This document shows positions 1 through 64,000 of a DNA stretch of 64,000 bases, one piece after another. How positions within the stretch are numbered: position 1 is the stretch's first letter; each line of letters opens with the position of its first letter. Made by a program: the position numbers and the translations under genes. The DNA is taken from positions 67,274 through 131,273 of the forward strand of contig CALBDO010000003.1 of the NCBI GenBank assembly GCA_937927515.1, written 5' to 3'. The DNA comes from Candidatus Kapaibacterium sp. Lineage in GTDB: Bacteria; Bacteroidota; Ignavibacteria; Kapaibacteriales; UBA2268. The notes beneath the pieces are model-generated. The model was not told where the DNA came from, did not search any database, and saw only the letters and a list, made by a program, of their open reading frames with translations.

Positions 1-1620
1 GGCTGTTGTATAGAAACATTTGAATGTAAATTCCCCTTGCTTGCCACAATTGCCAATTGTTCTGTGGCATGGAATGTAGATGGTAAGACAATGTCCGCAA
101 ACATTGTCATTTCGGAGGCGTGGGTCACGCAGTGTACAAAGAATGGAATCTTTTTCATTGCCTCGTCCCACCTTTGCGCACCTGCAACGGAGAAATTAAA
201 ATTGCACCAATAACCAATCGCCATTTTTATTTCATAAGGTTTCTCTTTGAGTATGTTGTTTGCAATATTTGCAGTAACAACACCAGAGCCTAATTTACCA
301 CTTGCCATAGCGGGCATATCGATATCTCCCCGCCCATCAATCTTCTTTTGTGAATTTCCAGTCTTAGCAATATCGTCAAGATAATTATCAACTGCGGGGG
401 TGCTTGCAACTTTATAAGACGGACCGCGTAATGTTCCACCCTCGTTGTCTGCAGAGCCCAAGAGTCCATTAAGTGCATGTATAGCCATAGCTGTATAACT
501 ACCACGTGGAGACATAGCCGGTCCTGGTCCTAACCAATGAATTACCCTTGGAGCAGCTTTACCCATTTCTTTAGCAATTTGTACTATTTTCTCTTTGCTA
601 ATTCCAGTAATTGGCTCAGCCCATTCAGGAGTTTTGTCCTTCAACTCGATGTTCCACCATTTAACAAGACCATAAGTATAATTTTCCTGAAAATCATCTT
701 CGGAAACGATTTGATTAGGTACAAATCGATTTACCCCATCTTTAAAATCACCAACAAATTCTTTGTTCCACAATCCCTCCGTAAGTATCACATGAGCAAA
801 GGCTACTGCCAAAGCCCCGTCTTGACCTGGTATTATCGGTAACCATTCATGGGATTTAGAAGCTGCCGTGGTTAATATTGGGTCAATGGTTACAACCTTT
901 GCTTTCTCGACCATTTTACCCCACTTATTCATCATTCCAGGAACTAAACGATTGGACCGCACAGGGTCTACCCCCCATAGCACTATGTATTTGGAATTCA
1001 TCACATCGTAATCTCGATAACCCCAGTAACCCTCTGTAAAAAATGATCCGGACTTTTCTGCTTCGGCACAAATAGAGCTATGCGAGAAAGAATTTGGTGT
1101 TCCAAGTATTTTCGGCATTGAACTATATACAATACTATTTAGAACAGGTGTATATCTACCACGCAAGAACATGAGCTTGTGTATTTCGCCATTACTACGC
1201 AACTCCATTATTTTGTCTGCAATAATTTCCAACGCTTCGTCCCACGTAATTGGGACAAACTGCGGGTCGACACCTCGACCTTTTAGCGGATTTGTTCGCT
1301 TCAGTGGAACTTTAATCCTATCGGGGTCGTAAGTCATAATTGGAATAAAGTGTCCCCTTGGACAAACATAACCCGGGTTAACTTTGGAATTGTGATTTCC
1401 TCGAACTTTAACCGCTCTTCCATTGATTACAAAGACCTCGATAGGACACCAGGTTGTACAGCCTTGACATGTTGAAGGTATCCATTTACCAACATCTTGC
1501 AAAATCACATCTTTTGTTTTGTTTTGAGAGAACACACGAACAACTGAATTTGCTAAAAGAGCTGTACCAACACCTCCAAGTCCAAGAGCTTTCAAGAAGT
1601 CTCGTCTTTGTATTCTCATA
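1..1620 (-). CDS. Molybdopterin (DMSO-reductase family) oxidoreductase catalytic subunit, PsrA/PhsA/ArrA-like. N-terminal ~540 aa only; the 3' end lies beyond the window start.
   Basis: Hand translation of the minus strand from the ATG at 1620 (RBS-like GGAGAG 3 nt upstream) gives MRIQRRDFLKALGLGGVGTALLA (twin-arginine signal), then CQGCTTWCPIEV...27 aa...C (CX2CX3CX27C, a [4Fe-4S] motif), and an open frame to position 1. It is missing from the ORF track probably because the stop lies outside the window. Confidence 0.8.
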
Positions 1621-1663
1621 TTCTCTCCATAGGTTTTGTGGATGATATTAAAAATTTATTAAT

Positions 1664-1680
1664 ATTCAATTTAAATGCCA
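1664..1680 (-). promoter_or_regulatory. Candidate sigma-54 (-24/-12) promoter for the oxidoreductase gene
   Basis: Minus strand reads TGGCAT-ttaaa-TTGAA, about 40 nt upstream of the ATG at 1620. The GG element and spacing fit the TGGCAC-N5-TTGCW consensus. The -12 GC is GA, so the match is weak. Confidence 0.3.
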
Positions 1681-1767
1681 TAATCAGAAAATTTACATAA
1701 CTTATTCATTTTAAATAAATTACACTAACTATAAATAAATTTAAATCCATTTTAAACAGAGGGGAAA

Positions 1768-1803
1768 GGTACGAATTTTAGTGATTTGGTACGAAATTTC
1801 GTA
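1768..1803. promoter_or_regulatory. Candidate enhancer (UAS) for the sigma-54 activator: two GGTACGAA half-sites 20 bp apart, the second inside the perfect palindrome TACGAAATTTCGTA
   Basis: Seen directly: GGTACGAA at 1768-1775 and 1788-1795; 14-bp perfect palindrome at 1790-1803. It lies about 90-140 bp upstream of the candidate -24/-12 element and directly after the regulator stop codon. It is AT-rich with no T-tract, so a terminator is unlikely. Confidence 0.35.
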
Positions 1804-1804
1804 A

Positions 1805-3154
1805 TTAATCGGTTAAACCGAACTTTTCCATTTTACTTCGAAGTGTATTTAGGGGAATTTTTAAAAGCCTTGCTGCTTGAGTTTTATTATTGTTTGCTAT
1901 CTTTAGAGCTTTTTGAATTAATTGTATTTCTAATTTATCAAGATATTCGTTCAGAGGTATATCTGGGATTTCCTCATACTTCTTTTCAAAGCTATTGTAT
2001 ATTTCATTAGGCAGGGATTTTAAGTCGATTTCATTGTTATTTGAAAGAAGCACAGTCCTTTCAGCTATGTTTTTTATTTCTCTAATGTTTCCTTTCCAAG
2101 AATACTTTTTCAATACCTCAAAGACTTCTGGATTTACATTCTTCATACCTCCGGCAAACATATTGACAAAATGCTGAAAGAGAACTGGCACGTCCTCAAT
2201 TCGCTCTCTGATAGGTTTTAAATTGATAGGAAAGACATTTAGCCGATAGTACAAATCTTCACGAAATAATCCTTTCTCGCACAATTCGAGCAAATTTTTT
2301 TTAGTTGCAGCAATTATTTTTGTATCCAACTTTATGAGCTTATTACTACCTATTCTTTGAATCTCTCCCTCTTGCAAAAATCTTAGTAATTTCACTTGCA
2401 AATCCAATGGTATATCATCTACATCATCGAGAAAAACTGTACCACCGTTTGCTTGCTCTAACTTCCCAATTCTATCTCTGATTGCCCCGGTAAACGAGCC
2501 TTTGATATGTCCAAATAATTCACTTTCGAACATTTCCCGGGGCAGTATGGCACAACTAACCTTGACAAAAGGTTGGTCTTTACGTGGACTATTATAGTGT
2601 ATAATGTTTGCAACTAATTCTTTGCCCGTACCAGTTTCTCCACATATCAACACCGGAGAGTTCGAATTGGCAGCGTAATGCAAAAGTTTTCTAAGTTCAC
2701 GAACAAATTCAGAAACGCCAATATAACTTTCAAATGAATATTTGCTCTGTTGATGTATATTGTAAGAAACAACTCGTGATTTTAGATTATTAAATTCTAT
2801 TAACTTTTCTATATTAATAAGTAATTCTTCTGTTGTAAATGGTTTGACAAGATAATTAAATGCACCTAATTTCATTGCTTGAATTGCAGTGTCAATAGAA
2901 CCATATGCTGTAATAACTAATATTCCCATGTGAGGTTGAATTTTCTTAAGAGTTTGAAGAAGCTCCAATCCATTCATGTCCGGTAAACGTAGGTCAGTTA
3001 TAATTATGTCAATCGGATTGCTGTCTGCATAAACAAGACAATCCTTTGCATTCGAAAAAGTAACGACTTCGTACCCATTATCTTTAAGTTCATCTGATAG
3101 AGTTATACGAATGATTTCCTCGTCTTCGACCAAGCAGATATTAAATTCTTTCAT
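1805..3154 (-). CDS. Sigma-54-dependent response regulator (NtrC/AtoC family: REC + AAA+ + Fis-type HTH)
   Basis: Receiver domain with the phospho-acceptor context (DIIITDLRLPDMNG). Walker A GETGTGKE, GAFTGA-type GSFTGA, ESELFGH. C-terminal HTH. Overlaps the kinase gene by 14 nt. Confidence 0.9.
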   Translation of the reverse strand: MKEFNICLVEDEEIIRITLSDELKDNGYEVVTFSNAKDCLVYADSNPIDIIITDLRLPDMNGLELLQTLKKIQPHMGILVITAYGSIDTAIQAMKLGAFNYLVKPFTTEELLINIEKLIEFNNLKSRVVSYNIHQQSKYSFESYIGVSEFVRELRKLLHYAANSNSPVLICGETGTGKELVANIIHYNSPRKDQPFVKVSCAILPREMFESELFGHIKGSFTGAIRDRIGKLEQANGGTVFLDDVDDIPLDLQVKLLRFLQEGEIQRIGSNKLIKLDTKIIAATKKNLLELCEKGLFREDLYYRLNVFPINLKPIRERIEDVPVLFQHFVNMFAGGMKNVNPEVFEVLKKYSWKGNIREIKNIAERTVLLSNNNEIDLKSLPNEIYNSFEKKYEEIPDIPLNEYLDKLEIQLIQKALKIANNNKTQAARLLKIPLNTLRSKMEKFGLTD

Positions 3155-4682
3155 TTTGAGAAACTCTACTAAATTTAATTTTTACCCAAGTTCCATTGCC
3201 AAAGTCAGAATGAAGCTCTATCTCAGCATTGTGTAGGTTTAAAATGTTTTGAACCACTGATAATCCTAAACCTGTTCCTTTACTACCTTTGGTAGTGTAA
3301 AATGTTTCGAACACTTTGTTAATATCTTCTTGATGTATACCAATACCATTGTCTTCAATTATAACTTCCACCGAGTTTGAGAAATCCGACACCGTGATTC
3401 GAATTTCTTTTTCACTTCTATCTTTGACTTCTGAAAATTTTTGGTCTATTGCTTCGATACTGTTGATTAAAAGATTAACAAAAACCTGTTCCAAATGTTG
3501 AAAGCTTCCAAATATATCATCATTAGAGGCTTTGTAATTTTTTTTTATCTTAATGTTACTTTCACTGAGCCTATGTGATACAAGAAGAAGAGATTTTTCA
3601 ATTATTTCAACTAATTTAACTTTTGTAAAACTTATATCCTGTTTCCTAGTGAAATTCATTAAATTAGTAATCACAAACTGTATTTTCATTGCAGACTCTT
3701 CCATCAAATCAAGGTATTTGAACAGTTGCTCTTGATTATACGGATTTCTTTTTAATCTATAAATCGAATTCAAAATACCAGCTACTGGATTATTAATGTC
3801 GTGAGCCAAACCAGCAGCAAGCACACCAATAGTAGACATTTTTTCTAATTGCATAAGTTGAGTTTGCATTTGTTGCAATTTAATATGCTTACTTATTAAA
3901 CCATCAACCATCCGTTGGAAATTGCTTATCAAATTATCAATTTCGTCCAACACGATAAATTTTTCAAAAAAATGATTTGTCCTTGCAATCTTCTTAAAAT
4001 CTACGGATGTTTCGTCAGGTAGATTACTTAAATCAAAATTTTGTGAGTACTCGTCAAGTCGTTTAATTGGTTTTGAAATATAGTTAGAAAACACAAATGC
4101 TCCAAAAATTCCAACTACAAAGAAAGCCAAAATCATAATTAAAAAAATCCTCATATTCTTTTGAACACCTTTTTCTATGTTTTTTATGTTAAGTCCCACA
4201 AAAAGATAGCCAAGACTACCCTTTAGAATTGGCTTATTTGCTTGGATAACCTCTAACCTTTCGTTGTGGCAAAACGTTGGATATTCCGACATGGACTTGC
4301 AACTATCAGAACACTTGTAATTTTGATTTATTAAATCCTGCATTGTTAGATCGTACGTACTTGCAATAACGACATTATTCATATTCTCCAATATTATAAA
4401 TTTTATGGAGCTATCACTGGACCTTGCTGAACTCAAGATTGTTTGAATTATTGAGGAATCCTTTTCAATTAAGCTGTTAGTCAATTGTTCAGAAATTGTG
4501 TTGGTGATAAAATTTAAGCGATTTAATAATTCACTTTCCAAAGTTTTTTTAAAATTCTCGTTGATTAATGTGTAGTTTATTGTCCCAAATACAATGACGC
4601 TTATAGTTAATGCAATTGCAAACTTCCAGAATAGAGGCAGATAAAATTTTCTTTTATAGAGTACTGGCTTTTTCATAATCAC
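3141..4682 (-). CDS. Sensor histidine kinase with two transmembrane helices and a Cys-containing periplasmic domain
   Basis: H-box LAHDINNPV. HATPase_c motifs DNGIGI and GTGLGLS. Two hydrophobic segments flank a ~160-aa loop containing YKCSDSCKSMSEYPTFCH. Confidence 0.85.
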   Translation of the reverse strand: MIMKKPVLYKRKFYLPLFWKFAIALTISVIVFGTINYTLINENFKKTLESELLNRLNFITNTISEQLTNSLIEKDSSIIQTILSSARSSDSSIKFIILENMNNVVIASTYDLTMQDLINQNYKCSDSCKSMSEYPTFCHNERLEVIQANKPILKGSLGYLFVGLNIKNIEKGVQKNMRIFLIMILAFFVVGIFGAFVFSNYISKPIKRLDEYSQNFDLSNLPDETSVDFKKIARTNHFFEKFIVLDEIDNLISNFQRMVDGLISKHIKLQQMQTQLMQLEKMSTIGVLAAGLAHDINNPVAGILNSIYRLKRNPYNQEQLFKYLDLMEESAMKIQFVITNLMNFTRKQDISFTKVKLVEIIEKSLLLVSHRLSESNIKIKKNYKASNDDIFGSFQHLEQVFVNLLINSIEAIDQKFSEVKDRSEKEIRITVSDFSNSVEVIIEDNGIGIHQEDINKVFETFYTTKGSKGTGLGLSVVQNILNLHNAEIELHSDFGNGTWVKIKFSRVSQNERI

Positions 4683-5341
4683 TTGCCAACTATAACCAAA
4701 TATATTAATTTAAACTTTGCTGAGAAATTTCTTTTGCTTTTTTACATTGCATAGTTTTTAGTTGATACCTTCATCTGTAATTGATAGTATTAAAAAATTT
4801 GGTAAAGGTTCAATTTCATCTACATTTTAAGCAATTTCAGAAATTTCTAACCGACATACAAAGAAATCAACTTTCCGACTAATCGAACATAGCCTTAACC
4901 TTTTGTATATTTTCATGGTGTTTATATTATTTAATCCAAACTTGAAACAATTTTTTGCATTCCGAAAATTAAAGGCTGAACCACTATTTGGGTAATTATT
5001 GTACGCTCTATCCTTAATTCATGTAAAATCAAACTCGGGCTCTTCCTTAGTTCAAAAACATATCTCTAAGCAAATAAATTAAAACAAAAAAACACGGAAT
5101 TAAAAGTTTGGAAAGCAATTTTATTGCTCCAATGAATGTGAAACCAAAATCCTTCGAACTGTATTTCACCTGTTATTTTTAAGTATTTTAAATATCTAAT
5201 TGCGACTTTTTTGCAAAAGAACTTTTTGGTATTAAATTGAAAATTACTAATGGGTAAAATTTTATGGAAGTCCACAGCCTAAATATATTTTTTAAAACAC
5301 CCGTTCGAACATGTATTCACAAGAAGATTATTGAAAATGGC

Positions 5342-5566
5342 TTAACCACATCCATTAGGACCACAGCTGGGACCACAAACTACAGGTGAAGTAGAGCGCT
5401 TATTAGTCTGGCCACTCAAAATAGCAAAATTCCCTAAAACCTGAATTACCTCTTCAGAGCCACAGTATGGGCAGTCGGGGTTTTTACCCTTTTCCTTTTC
5501 AGATAGTGACATTGTAATTTCAAATTTTTGGACACATTTTTTACAAATATATTCATATGTAGGCAT
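5342..5566 (-). CDS. FmdB-family zinc-ribbon protein (putative regulatory)
   Basis: MPTYEYICKKC...CPYCGS pattern typical of FmdB zinc ribbons; 74 aa. Confidence 0.65.
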   Translation of the reverse strand: MPTYEYICKKCVQKFEITMSLSEKEKGKNPDCPYCGSEEVIQVLGNFAILSGQTNKRSTSPVVCGPSCGPNGCG

Positions 5567-5722
5567 ATAAAACCCTCCTAATTATGACGACCACAATCAA
5601 GTTCTTTCATTTACATCAAATTAAATTACTTTTTGTATCTATAAACAAAAAGATAAAATTAAATTATATTTTAATTCATTTTCATTTTCACTCAAAATTA
5701 AAGAAATTTTCATTTGTATTAC

Positions 5723-6085
5723 TTAATTATTCAAGTCATTAATTGGTAAAGCATTTAAGGATTCCAACAAGTTGTCTTCCGATGTGGGCATGCCAACAGC
5801 AACAATTTTTTCATCTACAGATATAATTGGCAAGCACCCCCAGCCAAGTGCTCTAACAAGTGAAACAACGTCACGATTATTTTTTTGTACTTCCTTGTCT
5901 AGCAAATTCAACACCTCGATGTCAACATTATAACGCTTTTTTATTGTGTTAGTAAGCCAGTTTACTTCATCATCGCTTAATCCAATGGGACCACAACAAG
6001 ATGATTGAGGTCCACATGGAAACTGCTGAGGTATCATAAAAATTTTTACTACAGGATTGTTTTTTCCAACCTCTTCCATTTTCAT
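5723..6085 (-). CDS. ArsD-like small thioredoxin-fold protein (arsenical metallochaperone/repressor family)
   Basis: N-terminal Cys cluster PCGPQSSCCGPIG. By recall it is collinear with ArsD (VFDPAMCCSTGVCG...VQIERFNL...GLPLLLLDGETV versus ...DIEVLNL...CLPIISVDEKIV). Confidence 0.5.
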   Translation of the reverse strand: MKMEEVGKNNPVVKIFMIPQQFPCGPQSSCCGPIGLSDDEVNWLTNTIKKRYNVDIEVLNLLDKEVQKNNRDVVSLVRALGWGCLPIISVDEKIVAVGMPTSEDNLLESLNALPINDLNN

Positions 6086-6099
6086 AACTTCCCTCCTAA

Positions 6100-7407
6100 T
6101 TAAAATAAATTAAAAATATATCCAGCAATTACACAACCAATAAAACTCACTCCAACATATAACCATAAAACTTTTGGCTTGAAAACACCAGACAGCATTA
6201 TTATTGAAGGTAACGATAAACCAGGACCACCAAGTAAGTAACTCAAAGTTGCACCACCTCCCATCCCTTTATGTATTAATGCAAGTGCAGTTGGAACCTC
6301 CACATATGTACACACATACGCTAATACAGCAATAAAAGAAGCAATCAAAACCGAATCCAAACTCTTACCACCAACAAAATTTATAATCAAGTTTGTTGGA
6401 ATTAAAACTTTTATTGCACCTGCAATTAAAACTGCTAAAACAAGATAATAATTTAACTGCAAGAAAAAATCCCATGCAGTAGTGATTAAATTTCTTATCT
6501 TCTGTCTAAAAGGTACCTCCGTATCGCCTGTTGGTAAAACAAAACAGGCTCCAGTTACATCCATTGTAACATTAGTTGTTTGTGGAATATACCATTTACC
6601 TTCCTTATTCCTATCAAGTACTCCTGCTTCGCCTAGAAGGTATAATTTATCTTCTTCATTAGGAGCAAGCTCGTTAGTAGTGAGTCCTTGAGGATTCGCA
6701 ACAAGTTTTTTCCCCACTTCGAAAGCAAATAGTTGGAGTTCTTTTGGAAGAGAAGGTTTTACATTAACTTTAATTAATCTTCGCAAGAACCTCTCCTTTT
6801 TTTGCCAATAGGATGTAACCTGACCAACCAAAAGAGCAATTAGAAAAGTGCCGAGAATCCTACCAATTGCTAATTTCCAACCAAGAACAGAAGCAGTCAT
6901 AAATACAGCTGGGATATTCAACATTGGTGCAGCAATAAGAAATGCCATTGTTGCTCCTAATGGAATACCCGCTTGAACCATGCCAGCAAGTACTGGAACA
7001 ATACCACAGGAACAAATTGGGATTATTGCCCCCGAAATAGCAGCGACAAAATTAGCACCAATACCGCCGTAGCCCATTTTCTTCTTAACCTTTTCCCAAG
7101 GAACAAATACTACCAATGCCGATGCTAATAACATCCCTACAATCCAGTACTGAAATAATTCAACAAGTACTGCTGAACCTTTGATGTAGATGAACCATAA
7201 AGTTTCGAATATATTCAACGAAGGGGGTGTAGCTATTTCTTTTAGTCTAACCTCCTCTCCAGTTATCCCTTTTTCCTGAAGAAGGCCGTATTCGTAGAGC
7301 GAAGTGAACGATAAATCATTATAATAGACGTAAAATAATGCACTGGCATAGAGAATAAAAATTGCTAAAAGGTAATATAGCTCTTTTTTTGTAGGTTTCC
7401 TAAACAT
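6100..7407 (-). CDS. COG0701-type permease (two-repeat CSCG permease often found in ars operons)
   Basis: Polytopic membrane protein with CSCGIVPVLAGMVQAGIPLGATMAFLIAAPMLN and a duplicated half. Confidence 0.7.
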   Translation of the reverse strand: MFRKPTKKELYYLLAIFILYASALFYVYYNDLSFTSLYEYGLLQEKGITGEEVRLKEIATPPSLNIFETLWFIYIKGSAVLVELFQYWIVGMLLASALVVFVPWEKVKKKMGYGGIGANFVAAISGAIIPICSCGIVPVLAGMVQAGIPLGATMAFLIAAPMLNIPAVFMTASVLGWKLAIGRILGTFLIALLVGQVTSYWQKKERFLRRLIKVNVKPSLPKELQLFAFEVGKKLVANPQGLTTNELAPNEEDKLYLLGEAGVLDRNKEGKWYIPQTTNVTMDVTGACFVLPTGDTEVPFRQKIRNLITTAWDFFLQLNYYLVLAVLIAGAIKVLIPTNLIINFVGGKSLDSVLIASFIAVLAYVCTYVEVPTALALIHKGMGGGATLSYLLGGPGLSLPSIIMLSGVFKPKVLWLYVGVSFIGCVIAGYIFNLF

Positions 7408-8177
7408 TAATTACCCCTCTGATACTTGATAAAATATTTAAACGGTTAAAAATAATGAACATTTTCTTAAAATTTTGCTAATTTTTTTGGACCTAAATTT
7501 GTTCAATTATTATATGAATAAGCAGTTCTTATAATACAACTATTTAGCACCGTTTCAAACAAGCTAAAAAGGAAATTCCATCAATAAGTAAAATAGTCAT
7601 TTTGATAAAGTTTAAAAAAGTTTAATGCATCCATGTGTAATGGAACGATTAATTATTCTTATCTGGATGATGAAAGATAATTGCTTTGTATATTTCTGAG
7701 TGCATTTTAAAAAATCTCGCTTTCTCACTTGACAAAAAATAAATCGTGCTTCTTACCAATTCTTTGGAGTTGTCGGGAATGACAAAGGTATAATTAATCC
7801 TACACCATCTTTGTCCAAAAAGGTTATTATTTCGTTCTGTAAGTTATTCCCAAAGGATATACATACAATTAAAATTTGAATAATTACACGACTTGTTTCA
7901 TATTAAAACCTTTACTTTCCAGTTTCTGGAAATTCTGTTCTGTACTTCAAGAAGAAACGAGATAATTTTTACAATTACTTAAATTTAACTTTTCATCATA
8001 CCTATTAAAAGCATAGATAAAATTACAGTAAAACTTTAAAAATGAATTTAAAATTTGGGTCAGATTTTGATTAAAAGGTATTCTTTATATGTTGAATTTT
8101 AGGGAATTAAATTTAATTCCTGTAACTATTGCCAAATAATAGAATATTACAAGCAATTATTGTAATGTTGTAAAAAA

Positions 8178-9260
8178 TTATTTAACTTCGTAATACTTTT
8201 CTTTAAATTTAAGTGCAAAGTTTACAAGAGTTATCAACACAGGAACCTCGACCAGCGGTCCTATAACAGTAGCAAAAGCAGCAGGCGAGTTTAAACCAAA
8301 CACTGCAACTGCAACAGCAATAGCTAATTCAAAATCATTACTACTTGCAGTAAATGATACTGTAGCAGCTTTTTCGTATGATATACCTTGTCTTTTTAGC
8401 AAAAAGAAGGTAAAAAAGAACAAAATAGCAAAATAGAACGTATATGGCAAGGAAACTCTAACAACATCAACCGGCAATTCAATAATTTTTTCACCTTTCA
8501 ACGAGAACATAACAAAGATTGTGAACAACAAAGCCATAGGAGTAAGTAAAGATATCTTTGGTATAAATTTATCAAAGTACCACTCTTCACTTTTTATTTT
8601 TACAAATATGAGTTGAGATATTACACCTAGAGTAAAAGGTATGCCCAAGTAAATTAGAACACTAACGGCTATTTCCAAGATTGAAACCTCGACCAAAGCT
8701 CCCTTCATACCAAATAATGGCGGTAGTACAGTAATAAAAAGGTATGCATAAATTGAATAAAATAGTACTTGAAACAAGGCATTAAAAGCGACGAGCCCAG
8801 CAGCAAGTTCTCTGTCGCCTTTGGCTAAATCATTCCAAACCAATACCATAGCAATGCACCTTGCCAATCCAACGAGAATCACCCCAATGGCTATGTCTGG
8901 CTTATCAGGCAAAAAGATTAATGCAAGGAAAAACATTAAAATAGGTCCAATAATCCAGTTTTGTATTAAAGAAATACTAAGTAATTTTATGTTTTTAAAG
9001 ACCACTGGTAAATTTTTATATTTTACCTTCGCAAGAGGTGGGTACATCATTAATATTAAACCTATTGCAATTGGAATATTCGTGGTGCCAATACTTAAAG
9101 AATCCCAAAAATTTGCAATACCTGGAAATAACGAGCCAAACGCAACACCAATGAACATAGTAATGAATATCCATAAAGTTAGATATCTTTCGAAAAAAGA
9201 AAGTTTTTTAGAAACGGAGACATCAGTTTGTTTTAATTCGAAAGGCTTACCAGTTATCAC
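8178..9260 (-). CDS. acr3: Arsenite efflux transporter, ACR3 family
   Basis: [10 protein letters not shown]...GV..G..FP N-terminus and overall 10-TM ACR3/ArsB-type pattern; 360 aa. Confidence 0.85.
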
Positions 9261-9417
9261 TTGTACCTCCTAAAAAGAACAATGTTTGTAAAGTTCGACA
9301 AAAAATTCTTAGAGTCGGTATTAGAGTGAGTTTATTGTTTACTTAGAGAATTATTATGTTAAAGTTAGTAATTTAAAGATAGGAATTTAAACTTTGCAAA
9401 ACTAAAGGGTCAAAAAA

Positions 9418-10299
9418 TTATAATATCCTTCTTACTTTGTATCCCTTTCTCTTTAATAAGCTTACAATACCATTTTCTCCAAGTAAATGGATTGCTCCTA
9501 CGATAACAAAGTATGTTTCACAAGAGGAAAGATAGTCAGTTATTTTAGATACCATTTTAAGATTTCTCTGTTCATTTAAAATAAAATTGAACTCTTTCTG
9601 AACTTTATCCTCTAAATCAGTATATAATTCGCTTATGAGAAGTGTTTCATCTCCTTTGAGCCAGGCATTATAAGTTTTATCAAAACTGCTGGTATCTTGC
9701 TTGGCTTTTATAAGAAAATATTCAAAGAAAAACTCTGGAGACAATTCATATAAACTTTTAAATATGTTGAGTTGCTCATTGAAGGATTCCAATTCAAGAA
9801 TCCGTTTGGTGGAATCAATCCTTTTAAGGAAATGAAATTCAATGCCTTCAACAAAATAGTGTCCTGAGTATATTAAATCTAGATTAATTAAAAAAAGTAT
9901 GGCAAACCAAGGCTGCATTTGATTATAAAAAAACTTTGGAATAGAGTGCATTTTGAAGAGACTATCAACTATTCTAAAGTATTTCTTTGGCATAACTTTC
10001 TCCAAAGTATTCCCATCCTTAAAAGTCCCATATTCAAAAATTTTAAATGGGTCAAGATTTTTTAAATTGATTTCAAAAACAATATTTCTACATGTATGAA
10101 ATGTACTATTAACAATTGGGTCGAGTGGATAGGCAGATGATTTTGCAATGTGAATTGAGCCAAATAAATACACCTTTGAACTATCGGTCTCTATCAAATA
10201 AAAAAAGCCTTTCGCAAAAAGCGCATAGTGAAAATTTAAGATTGATACAATTATTACAAGATAAAACAGTTTTTGTTTCATAAAGTTTGCCTTGAACAT
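9418..10299 (-). CDS. TraB/GumN family protein
   Basis: KVYLFGSIHIAKSSAYPLDP...VFEINL signature of TraB/GumN. Confidence 0.6.
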   Translation of the reverse strand: MFKANFMKQKLFYLVIIVSILNFHYALFAKGFFYLIETDSSKVYLFGSIHIAKSSAYPLDPIVNSTFHTCRNIVFEINLKNLDPFKIFEYGTFKDGNTLEKVMPKKYFRIVDSLFKMHSIPKFFYNQMQPWFAILFLINLDLIYSGHYFVEGIEFHFLKRIDSTKRILELESFNEQLNIFKSLYELSPEFFFEYFLIKAKQDTSSFDKTYNAWLKGDETLLISELYTDLEDKVQKEFNFILNEQRNLKMVSKITDYLSSCETYFVIVGAIHLLGENGIVSLLKRKGYKVRRIL

Positions 10300-10326
10300 T
10301 AAATTTGTAAATTTATCAAAATAATT

Positions 10327-11559
10327 TTGAATATGAATAGAAACATTGTTATTATTTGGACTTTGTTAAGCCTACAATTTATTAATTGTACCAGACAAGA
10401 GACAGTAATTAAATTTTGGCACTTTTGGAGCGAACCCCAACAGGCCCAGGTAGTAAAGGAAATTGTAGCTAAATTCGAGCGAGAAAATCATTGTAAGGTA
10501 CAAATTTCGGAACTCTCATGGAACGACGGTAAAACAAAACTTATCTTAGCATTCAACTCTCGAACTGCCCCTGACGTACTAGAACTCGGTTCGGATTGGG
10601 TGGCTCAATTTTCCTCGGCCGAAATTTTGGAACCTTTGGACACAAGCGAATTTAAAATAAGTAGATTTCTCGATTACACAACTCATCCAGGTAAATTCAA
10701 CGGTATTCTTTATGCAATTCCCTGGACCATCGGTACAAGAGTTCTCTTTTGTAACTTAGAACTTATGGAAAAATGTGGTATTCTTAATCCCCCAAAGTCC
10801 CTCGATGAACTGCTCGAATATTCCAGAAAAATCAATGACAGTGGAATAGGTTATGGTTTCGGAGCAAATGGAAGCGACCCACATCGGCTATACAAAAAGA
10901 TTCTTCCTTTGATATGGACCTATGGAGGCGAGATAATTGATACAAACGGCAATATTAATATTAATATACCAGCATCAATGAAAGCTTTTCAGACTTACTT
11001 TCAACTTTCACGGGCGGGCATCATTGAAACTCAGAAACAAATCGACTTGTATTTTATTCAGGGAAAGGTTGCCTTTTGCTTCTCGGGAGAATGGTTGCTA
11101 ACAATGATAAACCAATCCAATTCTAATCTTAGATTCGAAACGTGCCTTATGCCTGGAATAAACGGTAAGCCAGGAATTTCATTTGCTGGTGGTGAATATT
11201 TAGCAATTAATGCAGAATCAAAACACAAAGATTTGTCAAAAAAATTAATTAATTTTCTTATTGAGGAGAAAAATTTAATCGACCTTTGCAATAAAATACC
11301 AAGCGCTGGATTCCCTCCGGACACAAATGCCTTAAAGAAACTATACAATATTAACAACCAGCACAAAGCTACATTTCTAGAACAGCTCAAATATTCTAAA
11401 ATGACCCCTGTGCACCCACGTTGGATTGAAATCGAACCAATCATCGAAAAAGCTCTTGTCGAAGTTATTTTTCAGAAGAAAGGAATACCCCAATCAATCC
11501 AGGAAGCGCAACGCCAGATAGAAATATTTAACAAGAACATATTTTTTAACAACATTTAG
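10327..11559 (+). CDS. ABC transporter periplasmic solute-binding protein (family 1, sugar type); orphan with no permease or ATPase genes adjacent
   Basis: Signal peptide, then KFWHFW...AFNSRTAPDVLELGSDWVAQF, typical of family-1 extracellular solute-binding proteins. Confidence 0.75.
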   Translation: MNMNRNIVIIWTLLSLQFINCTRQETVIKFWHFWSEPQQAQVVKEIVAKFERENHCKVQISELSWNDGKTKLILAFNSRTAPDVLELGSDWVAQFSSAEILEPLDTSEFKISRFLDYTTHPGKFNGILYAIPWTIGTRVLFCNLELMEKCGILNPPKSLDELLEYSRKINDSGIGYGFGANGSDPHRLYKKILPLIWTYGGEIIDTNGNININIPASMKAFQTYFQLSRAGIIETQKQIDLYFIQGKVAFCFSGEWLLTMINQSNSNLRFETCLMPGINGKPGISFAGGEYLAINAESKHKDLSKKLINFLIEEKNLIDLCNKIPSAGFPPDTNALKKLYNINNQHKATFLEQLKYSKMTPVHPRWIEIEPIIEKALVEVIFQKKGIPQSIQEAQRQIEIFNKNIFFNNI

Positions 11560-11618
11560 ATAACAATTTCATAAAGTTTTGCTTGCTTTTATGTTAGTTT
11601 TTATTATTTTAGTTTTTA

Positions 11619-11885
11619 GTGTATTCTAAGTTTTTAATTATTATGATAGAAATGTTATTAAGCGAAGCACGAAACGAAAAAATTGTAAAAATCATCTCAA
11701 TAAATGCCTCCAAAGGTGCAAAATACAAGTTGCTCTCACTTGGTTTACATCCAAACGACATCATACAAATTCTTTCAAATCCTTCATTTGGTCCATTATT
11801 AATCAAAAACATATCTAAAGACAATGCAAGAATTGCGATTGGGCGAGTTATCGCTGAAAAAATCCAAGTCGAAAGCATCAATTAA
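11619..11885 (+). CDS. feoA: FeoA ferrous iron transport protein A
   Basis: Small SH3-like protein; LSLGLHPNDIIQILSNPSFGPLLIKNISKDNARIAIGRVIAEKIQVE matches the FeoA pattern. Confidence 0.7.
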   Translation: MYSKFLIIMIEMLLSEARNEKIVKIISINASKGAKYKLLSLGLHPNDIIQILSNPSFGPLLIKNISKDNARIAIGRVIAEKIQVESIN

Positions 11886-13800
11886 AACCATAGTGTTGGT
11901 TGGACAGCCCAACTGTGGCAAGAGCACATTGTTTAACGCTCTTTCGGATATAAAAGTATCTACAGCTAATTTTGCAGGTACAACTGTTGAATATAAAGAC
12001 AGTTTAATTAATATCTATGGGCAAAGTGTTTACATAATTGATTTGCCAGGTATTTATTCATTGACACCATCTGAACCAGCTGAATACGCAACATTCAATT
12101 ACCTCCTGAATAATAATATCGACCTAATAATCAACGTGATTGACTCTACTCTCATAACAAAAAGCTTAGAATTAACAATTGAACTTAGCCAACTCGGGAT
12201 TCCAATTGTTATCGCTCTCAACATGAACGACGAAGCACAAAATAAAGGTATAGAGATTGATAATGAACTTTTATCTCGTTTCTTTGGGGGCATACCGGTT
12301 GTAAAAATATCGGCTCTATTTAGAAAAGGAATGACTGAATTGCTAAATTCAATTTACACTCAGCTTTTTACAGAACCGACTAAACCCGTTCAAATTTTAT
12401 TTTCAAAACCAATAGAGGATGCTTTAGCTAAATTTTCTGGTATTGTAGAAATATCTTTCTCTAAATCCATTCATAATAGATTTTTTTTAATCAAAGCACT
12501 GGAAAATGAAGATATTATAAAAAACTTTGTTAGAACTAATAACCAAGACTTATATTTAGAAATCAAAAGAAACTTGTCTAAACAATTTGGATTGTCTGTT
12601 TTCGAGATTTTTACAAACGAGCGAAATATATTGAGCACTAAAATTTCTCAACAAGTAACCAAACACAATCCCCAGCCTTTGGTGCCATTTATTGAAAAGA
12701 TTGATTTGCTTTTCCTAAGACCTTCGACTGGTTACTTTTTTGCGATTATATTTTTTGTGCTATACTTCACACTCATTTTTATTTTCGGTGGTTTGTTGAG
12801 CGAAATTCTCGAAAAGCCACTGGGAAACCTTTCTATACTTATCGAACCTTTGAAAACAACCACACAGCTCGGGTGGTTTGTTGCCGATGGGTTAATCCAA
12901 GGACTTTTGGGAGCAATTGGTATTGTTTTACCATACTTTTTGCCGCTGTTGTTTTTAACCGCTATACTCGAGGAAAGTGGTTACATGGCGAGAATAGCTT
13001 ATCTTATGGATGTTGTCTTCCATCAGATTGGGCTTCACGGAAAGTCTGTTGCTTCGTTCATAATGGGATTTGGGTGCACAGTTCCAGCTGTATTTGCTAC
13101 AAGGATTATAGAAAATCGAAGAGATAGACTCTTAGCATCCATTCTTATAAATTTCATACCTTGTTCGGCAAGATTGACAGTCATCTTTGCTCTCACAACT
13201 GCGCTAACTGGACCAATTTGGACAATTGTAATTTTTTTCTTTATTCTTCTTGCAATTGCATCTACAGCAAAAATTCTTTCTTGGTTTTTACCAAAACCAA
13301 CTGGTTTAATTATGGAAATTCCTCCACTTCGAATTCCTTCAATTCAAATAGTTTTTAAAAAAACTTATTTCAAACTTTTGGAATTCTTCAAAATCGCTTT
13401 TCCATTTCTTCTGCTTGGAAGTGTCATTTTAGCAATCCTTGAATATTTAAACTTTCATTATTTTGTAAATTCTTTACTATCCCCTTTAATACAAAATATT
13501 TTAGGATTGCCAAAGGAATTGGGTACAGCATTGGTCTTTGGTTTTCTTCGTAAAGAACTCGCTGTATTTATGATTGCCCGCTCATTTGGAACTACTGATT
13601 TACATTTATTACCAATGACGATTACACAAGTTCTAACTTTTATAGTTTTTGTAGTATTCTATCTACCTTGTATTTCCACAACAGCAGTATTTTGGAAGGA
13701 ATTTGGATGGAAACATCTTCTCCTGACAATTACGATTGGGTTGACTATGTCGATAATTTCTGCTTTGTTTTTTAGGTTTGCATTAACAACTTTTTTATGA
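11824..13800 (+). CDS. feoB: FeoB ferrous iron transporter (the true start is probably a non-ATG codon downstream of 11824; the annotated frame overlaps feoA)
   Basis: G-protein domain IVLVGQPNCGKSTLFNALS and a polytopic C-terminal membrane domain. Confidence 0.9.
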   Translation: MQELRLGELSLKKSKSKASIKTIVLVGQPNCGKSTLFNALSDIKVSTANFAGTTVEYKDSLINIYGQSVYIIDLPGIYSLTPSEPAEYATFNYLLNNNIDLIINVIDSTLITKSLELTIELSQLGIPIVIALNMNDEAQNKGIEIDNELLSRFFGGIPVVKISALFRKGMTELLNSIYTQLFTEPTKPVQILFSKPIEDALAKFSGIVEISFSKSIHNRFFLIKALENEDIIKNFVRTNNQDLYLEIKRNLSKQFGLSVFEIFTNERNILSTKISQQVTKHNPQPLVPFIEKIDLLFLRPSTGYFFAIIFFVLYFTLIFIFGGLLSEILEKPLGNLSILIEPLKTTTQLGWFVADGLIQGLLGAIGIVLPYFLPLLFLTAILEESGYMARIAYLMDVVFHQIGLHGKSVASFIMGFGCTVPAVFATRIIENRRDRLLASILINFIPCSARLTVIFALTTALTGPIWTIVIFFFILLAIASTAKILSWFLPKPTGLIMEIPPLRIPSIQIVFKKTYFKLLEFFKIAFPFLLLGSVILAILEYLNFHYFVNSLLSPLIQNILGLPKELGTALVFGFLRKELAVFMIARSFGTTDLHLLPMTITQVLTFIVFVVFYLPCISTTAVFWKEFGWKHLLLTITIGLTMSIISALFFRFALTTFL

Positions 13801-13876
13801 TTTCAAATTTTTATGTTATAATTTTTTTTATATTATTTTTGTTATTTTAAATATTTGAAAATTAATAGGTTTTGCA

Positions 13877-14530
13877 ATGGTTAGTCAAGCTGTTCAAGAT
13901 TACTTAAAAGCAATTTTCAAACTTCAGAAGGACAGTCCAGTTTCGACAACTGAGTTAGCAAAAGAATTAAACGTGTCTGGCGCCTCTGTTACGGGAATGT
14001 TAAAACGTCTTGCAAGTATGGGACTTGTTGAGTATAACTCATATCATGGAGCAAAACTAACTCCCTCTGGCGAAAAGGTCGCTTTGGAAACTATACGCTT
14101 CCATCGTTTGCTGGAGCTTTATTTAAAAGAGCAGTTACATTATCCTTTGGACAAAGTCCACGAGGAAGCTTGCAAACTCGAACACTTCATTTCGGAGGAA
14201 TTCATTGAAAGAATTAATGAAATATTAGGCGACCCAAAGTTCGACCCCCACGGACATCCAATCCCTACAAAAGAGGGATTTCTCTTGAATCAAGATGAAA
14301 TTCCTTTGACCGATGCAGAAATAGGTGTATCCTATACAATTGGTCACCTGGAAGATGATAATCCAGAACTTCTTGCATATTTAGAAAGCCTTGGACTTTT
14401 ACCAGGAACTGTTATCAAAATTATTGAAAAACTTCCATTCTATGGACCAATCTCACTGAAAATAAAAAACTCACCCAAAACACATACTATTGGATTCGAG
14501 GTTGCCAAAAGAATATTCGTTCAAAAATAA
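13877..14530 (+). CDS. DtxR/IdeR-family metal-dependent transcriptional repressor with a C-terminal FeoA/SH3-like domain
   Basis: N-terminal wHTH (SVTGMLKRLASMGLV) and a metal-binding/dimerisation region (HEEACKLEHF..HGHPIP). Confidence 0.85.
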   Translation: MVSQAVQDYLKAIFKLQKDSPVSTTELAKELNVSGASVTGMLKRLASMGLVEYNSYHGAKLTPSGEKVALETIRFHRLLELYLKEQLHYPLDKVHEEACKLEHFISEEFIERINEILGDPKFDPHGHPIPTKEGFLLNQDEIPLTDAEIGVSYTIGHLEDDNPELLAYLESLGLLPGTVIKIIEKLPFYGPISLKIKNSPKTHTIGFEVAKRIFVQK

Positions 14531-14540
14531 TTTTTAATAA

Positions 14541-16877
14541 ATGAAAAACATTCCAGACATATCATTCTGTCTGATTGTTAAGAACGAAGAAAGATTTCTG
14601 GAAAATTGTCTAATTTCTATCGTCCCTATAGCAAAAGAGATTGTAATAGTTGATACCGGCTCTACTGATAACACAATCAGAATTGCAAAGAAGTATACAA
14701 ACAAAGTATATTACTACCAATGGGACGACAACTTTTCCACCGCGAGGAATTTCGCCATCTCTTTGGCAGAGTGTCCTTTTATTTTCTCAATAGACGGTGA
14801 CGAAGAACTAAAGAATCCCGAGGCTGTTATCAATGCTATTAACAATTCAAGCGGTGAAACTGGTGGTTGGTTAGTTACAAATATATCCATGGCATCAAGG
14901 AAGATAGGGACCGGTTTCGATACTTTTGCAACAAAATTAGTTCGCCTATTCCGAAATCATCCAAATATTCGATTCCAAGGTATAGTTCACGAACAGATAA
15001 TTCACTCAATATTGGGAAATAATTTTAAAATTTCCGACACCGAAATTATACTTTTACATTATGGCTACTCTCTTGCGCCCTCTGAGATGCAAAAAAAGCA
15101 AATCAGAAATCTAGACCTACTTTTGAACGCAATAGCAAAAGACCCAAACAATGCATATTATCATTTTCAAATTGCCAAAACATATCTCGCTTTAGATAAA
15201 CTTGTTGATGCTGACCATTATATTGAAAATTCATTGAAATTTTCTAACCAAGATAGCATCATACGACCACAGGCCTTAAATTATGGTGGTATAATCTCTT
15301 TCAAACTCGGAGATTTCGAAAAGTCCATCCAAAGAGCCAATGAATCATTAAAAATTATTCCAGTTCAGGCATTCGCAAATTTCATTTTAGGGGAAACATA
15401 CTCAGCTTTGACAGACTATAGGACTGCACTGCGTCACTATCAAGATATGGAAAATGCGCTAAAAAATCCTTCGCAACTTGCTTTAGTTATGGGAGATTAT
15501 TACTTACCCTTCGAAGCCTTGTATTTCCGCTTTGGAAGATGCTACATAGGAATTAGGCAATTCAACGATGCAGAAAAATATTTTAAAAAAGCCTTAGATA
15601 TTAATCCCAATGATTTCGACTCAGTAAGAGGTTTAGCAAATGCTCTTGTCTTTCAAAATAGATTTACAGAGGCACTTAAAATCCTTGAGGATTTTAAATC
15701 GAGGAATCCACAGTTAGAACATGAAGTTGCAAGCTTCATTGCTCAAGTCCAATCTTATCAACTAAATTCAATCAAATTGAAAAAACAAGATACATATAAG
15801 ACCGAAATAGAAACTCATTCCGAAAAACACTTTTCTTCTGCTGCTCAAACGCAACCACTATTATCCTTGAGTATGATTGTGAAAAACGAACAAAAGTACT
15901 TACCAGGCTGTTTAGAAAGTGTTCGGGATATTGTGGATGAAATAGTAATTCTTGACACTGGTTCGACAGACGAAACAAAAAACATCGCCAAAAGTTTTGG
16001 AGCAAGAATATATGAAACGCAATGGAGGGAAGATTTTTCACTTGCCCGCAATGAATCACTAAGCCATTGTAATGGTAAATGGATATTGTATTTAGATGCC
16101 GATGAAAGAGTGGTATATCCTAGCCCTTCTGAATTAAGAACTTTAATAGAAAATGCAGACCCATCTGTCGGTGCATTTTATTGTCTAATTGAAAGCGAGC
16201 ATTATCAAATGGACGGTAGTACAGAAGTACACCGTGGTGGTTATCCTCGAATATTTAGAAATCTCGGCTATCCCAAAATCAAATTTGTTGGTAGAGTACA
16301 CGAGCAAATTGCACCGTCGATATTCCAGAATGGTTTAAGCATACAATTTTCTGATGTAAAAATCCTCCACCTTGGTTACAATCAAAGCCGAGAAGTGATG
16401 GAGAGCAAAATTCGAAGAAACTATAGTATGCTCATACATCATGTAAAAGAAGAACCTTTGAATGGATATGCTTGGTACCAATTAGGGCAGACACTTGCTC
16501 AAATGGGTTTAGCCAACGAAGCAGAGAACGCAATTCGAATGGCTATCAGAACAAAAACACTTTCGAATTCTATTTATGCTTGTGCAGCATCTACTCTTGC
16601 AAAAATGGTTGGCAATCGCGGAAAGTATCAAGAAGCACTCTACTGGGCAGAGCAATCTTTGCAGAAAGTTCCAGACCAAATTTATGCACTCCATTTAAAA
16701 GCTTATGCATTGTTGTATCTGCAAAGATTTGAAGAAGCAGAACAAGAATTCAAAGAAGTTTTGAATAGAATTACCGTCAAAAAAGGAATTCCACTTACCG
16801 GTTTCGACATTGTTATACCTGAACACATCGTTGTGAAAGGATTGGAAATGGCACAAAAAAAAATAAAACCAAAATAA
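14541..16877 (+). CDS. Glycosyltransferase with two GT2 domains separated and followed by TPR repeats
   Basis: Two copies of the GT2 pattern (SFCLIVKNEE...IVDTGSTDNT and LSLSMIVKNEQ...ILDTGSTDET). TPR-like helical repeats between them and at the C-terminus. Confidence 0.75.
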   Translation: MKNIPDISFCLIVKNEERFLENCLISIVPIAKEIVIVDTGSTDNTIRIAKKYTNKVYYYQWDDNFSTARNFAISLAECPFIFSIDGDEELKNPEAVINAINNSSGETGGWLVTNISMASRKIGTGFDTFATKLVRLFRNHPNIRFQGIVHEQIIHSILGNNFKISDTEIILLHYGYSLAPSEMQKKQIRNLDLLLNAIAKDPNNAYYHFQIAKTYLALDKLVDADHYIENSLKFSNQDSIIRPQALNYGGIISFKLGDFEKSIQRANESLKIIPVQAFANFILGETYSALTDYRTALRHYQDMENALKNPSQLALVMGDYYLPFEALYFRFGRCYIGIRQFNDAEKYFKKALDINPNDFDSVRGLANALVFQNRFTEALKILEDFKSRNPQLEHEVASFIAQVQSYQLNSIKLKKQDTYKTEIETHSEKHFSSAAQTQPLLSLSMIVKNEQKYLPGCLESVRDIVDEIVILDTGSTDETKNIAKSFGARIYETQWREDFSLARNESLSHCNGKWILYLDADERVVYPSPSELRTLIENADPSVGAFYCLIESEHYQMDGSTEVHRGGYPRIFRNLGYPKIKFVGRVHEQIAPSIFQNGLSIQFSDVKILHLGYNQSREVMESKIRRNYSMLIHHVKEEPLNGYAWYQLGQTLAQMGLANEAENAIRMAIRTKTLSNSIYACAASTLAKMVGNRGKYQEALYWAEQSLQKVPDQIYALHLKAYALLYLQRFEEAEQEFKEVLNRITVKKGIPLTGFDIVIPEHIVVKGLEMAQKKIKPK

Positions 16878-16932
16878 ATTGTGTTCATTTAAAAATCAAA
16901 ACTATTTTGTAATTTTGCCTGTGAATTTAAAA

Positions 16933-17005
16933 GCCAACATAGCTCAGCTGGTAGAGCAGCTCACTCGTAATGAGCAGGCCGGCGGTTCGAATCCGCCTGT
17001 TGGCT
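16933..17005 (+). tRNA. tRNA-Thr (anticodon CGT)
   Basis: Cloverleaf read by hand. Acceptor GCCAACA/TGTTGGC. D-arm GCTC-AGCTGGTA-GAGC. Anticodon stem GCTCA/TGAGC with loop CTCGTAA. T-arm GGCGG-TTCGAAT-CCGCC. CCA is not encoded. Confidence 0.85.
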
Positions 17006-17010
17006 CTAAT

Positions 17011-18207
17011 TCAGTAATACAGATGAATTTGAAAATGCCACCTTGTCGAACTACTCTCGGTTGATTTAAAAAATCTATATTCTCCTATCAGCTCCAAATA
17101 AGGAATTGGAAAATACTTGACCCCCAAGGTTGAAGAGTAATTATATATTTTCCACACATTTTCTTTGGTAATTGATAGATTAGTAAACCCAGTTTCGAAA
17201 ACAAAGAAAGGTATAAAACCCCTAAAAGGATAATAAAAAATCTGAAAGATGATATTATTGGTTTTCCTCAATTCATTAAGAGAAGTAAAAACATACTCTC
17301 CTGTTATTCCTAAAAATTCAGAAATATTTAGGCCAAAATAACTGCTTGAACACAGAAATTCTCCATTCAATAATATTGAGCTACCAATATATTTGAACAA
17401 TAGAAAATCATCAAATATAGAAGGATAAAATACAACTTTTGTGTTGAAAGTAGGATTATGCTTTACCACAATGGGGATATTCCCAAAAATAGTAATTTGA
17501 GAAATAAAACGGGAATCGAAGGCACCAAAGAATAAGTCAAAACTTTCGTATCTTCTATATGAAAGCTCAATACCAAACTCTGAGTAATCTGGAGGAAAGA
17601 GGCTGGATGTATAGTCCACTGAAGCAATTCTACGGTTAAATCGTGTCATGTCACAATCACGAATGCCAAAGGAAGGCTGAAACTTTCCAATTTGCACTTC
17701 TGGTAGCAAATCCGAAATTTTAAAATTAATCGAAGCAGACCAGTTATCCTGACCTTGAAATACAATCGGAGCAATGTTGTATTGACCATTTAAAGAGAGG
17801 TTTTCATTCATCTTAATCAAAAAATACAATGCGAATTCCATCGGAAAATATCTTCTTTTGGCAAGCTCGGTACGATGCGAGCGAGTAGACTGGAAACGAA
17901 AATCCAAACCAAATGCAAATGGACGTGAAAATTGTTTTTTTGGGGTAACATCAAAAAAATGAATTGTATCCCAATATTGTTCTTTATCAAATAGGCTATA
18001 TATTCTATCGATTTCTTCATTGCCTATCGGAAAATGTGAAGCGTCCCGAATAAATTTCCATCCGAACTCAGTTCGAATTCCACCGCCTTGTGGATTAATA
18101 TGACACTTTGAACATTTGTTGCCCGAGTAAATAGCCAGCTCTAGTGTACCATAAACAACGAAGCTGTAAAGAAAAAAAAGTAACAGAGGAATTAATACCC
18201 TTACCAT
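17011..18207 (-). CDS. Cyc2-like fused monohaem cytochrome c / outer-membrane beta-barrel (putative)
   Basis: Signal peptide, CSKCH about 12 aa after the predicted cleavage site, then ~360 aa with beta-barrel-like alternating aromatics ending in ...FQIHLYY. Confidence 0.5.
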   Translation of the reverse strand: MVRVLIPLLLFFLYSFVVYGTLELAIYSGNKCSKCHINPQGGGIRTEFGWKFIRDASHFPIGNEEIDRIYSLFDKEQYWDTIHFFDVTPKKQFSRPFAFGLDFRFQSTRSHRTELAKRRYFPMEFALYFLIKMNENLSLNGQYNIAPIVFQGQDNWSASINFKISDLLPEVQIGKFQPSFGIRDCDMTRFNRRIASVDYTSSLFPPDYSEFGIELSYRRYESFDLFFGAFDSRFISQITIFGNIPIVVKHNPTFNTKVVFYPSIFDDFLLFKYIGSSILLNGEFLCSSSYFGLNISEFLGITGEYVFTSLNELRKTNNIIFQIFYYPFRGFIPFFVFETGFTNLSITKENVWKIYNYSSTLGVKYFPIPYLELIGEYRFFKSTESSSTRWHFQIHLYY

Positions 18208-18212
18208 AATTT

Positions 18213-18650
18213 TTATTTATGCGGTTGTAGTTTACCCAATTTCCGCGCTTTTATAACATCATCGCTACTGACCTGTACATCCATACTGTTTAGTTCACGA
18301 TAAACAAATTCTAAAATCATTGAAATATCTTCATTATTCAAAGTTGAGTCTATTTCTGTTGTCATTACACCGTAGTAAACTTCTCCATTTACAACTATTC
18401 TGCCACTTCTGCCAAAAAGCATACCCCGAAGCAATTCAATTTTATCACCCTTTTGCACATAATCAGAATTTTTCAAAGGCGGATAGACACCTTTGATACC
18501 TCTGCCATCCTTACGATGACATTTTGAACAATGTTCAATGAATAATTTCTTTGCTTTTTCTTTATTATATGAGAAAAGATTTAAATGAAAACCCAGAATA
18601 AGTAACACAACAAAAGAGTATAGAAAAAAGTATGAATGATATGATTTCAT
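18213..18650 (-). CDS. Membrane-anchored monohaem class I cytochrome c. Start placed at the internal Met (MKSYHSY...); the ORF-track start at 18746 would overlap the upstream gene.
   Basis: N-terminal hydrophobic anchor; FIEHCSKCH haem motif; downstream candidate Met ligand (GVM). Confidence 0.7.
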   Translation of the reverse strand: MKSYHSYFFLYSFVVLLILGFHLNLFSYNKEKAKKLFIEHCSKCHRKDGRGIKGVYPPLKNSDYVQKGDKIELLRGMLFGRSGRIVVNGEVYYGVMTTEIDSTLNNEDISMILEFVYRELNSMDVQVSSDDVIKARKLGKLQPHK

Positions 18651-18654
18651 AAAT

Positions 18655-20508
18655 TTATTCAATGACAAACGATTTCTTGTATCTTCGTAGAATTTTTGTA
18701 GCATCTCTCTTTGCCTCGTCGATATATGAGTAGCCCCACAGAACAACTTTATATTTCAAATTATTGTTTAAATAAAGTCTATCGTAATATGCTCTAAACC
18801 CTTGCCTCTCCCAAAATTCAACTTTCTTCTCAGCAAGTTCCTCACTGGCAACAGTATCCACAACAATTGTAAAAGGTAAAAGCTCGGGCATAATCCAGCG
18901 TATTTCTACTCTTCGATTAAACAAAGACGATATATCATCATTTTCGTCTGTGTAAATAGGTTTACTAATACCTATACCCTTCACTAAAATTTGGTTTGGA
19001 GGCACACCACTGGAAATAAGCCTTGTACGAACTGCATTTGCACGGTCCAAAGACAATTTTAATGGTGAATAATATTGTTCCCTAATTCCAGCAGTTCCAA
19101 TGAGTTCAACTTGCAAATTTCTATGTGCTTTTAGAAGTTGTGCTAAATTGTTTAAGCAAACAGAAAATTCTTCCCCTATTGAAGTATCAGCAAAATTAAA
19201 TAGAGACACAGCTTGATAGTTCGTATAAAAAGTCCTCTCCTTTACAGGATAGGTAAACAAGTCGAAAAACTCCAACTGGTTTGATTGCAAAGTTAATTTA
19301 ATCTCCACATCATTGCACTCTAAAAACTGTCTACTTTTTTCGAAAACAATTGAAAAATAATACTTGTTAGACAGAATACATTCAATAATACCATTTCCCA
19401 CCTCTTGATTTTTCCAAGGAAAGTGGTAGAAATTACCATTTGTTTTGGAAGCTAAATAACGATAGGTCGATGGAGAAACTTCATTCCCTAAAGCAATAAC
19501 GTTAATAGGAGTATGAATTTTTTGGGACTTTTCGATAACATCCTCCAAAGTAAAGTTTATAGAGGAATTGTCCATACGATTAGTAATCAAGACTACTATA
19601 GAGTTGGATTGCGCTTCGATTTCATCCAAAATTAACCAGATGGAACGATATACTGAACTTAATTCATTCCTTATGGGCAAATCTATTGCTTGAAAATCAA
19701 AATAAAATTTATTTGCTCGTTCAAGTGGAATAATGTTTTGAAGTCCGACTCCAAAACAAAACAGAGCAACATTATCTTCAACATCAAGAAACTTAACTGC
19801 GTCGAGAATCTGTTGTTTAAGCTCTAAATCATCTTGGATGACCGAGTAATCAATCAAAAGATATACATTAAGTTTTTCATTAATATTGATATTCTTTGGA
19901 AAATGCTCGAAAGAGTTTCCAATAATTCTTTTTTGACATTTCTGCTCAATTCTAATTTTAAAATCAGAATGGTACTTGCTAAAATCGTAAACCATGTTGC
20001 CAAAATCGTCTAGAACACAAAAAATCAACTCCAAGCTGTCTTTGTTTTCTTGTTGGTTCAAACGGAACACTTTAACTTTAGATACATCCTTCAAAGAACC
20101 TGTTGTAAAGCCAGAGAGGAAGTTCGAGGGTTTAAAATTTTTTTGTTCAAAAATGTTTTCAATAAGACGTGGTCCAGTTTGGACCTTAGTTTTAACTTTC
20201 TGATTATGATTTTCACTGGAGTTAACTAAAACATAAACTGATTGCAAGAGCTGTTTACCATCATTTTTAAATGCAACTATGTCCAATCTAAGAGGCCTAT
20301 CTGGCTTGATGACAATTGAATCAATGGGTTTAAACTTTTCTGTATAACCTCCGACCATTACATAATCAGCATTTTTGAAGTTCCAAAAAACGACTGCACT
20401 ATCGCCGGACTCTAACTCGATTAAATTGGAGATTCTCTCTACTAAAATATTTTTTGTGGAACAAGAAAATAATACAATAACAATTGTTAGAACTAAATAC
20501 TTTCCCAT
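18655..20508 (-). CDS. Lipoprotein with C-terminal OmpA-like and SPOR peptidoglycan-binding domains
   Basis: Lipobox LFSCS. OmpA_C-like LSLDRANAVRTRLISSGV...NRRVEI. Terminal SPOR-like segment (TIVVDTVASEELAEKKVEFWERQGFRAY). Confidence 0.6.
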   Translation of the reverse strand: MGKYLVLTIVIVLFSCSTKNILVERISNLIELESGDSAVVFWNFKNADYVMVGGYTEKFKPIDSIVIKPDRPLRLDIVAFKNDGKQLLQSVYVLVNSSENHNQKVKTKVQTGPRLIENIFEQKNFKPSNFLSGFTTGSLKDVSKVKVFRLNQQENKDSLELIFCVLDDFGNMVYDFSKYHSDFKIRIEQKCQKRIIGNSFEHFPKNININEKLNVYLLIDYSVIQDDLELKQQILDAVKFLDVEDNVALFCFGVGLQNIIPLERANKFYFDFQAIDLPIRNELSSVYRSIWLILDEIEAQSNSIVVLITNRMDNSSINFTLEDVIEKSQKIHTPINVIALGNEVSPSTYRYLASKTNGNFYHFPWKNQEVGNGIIECILSNKYYFSIVFEKSRQFLECNDVEIKLTLQSNQLEFFDLFTYPVKERTFYTNYQAVSLFNFADTSIGEEFSVCLNNLAQLLKAHRNLQVELIGTAGIREQYYSPLKLSLDRANAVRTRLISSGVPPNQILVKGIGISKPIYTDENDDISSLFNRRVEIRWIMPELLPFTIVVDTVASEELAEKKVEFWERQGFRAYYDRLYLNNNLKYKVVLWGYSYIDEAKRDATKILRRYKKSFVIE

Positions 20509-20511
20509 ATT

Positions 20512-21831
20512 CTATAATTTAGTGAAGATTAATTCACCATTATGAGAGTCGATTAGAACCTTGTCACCAGGAGAGAATTTTCCTTCCAAAATTAACAGAG
20601 CAAGCTTATCGGCTATGTGTTTTTGAATTGCTCTTTTTAGTGGTCTTGCACCGAATTGCGGGTCGAAACCGATGTTTGAAATCAAATCTAGCGCTTCTGG
20701 GCTAATTTCGGTCTCTATCCCGCTTTCCTTCAATTTTTTCTTGATTCGTTCGAGTTGTAATTGGGTAATTTTAACAATATCTTCCTTTGTAAGTGGTTTA
20801 AAAAGGATAATATCATCTATTCTATTCAAAAACTCGGGACGCAATCTTTTCTTTAATAAATCAAAAATCTCATCTTTCAGTCTTTCAATGATAATGTCTC
20901 TATTCGATGAATTGAGCATTTCAAGTTTTTCTTGAATAAGCTCGGTACCAAGATTGGATGTCATTATAACAATGGTGTTTTTAAAATTAACAACTCTTCC
21001 CTTACTGTCTGTTAGCCTCCCGTCGTCCAGTACCTGCAAAAGAATATTGAACACATCTGGATGTGCCTTTTCTATCTCATCAAGTAGAACAACAGAATAT
21101 GGTCGACGACGAACTGCCTCGGTCAACTGGCCACCTTCCTCGTACCCAACATAACCAGGAGGAGCTCCCACAAGGCGAGAAACAGAGAACTTTTCCATAT
21201 ATTCGCTCATATCGATTCGCACCATGGCATTTTCATCGTCAAAAAGGAATTCTGCAAGTGCTCTTGCCAGTTCCGTTTTCCCTACCCCAGTGCTGCCTAA
21301 AAAAATGAAGGAGCCAATAGGCCTATTGACGTCCTGTAAACCTACACGAGACCTACGAATGGCATTAGCAACAGATTGAACAGCTTCTTCTTGGTCGACA
21401 AGTCGTTGATGGATTCTTTCTTCCATTTTTAAAAGCTTTGTCCTTTCGCTTTCAAGCATTTTCTGAACTGGTATACCGGTCCATTTAGAAACAACCTCGG
21501 CTATATCCTCTGCGTCTACTTCTTCTTTTAGAAGTTTGCCATCCTTTTGTACCTCTTGCAATTTTTCATTGACTTCGTTCAATTTTTTGTTGAGTTCATG
21601 TATAAGGCCATACCTTATTTCAGCAACTTTGGTTAGATTGCCCTGCCTCTCATACTCATCTGCTTGAAGTCTTAAATTTTCTATTTGCGCTTTATAATCT
21701 CGAATTTGTTGGATTAAATTTTTCTCAAGCTCCCATCTATTACGAAGAGCCTCTCTCTTCTGTTTTAACTCTTCAAGCTCTTGTTCGATTTCATTTAATC
21801 TTTCTTTTGTTGCTTTAATTGACTCATCCAT
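20512..21831 (-). CDS. clpB: ClpB C-terminal half only (middle coiled-coil, NBD2, C-terminal domain). The N-domain and NBD1 (~430 aa) are absent; a gene fragment or split gene.
   Basis: Near-collinear with the C-terminal half of E. coli ClpB (recalled alignment: GSTGVGKTELARALAEFLFD, SRLVGAPPGYVGYEEGG, LLDEIEKAHPDVFNILLQVLDDGRLTD, GARPLKRAIQ). Stop codon 4 codons upstream of the ATG; an AT-rich non-coding region and a terminator lie upstream. Confidence 0.85.
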   Translation of the reverse strand: MDESIKATKERLNEIEQELEELKQKREALRNRWELEKNLIQQIRDYKAQIENLRLQADEYERQGNLTKVAEIRYGLIHELNKKLNEVNEKLQEVQKDGKLLKEEVDAEDIAEVVSKWTGIPVQKMLESERTKLLKMEERIHQRLVDQEEAVQSVANAIRRSRVGLQDVNRPIGSFIFLGSTGVGKTELARALAEFLFDDENAMVRIDMSEYMEKFSVSRLVGAPPGYVGYEEGGQLTEAVRRRPYSVVLLDEIEKAHPDVFNILLQVLDDGRLTDSKGRVVNFKNTIVIMTSNLGTELIQEKLEMLNSSNRDIIIERLKDEIFDLLKKRLRPEFLNRIDDIILFKPLTKEDIVKITQLQLERIKKKLKESGIETEISPEALDLISNIGFDPQFGARPLKRAIQKHIADKLALLILEGKFSPGDKVLIDSHNGELIFTKL

Positions 21832-21949
21832 AGAATTTTTACCATTCGATAATTATTTAAAAGTTAAATTTAATCAAAAAAAACCACATATATTTAATTT
21901 GAAAACATAAATAATGGCATTTAAAATTCGCAGCTAAAACTTAAATTTA

Positions 21950-21990
21950 CATCAAATAAAAAAGAAGAGGAAAGTTCCTCTTCTTTAATC
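21950..21990 (-). terminator. Rho-independent terminator for the lipoprotein gene at 22033-22707
   Basis: Perfect 11-bp stem AAGAAGAGGAA / TTCCTCTTCTT (21962-21986) with a 3-nt loop, followed on the minus strand by TTTTTATTT. Confidence 0.5.
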
Positions 21991-22032
21991 AAACAAAAAC
22001 TTTAAATATTAAAAAATCTAAGGCTTAAAAAG

Positions 22033-22707
22033 TTAATTTTCCTCTAAGTTTATTTTTTGTCCATTTTCCAGTTCAATATAAACGGGTCTCCATGAAACAA
22101 AAATTTGATTTGGCGATTCTTTCAGCGCTTTTATCAAAAGTTCTTCATTTCTATTCCCTTGCTCAAAACGAAATGTTGATTGGAATTGAGTGAATTGACC
22201 CGCAGGTATCGCCTGGTCAATATTTATTCTATACGCCCTAATGAGCTGATTATTAGATGTAGAAAATTGAAGAAACCCACTTATTTTGTTAATATTGACT
22301 TTTGAAATATTTGAAATCGTATAGGTAAAAACATTAAACTGCGTTCCATTGATATCAATAGGCTTCCAACCATCATATCTAAATCTCGAATGCGCTACTA
22401 TTGCATTAGTAACAAGATTGATGAATCCTTGTCTACGGCGATTTAATCTCTCTTGCTCAATGATTTGCTTGACAGATTTGTTGTACAAAGAATCGACAAA
22501 ATTACTATATCGAGCAATGGCAGTACTGAAAAGGTCGAGTTCTTCAAGGGTAAAAAGAGAGTCTTTCTTCACTTTTTCAATAAGACTGAAAAAATTCTGT
22601 TCTGTTACCTTTTCATTAAGAAGTTTCGAAGATTTTTTCTTCTCGCAACCAACAAAAATCAAAACAATGAAGAAAAACGCAAAAAGAGAAATACGAAAAT
22701 ATTTCAT
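22033..22707 (-). CDS. Hypothetical lipoprotein
   Basis: Signal peptide with lipobox (FVGCEKKK); no recognised domain. Confidence 0.5.
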   Translation of the reverse strand: MKYFRISLFAFFFIVLIFVGCEKKKSSKLLNEKVTEQNFFSLIEKVKKDSLFTLEELDLFSTAIARYSNFVDSLYNKSVKQIIEQERLNRRRQGFINLVTNAIVAHSRFRYDGWKPIDINGTQFNVFTYTISNISKVNINKISGFLQFSTSNNQLIRAYRINIDQAIPAGQFTQFQSTFRFEQGNRNEELLIKALKESPNQIFVSWRPVYIELENGQKINLEEN

Positions 22708-22754
22708 AAAACCTCCAATTAAAAAAACACTAACTTAACAATTTTGAAGAAAAT

Positions 22755-23657
22755 TTAATTCTTAAAAAACAAAGCTTTAAAAATATGTCCAGCAATATCT
22801 GGATTCTCTTTCAATCTACGCGTAGAATAGCCGTACCAATCTTTACCAAAAGGTACATATACACGCAATCGATGGCCGTTGCGAAGCAATTCATTCCTTC
22901 TATCTTCTCTAACACCAAGAAGCATCTGAAATTCGTAATCTTTTCGATTCAAATTATACTTTTGGATGATTTCCAATGCAAATTTGATTAAAACCTCATC
23001 ATGGGTTGCTATTGCGGGATACAACCCTAATTCAAATATTAGCTGCAGAAGCTTTTTATAGTTATTACGAATTCCCTCTTTATCTTGAATCGCAATAGAA
23101 GGCGATTCACGATAAATTCCTTTGCATAAACGAATCGATGGCTTGTATGAAGCAAGTTTCCTAATATCGTTTTCACTGCGATATAAATACGCTTGGATAA
23201 CTATACCAACATTTTGAAATCCCTCGCTTCTCAATTTCTTAAAAATTTCGAAGGTTTTGTCGGTATAGGGTGAATTCTCCATATCTAAACGAACAAAAAG
23301 TCCAAAGCTGTTTGCTTTTTCTACAAGCATTTTAATGTTGGAATAAGCAAAATCGAAATCAATCCCCAAACCGAGAGAAGTAGGTTTTACAGAAAGATAA
23401 GATTCAAGTTGATTTTCATTAATTGCATCAAGGACAATTGAGCACATTTGCCTTTCGTGCAAAGCCATTTCTTTGGTTGTAACAAATTCACCCAAAACAT
23501 CGATTGTCGACATTCCTCCAAGAGCCATCAAATCCTTTGTTACACGTACTGCATCCTCTAATGTCTCGCCAGCAATATAACGGCTCGATATTTTTCGAAT
23601 TATACTCTTTGGAACTAATGGCATTGTTCTAATAATAAGCTGATTTAACCACTCCAT
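22755..23657 (-). CDS. Proline dehydrogenase (PRODH / PutA catalytic-domain family)
   Basis: YIAGETLEDA..., TIDVLGEF, VRLDMENS..., AYLYRS: TIM-barrel proline dehydrogenase family pattern; 300 aa. Confidence 0.8.
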   Translation of the reverse strand: MEWLNQLIIRTMPLVPKSIIRKISSRYIAGETLEDAVRVTKDLMALGGMSTIDVLGEFVTTKEMALHERQMCSIVLDAINENQLESYLSVKPTSLGLGIDFDFAYSNIKMLVEKANSFGLFVRLDMENSPYTDKTFEIFKKLRSEGFQNVGIVIQAYLYRSENDIRKLASYKPSIRLCKGIYRESPSIAIQDKEGIRNNYKKLLQLIFELGLYPAIATHDEVLIKFALEIIQKYNLNRKDYEFQMLLGVREDRRNELLRNGHRLRVYVPFGKDWYGYSTRRLKENPDIAGHIFKALFFKN

Positions 23658-23675
23658 GATTTACCTACTATTTTC

Positions 23676-23712
23676 AAAAAAGTAAAGATGCAATTTATTG
23701 CATCTTTACTTC
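23676..23712 (-). terminator. Rho-independent terminator downstream of the metalloprotease gene
   Basis: 13-bp inverted repeat GTAAAGATGCAAT / ATTGCATCTTTAC (23682-23709), followed on the minus strand by TTTTTTGAAAA. Confidence 0.55.
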
Positions 23713-23734
23713 AAATTTACAAGTAATATAGTTT

Positions 23735-26266
23735 TTATTTTATAATAACAGTCGAAAATGTTTTTATTCGTCCATCAAAATTTAAAATTACAAAAAATAC
23801 CCCTTGTACAATGTTCGAAAGTTTAATCGTTTTACAATTATTTTCCAGGGAATTTGGATTTAATGTCTCAGAATATATGATATTACCCAATACGTCCGAA
23901 ATATACATTGGGGTCGAAGGTAAAAATTCGGTATTTGCAAACTCGATCCGGAGTAGATTCTCATCAGTCTTATACTCTACATTTTTCACGAGTTCATTTA
24001 CAGAAAAGTTTTTATCGACAATGCCACCTATTGCTTGGCAAGAATCGATTACAAAAACATTATCGCTAACATCGATAGATACATCAGTAAAAGTGGGCTT
24101 AATTCTAACTAAGCATTCGTTAGAAGTTTTGTTTGGTACTTTCCACACATATTTACCAATTTTTGCATCAAGATTTCCAAGTGTAATTCTTTTCCAAGAC
24201 TTACCATTGTCGACAGAGTATTCTAAAACAATTTTATTCACATACTTTGTTGTCCATTTTATTGCATAAGCAGCACCCATACAAAAAACTTCACCACCAT
24301 TTGGAAAAATGATACTTCCAGTAGGGTTTCCAATTTTAAACAAAGGGCTTTCAGCAACAATCTTGCCATCCAATGATGTAACTTTGAATTTGCATTCATC
24401 AGAATTAATGGATGGTGCAATTAGTTCATAATAATTTTGTATCATATTTGATGCTAAAACACTGTAATTTTTACCACCATCTTGGGAGAAATACAAATTA
24501 AAAGTATCAACAAGAGTTGCGTTCCAAGAAATATTAATAGTCTCGCCAACTGCAAATTCTTCGTTCTCTGTGGGGGTTGTAATCTGCAAAGTTCTGGACT
24601 TAATTGAAAATGTTTTTAAAGAAGTATCTGCAACATTTGGATTACTTTTGTCCCTAATATAGATTAATGCTTTGGTTGTATTGATAAATGGTAAGTTCCA
24701 CAAATATACAGAATCTGGGGCAGGCACATTATCAGCTATTATCGACCAAGTAGCTCCTTTATCTGATGAAAAGAAAATGGTTAGGTAATTTACATTTGCA
24801 GAAGTCCAACGAATAGGAAGGATTTCGCCAGAAACATAAGTTTTGTCGCCAAGTGGATTTAGCAGGGATATGTATGGGGCACTTACCTGTGATACGCATT
24901 TTGAACGCTCGGCTGCGGTTCGAGCAAGAGGAAGTTCTCGGGGATGAAAAATTAATTGCACAGAGTGAGTGGGATTTGTCAAATGGCAATAGCTCATAAT
25001 AGTACCAGGTCTGGGTACAGGCTGACCTGTCTTGATACAAGCATCTCCCACACCGTAGGTCTCGCCAGTTACACAAGTATCAATCATATTGGGCTGCCAG
25101 TAGCAATTGTGTGTATGAGGTAAAGAGAAATTATGACCAATTTCGTGTGTTGCAACATTCACATCCCACGTGTAATTCAGCGTAGGATAGGTAGCATTAC
25201 CTCTGATACCGAGAACACAATATCCCCAGTCTTTACTACAAAGGCTTCCATAATATGGAGTTCCTCCAAATGAAATTCCAGCAACTGTCTCATTTGCTGG
25301 TTGACTTGCTAAATTAGCAAACAGGACGGTCAAAGCTCGGTCTATAGATTTATTGCGCCAGATACTTGGCATTTTTTGCAACTTTTCAGATAGATTTTTG
25401 GTTCCATAATAAGGGTCGTCCCATTCGTCTTCCCAAACAACCGCATAACCAATGTATAATCGTACATTAAAAAACTCCTGATAAATTTTCGATGATTGGG
25501 CAATTACGGCAGTCATATATGCAAGTGCTTTTTTCGAATCTCCAAATATTTTAAAGAAATCATTGGTTCCTTCGCAAGCGAGTCTTACCTCGAGTAAAGG
25601 TTTCTTTGCTAATGGAACATCTTGGTCCTTATAAAACTTTATCAAATCTTCGGCTTCAGTTGATTTTCCAACATAGTCTTCAGTTAGACATTTAAAAATA
25701 TTCTCCTCATTCAACACAATCGCATTTGCATCAAGCAAGATGTGTTCATTTATTTTTGAGTGCATGTTTGGCGTAATTGAATATATTACACCGTCGGATT
25801 CTTGAATAGTTCCAAGTATCCCAAATTCTGTAACAGTTAAGAAAACAAAAGAGTTTTCAAGCCCAACAATTTTTCCAGATAAAACCATCAATGTTGGGGC
25901 TTTGGTTTTGACAAGAGAACCTTTCTTGCCGACATAAAATTCTGTATTTTGGTCAAAAGGCATCATTGCTCTTTCAAGTTTTAAATCCACTGTTTTAGAA
26001 TTAAATAAAGGAAATTGCTTAAAAACAATATGTTCGTAATCAGAAGTAAATATCTCTCTTAGAACAGTGAGATTTACTTCAAAAACGAAACCTTGAGCAT
26101 TTCCAAGTAACATTTCAAATTTTCCATTTCTAATGAAAAAATTTGAATCAATAATTAAATCTCTTGCTAACGATGAATAGGAGACAATGATTAAAGCCAC
26201 AAAATAGGAGATTAATTTCAATTTCATTTTTAGTTCCAAAACATTTGACAAAAGACAAATAAACAA
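23735..26266 (-). CDS. Secreted zinc metalloprotease (metzincin, HEIGHNFSLPH) with a T9SS C-terminal sorting domain
   Basis: HEXXHXXGXXH motif (HEIGHNFSLPHTH). Signal peptide; the start is probably the internal MKLKLISYF. C-terminal ...IVQGVFFVILNFDGRIKTFSTVIIK fits the T9SS CTD. Confidence 0.75.
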   Translation of the reverse strand: MFICLLSNVLELKMKLKLISYFVALIIVSYSSLARDLIIDSNFFIRNGKFEMLLGNAQGFVFEVNLTVLREIFTSDYEHIVFKQFPLFNSKTVDLKLERAMMPFDQNTEFYVGKKGSLVKTKAPTLMVLSGKIVGLENSFVFLTVTEFGILGTIQESDGVIYSITPNMHSKINEHILLDANAIVLNEENIFKCLTEDYVGKSTEAEDLIKFYKDQDVPLAKKPLLEVRLACEGTNDFFKIFGDSKKALAYMTAVIAQSSKIYQEFFNVRLYIGYAVVWEDEWDDPYYGTKNLSEKLQKMPSIWRNKSIDRALTVLFANLASQPANETVAGISFGGTPYYGSLCSKDWGYCVLGIRGNATYPTLNYTWDVNVATHEIGHNFSLPHTHNCYWQPNMIDTCVTGETYGVGDACIKTGQPVPRPGTIMSYCHLTNPTHSVQLIFHPRELPLARTAAERSKCVSQVSAPYISLLNPLGDKTYVSGEILPIRWTSANVNYLTIFFSSDKGATWSIIADNVPAPDSVYLWNLPFINTTKALIYIRDKSNPNVADTSLKTFSIKSRTLQITTPTENEEFAVGETINISWNATLVDTFNLYFSQDGGKNYSVLASNMIQNYYELIAPSINSDECKFKVTSLDGKIVAESPLFKIGNPTGSIIFPNGGEVFCMGAAYAIKWTTKYVNKIVLEYSVDNGKSWKRITLGNLDAKIGKYVWKVPNKTSNECLVRIKPTFTDVSIDVSDNVFVIDSCQAIGGIVDKNFSVNELVKNVEYKTDENLLRIEFANTEFLPSTPMYISDVLGNIIYSETLNPNSLENNCKTIKLSNIVQGVFFVILNFDGRIKTFSTVIIK

Positions 26267-26290
26267 AACATCAACAAAAAAGTTACAACT

Positions 26291-26971
26291 TCATTTTGGT
26301 ATGACGACAGAATTCATTCTTCCTTGTATGAATTCGACTCTTTTCTCAATATACGGTGTTGGTGCATTCGGAGACCATCTTCGAGGATTAGGCAAAACGG
26401 CAGCAAGTAATGCAGCTTCGCGTCGAGTTAAATCTTTTGCATCCTTGTGGAAAAAATATTCCGATGCAGCCTGTACTCCATAGATGCCTTTACCAAATTC
26501 AATTATATTAACATAGACTTCCAATATCCTTTTTTTGCCCCAAATTAATTCTATCAAGACAGTAAAGTAAGCTTCCAAAGCTTTGCGAACATAATTTCTA
26601 CCGTGCCATAAGAATGCATTCTTTGCGGTCTGCATCGAAATCGTAGAAGCACCACGAAGTCTTTTCCCTTTTCTGGATTCATTATATCTTTTGGCAGCCT
26701 CTATTGCATCCCAGTCAAAGCCATTATGGTTCATAAACCTAGCATCTTCGGCAGAGACTACAGCTCGAAATAGGTTCACTGATATTTCTTCGTACGACAC
26801 CCACCGTTTTCGGATTCCAATGTTCTCACCTTCGAACCAACCTTCGAAAACCCTTAAAATCATTATTGGAGTGAAAGGAGGTGGAATAAATTTATAGACA
26901 ATTACAACCAAAATGCTCGAAGATAAAAAGAACAGAATAAGTTTGGCAAAATACTTAAATAGCCTTTTCAT
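26291..26971 (-). CDS. mtgA: Monofunctional biosynthetic peptidoglycan transglycosylase
   Basis: GT51 motifs: EDARFMNHNGFDWDAI, RGASTISMQTAKN, AAVLPNPRRWSP. Confidence 0.85.
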   Translation of the reverse strand: MKRLFKYFAKLILFFLSSSILVVIVYKFIPPPFTPIMILRVFEGWFEGENIGIRKRWVSYEEISVNLFRAVVSAEDARFMNHNGFDWDAIEAAKRYNESRKGKRLRGASTISMQTAKNAFLWHGRNYVRKALEAYFTVLIELIWGKKRILEVYVNIIEFGKGIYGVQAASEYFFHKDAKDLTRREAALLAAVLPNPRRWSPNAPTPYIEKRVEFIQGRMNSVVIPK

Positions 26972-26975
26972 ATTG

Positions 26976-27458
26976 TTATTTATCAGGTGCAGCTAACCCC
27001 TTTGCTTTGATAAGCGAATCATACCGCATCCCATCCACGATGGTAATACGAAGGAGTCTACCATATATATCGAGATTTGGCTCTTTGTAATCTCTTAAGA
27101 GCTCCACTTTTTTATTTAACAAAGTTTTTTTAGCAAAATTTTTGGCTTCCAAACCCAAAGCCAGAGCAGAATCAATTGATATTCCAGCTCTCGATGCTTG
27201 CTCTGCTAATCTTGTGCCTTTTGTCACCTCGAAACAATCTACATGCAACACTCTAACTTTCCACTTTTGGTTATTATAATAAATGGAAAAAGTATCCCCA
27301 TCTGAAATATCAATAACCGTAGTTTGCATCCATGGCTCTGTGGGCGTATTAGGGTCTGTAACTGGATTAGGATTTTCACTACATCTACTTAAAAGTATAA
27401 GTAAAACTACCAAAAGTGTTAATTTAATAACAAAAACATACTTTTGAACCAATTCCAT
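26976..27458 (-). CDS. Secreted thermonuclease (SNase-like)
   Basis: VIDISDGDTFSI...VRVLHVDCFE...YGRLL pattern of staphylococcal-nuclease homologues; signal peptide. Confidence 0.7.
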   Translation of the reverse strand: MELVQKYVFVIKLTLLVVLLILLSRCSENPNPVTDPNTPTEPWMQTTVIDISDGDTFSIYYNNQKWKVRVLHVDCFEVTKGTRLAEQASRAGISIDSALALGLEAKNFAKKTLLNKKVELLRDYKEPNLDIYGRLLRITIVDGMRYDSLIKAKGLAAPDK

Positions 27459-27461
27459 AGC

Positions 27462-30400
27462 CTACTCCACAAATTTTACTGAAAGTATTTTAGAAACGCC
27501 ATCATCAGCCATAGTTACACCATAGAGCATGTTTGCAAATTCCATTGTCCGCTTATTGTGAGTTATTAAAATAAATTGTACTTCTTGGGAAAACTTTTTA
27601 ATTAGCCTCAAAAATCTATCGACATTAGCGTCGTCGAGCGGTGCATCTACTTCGTCTAAAATACAAAATGGCGAGGGCTTAACAAGATATAAGGCAAAAA
27701 GCAACGAAAGAACTGTAAGGGTCTTCTCTCCTTGAGACAAAGTTTCGATTGAGTGAACTTTTTTCCCAGCTGGTTTGACTCGAATTTCTATGTCGGATTC
27801 TAAAGGGTCATTATCATTAATGACCAATTCGGCAAAACTATCCTTTCCAAAAAGTTCTTGAAAGACCTGGTTGAAATTCTCATTTACTTGTCTAAAAGTT
27901 TGTAGAAATTTCTTTTCGGCGGTTTCATCTATCTCTTTGAGAGCTTCTTTTAGAGATTTTTCTGAGTTTACGAGGTCTTTGATTTGATTTTTATAATGCT
28001 CGAGCCTTTCGCTTTTTTCTTCATATTCTTCGAGGGCTAAAAAATTGACATTTCCTAAATTATTAAGAGATTTTTTTAGTTCTGAGATTTTCAAATCTAT
28101 TTGTTCAGGAGACTCGCTATCAAAATTAGGCGTCAAAATCCAATCATTCAAATTTATTTGGTAATTTTCCATAGCTTTTGCAAAAAGTGAATGAGCAATT
28201 TCCTTGTGTCTTATTCTTTCTAATTCATTTTGGTGGATTTTTGCTGTTATTCTTTCAATTGCTTTTTGAAGGCTATCCTTATGTTCTTCCTGTTGAAACA
28301 TATTCTCTTCAAGTTCCTTCTTCTTTTGTATTAACAAATCCTTCTGATTCTTTACCTCTTTTAGTTTTTCTTCAACTAGAGTTTTATCTTCTACAAGTTT
28401 TTTTATTACTTGAATTTTTTCATTTCGGTCGTTCACCAACTTCTGAAGCTCAAGGCGTAAACTTGAAATTCGATTTTCACTGTGCTTTTTCGAATTTTCA
28501 ATTCTTTGAATTTCTTTATTCAATCCATCCATTTCAGCTTCCAATCTTACAAGTTCTTTGGCTAATTGCTGATATTTTTTATTTTCCTTTTCAAAATTCA
28601 ATTCTAATGTCTTAAATTCCAAATCCTTGTCTTGCCATTCTTTCTCGATTTCAGCCAATTTTTCCTGCATCTCTGTCAACACTTTCCGTATCTGATTTAT
28701 TTCACTCGTAAGTTTGTTTTTCTCTTCACTCATTTCGCCAACAACAGTTTTCTTAGATATTAATTCTTGCTTATATCTTTCTAAAATAATTTTTTCTTCA
28801 TTTAAATTAGATTTTTTTTGATTTAATTTGCTCTCTTCTTGTTTTAGCAAGTTTCTTTGCTTTCTAAGTTCATCTAATTTGTTATTGTTCTCCTTCTCAA
28901 GATTTTCTAAAATGCTCTCAGCATTTTTCAATTCCTGAACCAGTTCATCATATCTCTTTTCTAACTTTCTAATTCTTTCTATTTTCCCAATCGCAAGGCC
29001 TTCACCATGGTAAACCGAACCTCTTTTGTATACGATACCATTTACTATCATCTCGCCCGACAATGTCACAGCAGTTTTACAAGATGTGTTGACAACAACA
29101 AATAATGCATCGTCAAAATCTTTAACAATGACAGCATCACCGAGCACAATCCGTAACAGATTACGAATCTTGCTGTCTACATTAGGCAATTCACTTGCGT
29201 AAGCAATTATCTTCGGATGTTTATAAAATGGCTTTGTAATGGGTATCTCTGGTATACTATCCAAAGTAACAAAAAAACATTTTCCTTTGTGCTCTTTTAG
29301 AAGTATTTCTTTAGCTTTTTCAATGTCATTTTCGGTTGTTACAATGATTATATTCTTATATTGTCCAAGCAATGAATCAAAAGCAACTCGATATTGTTCA
29401 TCAATTGAAATAATTTCACCAAGCAAATTAAATGTTCTATTAATATTCCATTTGGAGTCTTTTATTAAAAATTTCGTAGTTTCATCAACTTCAAAAATTG
29501 ATTTCAATAGTTCCAAAGATGTTTGAACCTCTTTGAGTGACAACAAAATCTGATTATGTTTCTCCTTTTCAATTTTTATAGATTCACTACTTGCTTGCAG
29601 AGTTTCTTCAAATTCGGAAATTCGTTGTCTAATACTTTCAACTTGATTGGAAAATAATACAACGTCCGCCTCTAATGCTGAAATGTGTTTAGATTTTTCG
29701 GAAATTTTCAATTCAAGTTCTTTTATAACAGTTGAAATCTTATCCATTTTCTCGTCTAATAAGTTAAGAGATGATATCAATTTGTCTAAATTGAGTTTGT
29801 TAATTTTTAAATCCCTTTCTAAAACTATCTTTCTATGGTTTATTTCATTTAAGATACTCCTTTTTTCGGCCAGTCTTTTTTGATTTTGTTCATAAGATGA
29901 ATAAAGCAATGTAGATTCCTTGCGAAGTTTCATGGTTTCATTAGTTTTAAGTTCTTTTAAACGCAACAGTTCGTTGAGGGTCTTGTTAAATCGCTCAATC
30001 AAATTGTTGGTATCGGCAATCTCATTTTGCAGTTTTTTTTCCAGAGAATTTAAATTTGCGACTCTCTCGTTTTCTAAACCAATCTTTTTGTCGAGCTCGG
30101 AAAGTTCTTTATGGATTTGACTTTCATCGTATCGAACATTTTCTATTTCGCCCTCCAAGGAATCAATCATTGTCTGGAAATTATTCACCTCTTCAAGGAT
30201 TTGATTGAGTAAATCTTTTTTCTGCTGGTTCTCCTCTAAAAGTTTTGCATTTTCTTGTTCGTATTTAGTGATAATTTCATTTGATTGACTAAATTTTAAA
30301 AGCCAAAAGTTTAGTTCCAATTCCTTTAATTCTTGGTAGAGCTTGTTATACCTTTTCATTTTTGCAGCTTGCCGAGAGAGCGAGCGTACTTGACCTTCAA

Positions 30401-30992
30401 TCTCATTTACAAGGTCGTAGATGCGGAGCAAGTCGTTCTGAACAGATTCAAGTTTACGCATAGTCTCTTTCTTCCTTTGCTTGTACTTTGAAATGCCTGC
30501 TGCTTCTTCTAACAATTTTCTTCGCTCGTCGACAGTCCCATTCAAAAGCGTTTCTACAATCTTTAATTCTATGATGGAATAAGAATTATTGCCAATACCA
30601 GTATCTGCAAAAAGTTCAGAAATATCTTTTAATCTACATAAATTATTGTTTATTAAATACTCGCTTTTTCCATCACGATAAAGTCTTCGAGTAACAGTTA
30701 TTTCATTGTACTGAAGGGGTAAAATTCCTTTGTCATTTTGAAATGTGATAGAAACCTCTGCCATCCCCAAGGGTTTCCTAGTCGAAGACCCATTAAAAAT
30801 TACATTCTCCATCAACTCGCTTCGTAGTATTGATGTTCTCTGTTCGCCAAGAACCCACCTAACAGCATCAACAATATTTGTTTTTCCACAACCATTAGGT
30901 CCGATTATTGCGGTGATACCTCCATCAAAATTAAGCGAAGTTTTATTTGCAAATGATTTAAATCCCACAAGTTCAATTTTCGAAAGAAACAT
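27462..30992 (-). CDS. smc: Chromosome segregation protein SMC
   Basis: N-terminal Walker A (GPNGCGKTNIVDAVRWVLGEQ); 1176 aa; long coiled coils; hinge; C-terminal LSGGEK-type signature (LSQGEKTL) and Walker B (ILDEVDAPLD). Confidence 0.9.
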   Translation of the reverse strand: MFLSKIELVGFKSFANKTSLNFDGGITAIIGPNGCGKTNIVDAVRWVLGEQRTSILRSELMENVIFNGSSTRKPLGMAEVSITFQNDKGILPLQYNEITVTRRLYRDGKSEYLINNNLCRLKDISELFADTGIGNNSYSIIELKIVETLLNGTVDERRKLLEEAAGISKYKQRKKETMRKLESVQNDLLRIYDLVNEIEGQVRSLSRQAAKMKRYNKLYQELKELELNFWLLKFSQSNEIITKYEQENAKLLEENQQKKDLLNQILEEVNNFQTMIDSLEGEIENVRYDESQIHKELSELDKKIGLENERVANLNSLEKKLQNEIADTNNLIERFNKTLNELLRLKELKTNETMKLRKESTLLYSSYEQNQKRLAEKRSILNEINHRKIVLERDLKINKLNLDKLISSLNLLDEKMDKISTVIKELELKISEKSKHISALEADVVLFSNQVESIRQRISEFEETLQASSESIKIEKEKHNQILLSLKEVQTSLELLKSIFEVDETTKFLIKDSKWNINRTFNLLGEIISIDEQYRVAFDSLLGQYKNIIIVTTENDIEKAKEILLKEHKGKCFFVTLDSIPEIPITKPFYKHPKIIAYASELPNVDSKIRNLLRIVLGDAVIVKDFDDALFVVVNTSCKTAVTLSGEMIVNGIVYKRGSVYHGEGLAIGKIERIRKLEKRYDELVQELKNAESILENLEKENNNKLDELRKQRNLLKQEESKLNQKKSNLNEEKIILERYKQELISKKTVVGEMSEEKNKLTSEINQIRKVLTEMQEKLAEIEKEWQDKDLEFKTLELNFEKENKKYQQLAKELVRLEAEMDGLNKEIQRIENSKKHSENRISSLRLELQKLVNDRNEKIQVIKKLVEDKTLVEEKLKEVKNQKDLLIQKKKELEENMFQQEEHKDSLQKAIERITAKIHQNELERIRHKEIAHSLFAKAMENYQINLNDWILTPNFDSESPEQIDLKISELKKSLNNLGNVNFLALEEYEEKSERLEHYKNQIKDLVNSEKSLKEALKEIDETAEKKFLQTFRQVNENFNQVFQELFGKDSFAELVINDNDPLESDIEIRVKPAGKKVHSIETLSQGEKTLTVLSLLFALYLVKPSPFCILDEVDAPLDDANVDRFLRLIKKFSQEVQFILITHNKRTMEFANMLYGVTMADDGVSKILSVKFVE

Positions 30993-31128
30993 CAGCGAGC
31001 AAATTTTAAAAGTACAAATTTAAGAATTCCAACTGCATTTAGAAAGTTCATATAAGTACAAACTTTGGTGTAATATATGCTATGAAATTTCGTCAAATAA
31101 CTCGACAAAAAAACAAATTGGAGGAGAT

Positions 31129-32664
31129 ATGACAAACAAAAGCATTAAAATTACTGCAATTTCCGCGACTGGCATAGTTTTACTCTTAGCGTTTTATTTT
31201 ACAATTTTCAAAGGAATAATTTTTGCACAGCAAGAAATAGGATTGCCAAAGCCACCAGTAGAGTTGAACCCAAGCGTAAAAGCACTAAACGATGCTTTTA
31301 AGAATGCATCTAATGCTGTTATCGAAAGCGTTGTAAATATTCGCGTGAAAATCAAACAAAAATCAAGCTCTAATTTTTTCAGATTTTTTCCATTTAATGA
31401 AGAAGACCCATTCTTTAAAGATTGGGAGGATTTTCTAAAAAAACACTTCCAAGATATCGACCCAGAAATGACCTCTGCCGGTAGCGGGGTATTCGTTACC
31501 TCCGATGGATACATAGTAACTAACAATCATGTCGTGGAAAATGCCGACGAGATAAAAGTCACTACATTTAACAAGAAAGAATACAAAGCCAAAATAGTGG
31601 GAACAGACAAATGGACCGACTTAGCAGTAATTAAAATCGAAGGTGAGGGTTTCAAACCTGTGCATTTCGCAAATATGGACGAAATCAAAGTGGGAGAAAT
31701 AGTTATTGCAGTTGGAAATCCTTTAGGACTAAACTCCACTGTAACTTCTGGAATTATCAGCGCCTTGGGGCGCGGGGGATTAAATTTGATACGTCCCGAA
31801 GATGGGAATAAGGCAAATTTTGCTATCGAAAATTTTATACAGACAGATGCCCCAATCAACCCCGGTAACAGCGGTGGTGGTCTTTTCAATCTTAGCGGGA
31901 GTCTTGTAGGTATTAATACAGCTATCGCCACGCGAACTGGAACATATATTGGATATGGATTTGCTATCCCTGCCGACCTTGTTAAAAAGGTGGTCTCGGA
32001 AATTATCCGCACCGGTAAGTTTGAACGAGCATATCTCGGAGTATCGATAAGAAATTTAGATGAAACATTTGCGAAAGCACTTGGATTAAAGGAAATTAAA
32101 GGAGCTTTGGTCAATAGCGTAGAGCCGAACAGCCCTGCAAGCAAGGCTGGAATTGAAACCGAAGATGTTATTCTTGCGGTAGACGGAAAAGAAATTTCCT
32201 CGAGTAGTGAATTACAAATAGAAATTGCAAAAAGAAAACCCGGAGAAACAGTTGAGTTAACTATCTGGAGAAACAAAAAGGAAATTAAAATTAAAGCAAA
32301 ATTAGGTTCTCGCGATTCTGACTTTGCTGAAAAAGCAGACCAGGATTTAGACGAACCAAAGCCAGGAGAACCTGTAAAGATTAAATCCCTTGGTATATCC
32401 GTTACACCAATCGACGACAAGATTAAAGAAAATTTTGATGTGAAAAATGGCGTTTACCTTAAAGATGTTCAGAATAGGACTTTGCGTCAAGAACGTGGAT
32501 TGCTCCCAGGCGGTGTTATAACCAAAGTTGATAACCAAGATATTACCTCTGTAAGTCAATTCAAGAAGATTATCGAGTCGAAAAAACCGGGCGAAGCTGT
32601 CCTATTAAGAATTAAGTATAAGGAAACATCAACAATTGTTGCTATAGAAATACCAGAGAGTTGA
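31129..32664 (+). CDS. htrA: HtrA/DegP/DegQ-family periplasmic serine protease with two PDZ domains
   Basis: Catalytic-triad context (TNNHVV, ...D..., GNSGGGLFN) and two PDZ-like regions. Confidence 0.9.
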   Translation: MTNKSIKITAISATGIVLLLAFYFTIFKGIIFAQQEIGLPKPPVELNPSVKALNDAFKNASNAVIESVVNIRVKIKQKSSSNFFRFFPFNEEDPFFKDWEDFLKKHFQDIDPEMTSAGSGVFVTSDGYIVTNNHVVENADEIKVTTFNKKEYKAKIVGTDKWTDLAVIKIEGEGFKPVHFANMDEIKVGEIVIAVGNPLGLNSTVTSGIISALGRGGLNLIRPEDGNKANFAIENFIQTDAPINPGNSGGGLFNLSGSLVGINTAIATRTGTYIGYGFAIPADLVKKVVSEIIRTGKFERAYLGVSIRNLDETFAKALGLKEIKGALVNSVEPNSPASKAGIETEDVILAVDGKEISSSSELQIEIAKRKPGETVELTIWRNKKEIKIKAKLGSRDSDFAEKADQDLDEPKPGEPVKIKSLGISVTPIDDKIKENFDVKNGVYLKDVQNRTLRQERGLLPGGVITKVDNQDITSVSQFKKIIESKKPGEAVLLRIKYKETSTIVAIEIPES

Positions 32665-32692
32665 TAATACGACCATATTTTGTAAAATTAAT

Positions 32693-32732
32693 AACCGTCG
32701 ATGCAAATAAATGCATTCGACGGTTTGCTTTT
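32693..32732. terminator. Bidirectional intrinsic terminator between the convergent htrA and hydA genes
   Basis: Stem AACCGTCGATGCA / TGCATTCGACGGTT with one bulge, followed by TTTGCTTTT. Confidence 0.5.
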
Positions 32733-32746
32733 AAGAAAATATAATA

Positions 32747-34657
32747 TTAAACAATAAATTTACCCCGTTTAACGTAATGGGTGTGTAAAAGTTTGTGCGA
32801 AATATGCCCACAAGGACCATCGACTAAGAACTTCTCGTAAATGTATTTGATATGTGGATTTTCGTGAGATTTTCTAATAGGTAATTCTTTGTCTTCATTG
32901 TAAATGGCTTCGGCACGTTTTCTTCTAATTTCTGGACTTGTTGGGATGGGTTGTCCACCTCCACCAATACAACCACCTGGACAAGCCATAATTTCTACAA
33001 AATGGTAATCATCCAACTCTCCATGAATTAATGCTTCCATTACTTTTCTTGCATTCGAGGTTCCGTGGGCAATCATGAACTTAACTTCGAAGCCCTCGAG
33101 AAATCTCCATTCATCTTTAACATCTGTCAAAATAACCGAACCTTGCCTTACCCCATCCATACCACGGCAGGGAGTAATGTCAAGATTCTCAAAAGGTACT
33201 TCCCGCCCAGTAACAATCTCGTAAACTGTTCTTAATGCTGCTTCCATCACGCCTCCGGTAGCACCAAAAATTAAACCAGCACCAGAGGCATTACCAAATG
33301 GCTCATCAAAATAGCTTTTTGGTAGTTCTGGTAAATAAATCCCAGCTTCTTTTATCATTTGAGCAAGTTCTCTTGTTGTTAATCCATAATCGATATCTTT
33401 GTATCCAGAAGCATTCATTTCTGGACGATTGCATTCAAATTTTTTGGCTGTACAAGGCATTACTGCTACAGTTACAATATTTGCTGGGTCGATTTGCATT
33501 TCCTGAGCATAGAATGTCTTAATTATTGCACCAAACATTTGTTGGGGGGATTTGCAAGTGGATAAATAATCTAAGTGTTCTGGATAATAGTGTTCAATGA
33601 ACTTAATCCATCCGGGTGAACAAGAAGTAAATTGTGGCAATTTTACTTCGGGGTCACCAAAAAGGTATTTTCTTTTCAATCTAAGTAAAAGCTCCGTACC
33701 CTCTTCCATTATGGTTAAATCTGCTGCAAAATTAGTGTCGAAAACACGGTCGAAACCAATCATTCTTAGGGCAGTAACCATTTGTCCAGTCATTGAATGC
33801 CCGGGAGGCAATCCAAATTCCTCCCCTATAGCAGCTCGAATTGAGGGTGCAGTTTGAATTACAACATGCTTAGTTGGGTCGTCGATAGCTTTCCATATTT
33901 CATCTGATGGGTCCTTTGCCCTAAGAGCTCCAGTTGGGCAACGATTAATACATTGACCGCAATTAATACAGATGACATCTAATATTGGCTTGTCCATAAA
34001 AGTAGATATTAGTGTAGAATAGCCTCGCCTTGTTGCCTCCAATACCCCAACTTCTTGGAGGTCGATACAAGTACGAACACATCTTTTACAGAGAACGCAT
34101 TTATCCATATCCCGAACTATGGCATAACTTGAGCGGTCTACTTCATAACGTGGTTCTTTTATGTGACCAAATCTGTAGAAATCAACACCATATTCTTTTG
34201 CAAGTCTTTGCAATTCACAATTGTTATTTCTCACGCAAGAATAACATTCACCATAATGTTCGCTTAGCAGCAAGTCTAAGATGTGGCGTCGTGCCTTGCG
34301 AACACGCTCGGATGTTGTCCAGATTTTAATTTTGTTTGTTATAGGATATGCACAGGAGGCCTGCAATGTTCGCATGCCTTCAACTTCAACAACACATACA
34401 CGACATGCACCAGCAAGGCACAAATCCTCGTGATAACATAGCGATGGAATGTGAATATTGTTATTACGACAAGCCTCCAAAATAGTCATTCCAAATGGCA
34501 CCGTATAACCTTTACCATTGATTTCAACATCGATATAAGCTCCGACATCAGCATCTGCTTTGATTTCAACTTTGTGAGGCTTCTGTGCAACTGGTGCCCT
34601 ATTTTGCATTGCATTAATAGCCATTTTTGCCTCGAATTGAGTTCGACATGATTTCAT
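32747..34657 (-). CDS. hydA: [FeFe] hydrogenase catalytic subunit HydA (M3-type: 2Fe-2S, His-ligated 4Fe-4S, two ferredoxin-like 4Fe-4S, H-domain). The start is probably an internal Met (34624 or 34609), which removes the overlap with hydB.
   Basis: L2 MPCTAKKFE and L3 EIMACPGGCIGGGGQP are canonical. L1 reads TSCSPGW (33614-33628) rather than TSCCPxW. N-terminal ferredoxin-like Cys patterns. Confidence 0.9.
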   Translation of the reverse strand: MKSCRTQFEAKMAINAMQNRAPVAQKPHKVEIKADADVGAYIDVEINGKGYTVPFGMTILEACRNNNIHIPSLCYHEDLCLAGACRVCVVEVEGMRTLQASCAYPITNKIKIWTTSERVRKARRHILDLLLSEHYGECYSCVRNNNCELQRLAKEYGVDFYRFGHIKEPRYEVDRSSYAIVRDMDKCVLCKRCVRTCIDLQEVGVLEATRRGYSTLISTFMDKPILDVICINCGQCINRCPTGALRAKDPSDEIWKAIDDPTKHVVIQTAPSIRAAIGEEFGLPPGHSMTGQMVTALRMIGFDRVFDTNFAADLTIMEEGTELLLRLKRKYLFGDPEVKLPQFTSCSPGWIKFIEHYYPEHLDYLSTCKSPQQMFGAIIKTFYAQEMQIDPANIVTVAVMPCTAKKFECNRPEMNASGYKDIDYGLTTRELAQMIKEAGIYLPELPKSYFDEPFGNASGAGLIFGATGGVMEAALRTVYEIVTGREVPFENLDITPCRGMDGVRQGSVILTDVKDEWRFLEGFEVKFMIAHGTSNARKVMEALIHGELDDYHFVEIMACPGGCIGGGGQPIPTSPEIRRKRAEAIYNEDKELPIRKSHENPHIKYIYEKFLVDGPCGHISHKLLHTHYVKRGKFIV

Positions 34658-35807
34658 CTTTGAAATTAGTAACTATTGAAATGAATGGATTTGGAGAGGA
34701 CTGCCCAAGGCCACATTTAGAAGCTATTTGCATAGTCTTTCCCAGTTCTATCAATTCATTTAAATATTTGTGAGAGCATTTACCCTCTTCGAGAAGTTCT
34801 ACTCCTTCGAGAAGTTTTTTGTTTCCAATTCGGCAAGGAGTACATTGTCCACAACTTTCTTCTACAAAAAATTCCATAAAGTTTTTCAATACTTCTAGCA
34901 TATTACGATTTTGGTTGAAGATAATCACAGAACCGCCTGTTGGAATATCTTCGAAAGAAATATTTCTGTCTATTTCGCTCATTGGAACACAAATACCAGA
35001 AGCGCCGCCAATTTGAACAGCCTTTGTATCTTCGGCTCCGACAAGTTCCAAAAGCTCTTTAACTTTTATTCCAAAGGGAACCTCGTATACACCTGGTTTC
35101 TTACAATCCCCAGAAACAGAAATCAATTTCATACCTTTTGATTTCTCGGTACCATACTTTGAAAACCATTGAGCGCCTTTTGAAATAACTATGTATGCAC
35201 AAGCAAATGTCTCTACATTATTTACTATCGTTGGATAGCCAAGATATCCAGTATTAACAGGAAATGGTGGCCGATTTCGTGCTTCCCCTCGGTGACCCTC
35301 CAAAGATTCAATTAGTGCGGTTTCCTCACCACAAACATAAGCCCCAGAACCAAGGCGAATTTCAATGTCGAAGTCAAAATTTGTACCAAGAATGTTTTTA
35401 CCTAAACGCTTTTCTTTTCTCATTCTCTCAAGGTAATCGTTTAAATATTCATAAAGATAAGCATATTCGCCCCGTAGGTAAATAAAACCTTTCTGTGCTT
35501 GAATTGCATATCCACCAATAACAATCCCTTCGAGAACCAATTTAGTATATTCAGAAAGTAGCACACGGTCCTTAAATGTCCCTGGTTCACCTTCGTCAGC
35601 ATTGCAAACAACAAACTTCTTATCGGATTTTGCTGTAAGAGCCAGCATCCATTTAGTCCCAGTAGGAAAACCAGCACCTCCACGACCACGCAATCCAGAC
35701 TCTCTTACTTCCAATACAACTTCTTGCGGGGTCATTTTCAAAGCTTTTTCCAAAGCTTCTCCATGAGCTCTTTCATCAAAAAACACTGTATCATTTATAA
35801 TTGGCAT
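34614..35807 (-). CDS. hydB: NuoF-like NAD(P)H-binding flavoprotein subunit of the hydrogenase (HydB; core-only, no extra ferredoxin domains)
   Basis: GRGGAGFPTGTKW (FMN/NADH site) and the NuoF [4Fe-4S] motif CGQCTPCRIG...C; 397 aa. Confidence 0.85.
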   Translation of the reverse strand: MPIINDTVFFDERAHGEALEKALKMTPQEVVLEVRESGLRGRGGAGFPTGTKWMLALTAKSDKKFVVCNADEGEPGTFKDRVLLSEYTKLVLEGIVIGGYAIQAQKGFIYLRGEYAYLYEYLNDYLERMRKEKRLGKNILGTNFDFDIEIRLGSGAYVCGEETALIESLEGHRGEARNRPPFPVNTGYLGYPTIVNNVETFACAYIVISKGAQWFSKYGTEKSKGMKLISVSGDCKKPGVYEVPFGIKVKELLELVGAEDTKAVQIGGASGICVPMSEIDRNISFEDIPTGGSVIIFNQNRNMLEVLKNFMEFFVEESCGQCTPCRIGNKKLLEGVELLEEGKCSHKYLNELIELGKTMQIASKCGLGQSSPNPFISIVTNFKDEIMSNSIRGKNGY

Positions 35808-35815
35808 AGCTCCTC

Positions 35816-36310
35816 CTACTTCAAATTTTCAATGATTTCAATAACTTTCGATGGCGTAAGTTTTGTGTACACTTGTTCGTTTATTAACATTGCTGGTCCT
35901 TGGTCGCACATACCTATGCAGTGACAATATTCCAAAGTAAATTTCCTATCCGAAGAGGTTTCTCCAAATTTTAAACCCAACTCCCTTTGCAATGTATTTG
36001 CAACAGCATCTTTCCCAGCAAGGTCGCATGATATAGTTTTGCATAATCGAATAATGTACTTTCCCTTCGGTTCAGTACTTAAAAAGCTATAAAATGTTAC
36101 TACTCCATAAACCTCGACAGGATGGATATTCATTTTGTGCGCAATTTCCTGCATGGCAAAGTCGGAAATAAAACCAAACTTTCTTTGAATGTCTTGTAGT
36201 ACTGGTAGTAAGTTCTCTCGACCACTACCATATTTTTCGATTAATTTCTCAACTTCATTGACTATTACGTTATTATCTGGAACAATCATACTTCCCTCAT
36301 TTTTTTCCAA
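35816..36310 (-). CDS. hydC: NuoE-like thioredoxin-fold [2Fe-2S] subunit (HydC)
   Basis: CHCIGMCDQGPAMLIN Cys pattern of NuoE/HoxE; 164 aa. Confidence 0.8.
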   Translation of the reverse strand: MEKNEGSMIVPDNNVIVNEVEKLIEKYGSGRENLLPVLQDIQRKFGFISDFAMQEIAHKMNIHPVEVYGVVTFYSFLSTEPKGKYIIRLCKTISCDLAGKDAVANTLQRELGLKFGETSSDRKFTLEYCHCIGMCDQGPAMLINEQVYTKLTPSKVIEIIENLK

Positions 36311-36698
36311 GGTATTTATTAATTATATCCAGAAGTACATCGGATTTAATGGGTTTTTCAAGAAATTCATCTACAGGAAGGTACTCGCTTACTCCAAAAT
36401 CATAGCCGGAAACTTTTGCAATAGATGTAAGAAGTAATATAGGTTTTTCAAAACCCATATTTCTTAACTTCATTGCCAAAAAGAAACCATCATCTGGCTC
36501 CTCCATCATAACATCGAGCAAAACCAAGTCTGGTCTTTCCCTTTCAATAAGTTCAAAACCATCTTTTGTATTCGTTGCAGAGACAACTTCAATACCTTTG
36601 TTCTTAAGAATTAAACTAACTGCATCGATGATGTCTATGTCATCATCAACGATAGCAATTTTGACCATAAAATCACCTTTATTTTCATAAAAACACAA
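36297..36698 (-). CDS. Single-domain response regulator (CheY-like receiver only)
   Basis: IAIVDDD...DLVLLDVMM...K receiver pattern; 133 aa; no output domain; overlaps hydC by 14 nt. Confidence 0.8.
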   Translation of the reverse strand: MCFYENKGDFMVKIAIVDDDIDIIDAVSLILKNKGIEVVSATNTKDGFELIERERPDLVLLDVMMEEPDDGFFLAMKLRNMGFEKPILLLTSIAKVSGYDFGVSEYLPVDEFLEKPIKSDVLLDIINKYLGKK

Positions 36699-36798
36699 CG
36701 GTTACAAATGCAATCTACGAGTTAAAAACTAATTAGATGTTACAGATTTGAAAGTGTGTATTAAAATGTTTTTGATTTTGTTGTTGAAAATTTTATTT

Positions 36799-38346
36799 CT
36801 ATTCGTTTTCCTGTTGATATTCTTCTACTTTTTCCAATTTTGTGCTCTCATCTTGGATAAAAGGTAATGAAAATGCAAATGTTGAGCCCTTTCCTAAGAC
36901 ACTTTTGACCCAAACTTTTCCTCTCATAGCTTGGACTAATCGCTTCACAATCCACAGACCCAGACCAGAGGATGGTTCATCCCCGGTTGGTTTGGCGCTC
37001 AAGCGAGCACCTCTTTGAAATGCTCGATTTATGTCTTCATCAGACAATCCCAGTCCATTATCTATGACTTGAATTACTACTTTGTCGTCTTTTCTTTCGG
37101 AAGTAACCCGAACTTCTCCACCTTTTTGGGTAAACTTTATAGCATTCGAGACAAGATTGTCTAGGACTTCATAAACTTTATATTTATCAAACAAAAATTC
37201 TTCCAATTTGCTATCAATATCAACATATATGTTTATGTTTTTGAGTTGAGCATTTCGTGTATTAGCTTTGACGACTTCATTAATAACCTCATTCACGTTA
37301 CCTAATTCGAGATTTAAACTTACAAGAGATGATTCAAGAGCAAGAATACGTGAAACCTCCTGAGAAAGGGCAACTATCCTGTTTGAGGTTTGAAGTATAT
37401 CGTCGATAATTTCTTGCTGTTCAGTTGCAGTTAAGTCGTAAGAACGAAGAAGTTCTACGAGATTTTTAATTAAAGCAGCTGGATTTTTGATATCGTGGAT
37501 AATCACTGCGAACAATTCATCTTTCTGTCTTTGGAGCTCCTCCAATTCTTCCTTGCTATTGGATAATTTTTCTACTTTTTCTTTGAGTTCAATATTTTGT
37601 CGTCGCAGCTCTTCTGCGCGCGAGTTTAATGCATCTATCTGGCCACGGAGCGCAGCAATCTCCGCTCGTAAATTGCTATTTTCCAATACAATTTGCTCGT
37701 ACTTTTGCTTATCAATTGTCATCTTGCTTGGTGATTCAGCAAAAGTCCTTTTAGCTTTGGATTTAGACTTATTGATTATGATTAATATTATAATGAAAAC
37801 CAAAAAGGCTGCACCAAAACCAAATAAAAGTGATTTGAGCTCGAAACCATAAAAAACCCTTCTCTCAATATTTTCGGAATTCAAATGTGTAGGAATCTTT
37901 GGAGTTGTCTGTGTTAACTTTTTAATCTCCTTTATTTTTGAGCTTAATTTATTGTTTACAATAAATTCGATATCCAAAGGCTTTGCCACCCATTTATTCC
38001 TTGGATCGAAAGCCTGTATAGTTAATTTATAGAAATCCTCTGGAAGATTTTTGTAATTAATGTTCTTCAAGTTTACTGTATAAGCAGAAGAATCTTTGCT
38101 ATTTTTAATAACAACACGAAAAATAAAAGGAGTTCGCAAAGAAGTATCTTTTGTTTCAAGATGGAAGAAAAAGGAAATGGAATCATTTCTCGAAAAGACA
38201 AGGAAATCGAGTTCCTCTGATGTGAGTTCTCTCCCATTTACTTTAATGAAATCAAGCTTAACTTCTCTATCCTCTGAATGTAAAAACTTGGTATTGAAAA
38301 CAAGAGATAACAAAAGGAACGTTATAAAAAGCTTTTTCATTTTCAA
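36799..38346 (-). CDS. Membrane histidine kinase with a periplasmic Y_Y_Y-like domain, coiled coil, HisKA and HATPase_c
   Basis: Signal peptide or TM, YKLTIQAFDPRNKWVAKPLDIEFIV (Y_Y_Y-like), TM helix, heptad region, H-box IIHDIKNPAA, DNGLGL and GLGLWIV. Confidence 0.8.
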   Translation of the reverse strand: MKMKKLFITFLLLSLVFNTKFLHSEDREVKLDFIKVNGRELTSEELDFLVFSRNDSISFFFHLETKDTSLRTPFIFRVVIKNSKDSSAYTVNLKNINYKNLPEDFYKLTIQAFDPRNKWVAKPLDIEFIVNNKLSSKIKEIKKLTQTTPKIPTHLNSENIERRVFYGFELKSLLFGFGAAFLVFIIILIIINKSKSKAKRTFAESPSKMTIDKQKYEQIVLENSNLRAEIAALRGQIDALNSRAEELRRQNIELKEKVEKLSNSKEELEELQRQKDELFAVIIHDIKNPAALIKNLVELLRSYDLTATEQQEIIDDILQTSNRIVALSQEVSRILALESSLVSLNLELGNVNEVINEVVKANTRNAQLKNINIYVDIDSKLEEFLFDKYKVYEVLDNLVSNAIKFTQKGGEVRVTSERKDDKVVIQVIDNGLGLSDEDINRAFQRGARLSAKPTGDEPSSGLGLWIVKRLVQAMRGKVWVKSVLGKGSTFAFSLPFIQDESTKLEKVEEYQQENE

Positions 38347-38397
38347 ACCTAAAAAATGATGTTTAAATTAAAAAAATTTTAGCAACAACGAGTAAAA

Positions 38398-39969
38398 CTA
38401 ATGTTTAAAATGGCGCATATTTGTGAAAACCATAGCAATATTATTTTGGTTCGCGGCTTCAATTACCTCCTTGTCGCGAATTGAGCCCCCTGGTTGAATA
38501 ATTGCAGTGGCTCCAGCTTTGGCGGCTTCGACAACACCATCGGGGAATGGAAAGAAAGCATCCGATGCAACAACAGTACCATTTAAATCCAAACCCATTA
38601 ATCTTGCTTTTTCAATCGCAATTCGAGAGGAATCCACCCGCGACATCTGTCCAGCTCCAATTCCAATTGTTCTATCTGCCCTGGCAAAAACAATTGCGTT
38701 AGATTTAACGTGTTTAACAACCTTGAGACCAAAAATCATCGACTGTATTTCTTCTTCTGTTGGTTCTCGCTGGGTAACGACTTTAAAATTATCAGGATTG
38801 AATAGCCAACGGTCGGCATCCTGAACCAGCAGAGCATTGACAACACTACGATAATCTACCGAAACAGAGCTTTTAAAACCTTCAATGTTCACTTTAATTA
38901 GTCTTCTGTCCTTTTTTCTTTTTAAAATTTCCAGAGCCTCGACTGTAAAATCTGGTGCAATTATTACCTCCGTAAATATTGGATGCACTTCATTAGCGAA
39001 TTCTTTTCCAACTGTGTGATTGGTGACAATTATGCCTCCAAATGGAGAGACTGTGTCTGTTGTAAAAGCCTTTTTAAATGCTTCAACCAGATTAGTATCT
39101 GTTCCAACCCCACAAGGATTAGTGTGTTTGATAATGGCAACTGTTGGTAAATCAAACTCAATTATCAAACGGGTTGCCGAGTCGATGTCAAGAATGTTAT
39201 TATAGGATAACTCTTTACCATGTAATTTTTCAAAAAGAGAACTGAAACTACCATATAAACTAGCCCGTTGTTGAGGATTTTCCCCATATCGAAGATTGTA
39301 TTCCATTGGTAAAGAAATTTGAAAAAATTTGGTATACTCCGATGAAGAAATTTTGCGAAAGAAATCAGCAATTACAACGTCGTAGTGAGCAATGTATTCA
39401 AATGTCTCGGCAGCTAAACTCAATCTAAAATTTAAAGGTATGGATAAATTATTATTTTCTAAAACTTTTAAAATTTCATTATACCTATTAGGATTAACAA
39501 CAGGCAATGTCCAGTGAAAATTTTTACTTGCAGCCCTTAATAATGAAGGACCACCAATATCTATCATTTCTAGTATTTCAAGTAACTCTTCCTCTTTGAT
39601 TTTGCCATTCGAGGAGAGATTTTTTATAGTAGATTCAAAAGGGTACAAATTGCAAACCACCAAATCAATCGAATTAATATTGTGAATATCAAGTTGCTTA
39701 CAATGGTCAGGTTTGTCCATTCGTGCAAGAATTCCAGCAAAAAGTTTTGGATGCAAAGTTTTCACCCTCCCATCTAAAATCTCCGGAAATTGAGTTATTT
39801 CCTCTACGCTACGCACTTTCAAACCATTATCTGAAAGAAACCTCTTCGTTCCTCCAGTAGAGTAAATTTCAATACCAAGATTTGATAGACCTTTGGCAAA
39901 TTCAACTATCCCAGTTTTGTCGTAAACGGAAATTAGAGCATTTTTCAACTTATGATGTAATAGTTCCAT
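38398..39969 (-). CDS. purH: Bifunctional AICAR transformylase / IMP cyclohydrolase
   Basis: ALISVYDKTGIVEFAKGL...STGGT N-terminal MGS-like domain and C-terminal AICARFT domain; 523 aa. Confidence 0.9.
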   Translation of the reverse strand: MELLHHKLKNALISVYDKTGIVEFAKGLSNLGIEIYSTGGTKRFLSDNGLKVRSVEEITQFPEILDGRVKTLHPKLFAGILARMDKPDHCKQLDIHNINSIDLVVCNLYPFESTIKNLSSNGKIKEEELLEILEMIDIGGPSLLRAASKNFHWTLPVVNPNRYNEILKVLENNNLSIPLNFRLSLAAETFEYIAHYDVVIADFFRKISSSEYTKFFQISLPMEYNLRYGENPQQRASLYGSFSSLFEKLHGKELSYNNILDIDSATRLIIEFDLPTVAIIKHTNPCGVGTDTNLVEAFKKAFTTDTVSPFGGIIVTNHTVGKEFANEVHPIFTEVIIAPDFTVEALEILKRKKDRRLIKVNIEGFKSSVSVDYRSVVNALLVQDADRWLFNPDNFKVVTQREPTEEEIQSMIFGLKVVKHVKSNAIVFARADRTIGIGAGQMSRVDSSRIAIEKARLMGLDLNGTVVASDAFFPFPDGVVEAAKAGATAIIQPGGSIRDKEVIEAANQNNIAMVFTNMRHFKH

Positions 39970-39980
39970 TTTAAATACCT

Positions 39981-41390
39981 TTAAAGTATATATTTGCTTA
40001 AATCAACATTTTCTATAATCTTGTTTAACTTTTCTTGGACCATTTGAACAGTGACAACAATTTTAGTATCTTTTATTTTGTCTGGTGCGTTGAAAAGAAT
40101 ATCCTCTAAAAGAGTAGTCATAATAGTGTGCAATCGGCGAGCACCAATGTTGGTTATTTCTTCATTAACTCGTGCAGCAATTGCAGCAATTTCTCTAATA
40201 GCTTCGGGGTCGAATTCAAGGTTAATACCTTCGGTATCTAGTAATGCTTTGTATTGTTTTATCAAGGCATTTTCTGGAAGTGTTAGTATTTTCACAAAGT
40301 CGTCTTCTGAAAGGCTCTTCAATTCTACTCGAATTGGGAAACGCCCTTGCAACTCCGGAATTAAATCCGAGGGTTTCGACACATGGAATGCCCCAGATGC
40401 AATAAATAAAATATGGTCAGTTTTTACGGGGCCATACTTTGTATTTACTGTTGTACCTTCCACAATAGGCAGCAAATCTCTTTGAACACCTTCGCGAGAG
40501 ACATCTGGGCCAACGCCTTTACCCTGGCTTGATGCAATTTTATCAATTTCATCGATGAAAATTATTCCCATATTCTCCGCTCTTTCCAATGCTTCTTTAA
40601 CAACGCTCTCCATATCGATTAACTTTTCGGTCTCTTCCTTCAAAATTTGATTTCTTGCCTCGGCAACTGTCATCTTCCTTCTTACTCTTTTTTTAGGAAA
40701 CAATTGACTAACCATATCTTGAATAGAATTACCAATTTCATCCATTCCAAATGGTCCAAAAATTTGTACAGGTGGGGCCATCTCACTCTCTACCTCAATC
40801 TCTATTACTCTTGTGTCGAAAAAACCGGCTTTGTACAATTCCCTTAATTTTTCTCTATTTTCCTCAAGCTCGGTTTCACTTCCCTCGACATCGAAAGAGA
40901 TGCTCTTGGATTTCTTCGGAAATAATATGTTCAAAATTCTCTCTTCTGTTGCTCGTTTTGCCTCCTCCATTTTTTCTTGAGTTTTTTCTTGTTTAACCAT
41001 TACAACTGCACGCTCAACAAGGTCGCGGACCATTGATTCAACATCACGACCAACATAGCCAACCTCGGTATACTTTGTTGCTTCAACCTTGACAAAAGGT
41101 GCATTTACTAATTTTGCAAGCCTTCGAGCAATTTCAGTTTTCCCTACTCCAGTTGGTCCTATCATTATAATATTGTTTGGCAAAATTTCCTCGCGAAGAT
41201 TACTCATTACTTTTCTTCTTCGCCATCTGTTCCTTAATGCTATAGCCACTATTCGTTTCGCTTCCTCTTGTCCGATAACATACTTATCCAACTCTCGAAC
41301 TATATCGCTTGGAGTAAGTTCCCAATCAGAGCGATGAAAAGATTTCTTTTCGATTGTGTGTTCACTTTGCAAATCAATTTTCTCTTTCAT
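39981..41390 (-). CDS. hslU: HslU AAA+ ATPase subunit; no hslV adjacent
   Basis: [52 protein letters not shown]; 469 aa. Confidence 0.9.
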
Positions 41391-41471
41391 ATCTGAATTA
41401 ACAAAAAGACAAAATTACCAAAAACAATTGGTATAAATTCATTATTAAAATGTTAGCGAAATTTACGAATT

Positions 41472-42611
41472 TTGATATTTTTATTATTACCAATTATGAA
41501 AACTGTTCTTTTAATTTTTGGCACGAGACCAGAAGGCATTAAGTTAGCATCATTAATAAATAAACTTAAGCAAAGAGATGATTTACGAACAATTACTTGC
41601 ATTACTTCCCAACACAAAAGATTACTACACCAGGTAGTTGAGTACTTTAAAATACCTATAGATTATAATCTTGATGTTATGATTGAAAATCAAACTCTCG
41701 ATTATATTACACAAATGACAATTGCTAAACTGGAAAGAATTTTTGATGATGTCCATCCAGACCTAACAGTTGTTCAAGGAGATGCCACATCTTCTCTTGT
41801 CGGTGCAATTTCTTCCTTCTACCACAAGGTCCCAGTTGCCCATATCGAAGCTGGACTTCGAACTAACGACAAGAATTATCCATTTCCTGAGGAAATAAAT
41901 CGACGTTTGATAACTCAAATTGCAAATTTTCACTTTGCACCCACCAAAAAATCTGTTGAAAATCTTTTATCCGAGCACATACCAAAGGAGCAAATATTTT
42001 TAGTTGGCAACACAACAATTGATGCTCAATTGTCCACACTTAAATATCTTTCCGAAAAAGAAGATTTTTATAATTCAATGTTCAAAAATATTAATTTCGA
42101 AAAAAAGATACTTTTGGTAACTTGTCACAGAAGAGAAAACTTTGGAAAGCCTTTCGAGGAAATCTGCAATACTTTGATGCACCTAGCCAAAAAATTTAAC
42201 GATATTGAGATTGTTTTTCCAGTTCACTTAAATCCAAACATAAGAAAAGTAGCCTTTTCACTGCTTAAATCTTCAAAAATACATTTATTAGAACCACTCG
42301 ATTATCCCGCACTTCTTTTTTTGATGAAAAAATCATACTTGATTCTTACAGACAGCGGTGGTCTGCAAGAAGAAGCACCAACATTAGGAAAGCCAGTACT
42401 GGTTCTAAGGGAAAAGACCGAACGGGTTGAAAGTGTCGAACTGGGTATTTCAAAAGTTGTTGGAACGAAAAGAGAAAATATTATAAACTGGACAGAAAAA
42501 TTACTTCTTGAGCAAGAAAGTTATGAACAAATGGCAAAAGTTTGCTTTCCTTACGGGGACGGGACCGCTTCGGATAAGATATACAACAAAATACTTGAAT
42601 TGTTACTTTAA
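41472..42611 (+). CDS. wecB: UDP-N-acetylglucosamine 2-epimerase (non-hydrolysing)
   Basis: MKTVLLIFGTRPEGIKLA..., HIEAGLRT, DSGGLQEEAP motifs. Confidence 0.85.
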   Translation: MIFLLLPIMKTVLLIFGTRPEGIKLASLINKLKQRDDLRTITCITSQHKRLLHQVVEYFKIPIDYNLDVMIENQTLDYITQMTIAKLERIFDDVHPDLTVVQGDATSSLVGAISSFYHKVPVAHIEAGLRTNDKNYPFPEEINRRLITQIANFHFAPTKKSVENLLSEHIPKEQIFLVGNTTIDAQLSTLKYLSEKEDFYNSMFKNINFEKKILLVTCHRRENFGKPFEEICNTLMHLAKKFNDIEIVFPVHLNPNIRKVAFSLLKSSKIHLLEPLDYPALLFLMKKSYLILTDSGGLQEEAPTLGKPVLVLREKTERVESVELGISKVVGTKRENIINWTEKLLLEQESYEQMAKVCFPYGDGTASDKIYNKILELLL

Positions 42612-43898
42612 TCTTGCTAAAAGGTCGTAGGTCTTTGCTTTAAGTATTTCTACATTTACAAACTCACCAATGGATACATCTGGGTCAGCCTTTAAGTAAA
42701 CCAAGTTGTCGACTTCGGGAGCATCAAATTCGGTTCGACATATATATAAGCCATTGTTTTTATCATCAATAAGCACTTTAAGCTCTTTCCCAACCAACTC
42801 TTTGTTCTTTCTTAAGGAAATCTTACTTTGAACTTTTAATATCTCCTGAAGTCGATAGTTTTTTGTTTCTTCGGGTATCGGGTCTCCAAAGTTAAATGCA
42901 TAAGTTCCATCTTCACAAGAATATGTGAATACTCCGACTCTTTCCAACTCATAATCATTAAGAAATTGTATTAACTCCTCAAAGTCTTTTTCCGTTTCGG
43001 TAGGGTAACCAACAATTAAAGTTGAACGAATATAAGCATTAGGAACCTTTGCTCGTATGTTTTCAATTAAATTTACTATATTCTTTTTAGAATTGCCTCT
43101 AAGCATCGATTTCAACACGCTGTCGGAAATATGTTGTATTGGGATGTCGAAATAGTTGCAAATTTTTGGCTCTTCCGCAACATAGTCGATTAGCCCATCT
43201 GGTATTCCAGCTGGGTACAAGTACATAATTCTTATCCAAGAAATTTCGGGAATAGCTACTAATTCCCTCAAGAGTTGCAGAAGCTTCGGCTCCCCATAAA
43301 TGTCAATCCCATATGATGAGGTGTCCTGCGAAACTATAATCAACTCCCTCACTCCCTTGCAAGCTAGAGATTTAGCCTCTTCAACTAAGTTTGGAATAGG
43401 GAACGAACGCAATCTCCCTCGAATGTTTGGAATTGCACAGAAAGCGCATTCTCTATTGCACCCTTCGCTTATTTTCAGATAAGCATAATGTTTCGGCGTG
43501 AGAAGTTGCCTTTCTCCTAATAATTGACTCTTTAACTGAGCATCTGATTTAAGATATCTTACAACCTGCTCCAAGCTTTCCACTCCGACAAAGAGGTCTA
43601 CTTCATTGAATTCCTCCCGAAGGATTTCCTTGAAACGTTCGACCAAACATCCGGCAACAATGACCTTTTGCAACTTCCCTTGGATTTTTAAATTCATTAC
43701 TTCCAGGAGGACCTTTAAATTCTCTTCAACGGCAGGTTTTATAAATCCACAAGTATTAACAATGCAGGTTTCCGATTTGTCGATATTATCTACTACATTA
43801 AAACCATTTGCTGTAAGAGCACCTATTAATTTCTCGCTATCGACAACGTTTTTGGGGCATCCGAGCGTCAAAACAGAAATATTTTTTGAATTTTGCAT
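42603..43898 (-). CDS. rimO: Radical-SAM methylthiotransferase, RimO-like (MTTase N-domain, CxxxCxxC, TRAM)
   Basis: LGCPKNVVDSE, EGCNRECAFCAIP, C-terminal TRAM-like domain; 431 aa. The RimO versus MiaB assignment rests on the N-terminal pattern only. Confidence 0.7.
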   Translation of the reverse strand: MQNSKNISVLTLGCPKNVVDSEKLIGALTANGFNVVDNIDKSETCIVNTCGFIKPAVEENLKVLLEVMNLKIQGKLQKVIVAGCLVERFKEILREEFNEVDLFVGVESLEQVVRYLKSDAQLKSQLLGERQLLTPKHYAYLKISEGCNRECAFCAIPNIRGRLRSFPIPNLVEEAKSLACKGVRELIIVSQDTSSYGIDIYGEPKLLQLLRELVAIPEISWIRIMYLYPAGIPDGLIDYVAEEPKICNYFDIPIQHISDSVLKSMLRGNSKKNIVNLIENIRAKVPNAYIRSTLIVGYPTETEKDFEELIQFLNDYELERVGVFTYSCEDGTYAFNFGDPIPEETKNYRLQEILKVQSKISLRKNKELVGKELKVLIDDKNNGLYICRTEFDAPEVDNLVYLKADPDVSIGEFVNVEILKAKTYDLLARLK

Positions 43899-43901
43899 TA
43901 T

Positions 43902-44567
43902 TTACCAATTTTTTTCAATGTGTTTTTCAACTCGAGGCAATAATTTTGCCCTAACTTCTTTTTGAGTTTTCTTTTCTTCGTTTCTCAAAGCATTTAAAAT
44001 ATTCTGGATGTTTTGTTGAGAAAGATTTTGCTGAGATTTATCCTGATTCGACTGACTCTTGTTTTGCTCTTGTGAATTTTTGTTTTCCTCCTTGGATGAA
44101 TCCCTTCGATTTTGATTTTCTTTTTGTCTTTGCTGCTCCATTATCAACATCCGTCGCGCATATTCAAGATTATATTTAGAATCAAAATCATTTGGATTAA
44201 GCTTCAAAGCATTTTTATAAAGCTCTATACTTTCTTTGTATTTTTTTTCTTTTAAATACGAATTACCAAGATTGTAATATGCCATTGCTTTTTCACTCTT
44301 TTCTTTTGTGGTATTTATTATCTCTAAATACTTTTGTTGAGATTCGTTGTACTTCCCTTGTTTATATAGTGAATTTCCAAGATTATATACAGCTCGTTTC
44401 TCCTCTGGATTTTTTTCCAAAGCCTTTCTGTAATTTAATTCAGCATCTTCATATTTTTTTTCTTTATACTTGCTATTGCCCATTCTTAATAAATCAATTG
44501 AATTTTGCGAAAGTAAATTGCTCGCGTAAACAAAGAGGCACAGTAGCATTAAAATTTTAACTTTCAT
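43902..44567 (-). CDS. TPR-repeat protein, BatC-like, with a low-complexity Q/N/S/K-rich tail
   Basis: Four TPR-like repeats (AVYNLGNSLYKQGKY..., AYYNLGNSYLKEKKY...), signal peptide, overlaps the vWA gene by 4 nt. Confidence 0.6.
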   Translation of the reverse strand: MKVKILMLLCLFVYASNLLSQNSIDLLRMGNSKYKEKKYEDAELNYRKALEKNPEEKRAVYNLGNSLYKQGKYNESQQKYLEIINTTKEKSEKAMAYYNLGNSYLKEKKYKESIELYKNALKLNPNDFDSKYNLEYARRMLIMEQQRQKENQNRRDSSKEENKNSQEQNKSQSNQDKSQQNLSQQNIQNILNALRNEEKKTQKEVRAKLLPRVEKHIEKNW

Positions 44568-45604
44568 TTTTGGTTCTTCTGAATAAAATTATTCAACAAA
44601 AGAATGTATTTATTTTTTTGCTCTGTTATAAAAATTTCGAGTAACAGTATTAAAATAGCAACAAACAATGGGTATTGAAATTGAGACTCAAAATTGGAAT
44701 ACATTTTTGTTTCAAATTCAGTTTTTTCCATTTTTGCAATTTTTTCAATTATATGAGATAGGTCGGGGTCTAAACCAGAATTCATTAAGAACTCGCCACC
44801 ACCGAGAACAGCAATTTTTTCAAGCATTTGAGGATTTAACCTTGTTGTGACGACCGAACCATCTTTATCCTTTAAAAAAGTTTTAGAACCACCCTGATAA
44901 ACTGGTATAGGACCGCCCGTGAGAGTCCCCATACCAATTACGTGAATTACGAAATTGTTTTTTGCAGCGAATTCGGCCGCCGATAAAGCATCATCTTCAT
45001 GATTTTCCCCATCGGTAATAATAATCATGGCTTTTTTTCTCTTAGCATCAAAATTGAATTTATCGACAGCAAATTCGATTGCAGTACCTATTGCTGTCCC
45101 TTGAGTTGAAATTAAATTCGTCTCGATGTAGCTTGTAAACAATTTAGCAGCGCCATAATCGGTGGTCAAAGGTAGTTGAACAAAAGGCTCGCCAGCAAAT
45201 ACTACAATCCCAATTCTGTCGTTTTCAAGCTTATCTATTAACTTCATAATCATTTGCTTTGCTCGTTCCAAACGATTTGGCTTGATATCTTCTGCTTTCA
45301 TACTGTTGGAAATATCTAAAAGAATTACAACATCGACTCCCTGCCTTTTCCCTTGAACCAATTTTGTACCAAGCAAAGGATTTGCAAGAGTAATAATTAA
45401 AAAAGAAAAACCAAGAGAAATAAGTAAAAATTTAAAATTGGATTTGGTGGATGAAAGTCCCGGTGCCAAGTTCCCAAGTAAATTAATTTCTACAAATTGG
45501 GTTAAAAGTGATTTTTGTTTTTGCCTTTCCCAAATGTAAATAAATATAAACAACACAACTAATAAGAATGCCCAAAAAATGTGTATATTACCCCAAGTAA
45601 ACAT
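44564..45604 (-). CDS. vWA-domain membrane protein, BatA/BatB-like
   Basis: N-terminal TM; VVILLDISNSM (MIDAS DxSxS); vWA fold pattern. Confidence 0.75.
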   Translation of the reverse strand: MFTWGNIHIFWAFLLVVLFIFIYIWERQKQKSLLTQFVEINLLGNLAPGLSSTKSNFKFLLISLGFSFLIITLANPLLGTKLVQGKRQGVDVVILLDISNSMKAEDIKPNRLERAKQMIMKLIDKLENDRIGIVVFAGEPFVQLPLTTDYGAAKLFTSYIETNLISTQGTAIGTAIEFAVDKFNFDAKRKKAMIIITDGENHEDDALSAAEFAAKNNFVIHVIGMGTLTGGPIPVYQGGSKTFLKDKDGSVVTTRLNPQMLEKIAVLGGGEFLMNSGLDPDLSHIIEKIAKMEKTEFETKMYSNFESQFQYPLFVAILILLLEIFITEQKNKYILLLNNFIQKNQK

Positions 45605-45627
45605 ATGGCAGAGCCCGTAAATTTCTG

Positions 45628-46326
45628 TTACTTTTTAAAACCAACAACTATTCCGAAAATAGGAATCTCCACTCGAGGTAATTCCGGATGTGTAGTTTTA
45701 AATTTGATTTTACCACTGAAATTGCCAATATTATTTGGAGCGACTTTGACTTCGAGAGTGAAATCCTCATCAGCCTTCAAGAGTATATCAGGTTTTAAAT
45801 TTGAAAAAATTACATCTGGTGGGTCAGTCTGTGGTTCCTTAATTTTAAAATCTTCACCAGATGTATTTTTTAAAATTAACTTATACGTGGCGGTATCTCC
45901 AATAAACAAATTAGAAGCCATAATCTTTGAATCTGGAAAGAATTTTAAAGGAGGAACAAATTCGGCTCTCAGGTAATAATAGGTTTCTGGTTTTGTTGGG
46001 TCATTTGTTTCGAAAGAAATAGATTTAGTATGAATTCCAGGGCTTCGAGGTACCATCAAAGTCACATCCATTGTTGCATAGCCATTTGGCTCGATATTGT
46101 ATTTATCAAGTGGAGCAGCAGTACAACCACACCCGGGTTTTACATATAAAATTTTTAAGGTATCATCACCATCGTTGAAAATTTTTATCTTGGCTTTTAA
46201 TGGTTCATCAACATTGCGAACTTTTCCCCAGTCGTATGTGTCACCATTTTCAAAGCGTATTCTTGGTGCTGCAAACAAGATATTAACGCTGAATAATATA
46301 CACAAGAATGACAATGCTCTATTCAT
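45628..46326 (-). CDS. DUF1573-domain (Ig-like) secreted protein
   Basis: Signal peptide; FENGDTYDWGKV...YVKPGCGCTAAPL matches the DUF1573 CGCT signature. Confidence 0.55.
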   Translation of the reverse strand: MNRALSFLCILFSVNILFAAPRIRFENGDTYDWGKVRNVDEPLKAKIKIFNDGDDTLKILYVKPGCGCTAAPLDKYNIEPNGYATMDVTLMVPRSPGIHTKSISFETNDPTKPETYYYLRAEFVPPLKFFPDSKIMASNLFIGDTATYKLILKNTSGEDFKIKEPQTDPPDVIFSNLKPDILLKADEDFTLEVKVAPNNIGNFSGKIKFKTTHPELPRVEIPIFGIVVGFKK

Positions 46327-46376
46327 ATGGAAACTCCTTTTATAAATAAATTATACGAAAAAGATTTTTTTTTCTT

Positions 46377-47378
46377 TTACTTCAAATGCAAATAAAATAC
46401 TGAATAGACATTTGTTACAATTTTCAAAGGTTTGTTACTAGTTTGTGCTGATGGTGGTATTTTGTAAACTATTTTTATCTGTTGCGTAATTTTGCTATCC
46501 TTAACCAATCCAGTACGTTTATCCAAAACCAAAGAGCCATTCTGTTTACCAGTTAATTCCGTCAAATCTTGATTAAACTCTCTTAACTTCTCTTTATTAA
46601 ACTGAATGGCTGAAGTAAGGTCCACCAGAAGCGTATCGTTTCTTAAAGAATTTAATGTAAACGTATTTATTATATGAGATGGTATAGGCTCTGTGGGAAA
46701 TAAATGAATCTCCCAACTACTTCCAGTAGTAACAGGTTGCTCTGGATAAACATTAAAAATTTTTTCGAAAGACTTTTTTAATTCGTTTTGATTGAAGAAA
46801 CTTCCGACTATCTGAGAAAGCATAGATTTATCAATTCCCTTAAATTCCTTTAATTTCAACATTTGACTAATTACTGAATTTATTAAAGAATCCACTCCAA
46901 GAAGAGATATATTCTTTCCTTTTTTATCCACTATCAATTTAAACTCCTTATCAATCAAATTTCCGTAAAAAATATCCAGAGGAGTTTCGTTTTTCGACCT
47001 AAGCTGAGTATTTACATCGACAGTGAATAATTGTGAACTAATATTTTGTTGTATTGTTTTAAATTTCACAGAAAAAAGGAAATTTCCGAAAGTATCCTTT
47101 TCTTTTGGTTGAAGTACATATACAATTTTCTGAAAATGGTTGGTAATAGCATTCAAGGTGTCAATTTTTTGTGTAATTTTTTGTTCCAATCGACTTTCAA
47201 AGTGATACTCTTTTCCAAGTTCAGGGTTTAACTCAAGAAGGAATTTATTTGAGGTTTGCTGTTCAACGTATCCTATTGAATCAGAAGGGTTTGAGCCTCG
47301 TCTCTCATCAGCAATTTTTTTGGGTTCGCAAGAAAAAATAAAAAAAACAAACAGGAATAATAAAAAAAATCTCGACAT
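46377..47378 (-). CDS. Hypothetical lipoprotein
   Basis: Lipobox IFSCEPKK; no recognised domain. Confidence 0.45.
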   Translation of the reverse strand: MSRFFLLFLFVFFIFSCEPKKIADERRGSNPSDSIGYVEQQTSNKFLLELNPELGKEYHFESRLEQKITQKIDTLNAITNHFQKIVYVLQPKEKDTFGNFLFSVKFKTIQQNISSQLFTVDVNTQLRSKNETPLDIFYGNLIDKEFKLIVDKKGKNISLLGVDSLINSVISQMLKLKEFKGIDKSMLSQIVGSFFNQNELKKSFEKIFNVYPEQPVTTGSSWEIHLFPTEPIPSHIINTFTLNSLRNDTLLVDLTSAIQFNKEKLREFNQDLTELTGKQNGSLVLDKRTGLVKDSKITQQIKIVYKIPPSAQTSNKPLKIVTNVYSVFYLHLK

Positions 47379-47451
47379 TTAAATCTCCAAAATAACAAAA
47401 TTAACTACTAATTCGTTTTAAATATTTGGTAGAATTCAAAAATTGTGACAA

Positions 47452-49512
47452 ATGCCTTTCTTTAAACTTTTTTCTAACTACAGCCCTGCGGGGGACCAAC
47501 CCAAAGCAATAAAGGAATTGGTTGATGGGGTAAATTCCGGAATAAAGCATCAAGTTCTTCTCGGAGTTACTGGTTCTGGTAAAACATTTACTATTTCGAA
47601 TGTAATTGAACAAGTACAAAGACCAGTTTTAGTAATTTCACCGAACAAAACACTTGCAGCACAACTTTATAGCGAGTTCAAGTCATTTTTCCCCGAAAAT
47701 GCTGTTGAGTATTTCATATCATACTATGACTACTATCAACCCGAAGCTTATATTCCACAAACAGATACATACATTGAAAAAGATTTTTCAATAAACGAAG
47801 AAATTGATAGGTTGAGAATTCGGGCAACAAGCAGACTGGTCGAAGGTAGACGCGATGTAATAATCGTTGCTTCAGTTAGTTGTATTTATAGTATAGGCTC
47901 AAAAGAACAATTCGAGCAGTTCCTATTCCCAATACATAAAGGAATGCAAATTAGCAGAAAAGCCCTTATGAACAAATTAATATATCTTTATTACAATAGA
48001 AACGATTTGGATTTTAAAAGAGGTTGTTTTCGGGCTCGTGGCGACACAATTGATTTAATACCTCCTTATGAATATGACGTTGCCATTCGTATAGAGCTTT
48101 TTGGAGATGAAATAGATAATATTTCATTAATTAATCCGACAAGCGGTAAAATTTTAAAAACATTTGAGGAATATACAATCTATCCTGCTAAGCTTTTTGT
48201 TACAACTGAAAGCAGACTGCAAAGAGCAATTGTAGCTATTCAAAATGAGCTTGTAGAAAGACTACGAGAACTACGCTCGCAAGGGAAACTCTTGGAAGCA
48301 CAAAGACTCGAGCAGAGGACACTTTTCGACATAGAAATGATGAAAGAAATTGGTTATTGCTCTGGAATAGAAAATTATTCAATGCATCTTTCGGGCAGAA
48401 ACTTCGGAGACACACCAGAAACCATAATCCACTATTTTCCCAAGGATTTTTTAACAATAATTGACGAAAGCCACGTGACAATTCCACAGTTAAGAGGCAT
48501 GTATAATGGGGACCGCTCCAGAAAACAAACACTTGTAGACTTTGGTTTCCGACTACCATCAGCTTTAGAAAATAGACCTCTGAAATTCGAAGAATTTGAG
48601 CAACTCGTTAACCAAGTTATTTACGTGAGTGCTACCCCAGGACCCTACGAGCTTGAAAAAACTGGCGGTGTTGTAGTCGAGCAAATCATTCGACCAACCG
48701 GTTTAGTCGACCCCGAAGTTTCAATTCGACCAATCAAAAACCAAGTCGACGATTTAATAAATGAAATAAGAAAAAGAGTTCGAAGTGGTCATCGAACACT
48801 TGTCACAACATTAACTAAACGAATGGCAGAAGACCTTGCCGAATATTTAAATCAGCTTAATATAAAAGTGGCGTATATTCATTCAGACATTGATGCACTG
48901 GAAAGAGTAGAAATAATAAGGGACCTTCGCCTGGGGAATTACGATGTACTCGTCGGTGTCAATCTACTGCGCGAAGGATTGGACTTGCCCGAGGTTTCTC
49001 TCGTTGCAATTCTTGATGCCGACAAGGAAGGATTTCTCCGAAGCGAAAGGTCTTTGCTACAAATCGCAGGTAGAACCGCAAGAAACATCGATGGTCTTGT
49101 TATTCTTTATGCAGATAAAATTACAAATTCAATTAAAAATTTCGTTGAAGAGACAAACAGACGGCGTAAAATCCAACTTGAATTCAACCGAAAACATAAC
49201 ATCAATCCGCAAACAGTTTACAAAACATTAGAAGAGATTCTTAATTCAACTTCTATTGCAGATATACAACAACTTCGACAAAATCGAAAAGTACAGAAAT
49301 ACGTGCATAGTCAATCGAACTTTGCTGAACCTCTTGTTAAATACTTAAACGAAAAGCAAAAAGAAGAACTTTTGGAGCAACTCTTCAAGGAAATGAAAGA
49401 AGCTGCAAGAAATTTAGATTTCGAGCGTGCAGCTGAAATACGTGATGAAATTGCAAGATTGAAAGGTGATTTGAATTTCTCCCCAAAAGGCAAGAAAAAA
49501 TTAATGAACTAA
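47452..49512 (+). CDS. uvrB: Excinuclease ABC subunit B
   Basis: [10 protein letters not shown] Walker [11 protein letters not shown] beta-hairpin region, helicase motifs, C-terminal UVR domain ([13 protein letters not shown]). Confidence 0.95.
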
Positions 49513-49647
49513 TCTTAGAATAAATCTTCCATCACAATTATCCCAATCTTTAACTATTAATAAATTTTAAGATTGTTTTAATTGTGAATTTATTTTCACA
49601 AGTATATCTTGCATTTTGTTTATAATATTCAACATTAAAGCAGAAAG

Positions 49648-50310
49648 ATGAGGAAATTTATAATTGCTTTTTTGGTGCTATTTCTCGTTAGCATCTTAAT
49701 TAATACTACATTAGCTTACGGTACAAATGATAGGCAGAATAAAAAGCATCTTAGTACAAAAATATTCCGGAAGTCAAATGTAATTGAATCATTAAAAAAA
49801 TTAAAACTCTATCTCCTTGGTTATAATAACATTTCTTTCGAACTTATTCATAATACAACAAGCTTTGATTTTTTGGATGCAAAATCAATATTTTCAAATG
49901 AAATTTATAAAACCAAACTTTTAACCACTATTCTACAATGGCTTGGAACTCCATACAAGATGGGTGGTTCGACAAAGAAAGGGATTGACTGCTCCAATTT
50001 TGTTGCTCAAATTTTTCGCCAGACTTTTGGAATTAATTTCCCCGCAAACGCCGAAACCCAATCTCGGCTGTTCAACCCCATCAACGAATTAAAGGAACTT
50101 TCCTTTGGAGACTTAATATTTTTCACAGGACGAAATAAAAAGTCCATGAGAATCGGTCACGTTGGTATATACCTTGGAAATGGTGTTTTTGCACATTCCT
50201 CCACAGGTAAGGGTGTTATAATCACTCACATTTCCGAAGGCTATTACAGCGAAAGATTTCGCTTCGGAGGTAGGCTATCATCGGATATCTTAAACATTGT
50301 TCTCAAATAA
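49648..50310 (+). CDS. NlpC/P60 (C40) family cell-wall peptidase
   Basis: GIDCSNFVAQIF...HVGIY...H catalytic Cys/His context; signal peptide. Confidence 0.8.
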   Translation: MRKFIIAFLVLFLVSILINTTLAYGTNDRQNKKHLSTKIFRKSNVIESLKKLKLYLLGYNNISFELIHNTTSFDFLDAKSIFSNEIYKTKLLTTILQWLGTPYKMGGSTKKGIDCSNFVAQIFRQTFGINFPANAETQSRLFNPINELKELSFGDLIFFTGRNKKSMRIGHVGIYLGNGVFAHSSTGKGVIITHISEGYYSERFRFGGRLSSDILNIVLK

Positions 50311-50540
50311 TCTGCATTTATCAATCGTTATCCAGTAATCGACTCATTCAATTTTACTTACCTAATTAACAATCGAATACAAAATCTTGGTTGAAACTTC
50401 ATTCTTTTTTTATTAAACACTTCAACATATTTTTCTTTACAAAAAAGTATCTAAAATCGACCATTCATTATGGAAACAAACTAATCAAACAGTATCCCAG
50501 ACAAGTTAAATAATTTGGACCATTTTTAAAGGAATTTTCA

Positions 50541-50580
50541 AAATAAAAAGGGCACTCATTTATGAGTGCCCATTATTGAG
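50541..50580. terminator. Bidirectional intrinsic terminator between convergent genes
   Basis: GGGCACTCAT-TT-ATGAGTGCCC perfect inverted repeat (50550-50571), flanked by A-rich and T-rich runs. Confidence 0.55.
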
Positions 50581-50593
50581 AAAGCAAGCTAAG

Positions 50594-53500
50594 CTATTTA
50601 TTAATTATCATCTGTCTTGTAAGTCTCTTTCCGCAAAACTCAAGAGTGTAGGCATACACACCACTCGCCAAATTCAACTTTTCGACGTCCACGAGCACAG
50701 AGTGATAGCCAGCAACGACATCTGCGTTTAGTAACTCAATGCTTATATCACCAAGCAAATTGCTAATTGTGACTCGCACTCTCCCATTATTGGGGATGAA
50801 GAAATCAACTTTAGAAATACCGCTAAATGGATTTGGCTTGTTCTGATATAATTCTAAGGAACCCATTTCCCCAGGAACTTCGAGTATAGTTTTGAATGTG
50901 ACTGTAACAACACATTCTTTACTCCAAACCTCACCACACTGGTTGTAAACTTTAACTTTATAGGTTCCAGCATCTTCAGACTTGGCAGAGGTTATTTCAA
51001 ATGTAGGTTCGGTTACATTTAACTCCTGGTCATCTTTGTACCACTGATAATTCAAGTTGTCGCCAGTGGCACCGATTGCGAGGACAATGGGTTGTCCAGT
51101 ATTCACCTGATAAGTTGCTGGCAAATCGTTCACAATTAATGGCTTAGAGAATACTGCAAGAGTTGCTGGTCCAACAGTTTGCTCGTCGAAGCCTTCGATA
51201 GTAATCGTCACTGAGTACAAACCTGCATCCGTCGCATCAATGTTTGATATAGTTAGACTTGAAGTGTTAACGCCTGAATATTTGCCACCTTCTTGCAGAG
51301 CTACACCATTGAACTTCCACTGGTACTTAAGGTCGAAGCCAGGGACTGTCGACGAGGCATTTACAGTAAAGGTAACGTCTTCACCTTCGCAAGCTTGCTG
51401 GTCGGCTAATTGCTGAGCAATTATTCTTGGCTTTTCAACTAATGAGATTGGTTCGGAGGTATCGGCACCACACAACCCCTCGACGATTACATAATAATTC
51501 GAACCAAAATCGGCTGGTCGAATATCTCGTATGGTCATAATTGATGACTTAGTACCTGCTATTCTATCATTATCAACCAATGGTGTAGTTCCACGATACC
51601 ACCTAATCTTTGGCTGCAATAATGGATTATCTTGAGCAGTGAAATGCACATCAATTTCAAAGGTTGCAACCGAGCCAGTTGTTGTGTAAATAACCTTTGG
51701 CTGACGTGTAATTTTTGTTGGTTCGACAGCATACAACAATGTTGGTTGAGTCCAAACTGGTTCGGCTTCGCCGTTTCCAGAAATCTTGCAAGTGTAGACA
51801 CCTCCCATATTGAATGTTAAAGGTGGAAGTGGATAAATTGCCTCGGTTGCTCCGGGTATTTCAACATTATTGAAGTACCATTGATAAGACAATGTACCAC
51901 CAAAATCAATTTCTGCAACAACAGAGAAATAATTATCGGTCGAGCCAACGCAATTGATTACCTCTTTCGGCTGACTTAAAATTCGAATAGAAGGATTCAA
52001 GGTATTGACACCAATGTAATAAGCCTTGTTTCTTTGATTTCCATCAATGTCAAATTTTTCAATTTCGTCCGAAAGCGGACCTAACTCAACTAATGGATAA
52101 GTGTAATATAGTTCTCTTTTAATTTTAGCAATTCTCGGATTGTCATCCGAAAGGAATTCAGCACTCACGGAAACAGAGTTGAAATCTAAGTTAGTAATGG
52201 CTTTCCAGGTCGCTAAGTTTGGTATATTACCAAATATACCAGATACTAATACAGACCCTGCGGTATAGATATTGTTTTCATCACTGATTAGACCAACCGG
52301 AGGCGTACCCCAAACTTGAATAGCATTGCCTGTACCCTTGTTGTAAATCATGTTTCTCTTGAAGTAGTTTCCATTTCCGAGGCTATTCAAATAGATAATT
52401 GGACCGCTAGTATTGCCAACAAAGGAATTGTACACAAACTTGGACATTGTTATTCTATCCAAATAAGAAGCACCAGAGTTCAAGGTTGTTACTATGTTGT
52501 TAGCAACGATTGCCGAGGTGGAAGCCAAACGCATTCCGTAATTGCCACCACTCAATTTAATGTAATTTTTATAAATCTTAGCGTTTTGTGAGTTTTCGGA
52601 GTAAATACCTATAGTGTTCGAATTTGTAATATAGTTCTTATCTATCATTAGATTTTGGGAACCAGAGTTCAATATTACGATTGCACCCTTTTGATAAGAA
52701 CCAGTAGAACTCAATGTAAACTGATTTTCGCTAATGTTTGCAGATGCGAAGTTGTTCACAAATATTCCATTGGTGTTAGTTCCCATTAGGGTATTACCAG
52801 TGATAGTCACAGCATTAATACCATTTGAAACTGAAATTCCAGCCTGGGGATTGTTTATAGCAGTGGTGCTTGCTGGACCAATTCCGCTAATTCTATTCCC
52901 AGAAATTGAATTTCCGCTTACCAGCGGTGATGGAAGATTCTCTTCTTTATCTAAGCCTAGAATTACAAAGTTTCCCGAATTGATATAAATACCGTAGACC
53001 AAATTTAAGCCAGAGATTGTATTGTTATCAATAGTATAATTGGAAACTCCTTCGAGAAATGCTCCATACAAATTTTGTCCAACGAAGATGTTGTTTGTAA
53101 TGTTCAAATTTACAGAGTTAACACCAGTTGGAGTTAATAAGTATATGCCTGTAGAGCCATACCTTAAAGTTGTATTATTAATTTTTAGGTTGTCTAACCT
53201 ACTATTGTCAGAAAGAATTAGGGCAAAATTTAGATTCTTTAGTGGATTTTGGCAACCAATAATGGTACAATTTTCTATCGTCAAGCCATTAATATTACCA
53301 GATAGTTTAATCACATTGCCCCACGTGCAACTATTGTTTCTAATGATTAAATTTCTAAATACGACTCCACCCAAACGGTCGATTCTAAACACATAATTAT
53401 CATTTGGTCCAGAGGGGGTATATTCGATAATTACATCATCGTTTCTTCCGGTGAAAGACTCGAATGTAATTGGAAACTGCCGATAACCAACTGGCTGCAA

Positions 53501-56500
53501 CAAAACACCACCCTGGTAAGTCCCTGGTCTAAGTTTTATTGTAACTGGACCAGCAATACCCCAATAAGCTATATAATTGGTAAACTCGTCAAGTGAATTG
53601 AAATCTGGATTACGACCACCAATTGTGTACGTACCTCCAGCAAGTGCTTTGTAAACAACAACTGTCCTTTCATCATTATCAGGGTTATCGTCTGGATATC
53701 CATTGGGATATTGTGTTGCTGCTTTTATATAGAATGGTAAATTGGCGGTGCCAAAATCATAAGTACCAACGGCTACATCAATTGAGTCCTGAGCAGCAAG
53801 GTATCCATTCCAGTCGTACGAAGTTTGCTGAACACCATTTACCCACCAATTAATTCTAACGTAAGTCAAAGGTTTTGGAGCGTAATTCTTAATTCTCAAC
53901 TTAACTACATTAACACCGGGTTCAATTGGCAGCATTCCATCAGCATTTAAAAATCCAGCATCGTTAAGAATTGGTGCAACTTGTTTTGTAAATGCGTCGT
54001 TGGTTGGGTCTTTATCGGGCAGAGTATTGGCAATTGGGTCAGGTCCTTTGGGGTCGGTCGTCCAAACTTTAATTGTGAAGGGATTCCAAGGTGCTCGTGG
54101 AACAAATAGGAAGTTTGGATGAATGACAACCTCCTCGGTAGCACTAGTATCAAGGTTACCAGTCCAATAGTATGGTGTTTGTTCCACTCCATCAATGGAC
54201 CAACGAATCGTCACACTTGTAAGTCTAAAGAATTTACCAAAGTTCTTCAATACAGCCTTTACTTGTTGCGGTTCATATGAATTGAATTTATCTACTGGAC
54301 TTGTAATATTTACAATTCCAGCATCATTTTGCTTAATATCGCCCTGGAATTTGACCAAAAAAGCTTCTGGCGTACCACTATATGAATACTGATGACCATT
54401 TGTGGTTGCTATTTGGTCAATATCGGTTGAATATGTATAACCACCGATAAATGGATTTCCCTGGCCATCAACTTTTACACAATTATAATAAACATAGTCG
54501 GAGTTGTTACCACCATAATATGTCCCCCATTTTCTTGTTCTTCCATCAGGGGATAACATTGCGAGCCAACCGTCGGGGGTTGTACTTAAGTAAGTTTTAA
54601 ATCCATCTGGAGAGGCTATACCACTTGAGGAATAAGTAATCCCCCCAACATAAACGTTGCCGCTTCCGTCTGCAGCAATTCCATAACCATAATCTGTACT
54701 TGGACCACCATAGTAAGTACCCCACTGGCGGACGCCACTGGTATTAAACTTAACCACATAGGCATCTGGTGTGGTGCTTAAAACTGTTTGGTACGTTCCA
54801 GAGGTAACAATGTAATCAGAAGAATAAGTCATTCCGGTAAAATAAACATTGCCGTTTTGGTCGGCATACAAACTGTAAAGATAATCTGTGCTCGAACCAC
54901 CATAATAAGTGCCCCATTGGCGGACTCCATTAGTATTAAACTTGACAAGAAATGCATCAGGAGTAACCACATACATTGTTTGATGAGCACCAGATGTAGC
55001 TATATTTGTTGAAGAATAAGTAAAACCTCCGATGTATACATTCCCACTACCATCGCAAGCCACAGAAAAACAATAATCGGAACTATTCCCTCCATAATAT
55101 GTACCCCATTGGCGTACGCCATTCGTGTTGAACTTGACTAAGAAAGCATCTGGTGTAGTACTTATAGTTGTTTGGTGTCCATTGGAAGTTGCAATATTAT
55201 CGGTCGAATATGTATAATATCCAGCGAGATAGGAATTACCATTAGCATCAGCAGCACAGGAATAACATATGTCAGTATTGTTCCCACCATAGTAAGTACC
55301 CCACTGGCGAACTCCATATGCATCAAACTTCACAAGGAAGCAATCTGGAGTGGTACTTATGATAGTTTGATGTCCATTACTCGATGCTATCACGTTTGAG
55401 GAATATGTGTAACCACCGAAATAAACATTTCCGTAACTATCTGCTCCAATACCATAACCATAGTCTGAACTACTTCCACCATAATATGTTCCCCACTGGC
55501 GAACCCCATTAGCATTAAATTTAACCAAAAAAGCATCTGGCGTTGTATTCAAAGTGGTTTGGAATGCGCCCGAGGTTGCAATATTATTTGTAGAGTAGGT
55601 ATAACCAGTTATGTACGAGTTACCATTAGCATCGGCGTGAATACCGTAGCCAATTTCAGTGCTACTACCACCATAATAAGTACCCCACAATCTTGTTGGT
55701 GGGTCGATAATCAAGGGTTTAGAAGCATCATAATTTTCTACATAAAATGTTATAACATCATTGGAATTTTTAACGAACTTGCTTGTAACATAATTTGCTG
55801 CAGTTGGTTGTTCACGGGAATTGATGTAAGAGTCAAGATTTGGGATTTGGTAAGCAATAGGAGGTGCTTGCTCGATGGTTCCTAAGGGTGTGGAGACGCG
55901 CAGGGTACCATTATCAGTTATTTCGATAGCAGAAGCACCAGCAAATTTAAAAGCAATTTTACTTGGGTCTGCACCAGGCTTCAAGACAAAATCGTATTGA
56001 AACTTATTTTCCCTATTTCCATAAAGAACGAAATCTATACCGGGATAGACATCCTCCATAAGTATTGTCGCATATCTGCGGACAAAAGTTATACCATCGG
56101 GACAATGTGGAAGATAATAATTATCGTAGTCTGGTTGAATTTCCTTTGGAATAAACACTGGATTTAAATTCGCTCCGAGTAATTGCATATCTACACGATA
56201 TATATCGAAAGTAGCAGAGATATCGCCGAGTGGTTCAGTTCCCTTGTCGATGCCAAAAGGCTTGTCCAATTTCTCGTTCCGGGCATCAATGGATTCGGGT
56301 CTTTGTTTGATAAAGGTAAAGCTAATAGTATTGTTTTTGACGACGATGGTACCAAAATCAACTTGTGCGACGAACTGAACATCTTTATTCACATTTCCGA
56401 ACTGGTCGACAATTTGACCTTTGTTCTCGATAAAGATAATGCTTTTGCGAGCAAGAAATTCACTTGGAGTTGGCGTCGAAAATACTGTTGAGGAAAGAAA

Positions 56501-56554
56501 AGAAATTAAGAAAGCAAACAAAAATAATTTTTTCATAGTGCAACCCCTATACAA
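50594..56554 (-). CDS. Giant secreted surface protein (1986 aa): eight SBBP beta-propeller repeats, parallel beta-helix repeats, Ig-like domains and a T9SS C-terminal sorting domain
   Basis: Signal peptide (start probably MKKLFLF). Eight ~63-aa repeats WGTYYGG..DYGY....GNVY..G.TYS. NNTISG/NNIFVG right-handed beta-helix-like repeats. YQWYKDDQEL Ig-like modules. C-terminal ...LNLASGVYAYTLEF.GKRLTRQMIINK. Confidence 0.75.
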   Translation of the reverse strand: MYRGCTMKKLFLFAFLISFLSSTVFSTPTPSEFLARKSIIFIENKGQIVDQFGNVNKDVQFVAQVDFGTIVVKNNTISFTFIKQRPESIDARNEKLDKPFGIDKGTEPLGDISATFDIYRVDMQLLGANLNPVFIPKEIQPDYDNYYLPHCPDGITFVRRYATILMEDVYPGIDFVLYGNRENKFQYDFVLKPGADPSKIAFKFAGASAIEITDNGTLRVSTPLGTIEQAPPIAYQIPNLDSYINSREQPTAANYVTSKFVKNSNDVITFYVENYDASKPLIIDPPTRLWGTYYGGSSTEIGYGIHADANGNSYITGYTYSTNNIATSGAFQTTLNTTPDAFLVKFNANGVRQWGTYYGGSSSDYGYGIGADSYGNVYFGGYTYSSNVIASSNGHQTIISTTPDCFLVKFDAYGVRQWGTYYGGNNTDICYSCAADANGNSYLAGYYTYSTDNIATSNGHQTTISTTPDAFLVKFNTNGVRQWGTYYGGNSSDYCFSVACDGSGNVYIGGFTYSSTNIATSGAHQTMYVVTPDAFLVKFNTNGVRQWGTYYGGSSTDYLYSLYADQNGNVYFTGMTYSSDYIVTSGTYQTVLSTTPDAYVVKFNTSGVRQWGTYYGGPSTDYGYGIAADGSGNVYVGGITYSSSGIASPDGFKTYLSTTPDGWLAMLSPDGRTRKWGTYYGGNNSDYVYYNCVKVDGQGNPFIGGYTYSTDIDQIATTNGHQYSYSGTPEAFLVKFQGDIKQNDAGIVNITSPVDKFNSYEPQQVKAVLKNFGKFFRLTSVTIRWSIDGVEQTPYYWTGNLDTSATEEVVIHPNFLFVPRAPWNPFTIKVWTTDPKGPDPIANTLPDKDPTNDAFTKQVAPILNDAGFLNADGMLPIEPGVNVVKLRIKNYAPKPLTYVRINWWVNGVQQTSYDWNGYLAAQDSIDVAVGTYDFGTANLPFYIKAATQYPNGYPDDNPDNDERTVVVYKALAGGTYTIGGRNPDFNSLDEFTNYIAYWGIAGPVTIKLRPGTYQGGVLLQPVGYRQFPITFESFTGRNDDVIIEYTPSGPNDNYVFRIDRLGGVVFRNLIIRNNSCTWGNVIKLSGNINGLTIENCTIIGCQNPLKNLNFALILSDNSRLDNLKINNTTLRYGSTGIYLLTPTGVNSVNLNITNNIFVGQNLYGAFLEGVSNYTIDNNTISGLNLVYGIYINSGNFVILGLDKEENLPSPLVSGNSISGNRISGIGPASTTAINNPQAGISVSNGINAVTITGNTLMGTNTNGIFVNNFASANISENQFTLSSTGSYQKGAIVILNSGSQNLMIDKNYITNSNTIGIYSENSQNAKIYKNYIKLSGGNYGMRLASTSAIVANNIVTTLNSGASYLDRITMSKFVYNSFVGNTSGPIIYLNSLGNGNYFKRNMIYNKGTGNAIQVWGTPPVGLISDENNIYTAGSVLVSGIFGNIPNLATWKAITNLDFNSVSVSAEFLSDDNPRIAKIKRELYYTYPLVELGPLSDEIEKFDIDGNQRNKAYYIGVNTLNPSIRILSQPKEVINCVGSTDNYFSVVAEIDFGGTLSYQWYFNNVEIPGATEAIYPLPPLTFNMGGVYTCKISGNGEAEPVWTQPTLLYAVEPTKITRQPKVIYTTTGSVATFEIDVHFTAQDNPLLQPKIRWYRGTTPLVDNDRIAGTKSSIMTIRDIRPADFGSNYYVIVEGLCGADTSEPISLVEKPRIIAQQLADQQACEGEDVTFTVNASSTVPGFDLKYQWKFNGVALQEGGKYSGVNTSSLTISNIDATDAGLYSVTITIEGFDEQTVGPATLAVFSKPLIVNDLPATYQVNTGQPIVLAIGATGDNLNYQWYKDDQELNVTEPTFEITSAKSEDAGTYKVKVYNQCGEVWSKECVVTVTFKTILEVPGEMGSLELYQNKPNPFSGISKVDFFIPNNGRVRVTISNLLGDISIELLNADVVAGYHSVLVDVEKLNLASGVYAYTLEFCGKRLTRQMIINK
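54170..55690 (-). repeat. Intragenic tandem DNA repeats (period ~190 nt, about 8 copies) encoding the SBBP propeller blades
   Basis: Recurring ccaccata(a/g)ta(a/t)gtaccccactggcg(g/a)ac...aaacttaac units seen near 54706, 54897, 55094, 55284 and 55474. Boundaries are approximate and derived from the protein repeat span. Confidence 0.5.
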
Positions 56555-56645
56555 TTATAAAACATACAACTTTTTTTCATTAAATATAAAAAAGCAAGTA
56601 GTAAATTAATAAAAATTTTTTAAAAAATCAAATATAAATTTTTTT

Positions 56646-58787
56646 TCATTTGACTGGCGTTTCTATAATAATATGCACAGTTCGGCAATAACTCCTCCCT
56701 TGCGGCAGCGAGTTGTCATATAGCAAAATTTCATTCCCAACTGGATTTAGTACAACTTGTGAGTCGGGCAGTTGTAGGAAATTTTTCACTGCAAGACACC
56801 TTCGTAAAGCTAAATCTTTGTTGTACGATACTTCTCCAATTTTATCGGTAAAACCAGAAATGGTAACTTTCGAATTTGGTGCTATTTTGCTTTTTATCTG
56901 GTTTAGAATTGGGATGTGTTGTGGCAGTAAATCTGCTTTGTCGAAGTCAAATACAATCAGAGAAAAGCGTTCGATTTTTTTATCGCCAAGCAATTCCTCT
57001 CTTTTTCTCTTTATTGTCCTTTGTTCGATTTTTACACTAACCTTTGATATACTTCGCTGGTCTAAAATATCCTCGGCGATAAAATTTATCAAGATTGGCT
57101 CTTCTAACTTTGGAATAGGTTCCTCTTCAACGCTCCAAAGTATTTTCTCAGGTAAATCGATTCCAGAGTAAGTCCGCAAATTTGTCCCGCTCTGTTCGAT
57201 TGTCAAGTTCCATCCTTTTAAACTTGCATCAGAATGAATTTCTGGTAAAATCTCGACGAAGGGTGGATTGGCGACTTTCTCAATCTTTGAAAGTCTTACA
57301 GGACCAGTAATTTTGCCACTCTTTGAAAAAATCTCTACTCTTTGATTTTCTTCAATACCTTCTGGAATAGATGGATTTGTCATTTTTTCCGGAAGATTTC
57401 TAAACTTAACATCAATTCGTTCGGGCTCTATACCCCAGGTCTCAACAAGATATTCCTTCACAGCTAAGGCACGTTTTTGAGACAATTCAAGATTATTCAA
57501 TTCAACGCCAATGTTGCTATTGCAACCAGTAAGGACAATCGATTCTTTGGGATTTTGCTTAAGCCTCTTAGCAATAATATTAAGCAGGTTCTCATATATT
57601 TTCAATGTATTCCACGGAAGGAAGCTTTCGTCGAATCCATCTGTTGTAGACTTATCAATTAAATTGACCGATGAGCTTTCCAAGCTCCATTCTCCAGTTG
57701 GAAAATAAATGTATGGTAAAAGAGGGAACATCTCTTCAGTTTCAAACTCTTCGATTACCAATACTGGATTATTTTGAACTTCTCCTTGTTTTGACTTTCC
57801 AACGACCTTGAGTTTGGTCTCCAATTGTGAAATCTTTGGGACCTCTGTTCGATATTTTTCACGTACGAAAGTTTTGTATATATACCCGTCAGATACTTTT
57901 TCTTTAATCGTTTTTTCGAGAACAGTTTCCTCAAGATAAGTTCGTTCGGATTTTAACCCAAAAACGGCTATTCGTAATGTATCACGAACGAGCATCGTAT
58001 CATAATAATAATGAACTTCGGGGGGGGAATATATTGGAAATCTAGCAGAAATTCCAATATCTAAATGCGATATTTTCCAATTTTCATTAGTAAGATTTTG
58101 AAATGGAATGAGGAAGCGTAATTGTGGTGAAATCCAAGCAGCATCGAAAAGTTGTATATCATAAGACAAACCCAAACTTGGGCGGACTAAAAATTTTTTA
58201 ACATTAGGTATTTCCAAGTTCAGATTAACGTTTCGTTCTTTCTCCCCATTAACAAATACAACACTATTCGGTGAAATTATAACTTCCTTTTGGTCTACCT
58301 TGGTCAAAAATAAATTTGAAAAATTTAGTCCGAAAGTCAGCCACAATCTACCAAAGATTTTATACATTAAAACAGGTTCAACGTATAAACCAATTAACTT
58401 GGGAGCTAAAAAATGCTGGACAGTAACCGGTAAAAGCACTATTTGGCTAACATCTTCCTCATATTTTACTGGTGTATTGCCGATAAACTCATTTTCTTTA
58501 AAAGTTACCCCCTCAGAGTTTAATCCACCAATTAATCGCAAAGCAAACTTCTCGGAAAGTTCCTTTTGAGCTAACAAAGAAATGTTCCAACCCAAGCCAA
58601 GAGTATTAGTATAGCGGGGACAACAGTTTGGTATATTTTGCAACTTGTTAAAATCCGCAAAGTGAATATTAAACCCTAAATCAACTTCACCACCGATATA
58701 AAATATAGGCTTTTTGATTTCATTAGAATAAATGGCAACTTCTGGTAAAAACATTAACAACAATAAAAAACAAATATTTCTCATCAT
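56646..58787 (-). CDS. Outer-membrane protein with an N-terminal beta-barrel-like region and two OmpA-like peptidoglycan-binding domains
   Basis: Signal peptide and beta-rich N-terminal half. Two OmpA_C-like segments (LSQKRALAVKEYLVE...NQRVEI and NKDLALRRCLAVKNFL). Overlaps the upstream giant gene by 4 nt (ATGA). Confidence 0.6.
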   Translation of the reverse strand: MMRNICFLLLLMFLPEVAIYSNEIKKPIFYIGGEVDLGFNIHFADFNKLQNIPNCCPRYTNTLGLGWNISLLAQKELSEKFALRLIGGLNSEGVTFKENEFIGNTPVKYEEDVSQIVLLPVTVQHFLAPKLIGLYVEPVLMYKIFGRLWLTFGLNFSNLFLTKVDQKEVIISPNSVVFVNGEKERNVNLNLEIPNVKKFLVRPSLGLSYDIQLFDAAWISPQLRFLIPFQNLTNENWKISHLDIGISARFPIYSPPEVHYYYDTMLVRDTLRIAVFGLKSERTYLEETVLEKTIKEKVSDGYIYKTFVREKYRTEVPKISQLETKLKVVGKSKQGEVQNNPVLVIEEFETEEMFPLLPYIYFPTGEWSLESSSVNLIDKSTTDGFDESFLPWNTLKIYENLLNIIAKRLKQNPKESIVLTGCNSNIGVELNNLELSQKRALAVKEYLVETWGIEPERIDVKFRNLPEKMTNPSIPEGIEENQRVEIFSKSGKITGPVRLSKIEKVANPPFVEILPEIHSDASLKGWNLTIEQSGTNLRTYSGIDLPEKILWSVEEEPIPKLEEPILINFIAEDILDQRSISKVSVKIEQRTIKRKREELLGDKKIERFSLIVFDFDKADLLPQHIPILNQIKSKIAPNSKVTISGFTDKIGEVSYNKDLALRRCLAVKNFLQLPDSQVVLNPVGNEILLYDNSLPQGRSYCRTVHIIIETPVK

Positions 58788-61700
58788 TTTACATGAATTA
58801 GTTTAAACAAATGGATTTCTGTATGATTGAAAATTTGCAAAAGTAAAAGCGTAGAGCCGTATTCAACATTTTGTATTAAAACTTCTCTTCGATTTAAACC
58901 ATCAGAATAGACCATCTCTTCGAAAAGTACTTTACCCAATAGATTTGTTAAGCGAACTACATAACTTTTAGGCTCGGTTAATTCAAATTTTATAATTATT
59001 CCTCTTTCGTCATTAATAACATTTATCAAACTTGATGTTGTTGGTCTAACTAATCGTTTGCCTCCCTCGGTACAAACCATAATTGCAATGGAACCAGAGT
59101 CCAAAATTGTATTTTTAACTAATCCCACCGGCAACCAAAAAGGTTCGTAAATGTTAACTGTAGAAAAATCCGTATCCGAAATCAAAGGTATTCCGATAAT
59201 ACTTGTTAACATCTTTTCATTTCCATCAACAACTAAAGAATCAAAATCCAAAATGAGTTCTCGAATGCCACCACTAATTTTTTGAGAGAGAATTTTTCCT
59301 TTAGATAAAGAAGTTGGGTGAAAAACATTCCAAATAAAGGACACTTTAAGTTGCAATTGATTAACTGTAAGTGATTTCTCCTTGTCCAAGAGACTAATGT
59401 AAATTGGTAAAGTGCCAACTTCATCTTTTGGATTTAATTGTACATCGCCAGCACGGATAATTACATCCTGTGGTGGAACTCCAATTCCCTTTAAAACCAG
59501 CTTAATGGAATCAGAACATTCTGGATAGTTTACTACTGCAATCAAAGTATCATAAACTGGACCTTCGCTATTTGGTATAAAGTATACAGAAAATTCTTGT
59601 TTAGAATTTGCTAAAACAAGTAGATTATTTGGCAAACTCGTAGAAAATATGTTGGAGCTTGAAACAAAGAAATGCTCAGAGATGGTTGCCTGCATACCAA
59701 AGTTGACAATTCTTGTTACAATTTCCTTTGTTAACCCAATGGGCACAAAGCCAAAGTCTATTTCGGGAACTTCAAATTTTATAAATCTCCTTGGATTTGC
59801 TCTTAACAATATAGTGGCTTGCTCTGTAGTATTATTAATGAATATAAATAATTTTAAAAATGCGGTGTACACTCGTTCGGAATCTGCATCTTCAAAAATT
59901 ATGGTAAATTTTCCAATAGTATCAATTGTTTTGGGGAATTTATCAAGAATCTTAAAATTGATAGCATCTTGTCCAAAGATTTTGGCAGAATCTACTCTAA
60001 AAGGAATCGTGCCAAGATTGGTTATGCTAAAAATTAATGTATCTAATCCACATATGACAACGTCTCCAAAGTCGAGAGTATCTGTAACAAAAAAGTTACC
60101 AGATACAGCATTACCCTTTAGATATACCCACTGAGTATCCGGGCAAGGTTGGTAATAAACTATCCGCATAGAGTCGAAGATTTCGCCTTCTTGGTCCGGT
60201 CGAAAAGTAAAAACAATCTCGACAGAATCGTTAGGTCGAATAATTGCAACGTTGGGGTTGGGTTCAAAGACTAATTTATTACCTTCGAAATCCCTAATTC
60301 TTTGGGGCTCAGGATATAAACCATTGTTAATAAGCTTCAACTTTTGTGTTTTAAAATCACCTATCTGACAAGTTCCAAAGTCTATTGTATCTGGTACTAA
60401 ATCTACATTTAAATTTTCTTGGATTGCGGATAACTTTATCTGAATTTGTGGATTATTTACATCATTACTTTCAATCAATAACACAGCTGTTTTCAAACCA
60501 GAGGGTGCACCACGAACACCCACGAACTTAACAGCACAACTATCAATAGCGCCAGGTGGAATAAAACTTTGAGAAAAAGAATTTGATAGAAAGAAATGTT
60601 CCGGACTGTAGGATTGTAAAATTTCTACCTTTTTAATTTTTAAATCTGTGCTACCTTTGTTTGAAACGTAAATTATAGTATCCTTTGATTTACAATATGG
60701 TAGTAATCCAAAGAAAACAGAATCTACATTGGCAAATATCTTTGCATTAGTACCAAAACCCCTCAGCTCGAAGCGAATTGTGTCTGGACAATCATTGACT
60801 GAGTTGGAAAAAAATTCAACAAAGTGTGTAAACTCGCCCTCCTTATCTGGTGTAAACTCATAGACAAGCCTCAAAGTGTCGCCCGGCCGAAGATAAGTAG
60901 GAATTTCGGGAACACTGCCTAAAAATCTAAAATTTGGTGCGCTCGGAGGCTCTTTATCGAAATAAGTTGTCCCACTGCCATTATTAACAATAACAACAGT
61001 TGTTGTATCGGACTCACCAATAGAAACAAAACCAAAATATGTTCCAGTTAAAACTACTGAGTTACTTTTTACAACATTATAAATAATTACAATAGTATCT
61101 TTATGTTCACATTTGTCAAAATAATAAACTAAAGTTAAAACATATTTCCCCTCAGCAGTGGGCGTTAAAATCACATTATTCTCAACACCATGTTGCTCTT
61201 CAATTATTGTATTCAATGGAATAAGTGGTTGTATGTTTCGAGACCAATTAGCTTCAAAATCAATTAATTTTATGGGAGAGTTGCTTTTATTCTGAAGATA
61301 GAATATTAGTTCAAAAGTATCTCCTACACAAATCTCTCCAAGATTAATCGTATCAACTTTTGTGTTTTTATAAACAAATTCAGTGCTGGTGTAAATGTTA
61401 TTGTAAGTAATATACAACACCTTTTTTAACTCGGGACAGTCAACAGGATAGACTATCAAAGAATCTATAAAACGACCGTAAAAATTAGGCTTCAGTGCTA
61501 AATTTATTGTATCTTCGAAATTTGGATTAAGATAAGATTCCGAACTACCTAAACTGAAATTAGAGCTATTAAATTTATAATAAAAATTTATTGGGAACTG
61601 ACTCTGATTAATAAGTAAGAAAGTAGTATCAAGCTTCAAATTGTTGCATATATCGCCTAAGTTTATTGTATCAATAGTTCTACTTTTGTCGATTGCATAA

Positions 61701-63817
61701 AAATCAAACGAATAAGGTAATAATTGTAATCTGACAATTATGCTCCAAGGATTGGAACTCCACTCATCGTCGGAATGCTCAATCAAAAGTGTATCGACGA
61801 GATATTTCTCCGAGATGGTTTTGTTGGCAACGAAACGAATGAAAAATTTAACCGAATCATTGGGTAACAAAACAATATCGTTTTGTGGTGCCACAATTTC
61901 AAAGCCAAAACTATTTTTGAATCTTGCTCTGGAAAATTTGACCGTCAAATTTCCATCACCGATGTTCTTAACGATTCCAGAGTCAAATACTACATTTCCT
62001 GGGCAATTATAAGCAACGAGAGAAAATTCTCGTGTTGCTAAACAAATACCCTGGGGAATTCTACGCAAAGTATTCATTGCTGCTTGAGAAAGCAAGAACC
62101 TTGGTTGATATTTAAAAGTATCAACATCATAATTATTCAAATCTTGAACAGCACATAGGTAGAAAATTTTACTGCTATCGGGTAAAATTATCTCGGTACT
62201 CCACTTATCTTGCCCAGGGAAACCAGTTACATTTTTTAATAATTGCCAATCGCTAAATTCTGATTTTATGTATATTCCAATTACGTCAGAGCTTGGATTC
62301 TTGCTACCTGTTATTGTAAATTTTCTCTTGACATAAGTTGTAGTATCGGTGGACAAACCAACATAAACAGGTGGATTGCTATGAGAAAATGAAATTGTAC
62401 TGAAATCAGGCGCATCTAATCGAAAGTATCCAGCTCCTCCTCCATTACCTCCAAGAGCACTCAGAGACAACCCTTGGGCTACTTCCTTGGCACAAACCGA
62501 GATTGAACCACCAGAACCACCACCCCCTGCACCATAACTGCTTTGACCACCATTTGCACCGTTTGCAATAATAGATAAATTTTCCACCCTTTTACCAAAA
62601 ATCCTTATTGCGCCACCACCGCCGCCCCCACTTCCAGAGCAAACATTTAAACCACTTGGATTACCACTAGCTCCGCCACTACCGCCGGCTACGGGAATTA
62701 TCATCGGATTCCCGTGAATTTTCCCTCCATTATTATAGTTCGAAGGTTCACTTCGACCATCTGTAGCATATCCACCAGAACCACCCATTCGATTATTAAT
62801 CGAGCCAGTTCCACCACCATATCCGCCTGATACATTCCAATTGCTTTGGTCACCAGAGCCAACACCGGATTTGCCAAATGGGTGTCCCGTACCACCACCC
62901 GAGGCCTCCCAGCCACCAGGATTCACTGCCGGTGGTACACCATTCAAACTTCGACCAGAGTCGCCAGTACCACAACCCAAGCTTTTGTAGGCACCACTGC
63001 CACTTAGAAAATAATTCACCCCACCTTTACCACCGCTTGTAAAACCATTCCCACCGTCCTCGCCAGGATTTCCCGTTATGTTATCGCAGAATCTTCCACC
63101 ACCACCGCCACCTCCAGGTCCAGCATTTTGTAGGCGCCCAGTACCAGCACTGACATTTATCTTGGTACTTGTACCAAATCCAGTAACATCACCTGTACTT
63201 AGTACGATGAAAGGAAGATAAGTTCGATTTGAAGCAGGAAAGCTTAGAGTATTATCTAAAAAAGCTCTGTATTCCAAACTTCCCAAGTTTAAATTTTCTA
63301 CAAGAATTGCACCGCTTGGAGAACGACGACCTAATGGTCCAGTTCCAAAAACCTGATTTGTTTGTAGCAAATTGCCAAAATTATAAGGCTTGACTATATA
63401 GAAAGTATCTGCATTTGAATAATTTCCATCGACCATTACCCTAAAAGGGACACGAAATTTGCTATCGAGTAAAGTCCAATCAGAACTATTGGGTTCTTCA
63501 AAAAAAGGATTTATAAAAAAATAGGTTGACAATAACCTACCATGCCAGGAAACAGAAATAGGACCTACAATGATTTTGGAAGAATCCTCGGGTCTATCAA
63601 AAACAATTCTAATTCGACCATTGTTATTGATTAGAAATGTGTCTGGACCAAAATTCCCGTAAGCATCGTGGGGGGAAATAACTTCTATATAAATACCCAT
63701 GCCAAGATATCCAATATCTGGAATAGTGTACGAAATCCTCGGTGCAAAGGCAAATGAGTAGTTGAAAACAAAATTAAAGATTAAACAAAGTTCAATAAGT
63801 TTTGATTTCATTTTCAA
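58784..63817 (-). CDS. Giant secreted protein (1677 aa) with a ~250-aa glycine-rich low-complexity region, many DUF1573/ASH-like Ig-fold repeats and a probable T9SS C-terminal domain
   Basis: Signal peptide. Residues ~225-470 are Gly-rich (GPGGGGGGGRF, GGSGGASGNPSG, GGNGGGAGYFRLDAP). Repeated ~100-aa modules carry the IDFG.V.IGD.....L.I.N.G pattern. Terminal ...NLLGKVLFEE...LLLLQIF...KLIHVK. Confidence 0.6.
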   Translation of the reverse strand: MKMKSKLIELCLIFNFVFNYSFAFAPRISYTIPDIGYLGMGIYIEVISPHDAYGNFGPDTFLINNNGRIRIVFDRPEDSSKIIVGPISVSWHGRLLSTYFFINPFFEEPNSSDWTLLDSKFRVPFRVMVDGNYSNADTFYIVKPYNFGNLLQTNQVFGTGPLGRRSPSGAILVENLNLGSLEYRAFLDNTLSFPASNRTYLPFIVLSTGDVTGFGTSTKINVSAGTGRLQNAGPGGGGGGGRFCDNITGNPGEDGGNGFTSGGKGGVNYFLSGSGAYKSLGCGTGDSGRSLNGVPPAVNPGGWEASGGGTGHPFGKSGVGSGDQSNWNVSGGYGGGTGSINNRMGGSGGYATDGRSEPSNYNNGGKIHGNPMIIPVAGGSGGASGNPSGLNVCSGSGGGGGGAIRIFGKRVENLSIIANGANGGQSSYGAGGGGSGGSISVCAKEVAQGLSLSALGGNGGGAGYFRLDAPDFSTISFSHSNPPVYVGLSTDTTTYVKRKFTITGSKNPSSDVIGIYIKSEFSDWQLLKNVTGFPGQDKWSTEIILPDSSKIFYLCAVQDLNNYDVDTFKYQPRFLLSQAAMNTLRRIPQGICLATREFSLVAYNCPGNVVFDSGIVKNIGDGNLTVKFSRARFKNSFGFEIVAPQNDIVLLPNDSVKFFIRFVANKTISEKYLVDTLLIEHSDDEWSSNPWSIIVRLQLLPYSFDFYAIDKSRTIDTINLGDICNNLKLDTTFLLINQSQFPINFYYKFNSSNFSLGSSESYLNPNFEDTINLALKPNFYGRFIDSLIVYPVDCPELKKVLYITYNNIYTSTEFVYKNTKVDTINLGEICVGDTFELIFYLQNKSNSPIKLIDFEANWSRNIQPLIPLNTIIEEQHGVENNVILTPTAEGKYVLTLVYYFDKCEHKDTIVIIYNVVKSNSVVLTGTYFGFVSIGESDTTTVVIVNNGSGTTYFDKEPPSAPNFRFLGSVPEIPTYLRPGDTLRLVYEFTPDKEGEFTHFVEFFSNSVNDCPDTIRFELRGFGTNAKIFANVDSVFFGLLPYCKSKDTIIYVSNKGSTDLKIKKVEILQSYSPEHFFLSNSFSQSFIPPGAIDSCAVKFVGVRGAPSGLKTAVLLIESNDVNNPQIQIKLSAIQENLNVDLVPDTIDFGTCQIGDFKTQKLKLINNGLYPEPQRIRDFEGNKLVFEPNPNVAIIRPNDSVEIVFTFRPDQEGEIFDSMRIVYYQPCPDTQWVYLKGNAVSGNFFVTDTLDFGDVVICGLDTLIFSITNLGTIPFRVDSAKIFGQDAINFKILDKFPKTIDTIGKFTIIFEDADSERVYTAFLKLFIFINNTTEQATILLRANPRRFIKFEVPEIDFGFVPIGLTKEIVTRIVNFGMQATISEHFFVSSSNIFSTSLPNNLLVLANSKQEFSVYFIPNSEGPVYDTLIAVVNYPECSDSIKLVLKGIGVPPQDVIIRAGDVQLNPKDEVGTLPIYISLLDKEKSLTVNQLQLKVSFIWNVFHPTSLSKGKILSQKISGGIRELILDFDSLVVDGNEKMLTSIIGIPLISDTDFSTVNIYEPFWLPVGLVKNTILDSGSIAIMVCTEGGKRLVRPTTSSLINVINDERGIIIKFELTEPKSYVVRLTNLLGKVLFEEMVYSDGLNRREVLIQNVEYGSTLLLLQIFNHTEIHLFKLIHVK
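62400..63150 (-). repeat. Low-complexity GGN/GGT-rich coding DNA (the glycine-rich segment of the giant protein)
   Basis: Runs of ccaccaccgcc / ccacc on the plus strand, which are Gly codons on the minus strand. Boundaries are approximate. Confidence 0.5.
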
Positions 63818-64000
63818 AATGTATATGTTAATCTACAAATTTACGAAATTTAGCTAAGCAAGCAACAAAATTTTACAGAAATTGCATTTTGACTTTTAAA
63901 AGATGCTTTAAAAATATTTTTCTAAGGAAATTATTATATATTGCACTTTGGTAATGTTGAAAATCGGAGAATATGAGTACTATTAAAAAACTTTTTTGTT

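Follow-up and report, generated by a model that had tools for sequence, protein, structure and literature searches.

Genes of the locus

Three genes lie in tandem on the minus strand at one end of the window (the whole 64-kb stretch of DNA that was analysed). A sensor histidine kinase gene (3141..4682; likely start codon ATG at 4676; Pfam HisKA and HATPase_c) is followed by the gene for an NtrC/AtoC-type sigma-54 enhancer-binding response regulator of 449 amino acids (1805..3154; stop codon TAA at 1807-1805) and then, across a 185-bp spacer (1620-1804), by arrA (1..1619; start codon ATG at 1619-1617), of which the 5′ 539 codons are present before the gene runs off the window start. This order of kinase, NtrC-type activator, spacer and molybdoenzyme is that described in an earlier model-made reading of the sequence (the first-pass annotation), and was recovered at the same positions. 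The kinase and regulator genes overlap by 14 nt, which we read as translational coupling, and the regulator gene and arrA are arranged tail-to-head. A Shine-Dalgarno sequence, GGAG (1625..1628, minus strand), is located 5 nt upstream of the arrA ATG and is invariant in the six-locus alignment described below.

On the minus strand, arrA encodes a TAT signal, RRDFLK (1607-1590), an ArrA-type RGRY motif (1163-1152; LRGRY, residues 152-156) and HSSICAE (1082-1062), together with an Fe4S4 motif, CQGCTTWC, near the N terminus. The earlier description of a TAT-exported molybdopterin oxidoreductase can now be made more precise. The 539-residue fragment scores 663 bits against the NCBIfam ArrA model, compared with 246 bits for the next family (PhsA), and full-length orthologs, aligned end to end, reach 1052-1070 bits, some four times the score of the next family; neither the fragment nor these orthologs attain the 1600-bit equivalog cut-off of this model (NF041714). 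ArrA is marked by a (R/K)GRY catalytic-pocket motif and ArxA by XGRGWG (PMC6549141), and the window enzyme carries RGRY. By score and motif, the enzyme is assigned as ArrA, the catalytic subunit of respiratory arsenate reductase. The orthologous locus L002 also encodes an ArrB, which at 226 bits falls short of the 450-bit cut-off of the NCBIfam ArrB model and is followed by a TorD-like chaperone gene, and comparable 4Fe-4S subunit genes are present in L004 and L082 (Pfam). The window itself provides an arsenic-resistance context, with an ACR3 (417 bits, above cut-off) and an ArsP permease. ArrAB has been reported in the complete Kapaibacterium genome Ch6 (CP058732.1; Kadnikov 2020).

The regulator has the full domain set of the NtrC-type sigma-54 activator that the first-pass annotation had proposed: Response_reg (101.8 bits), Sigma54_activat (220.6 bits), AAA_lid_14 and HTH_8 (39 bits) in Pfam. 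The conserved motifs are Walker A GETGTGKE (2641-2618), the GSFTGA loop (2500-2483), Walker B FLDDVDD (2434-2414) and the HTH_8 recognition helix PLNTLRSK (1855-1832), all on the minus strand. In the regulator alignment, D11, D54, T82, K104, Walker A and the arginine fingers are invariant. The loop reads GAFTGA in the regulators of L002, L082 and L004, and Walker B has DD where DE is expected, the variant FLDDVDD being common to the whole clade. Judged by these domains and motifs, the predicted protein is a complete NtrC-type enhancer-binding protein (bEBP), with a REC domain bearing D54, an AAA+ sigma-54 interaction domain and a Fis-type HTH. It is the only GAFTGA-type (bEBP) protein encoded in the window.

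Dyads and promoter-like element in the spacer

One nucleotide past the regulator stop codon is a perfect 14-bp palindrome, TACGAAATTTCGTA (dyad 1; 1790..1803), as the first-pass annotation had noted. That annotation described two half-sites, one of them within the palindrome. The two GGTACGAA copies are exactly 20 bp apart (1768-1775 and 1788-1795, plus strand), but the other half-site turned out to belong to a degenerate full dyad, CACTAAAATTCGTA on the minus strand (dyad 2; 1770..1783; 12/14), the centre of which is 20 bp from that of dyad 1. The upstream activating sequence (UAS) is thus made up of two full candidate dyads, the second of which is degenerate in the window. Dyad 2 is also supported by a 19-nt direct repeat (D1, 84%). 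GGTACGAA occurs three times in the window against 0.94 expected (8 of 100 shuffles reach three), the third copy being unpaired and within the regulator gene (3068-3075). A PWM scan returned the spacer pair as the sole dyad pair in the window; the only further candidate for a regulon site there was an unpaired near-match (31081-31094, 13.7 bits), which we judged to be due to chance.

The dyad centres are 118 and 98 bp upstream of the GG of a sigma-54-type -24/-12 element, TGGCAT-TTAAA-TTGAA (1665..1680, minus strand; GG at 1679-1678, GA of the -12 region at 1667-1666). The TGGCAT-N5-TTGAA reported earlier is found at 1680-1665; it ends 45 nt before the arrA ATG and not about 40. The pattern TGGCAY-N5-TTGMW has one match in 64 kb, with 0.33 expected (25 of 100 shuffles reach one), and TGGCAY-N5-TTGN likewise gives a single match in the window. 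Applying the standard distance from -24/-12 to +1, we predict a transcription start at about 1654 (1652..1656, minus strand), in place of the previous estimate near 1650; the 5′ UTR would then be about 35 nt long, and the corresponding position in L004 is about 7497. Between the dyads and the promoter, 27 nt upstream of TGGCA, is a tentative IHF-like element, AATGAATAAGTTA (1698..1710, minus strand; compare WATCAA-N4-TTR). Its offset is the same in L001 and L092, it is weakly kept in L002, L004, L081 and L082, and CAA-N4-TTA is visible in 11 of 12 promoters of the wider family; it may serve as a bending site.

Taken individually, these motifs are only mildly unusual within the window, and their significance rests on conservation in orthologous loci, which the first-pass annotation had itself named as a test of its repeats. 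We compared the window with five independent loci (L001, L002, L004 (= L083), L081 and L082), in each of which a regulator 61-91% identical to that of the window precedes arrA. Both dyads, TGGCAY-N5-TTG and the distances between them are kept in all five. Across the six loci, the dyads are spaced by 20-22 bp, and dyads 1 and 2 are 116-118 bp and 95-98 bp, respectively, from the GG. The invariant blocks of the six-locus alignment are the two dyad cores, TGGCA..TTG, GGAG, the ATG and a few isolated columns, including a TTA triplet, whereas the remaining spacer has diverged (mean column identity 65%). The dyad consensus is tACGAwwwwTCGTa. All six loci have an unchanged dyad 1 core, ACGA-W4-TCGT, and dyad 2 is a good dyad in the orthologs (CACGAAAAATCGTA, TACGATAATTCGTA, TACAAAATTTCGTA, TACGAAATTTCGTA and GACGAAAAATCGTA). 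In 1.40 Mb of collected sequence, ACGA-W4-TCGT matches 16 times against roughly 1 expected (our own calculation), and 11 of these 16 matches sit in regulator-arrA spacers.

Within the promoter element, TGGCAY-N5-TTG is invariant in the six loci, all of which keep the -24 GG and the -12 G exactly 10 bp apart. The C of the -12 GC dinucleotide is missing from every one of them (A in the window; A, A, G, A and T in the orthologs). The same holds for 13 of 14 related promoters of the FCB lineage (Bacteroidota/Ignavibacteria), with a base distribution of A7 T4 G2 C1, while related promoters of other phyla have C13 T2, that is, the canonical TTGC. The -12 element that had been called weak is thus no defect: in this predicted promoter, the non-C base is a conserved, lineage-typical variant and not a sign of decay. 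Promoter finders based on the consensus would miss this variant (TTG followed by A, T or G). The collected loci contain 97 such -24/-12-like motifs, of which 92 point the same way as the regulator gene. The proposal of a UAS about 100 bp upstream of a -24/-12 promoter is therefore backed by conserved elements, a fixed geometry and an adjacent bEBP gene.

Predicted control of arrA and alternative readings

We consider it likely that the adjacent two-component system switches on arrA through the 185-bp spacer, which would form a complete sigma-54 enhancer-promoter module; in the orthologs, the targets of the system may also include arrB and the TorD-like chaperone gene. From the sequence we infer regulator binding, sigma-54 dependence, start site and signal as follows. 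Through its Cache/PDC-like domain, the membrane-bound kinase would detect a signal in the periplasm, for which an arsenic oxyanion is the most plausible candidate, and would phosphorylate D54 of the regulator. Regulator dimers would occupy the dyads at 1790-1803 and 1770-1783, leading to assembly of the AAA+ ring. The AT-rich spacer of about 100 bp would then bend or loop, possibly aided by an IHF/HU-like protein bound around 1698-1710. The closed complex of the sigma-54 holoenzyme at 1680-1665 would be remodelled by means of the GSFTGA loop and ATP hydrolysis, and transcription would begin near 1654. Sigma-54 regulons are documented in Bacteroidota (PMC12316311), the phylum in which the Kapaibacteria-like lineage of the window is placed; no RpoN box was found in the 64-kb window, and no rpoN in the collected loci of orthologs and relatives.

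The alternative that fares best, although we regard it as improbable, is that arrA is transcribed from a housekeeping sigma-70-type promoter, TTGAAT-16-TATCAT (1669-1642), which overlaps the -12 element; conservation of TGGCA would then be incidental, and the dyads would be an operator for repression or autoregulation. A scan of positions 1400-2100 yielded 8 sigma-70-like matches, this one included, against 2.8 expected, and L001 has a better one, TTGACA-16-TATCAT, at the same place. However, AT-rich DNA readily gives such matches, and on our reading of the alignments the -10-like hexamer is absent in L002 and L004 and loose in L081 and L082, so that sigma-70-type candidates are not conserved beyond L001. 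By contrast, all six loci keep TGGCAY with a gap of exactly 5 nt before TTG, and dozens of related bEBP genes have this arrangement downstream; a sigma-70 promoter does not account for it. Nor was a Bacteroidetes-type TAnnTTTG motif found consistently across the six spacers.

Slightly less probable still is a reading in which the regulator binds the dyads chiefly to control its own gene or to block read-through, and another activator acts on arrA. The dyads do abut the 3′ end of the regulator's own gene, and no terminator was called on the minus strand between this gene and arrA, so that read-through could contribute to arrA expression. Against this, the regulator belongs to the class of obligate sigma-54 activators, the sole sigma-54-like promoter is located about 100 bp downstream of the dyads at a distance fixed in six loci, and no other bEBP is encoded in the window.

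That the palindrome is instead a terminator or RNA hairpin ending the kinase-regulator operon seems very improbable. It lies 1 nt past the stop codon and could form a hairpin, but folding of the 71-nt region as a whole yields only -9.8 kcal/mol (z = -1.6; 15 of 200 shuffles do as well), and there is neither a U tract nor a terminator call on the minus strand. In the orthologs, moreover, each of the four central bases may be A or T, and self-complementarity is not kept there (ACGAAAAATCGT is one such case). The outer cores do not vary, and a second copy of the element lies two helical turns away. This is the pattern of a protein-binding site, and together with the weak fold and the missing U tract it led us to reject the hairpin reading. 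Rfam returned no known RNA element, such as a Moco riboswitch, for the spacer at E ≤ 1. The weak statistics within the window alone (8/100 and 25/100 shuffles match the observed counts) might suggest a chance resemblance of AT-rich intergenic sequence. This has a negligible probability and is refuted by the comparative data, since sequence, copy number and spacing are kept in five other loci, with regulators as little as 61% identical.

Known systems and the kinase sensor domain

Among the known systems closest to the sigma-54 module that we favour is AioXSR/RpoN-aioBA (Rhizobium sp. NT-26, Agrobacterium tumefaciens GW4 and Herminiimonas arsenicoxydans), in which a kinase and an AtoC/NtrC-type bEBP likewise lie beside an arsenic molybdoenzyme, with a palindromic UAS and a -24/-12 promoter. 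AioR binds a 16-bp palindrome upstream of the RpoN promoter of aioBA, and its footprinted site, GTTCGGATTTCCGAAC, has a CG-N6-CG dyad layout like that of (G)TACGAAATTTCGTA(C) in the window (PMC5335332, PMC5908839). In the Bosea aio locus, which we used as a control, GTTCGGAAATCTGAAC lies about 74 bp upstream of CGGCACG-N4-CTGCA, again the layout of the window. The window differs in that its target is the reductase ArrA and not an oxidase, in having two dyads instead of one, in its -12 element without C and in a kinase sensor domain unrelated to AioS. In ArxXSR (Alkalilimnicola ehrlichii; plasmid pSCD of Sulfuricella denitrificans), an AtoC-type bEBP is paired with ArxA, the family closest to ArrA, and published work describes a putative RpoN promoter and ArxR site (PMC5908839). 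The arxXSR genes, which we also observed in L161, are divergent from their target, unlike the tail-to-head arrangement of the window.

Pairwise comparison with Bosea aio, Sulfuricella arx and E. coli paralogs ruled out orthology with AioR/ArxR and AioS/ArxS. The window regulator is 32% identical to AioR (247 bits) and 36% to ArxR (279 bits), and scores higher against E. coli AtoC, NtrC and ZraR (35-38%, 304-323 bits); the kinase matches ArxS/AioS in the kinase core only. In the E. coli systems NtrBC, AtoSC and ZraSR, a phosphorylated bEBP acts from tandem dyads about 100 bp or more upstream, by DNA looping and often with IHF. The window differs from these in its recognition sequence and signals, with identities of only 35-38%. 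The ArrXSR genes of Chrysiogenes arsenatis and Firmicutes also lie beside arrA, of which arsenate is the presumed inducer. ArrX binds arsenate, and the Chrysiogenes/Firmicutes ArrR is CitB/FixJ-like, without an AAA+ domain and with no RpoN promoter found, whereas the window encodes a sigma-54 activator. An ArrR of the sigma-54 type has precedent in the AtoC-type ArrR proteins of Epsilonproteobacteria (PMC5908839). Of the features of AioXSR, ArxXSR and ArrXSR systems, neither an X binding protein nor orthologs of AioR/ArxR and AioS/ArxS were found in the window; the window does have an arsenic molybdoenzyme gene behind a predicted palindromic UAS and RpoN promoter.

The nearest sequence relatives form a clade of PhnD-like binding protein, kinase and bEBP, found in L006 (a Bacteroidota MAG with ArrA) and in Aminicenantes-type loci (L013, L015, L023, L086, L089, L092, L093 and others). 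Regulators of this clade are 43-47% identical to that of the window, and the kinases 28-33% over their full length, including the sensor domain. Like the window, they have a Walker B that reads FLDDVDDIPL, a recognition helix of the form (L/S)(N/T)TLR(S/T)K, and tandem CG-N6-CG dyads about 20 bp apart ahead of a -24/-12 element. In other phyla, the two dyads of clade members (nnCGA-W4-TCGnn or ACGGA..TCCG) are 20-21 bp apart and precede a -24/-12 element, and dyad 1 is 104-107 bp from the GG in most Aminicenantes-type loci, with a few lying further away. Unlike the window, these loci encode a PF12974 binding protein immediately before the kinase, and they have different dyad flanks (AGCGA..TCGCT or ACGGA..TCCGT) and mostly multihaem cytochrome or other molybdoenzyme operons as targets. 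The cassette marks a wide, uncharacterised family of binding protein, kinase and bEBP before respiratory operons of several phyla. This recurrence makes the motif usable for predicting regulons, for locating arsenic-responsive promoters in metagenomes and for biosensors.

To our knowledge, the switching of arrA is known in detail only for Shewanella (ArsR, cAMP-CRP). In Chrysiogenes, no promoter was found upstream of arrAB, and our literature searches on sigma-54 control of arr returned no paper defining such a promoter. The locus offers a precise cis-regulatory model for arr, comprising a binding-site consensus, a geometry, a promoter and a predicted start. Its design is conventional; what is newly defined is the predicted switch by which an uncultured Bacteroidota lineage would control arsenic respiration.

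Hydropathy places transmembrane helices of the kinase at about residues 17-39 and 178-200. An alignment-based AF2 model of residues 1-210 (pLDDT 92.5) shows a single-Cache/PDC-like periplasmic domain, and its Foldseek matches are the extracellular domains of WalK/YycG, CitA and DctB; a single-sequence model (pLDDT 37) was discarded. Relatives of this domain were collected by an exhaustive HMMER search, a word-indexed search having given one match. Kinase orthologs are 44-84% identical. The domain (about residues 40-177) contains a conserved Cys triad, C-x3-C-x9-C (Y[K/Q]CxDSC...CHN; C124, C128 and C138), which all the Kapaibacterial kinases inspected share (those of the window, L001, L002, L003, L004, L082 and P0001-P0003). 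The triad is missing from about 60 other members of the sensor-domain family, in which the aligned loop is almost free of cysteine, and from the kinases of the PhnD-like clade. A tblastn search with three X proteins detected no AioX/ArrX-type binding protein in the window or in the examined parts of L001, L002, L004 and L082, and only an inverted X-protein fragment in the low-quality contig L003; where the flanks of a Kapaibacterial kinase gene are intact, no binding-protein gene was found beside it. As(III) is classically bound by a set of three thiols. It is conceivable, if rather unlikely, that the Kapaibacterial kinase has come to sense arsenic directly and can do without an AioX/ArrX-type binding protein. 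Its periplasmic domain would then be a metalloid-sensing kinase domain of a new kind, through which arsenite or arsenate would induce arrA.

Gene order and identity of the target

On the minus strand, a membrane histidine kinase gene (4682..3141, likely start ATG 4676; Pfam HisKA and HATPase_c) overlaps by 14 nt the gene for an NtrC/AtoC-type response regulator (3154..1805; Pfam Response_reg, Sigma54_activat, AAA_lid_14 and HTH_8). A 185-bp spacer separates the regulator gene from arrA, also on the minus strand, which encodes a TAT-exported molybdopterin enzyme (ATG 1619, running past the window start). Against the NCBIfam ArrA model the 539-residue fragment reaches 663 bits (next family, PhsA, 246), and its full-length orthologs match that model end to end at 1052-1070 bits, under the strict equivalog cut-off of 1600 bits. 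The RGRY-type motif marks ArrA and XGRGWG marks ArxA (PMC6549141); the window enzyme carries the former and not the latter. On its sequence, we assign the molybdoenzyme as ArrA, the catalytic subunit of respiratory arsenate reductase. Nearby, at a distance of a few kb, are genes for an ACR3 arsenite exporter and an ArsP-type permease. Among public sequences the nearest relatives are Candidatus Kapaibacteria MAGs, filed by NCBI under Bacteroidota; ArrAB is already on record for Ch6, a complete Kapabacteria genome (PMC7509429).

Conserved putative enhancer and promoter elements in the spacer

The first-pass annotation had read the spacer as a sigma-54 enhancer and promoter, and its elements are in place: two copies of GGTACGAA 20 bp apart (1768-1775 and 1788-1795), the perfect palindrome TACGAAATTTCGTA (dyad 1, 1790-1803, 1 base past the regulator stop codon) and TGGCAT-N5-TTGAA (1680-1665). 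The description as two half-sites needs revision, the second being better read as a degenerate dyad, CACTAAAATTCGTA (dyad 2, 1783-1770, minus strand); together the two dyads make up a direct repeat of 19 nt, spaced by 20 bp. Judged inside the window alone, motif counts are only mildly unusual (three GGTACGAA against 0.94 expected; one promoter-like match against 0.33). A weight-matrix scan of the 64-kb window returned one dyad pair and one TGGCAY-N5-TTGN, and a single GAFTGA-type protein was found in the 64 kb searched.

The decisive test for these elements is conservation among orthologs, one of the points on which that annotation had let its reading stand or fall. Searching collections of genomes and metagenomes with the regulator protein as query yielded five independent loci in which the gene order is the same (L083 duplicates L004 and was not counted separately). 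Their regulators are 91% (L001), 70% (L002), 70% (L081), 68% (L082) and 61% (L004) identical to that of the window, and their ArrA proteins 82-96%. The spacer opens with two 14-bp dyads (consensus tACGAwwwwTCGTa) in all five, and each also holds TGGCAY-N5-TTG. In the six-sequence alignment, including the window, the invariant positions are the two ACGA..TCGT dyads, TGGCA..TTG, GGAG, the ATG and a few isolated columns; the rest of the spacer has diverged (mean column identity 65%). The enhancer-promoter geometry is nearly fixed across the six loci: the dyads are spaced by 20-22 bp, the centres of dyads 1 and 2 lie 116-118 bp and 95-98 bp from the -24 GG, and the -13 G lies 41-48 nt from the ATG. 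We counted 16 copies of the core ACGA-W4-TCGT in the 1.40 Mb examined, against a calculated expectation of about 1, and 11 of them fall inside these spacers. Conservation of dyads, promoter and geometry thus supports the sigma-54 enhancer-promoter reading.

The promoter has the canonical GG-N10-G frame, and the C of the -12 GC is lacking in 6/6 loci (A, A, A, G, A, T); the first-pass annotation had called the window element a weak -24/-12. Over the 350 nt that follow related regulator genes, we tallied -24/-12 motifs. Among Bacteroidota, Ignavibacteria and Kryptonia loci (including L008, L009, L010, L014, L018, L025, L031, L035, L046 and L048, with the motif 60-350 nt past the regulator gene; motif in 14/20 loci) this position reads A7 T4 G2 C1, as against C13 T2 in other phyla. 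The missing C is not erosion, since a C is rare at this position in the promoters of these lineages, and a C-poor -12 may represent a lineage-specific promoter consensus. Of 97 such motifs in all the loci compared, 92 share the orientation of the regulator gene, which argues that they are not chance matches.

A sigma-70-like sequence overlaps the -12 (TTGAAT-16-TATCAT, with TTGACA-16-TATCAT in L001), but its -10 part is not retained in L002 or L004, and such a promoter would leave the invariant TGGCAY unexplained. We rejected a terminator or RNA hairpin at the palindrome, given its modest fold (-9.8 kcal/mol, z = -1.6), no U tract, central bases that vary uncompensated, and duplication of the element at a spacing of two helical turns. 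No Rfam family matches the spacer.

Textbook sigma-54 activation remains the best-supported reading. We infer the signal, binding, sigma-54 dependence and start site as follows: the kinase would detect a periplasmic signal and phosphorylate D54 of the regulator; regulator dimers would fill the tandem dyads and assemble an AAA+ ring; the AT-rich DNA between dyads and promoter would loop; and the GSFTGA loop, with ATP hydrolysis, would open the sigma-54 closed complex at 1680-1665, with transcription predicted to start near 1654, 35 nt before the ATG. We found no rpoN in the 64-kb window or the loci compared; its presence in the genome is expected because the six orthologous enhancer-binding proteins keep all sigma-54-interaction features and because sigma-54 regulons are documented in Bacteroidota (PMC12316311). 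Between the regulator gene and arrA there is no terminator, so basal arrA expression may come from read-through.

Two further repeats were seen. A 14-nt direct repeat, TATTCAATTTAAAT / TATTCATTTTAAAT (1663-1676 and 1703-1716, 40-bp spacing), has one copy over the -12 region and the other over an IHF-like element, and may simply reflect AT-rich DNA. An inverted repeat, ATATTAAAAA / TTATTAATAT (1644-1665), spans the predicted start site; by eye, GATAT-N7-ATATC occupies an approximately equivalent place in L001 (7484-7510), and none was seen in less closely related orthologs. The repeat may have arisen by chance or serve as an operator.

A wider regulator family and known arsenic systems

Regulators 43-47% identical to that of the window occur in Aminicenantes-type and other MAGs. 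Their widespread cassette opens 1-3 nt past the regulator stop codon with two AGCGAAAwTTCGCT-type dyads exactly 20 bp apart, within the first 45 nt, followed by CAA-N4-TTA and TGGCAY-N5-TTGC (L013, L015, L086, L089, L092, L093 and others). In most loci the distance from dyad 1 to the GG is 104-107 bp. The operons behind the cassette encode secreted proteins, multihaem cytochromes and molybdoenzymes only 28-30% identical to ArrA. The kinases align with the window kinase over their full length, sensor domain included, and a PhnD-like periplasmic binding protein (PF12974) is encoded upstream of them. In L006, a Bacteroidota MAG, the order is binding protein, kinase, regulator, ArrA, with dyads ACGGATTTCC(A/G)C 20 bp apart, 101 and 81 bp from GGCATG-N4-TTGCA. 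The recognition helix (L/S)(N/T)TLR(S/T)K is common to the clade. In the regulator alignment, the Kapaibacterial proteins, L006, L013 and L092 share an Asp-Asp Walker B, FLDDVDDIPL (window 2414-2434), whereas the usual form is FLDE(I/L)G and AioR, ArxR, AtoC, ZraR and NtrC lack the Asp-Asp form. In 11/12 wider-family promoters the IHF-consensus-like CAA-N4-TTA is placed some 27 nt before TGGCA; the window has a tentative IHF-like element, AATGAATAAGTTA (1710-1698), at the same offset, and the match is weak in four Kapaibacterial loci. Locus L007 holds a second dyad pair, AACGAAATATCGTT and AACGATATTTCGTG (9684-9716, 19 bp apart), with TGGCATACTAGTTGC about 120 bp downstream (9826), roughly 2.3 kb beyond the regulator gene, which suggests a second target promoter there.

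The window module matches the logic of AioXSR/ArxXSR, in which arsenic oxidase genes have an RpoN promoter and, upstream of it, a palindrome bound by an AtoC-type regulator (PMC5908839, PMC5335332). A Bosea control locus has the same arrangement, and the footprinted AioR site GTTCGGATTTCCGAAC has, from its sequence, the CG-N6-CG layout of the window dyads. We nevertheless rejected membership of that family for three reasons: the regulator (AioR 247 bits, ArxR 279 bits) is no closer to either than to E. coli AtoC, NtrC and ZraR (304-323 bits); the sensor domains of AioS and ArxS are unrelated to that of the kinase; and the 64-kb window encodes no AioX/ArrX-type periplasmic binding protein. In L003, a low-quality Kapaibacterium contig, a PhnD-like fragment (36% over 105 aa) lies inverted at the expected kinase N-terminus (5-319, minus strand, versus 237-1481); these genomes may carry such a gene at another place, or the contig could be a chimera. 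The Chrysiogenes ArrR is FixJ-like, with no promoter found there, and AtoC-type ArrR proteins have been noted in Epsilonproteobacteria (PMC5908839), so a sigma-54-type arr regulator is not unprecedented. We found no literature defining cis-elements of one. The locus is a well-defined addition to the arsenic bioenergetic operons controlled by enhancer-binding proteins and sigma-54, and the concept is conventional.

Sensor domain, reductase export and neighbouring DNA

The modelled periplasmic domain of the kinase (pLDDT 92.5) has a Cache/PDC-like fold resembling the extracellular domains of WalK/YycG, CitA and DctB. A C-x3-C-x9-C triad (NYKCSDSCKSMSEYPTFCHN, 4266-4313; C124, C128 and C138 counted from GTG 4682, codons 4311-4313, 4299-4301 and 4269-4271) lies in the loop from helix 110-119 to strand 134-138, which is modelled with lower confidence. 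All orthologs of the Kapaibacterial clade carry the triad, whereas about 60 further members of the domain family lack it; it may bind As(III) or act in redox sensing or chemistry.

Type IX secretion C-terminal sorting domains (Por_Secre_tail, 31-36 bits, cut-off 27) were found in arrB, which lies outside the window, of L002 (10066-11154), L004 (10065-11156) and L082 (9077-10171), and in arrA of L006 (7643-10483). These suggest that the TAT-exported arsenate reductase is moved on to the cell surface.

In the 91%-identical L001, ACR3 sits immediately before the kinase; by comparison, the window carries about 3.5 kb of extra DNA (4683-8177). This segment encodes an ArsP-type permease (6100-7407), a 120-residue protein that faintly resembles ArsD (5723-6085), a Zn-ribbon protein (5342-5566) and a 69-residue open reading frame (5066-5275).

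Follow-up and report, generated by a model that had tools for sequence, protein, structure and literature searches.

Two CXXCH motifs were found in real open reading frames of the window (the whole stretch of DNA that was analysed, 64 kb at 35% GC), and both are located in one pair of genes on the minus strand. The adjacency of the two CXXCH genes is not due to chance, since no other CXXCH occurs in real ORFs of the 64 kb. The first gene (17011..18207, minus strand, stop codon at 17011-17013, from the ORF list and the sequence) encodes a putative cytochrome-porin of 398 aa, and the second (18213..18650, minus strand, ATG at 18650) encodes a class I monohaem cytochrome c of 145 aa. The cytochrome c gene was originally described as downstream of the barrel gene. 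However, both genes lie on the minus strand, so it is positioned 5 bp upstream.

The pair belongs to a tightly packed minus-strand run. The first gene of this run (20512..21831, minus strand, 439 aa) encodes the C-terminal half of ClpB (Pfam AAA_2 and ClpB_D2-small), and a terminator-like hairpin is present on the minus strand just upstream of it (21961-21986). The next gene (18655..20508, minus strand, 617 aa) encodes an OmpA/VWA/SPOR lipoprotein-like protein (Pfam OmpA 3e-12, with weak VWA_3 and SPOR matches); it lies 4 bp upstream of the cytochrome c gene and is probably co-transcribed with it. The gene order is repeated at the homologous loci L001 and L002. The OmpA/VWA/SPOR gene is upstream of the pair in L001 and L002, is missing in L003 and L124, and is outside the conserved core of the pair. 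On the other side, a tRNA-Thr(CGT) gene found with ARAGORN (16933..17006, plus strand) is convergent with the barrel gene and is the downstream boundary of its unit.

The genes feoB (11824-13800) and a DtxR/FeoA-domain regulator (13877-14530, Pfam) are encoded on the strand opposite to the pair, with a GT2-TPR gene and the tRNA-Thr gene in between. In the original prediction, iron handling was regarded as a theme of this neighbourhood. The feoAB-dtxR genes are indeed close (2.5 kb), but they are on the opposite strand and were retained in one of the four inspected homologous loci (L001; lost in L002, L003 and L124). A functional meaning of their closeness was rejected because the neighbourhood is not conserved. 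The window also encodes a bifurcating-type [FeFe] hydrogenase, and for this reason the organism may live largely anaerobically. Terminal oxidase and ccm genes were not found within the 64-kb window.

The 398-aa protein and its family

Residues 1-20 of the 398-aa protein (MVRVLIPLLLFFLYSFVVYG; 18148..18207, minus strand) were read directly from the sequence as a signal peptide, on the basis of Arg3, the hydrophobic core that follows and V-Y-G in positions -3 to -1. Cleavage is likely before T21, and the mature ends of 24 close homologues align at [AS]-T-P-E. The N-terminal haem segment (residues 21-96; 17920..18147, minus strand) contains the single CXXCH of the protein, CSKCH at residues 32-36 (window positions 18100-18114), which is 12 residues past the likely cleavage site. 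The C-terminus reads ...WHFQIHLYY, with Tyr398 as the last residue (Y/F in 118/129 family sequences). These three features, all part of the original prediction, were confirmed from the sequence. Haem c would be bound covalently at C32-x-x-C35-H36, and the protein is presumably located in the outer membrane.

When the protein was modelled with AF2 (without haem; pLDDT 89.8, pTM 0.87), residues 97-398 (17014..17919, minus strand) were predicted to form a closed antiparallel barrel of 16 strands, including a short predicted hairpin (193-202) within a long loop. This model, together with the C-terminal aromatic residue, corresponds to the 16-strand porin fold and supports the barrel that had been proposed. 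Helices were modelled in the haem segment at residues 22-28, 32-35, 47-55 and 64-70 (pLDDT 74-88 for residues 21-70). The top structural matches of the model are OprP/OprO-type porins, and no solved cytochrome-porin is among the fold matches. The protein has no match in Pfam, NCBIfam or PDB sequences (single-sequence search and, in the case of PDB, also a profile search).

At 50% identity, the family of the pair's barrel protein comprises 562 clusters or more. It occurs commonly in Kapaibacteria, Ignavibacteriota and Bacteroidota, and also in many metagenomic lineages without assignment. The MAG names of homologues point to hot-spring mats as a possible source habitat. To our knowledge, no member has been characterised, and those of the 24 close homologues that carry names are all called 'hypothetical'. 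A few family members show weak matches to generic barrel Pfams. The conservation of CXXCH expected from the original prediction was observed: C32, C35 and H36 are invariant in 24/24 close homologues, a set not selected for the motif, and CXXCH is present in 128/128 full-length family members (114-128 examined per analysis), a set that was selected for it. The signature around the motif reads GN[RK]CxxCH[VI]NxQGGGxR[NT][ED]xGW (logo of 127 sequences). The window copy has Leu22 (CTA) at a position occupied by Pro in 126/129 family members.

Position 187, a candidate distal haem ligand, is His in 95/129 and Met in 34/129 core family sequences, with nothing else observed. A universal His/Met187 was rejected, as this column is D or Q in divergent metagenomic subfamilies, where the alignment is uncertain. 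His395 was kept in 51/51 aligned sequences in the comparison with these subfamilies; this residue and Met123 would be further candidates for the distal ligand.

Relation to Cyc2

The layout of the 398-aa protein had been interpreted as that of a Cyc2-type fused cytochrome-porin. Known examples of Cyc2 include A. ferrooxidans Cyc2, Mariprofundus Cyc2PV-1 and Leptospirillum Cyt572, and Clusters 1-3 of Cyc2 are those of McAllister 2020 and Keffer 2021. As a reference, 84 Cyc2 sequences (Acidithiobacillus, Sideroxydans, Gallionella and others) were fetched by the pattern PxFARQT-3aa-CxxCH. When the family was compared with this set using hhalign, the full-length alignment covered 352 columns with 93.9% probability (E-value 1.5e-7), and the haem segment alone gave 96.5% (E-value 7.5e-10). 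It was considered whether the similarity rests on CXXCH alone, and this was rejected, since it survives removal of the motif: the 14 residues upstream of the haem motif, with CXXCH removed, matched Cyc2 with a P value of 5.3e-6, versus 0.28 for the reversed control. The signal of the full-length alignment originates in the haem segment. The barrel domains alone gave no significant profile match to Cyc2 (E-value 0.027, 1.8% probability), and past the haem motif no profile similarity to it was seen either (E-value 0.029). In BLASTP, the best pairs between the family and Cyc2 shared 40-47% identity over 33-70 N-terminal residues with at most 44 bits.

The upstream logo of the family, A-[TL]-P-[QRE]-[FYLM]-[SAT]-L-x-[TS]-G, shares its register with 115 authentic Cyc2 sequences, with P at -10, an aromatic residue at -8, a small residue at -7, T/S at -4 and G at -3. 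According to the criteria of Keffer et al. 2021, a Cyc2 homologue is recognised by a BLAST E-value of 1e-5 or lower or by a FeGenie HMM score over the cut-off, the motif PXFAR[Q/K][T/Y] serves as the inclusion filter, and PXL has Pro at the fourth residue after CXXCH (PMC8406198). The 398-aa protein agrees with Cyc2 in the N-terminal signal peptide recognised from its sequence, in the single CXXCH near the mature N-terminus, in a total length of 365 aa or more and, in the model, in a 16-strand OprO/OprP-like porin domain. Upstream of its haem motif, the window copy has the sequence TLELAIYSG and lacks AXPXFAR[Q/K][T/Y]. Arg(-6) and Gln/Lys(-5) of the Cyc2 motif FAR[Q/K][T/Y] are replaced in the family mostly by Leu and a variable residue: among 127 sequences, position -6 is never Arg (L79, Q11, I10, M8 and others) and position -5 is Gln in 11. 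PXL is also missing. It is replaced in the family by [VI]-N-x-Q-G-G-G-x-R-x-x-x-G-W; the window copy has CSKCH-I-N-P-Q-G-G-G, and Pro is present at +3 in 62/127 sequences, followed by Q-G and not by x-L. A Cyc2 HMM built here missed the window protein and gave other family members at most 26 bits.

Since the family lacks the Arg/Gln residues and PXL, and no similarity between the barrels could be detected, it is, at the level of sequence, a sister family of Cyc2 and not strict Cyc2. The Cyc2-type identity originally proposed holds for the layout and the hhalign similarity, but not for the two motifs or the barrel sequence, and we refer to the protein as Cyc2-like. The computational checks suggested with the original prediction all turned out favourable, and none of the observations named there as contradicting it was made. 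It would be an unlikely outcome if the protein were a true Cyc2 orthologue that has diverged in sequence, that is, a dedicated Fe(II) oxidase feeding the respiratory chain. The shared layout, OprP/OprO template and motif register, the hhalign probability and an adjacent c-type cytochrome, as at 37/86 Cyc2 loci, are all consistent with orthology. However, the inclusion filter and the HMM fail, the barrel has no detectable homology, and the partner sets differ (upstream monohaem cytochrome c or Rieske/YceI versus a downstream dihaem cytochrome of ~220 aa). Moreover, even in the case of the divergent Cluster 3 of Cyc2, the function is regarded as uncertain (PMC8406198). The redox substrate of the sister family may not be Fe(II).

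Partner proteins and the proposed electron conduit

The 145-aa protein has an N-terminal hydrophobic helix (anchor or signal), CSKCH at residues 41-45 (window positions 18516-18530) and a match to Pfam Cytochrom_C (PF00034; 5.6e-7, 31.2 bits against a cut-off of 21.3 bits), in agreement with the membrane-anchored class I cytochrome c originally proposed. It also matches the NCBIfam ccoP domain (1.1e-8), and among PDB entries it is related to the cytochrome c domain of Cu-nitrite reductase (1.5e-13), to Thermus c552 (8e-9) and to CcoP. Met96 in GVMTTE is invariant in an alignment of five partner proteins. The protein shows the features of class I cytochromes c, namely an N-terminal CXXCH, a distal Met ~50 residues on and PF00034. 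Judged from these features, it is a putative membrane-tethered, His/Met-ligated class I cytochrome c of the c552/CcoP-domain type.

In the window, as in L001, L002, L003 and L124, the gene that directly precedes the barrel gene encodes a cytochrome c. Other partners were observed elsewhere in the family. Distant members adjoin TAT-signal Rieske proteins, YceI, a dihaem cytochrome or a 329-aa cytochrome; further arrangements include a lipoprotein-like cytochrome of ~280 aa and a combination of Rieske, YceI and a small two-TM protein; some relatives adjoin multihaem cytochromes. When 105 metagenomic loci were collected by a degenerate DNA signature scan, CXXCH was found in 46/165 adjacent same-strand ORFs (28%) and in 7/719 distant ORFs (1%), an enrichment with an odds ratio of 39 (P value 5e-29). 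The family-wide neighbour enrichment is for electron carriers and not for transporters. The conserved pairing and this enrichment strengthen the earlier suggestion that the cytochrome c is a plausible partner, and it is taken to be the periplasmic redox partner of the barrel protein.

We consider it likely that the pair is a minimal conduit that passes electrons from the outer membrane into the periplasm, consisting of the cytochrome-porin and its partner cytochrome c. The 398-aa protein would be exported, take one covalent haem c and fold as a 16-strand porin-type barrel, and its short N-terminal segment with the haem would sit at the barrel or within it. The pore would then admit a small, soluble redox species, which would exchange one electron with the barrel-held haem. 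From there the electron would pass to the periplasmic cytochrome c and onward to the respiratory chain, for example to an aa3-type oxidase as in related Kapabacteria, which encode ACIII and aa3 oxidase (PMC6338057). Counting against this reading are the missing Cyc2 motifs and barrel similarity, the failure of the Cyc2 HMM to detect the window protein, Leu22 in the window copy, the poorly conserved feoAB-dtxR neighbourhood, the [FeFe] hydrogenase, and the absence of terminal oxidase and ccm genes from the 64 kb. Inward flow appears somewhat more probable than outward flow. Fe(II) is the leading candidate substrate, put forward with reservation, and other soluble reductants or oxidants are possible. 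Tentatively, the family could represent a second widespread group of monohaem cytochrome-porins, first recognised here, which shares only its haem N-terminus with Cyc2 and is combined with periplasmic one-electron carriers that vary by lineage.

An outward conduit, in which the cytochrome c passes electrons to the barrel haem and on to an extracellular or in-pore acceptor (soluble Fe(III), humics, oxygen or peroxide), seems improbable. It would fit a single haem, which can pass electrons both ways, as well as the fermentative-type [FeFe] hydrogenase of the organism and the multihaem cytochromes beside some relatives. If His/Met187 is the distal ligand, the family would contain low-potential bis-His members and higher-potential His/Met members. 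However, c552/CcoP-like His/Met cytochromes c and Rieske proteins are typically of high potential and donate to oxidases, and these are the partners in this clade and elsewhere in the family, respectively. In addition, the outward conduits known to us are built on multihaem wires and not on a single haem.

A role outside respiration was also considered, in which the protein would be a porin with haem that serves, for example, to take up iron or haem, to sense redox conditions or to detoxify Fe(II) or peroxide on the cell surface. This is quite unlikely. The feoAB genes and the DtxR-type regulator near the pair in the window and in L001, the neighbourhood free of oxidase genes and the OmpA/VWA envelope protein in the gene run are compatible with such a role, but L002, L003 and L124 have kept the cytochrome c partner and not the feo neighbourhood, and the neighbours enriched across the family are not transporters. 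An ordinary porin, in which CXXCH is a non-haem feature such as a metal site or disulfide, or in which the resemblance is a compositional artefact, could be argued from the spurious profile similarity that beta-barrels produce, the non-significant barrel-only comparison with Cyc2 and the few weak matches to generic barrel Pfams, but it is very improbable given the strict C-x-x-C-H and flanking signature (24/24 unselected and 127/127 motif-selected homologues), the failure of reversed-sequence controls to match Cyc2, the adjacency of the two CXXCH genes in 64 kb and the enrichment of neighbouring c-type cytochromes (P value 5e-29).

The family has possible consequences for gene surveys. Cyc2 is currently the main genetic marker of neutrophilic Fe(II) oxidation, and Kapaibacteria are generally described as heterotrophs or sulfur metabolisers. 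The pair suggests an unrecognised extracellular redox capability in Kapaibacteria. Surveys detect Cyc2 by BLAST or HMM together with the FAR[Q/K][T/Y] motif (PMC8406198). A sister family with this architecture would not pass these filters and would be invisible to such surveys, so that it is probably overlooked when microbial genes for iron and electron transfer are surveyed. Estimates of which organisms exchange electrons with their surroundings could shift, because the family is common in the lineages listed above. The family also offers a natural experiment, with one barrel-haem scaffold combined with cytochrome c in some clades and with Rieske/YceI in others. If position 187 is the distal ligand, retuning between clades would have affected the haem potential and possibly also the substrate or the flow direction.

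Comparison with known systems

The original prediction regarded such modules as unexpected in FCB-type organisms. This was overstated, as a Bacteroidetes MAG (L072) proved to encode a canonical Cyc2, and Cyc2 is also present in iron-oxidising Chlorobium (PMC9342728).

In the case of the partner protein, the class I cytochromes c that donate to oxidases and nitrite reductase (Thermus c552, CcoP domains and the cytochrome c domain of Ralstonia Cu-NiR) likewise contain CXXCH and a distal Met in G-V-M-T, and they match it over the length of the fold (~100 aa, E-values 1e-13 to 1e-5). Unlike these donors, the 145-aa protein has its own N-terminal hydrophobic anchor, and its gene adjoins the cytochrome-porin gene instead of one for an oxidase or a reductase.

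The general 16-strand porins (OprP/OprO, OmpU, PorB, Omp32 and chitoporin) share 6-14% identity with the 398-aa protein and, in contrast to it, have neither a haem segment nor a pairing with electron carriers. The porin-cytochrome complexes MtrCAB, MtoAB/PioAB and Geobacter Pcc likewise use a barrel to carry electrons through the outer membrane. These systems have a separate multihaem periplasmic cytochrome in a barrel of 20 to 26 strands, an arrangement not found in the pair.

Cyc2 is the closest system. Both Cyc2 and the family have a signal peptide, a single CXXCH ~12 residues into the mature protein, an OprP/OprO-like barrel of 16 strands and ~300 aa, and the upstream motif A-x-P-x-aromatic-small-x-x-T/S-G-x-x-C in the same register. 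Both often adjoin a small periplasmic c-type cytochrome, and neither has a Pfam or NCBIfam model. They differ in length (about 365-410 aa in the family versus about 420-540 in Cyc2) and in the C-terminal motif (W-x-x-Q-x-H-x-[FY]-[YF] versus ...W-x-x-F). Unlike Cyc2, with its downstream dihaem cytochrome of ~220 aa, the family is accompanied by a monohaem cytochrome c encoded upstream, by a lipoprotein-like cytochrome or by Rieske/YceI.

The barrel gene and its cytochrome c neighbour

The ORF list and sequence bore out the signal peptide, single CXXCH and aromatic C-terminus that the original prediction ascribed to the 398-aa product of the barrel gene (17011-18207, minus strand). Its N-terminus reads as a typical signal peptide (MVRVLIPLLLFFLYSFVVYG, followed by T), the CXXCH is CSKCH at residues 32-36 and the chain ends in ...WHFQIHLYY. 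The cytochrome c gene had been placed downstream, but since it shares the minus-strand orientation of the barrel gene it lies 5 bp upstream. This gene (ATG at 18650, minus strand) encodes 145 aa with an N-terminal hydrophobic helix and, as predicted, the same CSKCH; it scored above the Pfam Cytochrom_C threshold and its closest NCBIfam match is a CcoP domain. In the whole 64-kb, 35% GC window, no genuine ORF other than these two contains a CXXCH motif.

The pair ends a tightly packed minus-strand run with intergenic gaps of 3-5 bp, in the order ClpB C-terminal half (20512-21831; 439 aa, AAA_2 and D2-small domain), OmpA/VWA/SPOR lipoprotein-like protein (18655-20508), cytochrome c and barrel. 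A terminator-like hairpin (21961-21986) lies upstream of the run, and a convergent tRNA-Thr is found downstream of the barrel gene. ClpB is apparently divided between this gene and a second one 18 kb away, 39981-41390 (469 aa, AAA/AAA_2 domains); at two loci with family members, L001 and L002, the 439-aa half likewise has a gene of its own. The window copy of the barrel gene has Leu22 (CTA, 18142-18144), where 126/129 relatives, including a 99%-identical protein, have Pro; this single-base difference may reflect true variation or an error of sequencing or assembly.

Elsewhere in the window, an ArsP_1-type permease (6100-7407) and an SBF/ACR3-like transporter (8178-9260), both on the minus strand, may form a metalloid-resistance cluster. 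A BatA/VWA/TPR "aerotolerance"-type gene run (43902-46326) adjoins a DUF6263 protein (46377-47378). Two giant minus-strand ORFs, one of 1986 aa (DUF7948, SBBP beta-propeller, beta-helix and Ig domains) and one of 1677 aa, flank a 713-aa OmpA-family protein (50594-63817) and probably encode cell-surface proteins.

The family and its barrel model

The 398-aa protein had no match in Pfam, NCBIfam or PDB sequences. A word-indexed search gave 24 homologues; those that carry a name are all "hypothetical protein" and come from MAGs of Kapaibacteriota, Ignavibacteria or Bacteroidota. An exhaustive profile search recovered 562 clusters (representatives at 50% identity) with E<=1e-3, of which 106 reached E<=1e-30. 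Against Pfam, members gave only sporadic weak matches to generic barrel families. Conservation of CXXCH, suggested as a check, was confirmed, the motif being invariant in the 24 unselected homologues. A set of 128 full-length members was then chosen for CXXCH within the first 95 residues, so that the motif is present there by construction; 127 of them yielded the signature A-[TL]-P-[QRE]-[FYLM]-[SAT]-L-x-[TS]-G-N-[RK]-C-x-x-C-H-[VI]-N-x-Q-G-G-G-x-R-[NT]-[ED]-x-G-W.

Structure prediction, also suggested as a check, returned a barrel. AlphaFold2 gave 16 strands with a 24-sequence alignment (pLDDT 68.5) and again with a 114-sequence alignment (pLDDT 89.8, pTM 0.87), where the strands span residues 97-397 with a small hairpin at 193-202, and the N-terminal segment is helical (pLDDT 74-88 over residues 21-70). 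The library of solved structures contains no cytochrome-porin. The window protein is a secreted protein in which a conserved haem c attachment motif is fused to a 16-strand porin-type barrel.

Three positions are candidate distal ligands or haem contacts: Met123 (126/129 sequences), His395 (121/129, and 51/51 aligned divergent metagenomic members) and position 187. In the core family of 129 sequences the last is His in 95, Met in 34 and nothing else; the column reads D or Q in subfamilies that diverge further and align with less certainty. Met187 accompanies a change of Asp185 to Cys in the clade of the window protein (RDCDMT vs RxDDHT; residues 185-187, 17647-17655). Alternation of His and Met is expected of an axial ligand, and position 187 may be a distal-ligand switch, in which case the change would retune the haem potential.

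Genomic partners and electron transfer

At all close or moderately distant loci examined (L001, L002, L003 at 35% identity and L124 at 42%), the gene immediately before the barrel gene encodes the cytochrome c. Among these four, the OmpA/VWA gene is retained at two only and feoAB-dtxR at one only; the iron-handling theme read into this neighbourhood is not conserved. At L125 and L126, which hold more distant members, the neighbour is a dihaem 112-aa cytochrome. Other distant members lie in a recurring module (L127:4490-7233, L128:4001-5993, L130:3318-6219) of barrel, conserved ~100-aa two-TM protein (VDEFxxGLLP), YceI-like protein and TAT-signal Rieske [2Fe-2S] protein, from which the cytochrome c partner is absent; the P0052 locus has a Rieske protein, a 329-aa cytochrome and YceI.

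A signature-based metagenome scan gave 120 loci, 105 with a family ORF at E<1e-10. In these 105, CXXCH was present in 46/165 adjacent same-strand ORFs vs 7/719 ORFs >1.5 kb away (odds ratio 39, Fisher P 5e-29). The genetic link of the family to periplasmic one-electron carriers is tight and statistically strong. In a common arrangement, a ~275-300-aa lipoprotein-like monohaem cytochrome has its stop overlapping the barrel start by 4 bp. A high-GC metagenomic subfamily shows this overlapping upstream cytochrome (L172:3089-3958, L216:1466-2362, L176:3728-4552, L149:2548-3369 and L231:7074-7940), with a lipobox (...AGC), FTPIC-x-x-CH and an Ig-like-looking C-terminal region.

The 145-aa partner belongs to the His/Met class I cytochromes c, with CSKCH and Met96 (in GVMTTE) invariant across five orthologues. 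Its closest solved relatives are the Cu-nitrite reductase cytochrome c domain, Thermus c552 and CcoP domains, which are high-potential donors to terminal oxidases or reductases. We infer that the haem would sit in the pore's periplasmic half or at it, and that a small soluble species could enter the barrel and exchange single electrons with the haem; electrons would then pass to the tethered cytochrome c and the respiratory chain. Inward flow, that is oxidation of an external reductant, is favoured because the partners are of high-potential type, and by analogy with Cyc2 Fe(II) would be the leading candidate substrate. Related Kapabacteria genomes encode ACIII, aa3 oxidase, bd oxidase and a bifurcating HydABC hydrogenase (PMC6338057). 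A HydABC-type cluster (NuoE/NuoF-like and [FeFe] large subunit), putatively bifurcating, is found in the window, followed on the same strand by a response regulator and a histidine kinase (32747-38346).

Comparison with Cyc2

Cyc2 was defined by Keffer et al. 2021 by a signal peptide, a single CXXCH and a 16-strand porin resembling OprO/OprP, with AXPXFAR[Q/K][T/Y] upstream of CXXCH as a unique motif and inclusion filter and PXL downstream as a further feature (PMC8406198). An authentic set was collected by scanning one genome per species with a DNA pattern for FARQT, a 3-5 codon gap and CxxCH. PxFARQT-xxx-CxxCH was found at 115 loci (Acidithiobacillus, Sideroxydans, Gallionella, Thiomonas, Burkholderia and one Bacteroidetes MAG), the gap being 3 residues in every case. 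From the spacing to CxxCH, Cyc2 and the family share one register (Pro -10, aromatic -8, small -7, Thr/Ser -4, Gly -3), whereas Arg at -6 never occurs in the family and PXL is replaced by NxQGGGxR.

When profiles of 129 family members and 84 Cyc2 sequences were compared, the full length aligned over 352 co-linear columns (probability 93.9%, E 1.5e-7) and the haem segment alone scored higher (96.5%, E 7.5e-10), with the barrels alone at 1.8% (E 0.027) and reversed-sequence controls at E 0.02-0.37. With CXXCH deleted, the upstream 14 residues still gave P 5.3e-6 (reversed control 0.28). A Cyc2 HMM gave family members <=26 bits and did not report the window protein. The best BLASTP pairs (40-47% identity across 33-70 N-terminal residues) would vanish in a large database because they reach <=44 bits.

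Thus, of the Cyc2-type identity originally proposed, the family shares the architecture and has a related, probably homologous haem segment, but Arg(-6) and PXL are absent; by published criteria the window protein belongs to a distinct sister family and is not Cyc2. No description of the family was found in literature on Cyc2 with Ignavibacteria or Kapabacteria, or on cytochrome-porins with Rieske/YceI. NCBIfam has no model for canonical Cyc2 either. FeGenie-based surveys list "iron oxidation genes" in Ignavibacteriales (PMC8478452), which may be either canonical Cyc2 or this family, and some members may already be called Cyc2 cluster 3 by the FeGenie HMMs.

A canonical Cyc2 (SIPSFARQTNLPCSSCH..., 446 aa) is found at L072:4246-4284 in an uncultured Bacteroidetes MAG, with a 161-aa monohaem cytochrome downstream; therefore, canonical Cyc2 and the new family both occur in the FCB group. 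Like the family, canonical Cyc2 often adjoins a small c-type cytochrome (37/86 loci); this is usually a dihaem protein of ~220 aa encoded downstream, the arrangement of the Acidithiobacillus cyc2-cyc1 pair. What is new is a sister family of some size, so far unrecognised, that has the Cyc2 design but other partners.

Follow-up and report, generated by a model that had tools for sequence, protein, structure and literature searches.

The canonical ClpB is a single chain of about 860 residues. ClpB and Hsp104 are two-ring AAA+ machines in which the position and movement of the M-domain set repression or activation by Hsp70. Motif 1 of the ClpB M-domain is the N-terminal part of helix L2 paired with helix L1, and the IGF/IGL loop that docks ClpP separates ClpA, ClpC and ClpX from ClpB. 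An engineered split ClpB of T. thermophilus, in which the nucleotide-binding halves are separate polypeptides, has been reported; this laboratory cut lies after the M-domain, with an NBD2 construct of residues 520-854 (Beinker, Schlee, Auvula & Reinstein 2005, JBC 280:37965). Human CLPB (Skd3) is a working disaggregase with a single NBD2-type AAA+ domain and a C-terminal domain; it has an ankyrin-repeat N-terminus and no M-domain (PMC7343390, PMC9934407). ClpB-80 and other N-terminally truncated isoforms are shorter products that co-occur with further ClpB chains, as in M. tuberculosis (PMC6168691). The split beta' subunit of cyanobacterial RNA polymerase and split reverse gyrase are multidomain enzymes reassembled from two polypeptides (10.1101/2024.01.11.575193, PMC2504306). 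No report of fission of a ClpB/Hsp100 gene was found in the literature searched, and a natural two-gene ClpB is apparently undescribed so far.

The C-terminal half of ClpB and its neighbours

The window (the whole 64-kb stretch of DNA that was analysed) contains a gene, clpB-C, that is probably one of two subunits of a ClpB anciently split in the Ignavibacteria/Kapabacteria. The features of the locus are the following.

20512..21831, minus strand: clpB-C, probable C-terminal-half subunit of a split ClpB, 439 aa (ORF, Pfam, TIGR03346)
21646..21822, minus strand: M-domain helix L2, residues 4-62, predicted by AF2 as a single 59-residue helix
21547..21636, minus strand: M-domain helices L3/L4, the motif-2 side, residues 66-95 (AF2)
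20809..21324, minus strand: NBD2 AAA+ large subdomain (Pfam AAA_2 at residues 170-341; motif positions)
20554..20793, minus strand: NBD2 small subdomain / C-terminal domain with sensor 2 GARPLKR (Pfam ClpB_D2-small at residues 347-426)
21832..22032, minus strand: intergenic region of 201 bp, AT-rich, with the terminator hairpin of the upstream gene (21986..21961) followed by a leader of about 130 bp
18655..20508, minus strand: gene of an OmpA-domain lipoprotein, 617 aa (ORF, Pfam OmpA)

The product of clpB-C comprises M-domain helices L2-L4, NBD2 and the C-terminal small domain. The sequence-only reading had described it as the C-terminal half of ClpB with no frameshift or internal stop, and this description holds: the ORF is intact, begins with ATG and is collinear with E. 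coli ClpB. Pfam detected AAA_2 (E 4e-70) and ClpB_D2-small in the protein, but no Clp_N, AAA_lid_9, NBD1 or ankyrin domain. The ClpB model TIGR03346 is matched at positions 427-852 of 853 with 638.7 bits, short of the equivalog cut-off of 1232.1, and ClpB is the best-scoring family, ahead of ClpA, ClpK, ClpG and ClpV. Residues 430-850 of E. coli ClpB (PDB 4D2Q) are collinear with clpB-C (E 2e-144; 55% identity over 430-841), as are residues 428-846 of T. thermophilus ClpB (1QVR); because the alignment to E. coli ClpB begins at 430, the break is placed at about residue 430 and not at 440 as had been estimated. The AF2 model (pLDDT 82) has an NBD2 with TM-scores of 0.88-0.94 to T. thermophilus ClpB NBD2 structures. 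All NBD2 motifs are intact: Walker A (GSTGVGKT, residue 179, at 21274-21297), the tyrosine-bearing pore loop (GYVGY, 226), Walker B (248), sensor 1 (291), the arginine finger (332) and sensor 2 (GARPLKR, 394). The tripeptide [ILV]G[FL] is absent from the segment (GTELIQEKLEMLNSSNRDIIIERLKDEIF) that aligns with E. coli ClpB 722-748.

The upstream region is, as had been noted, about 200 bp of AT-rich DNA containing the terminator of the preceding gene, and the nearest in-frame stop lies seven codons before the ATG, where four had been counted. The protein begins with methionine and continues directly as ClpB sequence, the upstream frames being closed; signs of an intein, a frameshift or programmed read-through were not found at clpB-C. 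When ten upstream regions of the window's clade were aligned, a TAnnTTTG-like box proved common to the leaders of the clade, and it is probably clpB-C's own promoter.

The gene of the OmpA lipoprotein follows the stop of clpB-C at a distance of 3 nt, and the two probably share a transcript. They are likewise paired in L001, L006, L007 and L173 (whose 617-aa counterpart has weak or faint VWA-like and SPOR matches) and in a clade at 69-70% identity (L003-5, L090), but not in L088, L126 or L172. The OmpA gene is a conserved neighbour, which does not imply a functional tie to clpB-C. That ClpB-C was recruited to an envelope role with the OmpA/VWA/SPOR lipoprotein, independent of disaggregation, would suit so tight a gene pair kept in two clades at 69-70% identity; nevertheless, ClpB-C carries neither a signal peptide nor a membrane segment and the lipoprotein lies on the far side of the membrane, the pairing is lacking in another clade (L088) and in L126 and L172, and clpB-C is still 55% identical to housekeeping ClpB, so that such a role is very improbable.

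Conservation of the short gene

The best 120 clusters of C-half homologues all encode proteins of 413-456 aa, 66-100% identical to that of the window. The start position is the same in at least 120 clusters, 3-12 residues ahead of the motif TKKRLEEIEKEL; in clpB-C it lies at the tip of motif 1, a few residues ahead of TKKRLxEIExEL, with the gene's own start codon and non-coding sequence upstream. A genome scan with an alignment of the first 66 residues found the short form, lacking an NBD1 immediately before it, in about 39 species-level genomes, the carriers being MAGs with Kapaibacteri- and Ignavibacteri- names, MAGs of Bacteroidota and Chlorobiota, and the complete genome CP058732.1. A scan of metagenome contigs with the whole C-half returned only ordinary full-length ClpBs, through the universal pattern DMSEYMEK. 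In a search of 50% representatives, fragments and full-length ClpBs were mixed at about 50-59% identity, and a close unsplit relative of clpB-C appears not to exist.

Between the window and its nearest relative, L092, dN is 0.016 and dS 0.44, and a comparison of 11 clade genes gives pN 0.12 and pS 0.79; clpB-C is under strong purifying selection. A recent deletion or rearrangement, one of the origins first suggested, is refuted by a half-size gene that has the same start in at least 120 clusters and about 39 species genomes at dN/dS of about 0.04-0.14. The probability that clpB-C is a pseudogene, the 5' half of clpB having been deleted and the rest decaying, is negligible: the one point in its favour is that no N-half lies in the window, against which stand ORF boundaries identical across those clusters down to 66% identity, synonymous sites saturated while pN is only 0.12, catalytic motifs that are all intact, and an ortholog among the genes that the Ca. 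Thermonerobacter metatranscriptome study lists by expression cluster (PMC6338057).

The gene order of the window recurs in genes 11-13 and 17-21 of Ca. Thermonerobacter scaffold 58, which run FeoA, FeoB, regulator, cytochrome c, OmpA, 'AAA domain (Cdc48 subfamily)', hypothetical protein and proline dehydrogenase (PMC6338057, Table S1). P0014, considered as the Thermonerobacter gene, was rejected, as it comes from another JGI sample; its synteny is the same as the window's. An assembly chimera had also been proposed. In favour of an assembly or binning artefact, with unrelated DNA joined just upstream of residue 430, one ENA contig does stop 51 nt upstream of the ATG. However, this is refuted by the recurrence of the junction in CP058732.1 and in independent assemblies from ENA, Logan, JGI and NCBI, with the upstream gene, terminator and leader unchanged in the Logan contig, the JGI contig, NCBI MAG contigs of 583-790 kb and the complete chromosome, and the synteny with the Thermonerobacter scaffold covers 11 genes across the junction (PMC6338057). 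The chance of an artefact of this kind is next to nil.

The N-terminal half

N-terminal halves constitute a family of proteins of about 438 aa that consist of the N-domain, NBD1 and M-domain helix L1, followed by a stop. In the best 120 clusters, all of them taken by the heavily sampled clade of L126, every protein is 418-442 aa long with Clp_N, AAA and AAA_lid_9 domains. The tails stop right after L1 in all that were inspected (about 20 of the 120 clusters, sampled, and also L126 and L172), so that the termini of the N- and C-halves are complementary, and the catalytic motifs are intact in N-halves as well as in C-halves. The N-half of L126 is a 438-aa ORF with a tail ending in LEIEREALKREIKE and a stop; a C-half of 443 aa, which shares 64% identity with clpB-C of the window, follows 5.7 kb downstream. 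In L172, N-half and then C-half are found 7.6 kb apart on a 1.6-Mb contig. Thus, in this sister clade within the Ignavibacteria, N precedes C on one strand of the same contig, 6-8 kb away, and a block of 5-7 genes lies between halves in this order in one clade. In L126 and L172 the N-half is immediately preceded by a Reprolysin-type protease gene, and in the window such a gene lies two genes ahead of the C-half; at only 31-37% identity, this was rejected as conserved synteny. Of the 39 N-half clusters with a longest contig of 20 kb or more, 23 pair with a C-half cluster by identical size of the longest contig in bp. Adjacent halves suggested by a shared contig of 3,092 bp were a coincidence on inspection, and a scan of viral contigs for N-halves returned only ordinary ClpB/ClpC genes, such as one of 887 aa in L175.

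As in the sequence-only reading, no remnant of NBD1 or the N-domain was detected near clpB-C: tblastn with E. coli ClpB 1-429 and with the L126 N-half found neither in the 64 kb, the sole other match being an HslU-like gene (39981-41390). An N-half was likewise not found within 10 kb on either side of the C-half in the clade members examined (10 relatives). The suggestion of a natural split clpB with its N-half elsewhere was upheld to the extent that an N-half family exists and shares contigs with C-halves in the sister clade; for the window's own genome, we infer that the N-half is present elsewhere. Within the L126 clade the N-halves (80%) and C-halves (82%) diverge at a similar pace, and an N-half of the window's clade is therefore expected to be about 63-65% identical to that of L126.

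Ca. Thermonerobacter has on scaffold 4 a separate 'ATPase family ... (AAA)' gene of COG0542, JGI24185J35167_100000468 (PMC6338057), which by product and COG names is a candidate N-half. Transcripts of these Thermonerobacter genes were detected, since the genes fall in expression clusters: the candidate N-half in Cluster A ('double peak', with GrpE, DnaJ, HtpG and GroES) and the C-half in Cluster B ('random') (PMC6338057). This placement is unlike what tight co-regulation of the halves predicts and counts against a split ClpB.

The M-domain seam and comparison with known systems

The M-domain of clpB-C amounts to about 95 residues, L2-L4 (helices 4-62 and 66-95), and L1 is not on the chain, being the final element of the N-half protein in relatives. 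The first 30 or so residues of L2 would be without an intramolecular partner, because the next helix in the AF2 model has only 30 residues to L2's 59, and with L1 on a separate gene product the motif-1 coiled coil would need two chains. The hydrophobic seam of this first stretch of L2 is nearly invariant. L2 has nearly invariant residues at a spacing of 3-4 (L12, I15, L22, L29, W33, E36, I40, I43, K47 and I50), and dN/dS in its N-terminal part (codons 2-45) is about 0.07-0.14. Farther on, the RYG of clpB-C matches the E. coli Y503 site in the alignment (AEIRYG vs SELQYG), and V69, A70, E71, R73 and Y74 are invariant within the C-half family.

In this lineage clpB was probably cut near E. coli residue 430, in the tip loop of M-domain motif 1, leaving one gene of about 438 aa for the N-domain, NBD1 and L1 and a second of about 440 aa for L2-L4, NBD2 and the C-terminal domain. 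The most likely cause is that foreign genes were inserted into clpB. Within the window's clade the two halves would later have drifted apart, which would put the N-half outside the 64-kb window. The two chains are predicted to pair 1:1, L1 zipping antiparallel onto the exposed N-terminal 30 or so residues of L2 and thereby rebuilding motif 1, with the NBD1-NBD2 interface forming alongside. Such N/C pairs would assemble into the usual two-tier hexamer, which would thread aggregated proteins under control of DnaK through motif 2, located in the C-half. We infer both the physical reassembly of the two chains and their disaggregase activity. That a ClpB with NBD2 alone cannot make up the canonical disaggregase, as stated earlier, is valid for the single polypeptide, but not for the machine, which is probably rebuilt from two chains.

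Alternatively, the window's clade may have lost the N-half, leaving clpB-C as a stand-alone NBD2-only AAA+ chaperone, a single-ring unfoldase like human CLPB/Skd3 whose free L2 may serve self-association or a new partner. Consistent with this, no N-half was found within the 20-42 kb flanking clpB-C in the window, nor at up to 10 kb from it in 10 relatives of the clade, clpB-C is a separate unit bounded by a terminator and equipped with a promoter-like box, and the expression cluster of the C-half differs from that of the candidate N-half (PMC6338057); structures of human CLPB NBDs match clpB-C at E 1e-59 to 1e-60, and single-NBD2 machines exist (PMC7343390). However, the part of L2 that is sensible only as a partner of L1 has been kept at full length, with the heptad seam nearly invariant (dN/dS about 0.1), the sister clade demonstrably retains both halves, and Thermonerobacter has, by names, a second half-type COG0542 gene (PMC6338057). 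A stand-alone chaperone is accordingly quite improbable. It is rather unlikely, too, that C-half and N-half are separately regulated modules and not simply a ClpB cut and reassembled, a ring of NBD2 alone, its coiled-coil arm free, existing part-time, or always in the window's clade, and the two-tier disaggregase being built on demand upon heat-shock-type induction of the N-half. Such an NBD2-only ring could exist given the C-half's own putative promoter and a diel pattern unlike that of the candidate N-half; if so, disaggregase activity would be set by subunit supply.

If clpB-C does belong to a two-subunit ClpB, as is probable, its lineage has kept a cut in the M-domain for very long, in hundreds of species including thermophiles of hot springs and deep aquifers. 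This would suggest that motif 1 can form from two chains and that the covalent NBD1-NBD2 linkage may be dispensable in nature and not only in vitro. The split ClpB would be a natural test system for ring communication and M-domain repression, and the clade with N-half, inserted block and C-half in order may represent gene fission caught mid-process. The halves are presently annotated as 'AAA family ATPase' or 'Clp protease N-terminal domain-containing protein', and under such names pipelines will score genomes as without ClpB or flag the halves as fragments.

In its L2-L4 helices, Y503-equivalent tyrosine, NBD2 motifs and C-terminal domain, clpB-C resembles the canonical ClpBs of E. coli and T. 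thermophilus, but in the Ignavibacteria/Kapabacteria the N-domain, NBD1 and L1 would be on a separate gene product. In contrast to the laboratory-made cut in T. thermophilus ClpB (JBC 280:37965), the natural cut is inside the M-domain at the tip of motif 1, is kept by selection and occurs in hundreds of lineages. The ClpB-80 isoforms arise from an internal start in the same gene and are missing only the N-domain (PMC6168691), whereas clpB-C is a gene of its own that is missing NBD1 also. Split RNA polymerase beta' and reverse gyrase belong to protein families other than ClpB. Unlike Skd3, clpB-C has kept three M-domain helices and has no ankyrin repeats, and it is far nearer to bacterial ClpB than to CLPB chains (E 1e-144 vs 1e-60).

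The C-terminal half and its surroundings

By its sequence, clpB-C is identifiable as ClpB and nothing else. Pfam domains AAA_2 (residues 170-341) and ClpB_D2-small (347-426) were found; the NCBIfam ClpB equivalog TIGR03346 covers the protein over model positions 427-852 of 853 and outscores the ClpK, ClpG, ClpV and ClpA models. Solved structures align end to end as E. coli ClpB 430-850 (4D2Q; E 2e-144) and T. thermophilus ClpB 428-846 (1QVR), confirming the 55% identity obtained by tblastn with an E. coli ClpB sequence. All NBD2 catalytic elements are intact. An AlphaFold2 model (61 family members as input; pLDDT 82) shows two helices, of 59 residues (4-62) and 30 residues (66-95); a short low-confidence linker connects them to NBD2, which matches T. 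thermophilus NBD2 crystal structures with TM-scores of 0.88-0.94. As a single chain, clpB-C falls short of the family's defining architecture and of its curated score: its 639 bits amount to about half the TIGR03346 cut-off of 1232 bits.

Features of the window
20512..21831, minus strand: clpB-C, a 439-aa ORF with an ATG start, uninterrupted
21986..21961: terminator hairpin of the preceding gene
18655-20508, minus strand: 617-aa lipoprotein gene, with an LFSC lipobox-like N-terminus and an OmpA domain
32747-36310, minus strand: three-gene HydABC-type [FeFe]-hydrogenase cluster (Fe_hyd_lg_C/SSU, Nuo51-like flavoprotein, thioredoxin-like 2Fe-2S protein)
39981-41390, minus strand: HslU-like AAA+ gene (AAA_2)
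50594-63817, minus strand: three consecutive large surface-protein genes, of 1986 aa (DUF7948, SBBP beta-propeller repeats, beta-helix, Ig domains), 713 aa (OmpA-domain protein) and 1677 aa (ASH/HYDIN-type Ig domains)

Neither E. coli ClpB 1-429 nor a lineage-appropriate N-half detected an N-domain or NBD1 anywhere in the 64 kb. The sequence-only reading of an intact C-terminal half without a nearby N-terminal remnant was thus correct except for two minor figures: the break lies at E. coli residue 430 instead of 440, and the closest in-frame stop is 7 rather than 4 codons upstream of the ATG. The AT-rich DNA 5' of the gene (201 bp) does contain the terminator of the preceding gene, as that reading had it. 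Beyond this terminator the leader carries a TAnnTTTG-like box, common to the window's clade, which we take to be a Bacteroidetes-type -7 element; clpB-C is predicted to be its own transcription unit. An independently assembled contig with the same sequence (L001; ENA ERZ6863697, 23,761 bp) ends in this leader, 51 nt short of the clpB-C start codon, perhaps through low sequence complexity or coverage.

The 617-aa lipoprotein gene begins 3 nt downstream of the clpB-C stop. Both the window's clade and a clade of 69-70% identity keep this pairing, which is absent at three other C-half loci (L088, L126, L172); the counterpart at a further locus, L173, also 617 aa long, has faint VWA_3 and weak SPOR Pfam matches. 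The HslU-like gene is another AAA+ ATPase without its usual partner adjacent, and no hslV was found in the 64 kb with an E. coli HslV query. The HydABC-type set is typical of electron-bifurcating hydrogenases.

Conservation of the short form

The C-half was searched against 5.8 billion protein clusters, and the best 120 matches, from Kapabacteria, Ignavibacteria and other FCB-group MAGs, are all 413-456 aa long (66-100% identity), every N-terminus starting 3-12 residues ahead of a common TKKRLEEIEKEL motif. When one genome per GTDB species was scanned with the first 66 residues of the C-half family, about 39 short-form loci were recovered, one of them on a complete chromosome (CP058732.1); upstream sequence of 1.3 kb or more is available for 37 of these loci and lacks NBD1. 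ClpBs of other phyla in the same scan are ordinary full-length genes. Among 11 clpB-C genes of the window's clade, pN is 0.12 and pS 0.79 (synonymous sites saturated); dN/dS is 0.016/0.44 against the nearest relative and about 0.07-0.14 over the first 45 codons. The recent deletion or rearrangement proposed from sequence alone is ruled out by this conservation and purifying selection, as is a pseudogene. An assembly chimera, also proposed, is excluded because the junction recurs, with the upstream gene and leader, in assemblies from ENA, Logan, JGI and NCBI.

Paired halves in Ignavibacteria and a probable N-half in the window's clade

The Ignavibacteria MAG SKW24 (locus L126) has an N-half gene 5.7 kb upstream of its C-half (443 aa, 64% identical to clpB-C), on the same strand. 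This 438-aa ORF aligns to E. coli ClpB 1-429, comprising the N-domain, an NBD1 with Walker A/B, pore loop and arginine fingers intact, and the first M-domain helix, and ends ...KQLEIEREALKREIKE then stop. The best 120 clusters matching it are all 418-442 aa (76-87% identity; Clp_N, AAA and AAA_lid_9), and every tail inspected (about 20 of these, plus L126 and L172) stops directly after that helix. The N-half end and C-half start are exactly complementary to unsplit Bacteroidia ClpB (...LEIEREAIKRENDQDKLAQLGKEI...), with no overlap or duplication between them.

At L172, on a 1.6-Mb contig (GCA_017303675.1), 7.6 kb separates the halves, whose order and orientation match those of L126. The best 120 matches to the L126 C-half are again all short forms, and among the best 120 per half, 26 N-half/C-half cluster pairs have longest contigs of identical size (up to 1.6 Mb). 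Of the 39 N-half clusters with a longest contig of 20 kb or more, 23 belong to these pairs; the halves thus share contigs. One short match, of 3,092-bp contigs, was coincidental on inspection. From these loci and pairs, clpB is demonstrably a two-gene locus in this clade. Between the halves, L126 and L172 have the same block of opposite-strand genes (histidine kinase, glycosyltransferase, epimerase, methyltransferase, membrane protein), and the arrangement looks like a gene split by insertion. As seen over L126 1-11787 and L172 1-21317, both halves and the insert lie inside the S10 ribosomal-protein cluster: S10-L3-L4-L23 precede the N-half by about 7 kb in L172, and in L126 the C-half is followed directly by L2-S19-L22-S3.

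The suggestion of a split clpB with its N-half elsewhere is supported by the L126/L172 clade; the window's own N-half was not found within 20 kb on one side of clpB-C and 42 kb on the other, nor was one within 10 kb of the C-half in ten clade relatives. We nevertheless consider it likely that the window's clade retains an N-half. The halves diverge at similar rates, so its N-half should be only about 63-65% identical to that of L126, below the best 120 matches. In ClpB part of L2 pairs with L1; clpB-C keeps this stretch at full length and under purifying selection, with a nearly invariant seam at 3-4 spacing (L12, I15, L22, L29, W33, E36, I40, I43), and the helix after L2 is too short in the model to cover it, which favours a retained N-half.

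The syntenic relative Ca. Thermonerobacter thiotrophicus has, on scaffold 58, FeoA (gene 11), FeoB (12), a metal regulator (13), cytochrome c (17), an OmpA lipoprotein (18), 'AAA domain (Cdc48 subfamily)' (19), a hypothetical protein (20) and proline dehydrogenase (21) (Table S1, PMC6338057), exactly the window's order, one gene number being accounted for by tRNA-Thr. A separate scaffold 4 gene, named from Pfam PF00004 and assigned COG0542 (Table S1, PMC6338057), is a candidate N-half by its name, since a half-length NBD1 protein would be named so; a third, with the full COG0542 name, is probably a ClpC-type protein. The candidate is grouped with GrpE, DnaJ, HtpG, GroES, Lon, ClpX and FtsH in an expression cluster that has a 'double peak' at 09:00/18:00, and the C-half ortholog belongs to a 'random' cluster (Table S1, PMC6338057). 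If this assignment is true, the two halves would not be co-regulated.

A proposed two-chain ClpB and known systems

In motif 1 of the ClpB M-domain, L1 forms a coiled coil with the N-terminal half of L2, the two running antiparallel; DnaK binding and repression use a surface that includes Y503 and lies on motif 2, made up of L3 and the remaining, C-terminal half of L2. The natural break is in the loop at the tip of motif 1, leaving L1 with NBD1 and L2-L4 with NBD2. L1 of the N-half would zip onto the free part of L2; together with the NBD1-NBD2 interface, this pairing would reconstitute one protomer out of two polypeptides, and six of these would build the usual double ring. A proteobacterial-looking 599-aa ClpB variant (cluster P0144) has its N-domain joined directly to the M-domain, without NBD1, at the same tip (…QREAMKKETDDASKKRL…). 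Its junction falls between two short peptides that resemble each other (QALKK / QALMKE in E. coli); the variant may therefore stem from a deletion between repeats, or be an artefact.

Full-text literature searches yielded no account of a ClpB or Hsp100 split in this way, and in public annotation the halves go under 'AAA family ATPase' or 'Clp protease N-terminal domain-containing protein'. Skd3 (human CLPB) resembles clpB-C only in its single NBD2-type module, having ankyrin repeats and no M-domain. The split ClpB of Beinker et al. (2005, JBC 280:37965) was cut after the M-domain, whereas the natural cut lies inside it and would add a leucine-zipper-like tether.

Follow-up and report, generated by a model that had tools for sequence, protein, structure and literature searches.

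The hyd operon on the minus strand of this 64-kb stretch of Candidatus Kapaibacteriota DNA (the window) raises the question of what an [FeFe] hydrogenase does when its L1 motif reads TSCSP and not the textbook TSCCP: whether the serine is an error, the mark of a sensor or slow enzyme, a bystander beside some other ligand or a working part of the H-cluster, and to which electron carriers such an enzyme would be coupled.

The gene for the catalytic subunit, hydA, occupies 32747..34624 on the minus strand and specifies 625 aa from the ATG at 34624. The mechanically called ORF is longer (32747..34657, minus strand, with an ATG at 34657 and 636 aa). Because homologs are 624–625 aa long, a GAGG lies 5′ of the ATG at 34624 and this ATG overlaps the hydB stop, the true length of HydA is probably 625 aa, not 636 aa. 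Pfam domains follow one another in the order [2Fe–2S], NuoG-type [4Fe–4S], 2×[4Fe–4S] ferredoxin domain, H-domain and small-subunit-like C terminus, with the iron-hydrogenase large-subunit domain (PF02906) detected at E = 5.9e-92. The NCBIfam profile NF040763, ‘NADH-dependent [FeFe] hydrogenase, group A6’, is matched over positions 1–571 of 571 at 835.6 bits, above its curated cut-off of 765 bits. The top PDB match is Acetobacterium woodii HydA1 (7q4v_A; E = 1.9e-189, residues 43–634), followed by the Thermoanaerobacter kivui protein (8a6t_A) and then CpI of Clostridium pasteurianum. By their names, homologs and members of the same clusters place the gene in Candidatus Kapaibacteriota. Domain content, profile score and structural match all bear out the identification of an [FeFe] hydrogenase HydA in the original prediction, which was made from the DNA letters and their open reading frames.

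The L1 (P1) H-cluster motif was placed by codon reading and alignments at 33614..33628 on the minus strand. Read as the reverse complement, the codons ACT TCT TGT TCA CCC (33628..33614) give TSCSP, exactly as first reported, within the context ...KLPQFTSCSPGWIKF... of the hydA product. HMMER alignments to CpI and to the HydA1 proteins of T. kivui and A. woodii, all ungapped here, put the cysteine (TGT, minus strand, 33622..33620) at the proton-relay position C299 of CpI and the serine (TCA, minus strand, 33619..33617) at C300, the [4Fe–4S]H ligand, and a MAFFT alignment of 220 sequences returns the same placement. C299 is the start of the proton pathway (Land et al. 2020), and in mature CrHydA1 the two cysteines of TSCCP are C114 and C115, the second of which binds the cubane (Kertess et al.). 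The roles given in the original prediction, C299 as relay and C300 as ligand, thus agree with the literature, and the alignments uphold the claim that serine stands at the ligand position.

Apart from this position, the H-domain is canonical. The L2 motif, MPCTAKKFE (33434..33460, minus strand), supplies the equivalents of M353, the ligand C355, K358 and E361, and the L3 motif, EIMACPGGCIGGGGQP (32948..32995, minus strand), those of M497, C499 and C503; ORF translation and comparison with homologs reproduce the canonical L2 and L3 that had been described. Equivalents of E279, E282, R286, C299, S319, M353, C355, K358, E361, F417, M497, C499 and C503 are all present in the window HydA, and these positions are 95–100% conserved in an alignment of 135 Ser-type sequences. 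All three motifs of a group A H-domain are therefore there, and the cubane-ligand positions hold three cysteines and one serine. Relative to CpI and to the A. woodii and T. kivui HydA proteins, seven residues, YLFGDPE (33647..33667, minus strand), are inserted directly N-terminal of L1, an insertion whose length is kept in 116 of 120 close homologs.

The simplest account of the serine codon, a sequencing or assembly error or else a recent inactivating mutation, has a single point in its favour, the deviation from textbook TSCCP. The identical HydA protein is found on three contigs from independent sources (NCBI, ENA and Logan), and the serine is invariant among relatives: TSCSPGW occurs in 120 of the 120 closest database homologs (75–100% identity), and TSCSP(G/A)W in 80 of 80 species-representative genome loci, which span Kapaibacteria, Ignavibacteria, Melioribacteraceae, Omnitrophota, Latescibacterota, Elusimicrobiota and others. 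At those 80 loci the serine is written as TCA (33), TCT (25), TCG (17), TCC (4) and AGC (1), and this synonymous turnover of codons with the amino acid unchanged indicates that the serine is under purifying selection. The chance that the codon is an error or a fresh lesion is vanishingly small in the face of these observations, which also vindicate the earlier judgement that a trivial error does not explain it.

The same substitution is widespread outside this clade. Among the best 150 representatives of 50%-identity clusters, 22 have [T/S]SCSP and about 104 a CCP-type motif; in this sample the Ser type makes up ~17% of cluster representatives with a recognisable L1, in agreement with a published figure of ~20%. 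A rough neighbour-joining tree built from H-domains, with long branches and poor resolution, has Ser types scattered among Cys types, a pattern that is suggestive only of repeated interchange between cysteine and serine at position 300. We rejected Ser-type monophyly on the basis of this mixing, within the limits of so poorly resolved a tree.

The original prediction treated TSCSP as unusual, a description that published work does not support. Serine is found at the ligand position in ~20% of putative [FeFe] hydrogenases (Kertess et al.), TSCSPGW has been reported from Melainabacteria (Di Rienzi et al. 2013), and a 2024 survey, which writes the motif as xTSCxPxWx, found serine to be common in four of the five group A3 subtypes of Hydrogenedentota. 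A. woodii HydA1 has Ser301 in place of the cysteine ligand (Katsyv et al.), and shows ITSCSPGWIKFIE (core ITSCSPGW) at the position that aligns with the window L1. In its H-cluster infrared signatures and in its catalytic activities, the A. woodii enzyme resembles that of T. kivui (Katsyv et al.). Ligation through the serine oxygen, one of the options originally put forward, has been reported for A. woodii in the same cryo-EM study, where the Ser–Fe bond rests on the cryo-EM model and one brief remark (Katsyv et al.). TSCSP is thus a documented natural variant that was already known, and the sequence of the window HydA makes it an unremarkable member of a large Ser-type subset of the multimeric group A enzymes. 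The engineered C115S variant of Chlamydomonas HydA1, by contrast, has poor cluster occupancy and no activity (Kertess et al.), and tolerance of serine must therefore depend on the protein background. That natural Ser-type enzymes work and an engineered Cys-to-Ser algal enzyme does not is a modest puzzle. For annotation, TSCSP is no ground for labelling an [FeFe] hydrogenase as a sensor, as inactive or as an error.

A sensory or low-activity role, which the original prediction had raised by analogy with groups C and D, must nonetheless be weighed, as genes for a histidine kinase and a response regulator immediately precede the hyd operon and C115S of CrHydA1 is inactive. The response regulator is a single-domain, receiver-only protein (36297..36698, minus strand) directly upstream of hydC, a position that is kept in most related loci. 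Upstream of it is the histidine kinase (HisKA and HATPase_c; 36799..38346, minus strand), which has counterparts of ~70% identity in Kapaibacterium-type loci (L001–L004 and L024). Putative sensory enzymes of groups C and D, such as TmHydS, TamHydS and the histidine-kinase-linked C1 fusions, resemble the window HydA in that the L1 of their H-domain is non-canonical, and are often found beside A3 operons. Their L1 has changed in the opposite sense, however: the relay cysteine C299 and the entire proton pathway are lost and the ligand cysteine is kept, M353 and M497 are variable, and the C terminus carries a 4-Cys domain (Land et al. 2020) or the proteins have PAS, sensor or kinase domains. The window HydA retains C299, every pathway residue, M353 and M497, and ends in a small-subunit-like domain without sensor or kinase domains; it shows none of the group C/D traits that the low-activity reading calls for. 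Its closest solved relative with TSCSP, that of A. woodii, is a fast bidirectional enzyme.

Genuine sensor-type fusions do occur in relatives, as separate genes. At about ten Ignavibacteria and Melioribacteraceae loci, a gene upstream of the hyd operon encodes PF04060, HisKA and HATPase_c domains fused with an H-domain, an architecture by which these fusions are recognisable as group C1-like histidine-kinase-linked sensors. Their L1 reads SS[P/S]CPA, in which the relay cysteine is gone and the ligand cysteine kept, and their L2 reads GPCxAKK. A tblastn search of the 64-kb window with such a fusion had no matches other than hydA and an unrelated kinase domain, and a group C sensory hydrogenase within the window was rejected on this result. 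We consider it highly improbable that the L1 change marks an H2 sensor or a slow enzyme of the group C/D kind.

It is very improbable, too, that the serine is a bystander and that the fourth cubane ligand is either a distant cysteine or the relay cysteine itself (C346 in the 636-aa numbering). A cysteine at the position of CpI A321 (S-T-C-K-SPQQ) is shared by the window HydA and A. woodii, two further cysteines (C409 and C497 in the 636-aa numbering) reach 90% conservation within the clade of the window HydA, and Kertess et al. suggested that the neighbouring cysteine could substitute in C115A. Evidence stands against each of these candidates. The A321-position cysteine has a frequency of 0.67 in Ser-type and 0.61 in Cys-type enzymes, and 42 of the 120 close TSCSP homologs have alanine there, so it was rejected as a compensating ligand. 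C409 and C497 are confined to the window HydA’s clade; neither A. woodii nor any of the other 12 diverse Ser-type representatives has them. Cysteine is invariant across 14 diverse Ser-type sequences in four columns alone, C299, C355, C499 and C503, which leaves no other extra cysteine common to the Ser types. The original prediction had named a second cysteine supplied from a shifted position as the observation that would overturn it; the alignments contain no such cysteine. Recruitment of C299 as a ligand would cost the enzyme its proton relay, which is difficult to square with how active the A. woodii enzyme is. Finally, the serine is invariant and never replaced by alanine or glycine, which argues that it has a role of its own.

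We also looked for a second-shell signature that co-varies with the serine and rejected the idea, as no alignment column cleanly separates Ser from Cys types. There is a weak trend towards glycine after the proline of L1 (13 of 14 Ser-type against 35 of 85 Cys-type sequences), which may be phylogenetic.

The electron partners of the enzyme are better read from its other subunits. The L1 motif is uninformative on coupling, because the A. woodii enzyme has the Ser motif and yet bifurcates; for physiology, the short, complex-I-type HydB says more than L1, and predicts direct NADH-to-H2 coupling and not bifurcation. Upstream of hydA, and contiguous or overlapping with it in one operon, are hydB (34614..35807, minus strand), which encodes a short NuoF-like flavoprotein subunit of 397 aa that combines an FMN/NADH site with one [4Fe–4S] cluster, and hydC (35816..36310, minus strand), which was identified with Pfam and NCBIfam as encoding a NuoE-like, thioredoxin-like [2Fe–2S] subunit of 164 aa from a TTG start. 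Because hydC homologs are mostly 157 aa long, the start may instead be the internal ATG at 36289. The order hydC–hydB–hydA recurs in about 70 related loci, and with NuoF-like and NuoE-like genes adjoining hydA the operon has the HydABC architecture. No HydE, HydF or HydG maturase gene was found among the scanned ORFs of at least 150 aa in the 64-kb window, where the sole radical-SAM ORF is MiaB-like; this counts against the functional assignment made here.

The window HydB matches no more than the core of its bifurcating counterparts (residues 167–554 of 626 in T. maritima HydB and 142–526 of 599 in A. woodii HydB). Their N-terminal [2Fe–2S] domain and C-terminal ferredoxin domain are both missing from it, and it holds just one 4-Cys cluster motif, with none of the B2–B5 clusters of bifurcating Bfu/HydABC complexes. 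Losey et al. (2020) caution that counts of Fe–S domains alone do not reliably tell bifurcating from non-bifurcating enzymes. Bifurcating HydB proteins are marked by the A and M of PG-A-F-M, the F of GAGA-F and a GGPSG motif, whereas non-bifurcating ones have T or S, then K, S or A, and Y, without GGPSG (Losey et al. 2020; Schut et al. 2022). The signatures of the window HydB are EPG-T-F-K-DR, GSGA-Y-VCGEE and GGASG; that is, T and K at T. maritima positions 232 and 234, Y in place of F, and no GGPSG. The F/Y position, which is numbered 367 in the text of Losey et al. and 312 in the PDB chain, was identified here by its motif. These features are shared by most of 75 related HydB proteins (TFK in 67, Y in 66 and GGASG in 72). 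One related locus (L072) provides an internal control, with a second operon in which a 622-aa HydB with AYM, F and GGPSG adjoins a TTCCP HydA.

These observations bear on the usual reading of HydDB group A3, that of an electron-bifurcating HydABC in which NADH and reduced ferredoxin together yield H2. All three subunits do find their closest PDB matches in bifurcating HydABC complexes, and the operon is trimeric. The window HydB nevertheless lacks the B2–B5 domains, the conserved F, A and M, and GGPSG, and in T. kivui deletion of the HydB C terminus lowers bifurcation (Katsyv et al.), so that bifurcation is unlikely here. The architecture agrees instead with Syntrophomonas wolfei Hyd1ABC, which has subunits of 63, 44 and 17.5 kDa and a 407-aa HydB without an N-terminal [2Fe–2S] or a C-terminal [4Fe–4S] cluster, and which oxidises NADH to produce H2 independently of ferredoxin, reaching ~17–40 Pa H2. 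Because HydB is short and NuoF-like and is without the extra Fe–S domains and the bifurcating signature residues, we predict that the window complex is a ferredoxin-independent, non-bifurcating, NADH-dependent hydrogenase of the S. wolfei Hyd1ABC type.

Taken together, the locus is very probably that of a NuoE/NuoF-linked, Ser-type [FeFe] hydrogenase with a Cys3Ser cubane that is catalytically competent and coupled to NADH without bifurcation. Of this, the sequence, its conservation, the family placement and the domain make-up are established here; serine-oxygen ligation, activity and non-bifurcating coupling to NADH are inferred. The region 32747..36310 on the minus strand encodes a heterotrimer, hydC–hydB–hydA, to be classed by its architecture as HydDB-type group A3 and by NCBIfam as ‘group A6, NADH-dependent’. 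Serine replaces the Cys300-equivalent ligand of the [4Fe–4S] cubane, with the relay cysteine, the proton pathway and the other three cysteine ligands retained. A. woodii HydA1 shares this motif, has a solved structure and shows normal FTIR spectra and activity, and by that analogy we infer that the serine oxygen ligates the cubane and that the window HydA is a fully competent H2 catalyst. Residues of HydB and the analogy with S. wolfei Hyd1ABC suggest that the complex would couple NADH/NAD+ directly to H+/H2 without ferredoxin, and thereby release electrons from NADH as H2 when the H2 partial pressure is low, or else consume H2.

A. woodii HydA1 of HydABC(D) (PDB 7Q4V, 7Q4W and 8A5E), the best solved match of the window HydA, shares its M3-type domain order, the L1 core TSCSPGW with a serine ligand, L2, L3 and the proton pathway, but is without the 7-residue insertion before L1 and without Cys409 and Cys497, and its bifurcating complex has a 599-aa HydB with extra Fe–S domains against 397 aa in the window. 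The S. wolfei enzyme is likewise trimeric by its published description, with a HydB of similarly short length, none of the terminal clusters and the non-bifurcating residues T/S, K/S/A and Y without GGPSG; it belongs to another phylum, however, and its activity has been demonstrated, whereas that of the window complex is a prediction. CpI and T. kivui HydA1, both canonical TSCCP group A enzymes, belong to the same H-domain fold family and match the window HydA in every catalytic, proton-pathway and second-shell residue, but have cysteine where it has serine at position 300; CpI is, in addition, monomeric and ferredoxin-dependent.

Cys3Ser ligation could conceivably be adaptive, in that it might tune the [4Fe–4S]H potential, the catalytic bias or the stability of NAD(H)-linked hydrogenases, a proposal that we offer only tentatively and regard as doubtful. 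Serine might be tolerated in particular backgrounds only, given that the same change kills Chlamydomonas HydA1. If tuning were real, the short-HydB enzymes would offer a natural system in which to study the effects of first-shell oxygen ligation on H-cluster chemistry. In the FCB-group clade, the serine is accompanied by the 7-residue insertion before L1 and by the clade-specific pair of cysteines.

Two-component regulatory genes recur beside this hydrogenase operon. In most of the related loci, hydC is directly preceded by a receiver-only response regulator, and in Kapaibacterium-type loci, the window among them, a histidine kinase lies upstream of that regulator (36297–38346, minus strand, upstream of hydC in the window). 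About ten Ignavibacteria/Melioribacteraceae loci also carry within the cluster a second regulator/kinase pair and a fusion of the H-domain, PF04060, HisKA and HATPase_c, which is a putative H2 sensor resembling group C1; this sensor fusion is absent from the window. Besides the window, the species-representative genome loci noted here are L007, L010, L017, L018, L040, L045, L054, L061 and L067, all carrying related hydA. Because the regulator, kinase and sensor-fusion genes are clustered with the operon, we suggest that the hydrogenase is under the control of an H2-responsive phosphorelay. Elsewhere in the window (1805–4682, minus strand), a second two-component pair, comprising a histidine kinase (513 amino acids) and a sigma-54-dependent response regulator (449 amino acids), shows no obvious connection with the hydrogenase.

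HydA itself has features that are characteristic of its clade. Two cysteines, C409 and C497 (numbered on the 636-amino-acid mechanical ORF; codons at 33431–33433 and 33167–33169, minus strand), align to A362 and V448 of the Clostridium pasteurianum enzyme CpI and are approximately 90% conserved across the FCB-group clade of the query. Equivalents are rare in enzymes with a CCP-type L1 motif (13% and 4%, respectively), and the HydA of Acetobacterium woodii, unlike the query, has neither cysteine. The two residues may form a disulfide or a metal site, or may have no role. Directly N-terminal of the L1 loop is a seven-residue insertion, YLFGDPE (33647–33667, minus strand), which distinguishes the query from CpI and from the HydA of A. 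woodii and Thermoanaerobacter kivui, and the length of which is kept in 116 of 120 close homologues.

The mechanical ORF starts of hydA (34614–34657) and hydC (36289–36310), both on the minus strand, are probably too long. Translation of hydA most likely begins at the ATG at 34624, giving 625 amino acids and an 11-nt overlap with the hydB stop; for hydC, an internal ATG at 36289 may be the start codon, giving 157 amino acids, the length of most hydC homologues.

Operon architecture varies among the related loci. On a single contig, the Omnitrophota locus L072 has two operon types side by side (4270–7872 and 10110–13852), one pairing a short HydB with a TSCSP HydA and the other a long HydB (622 amino acids, GGPSG) with a TTCCP HydA. 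Two further loci (L053 and L060) have a 571-amino-acid HydB and no separate hydC; this HydB is probably a HydC–HydB fusion. Six records (L003, L009, L010, L011, L013 and L073) bear the name Hyphomicrobiales, Chromatiales or Methanosarcinales archaeon, and their HydA proteins are 67–87% identical to the query. The first five share the response regulator–hydC–hydB–hydA synteny of Kapaibacteria/Ignavibacteria type and L073 has hydC–hydB–hydA only; the taxonomic labels of all six metagenome-assembled genomes look unreliable.

At 11824–14530 (plus strand), the window also encodes a FeoB ferrous-iron transporter and, after it, a fusion of a DtxR-type iron-dependent repressor with a FeoA domain. At 50594–63817 (minus strand), two very large predicted surface proteins, one of 1986 amino acids (DUF7948, SBBP beta-propeller, beta-helix and Ig domains) and one of 1677 amino acids (HYDIN/ASH-type Ig-like domains), flank a 713-amino-acid OmpA-family protein.
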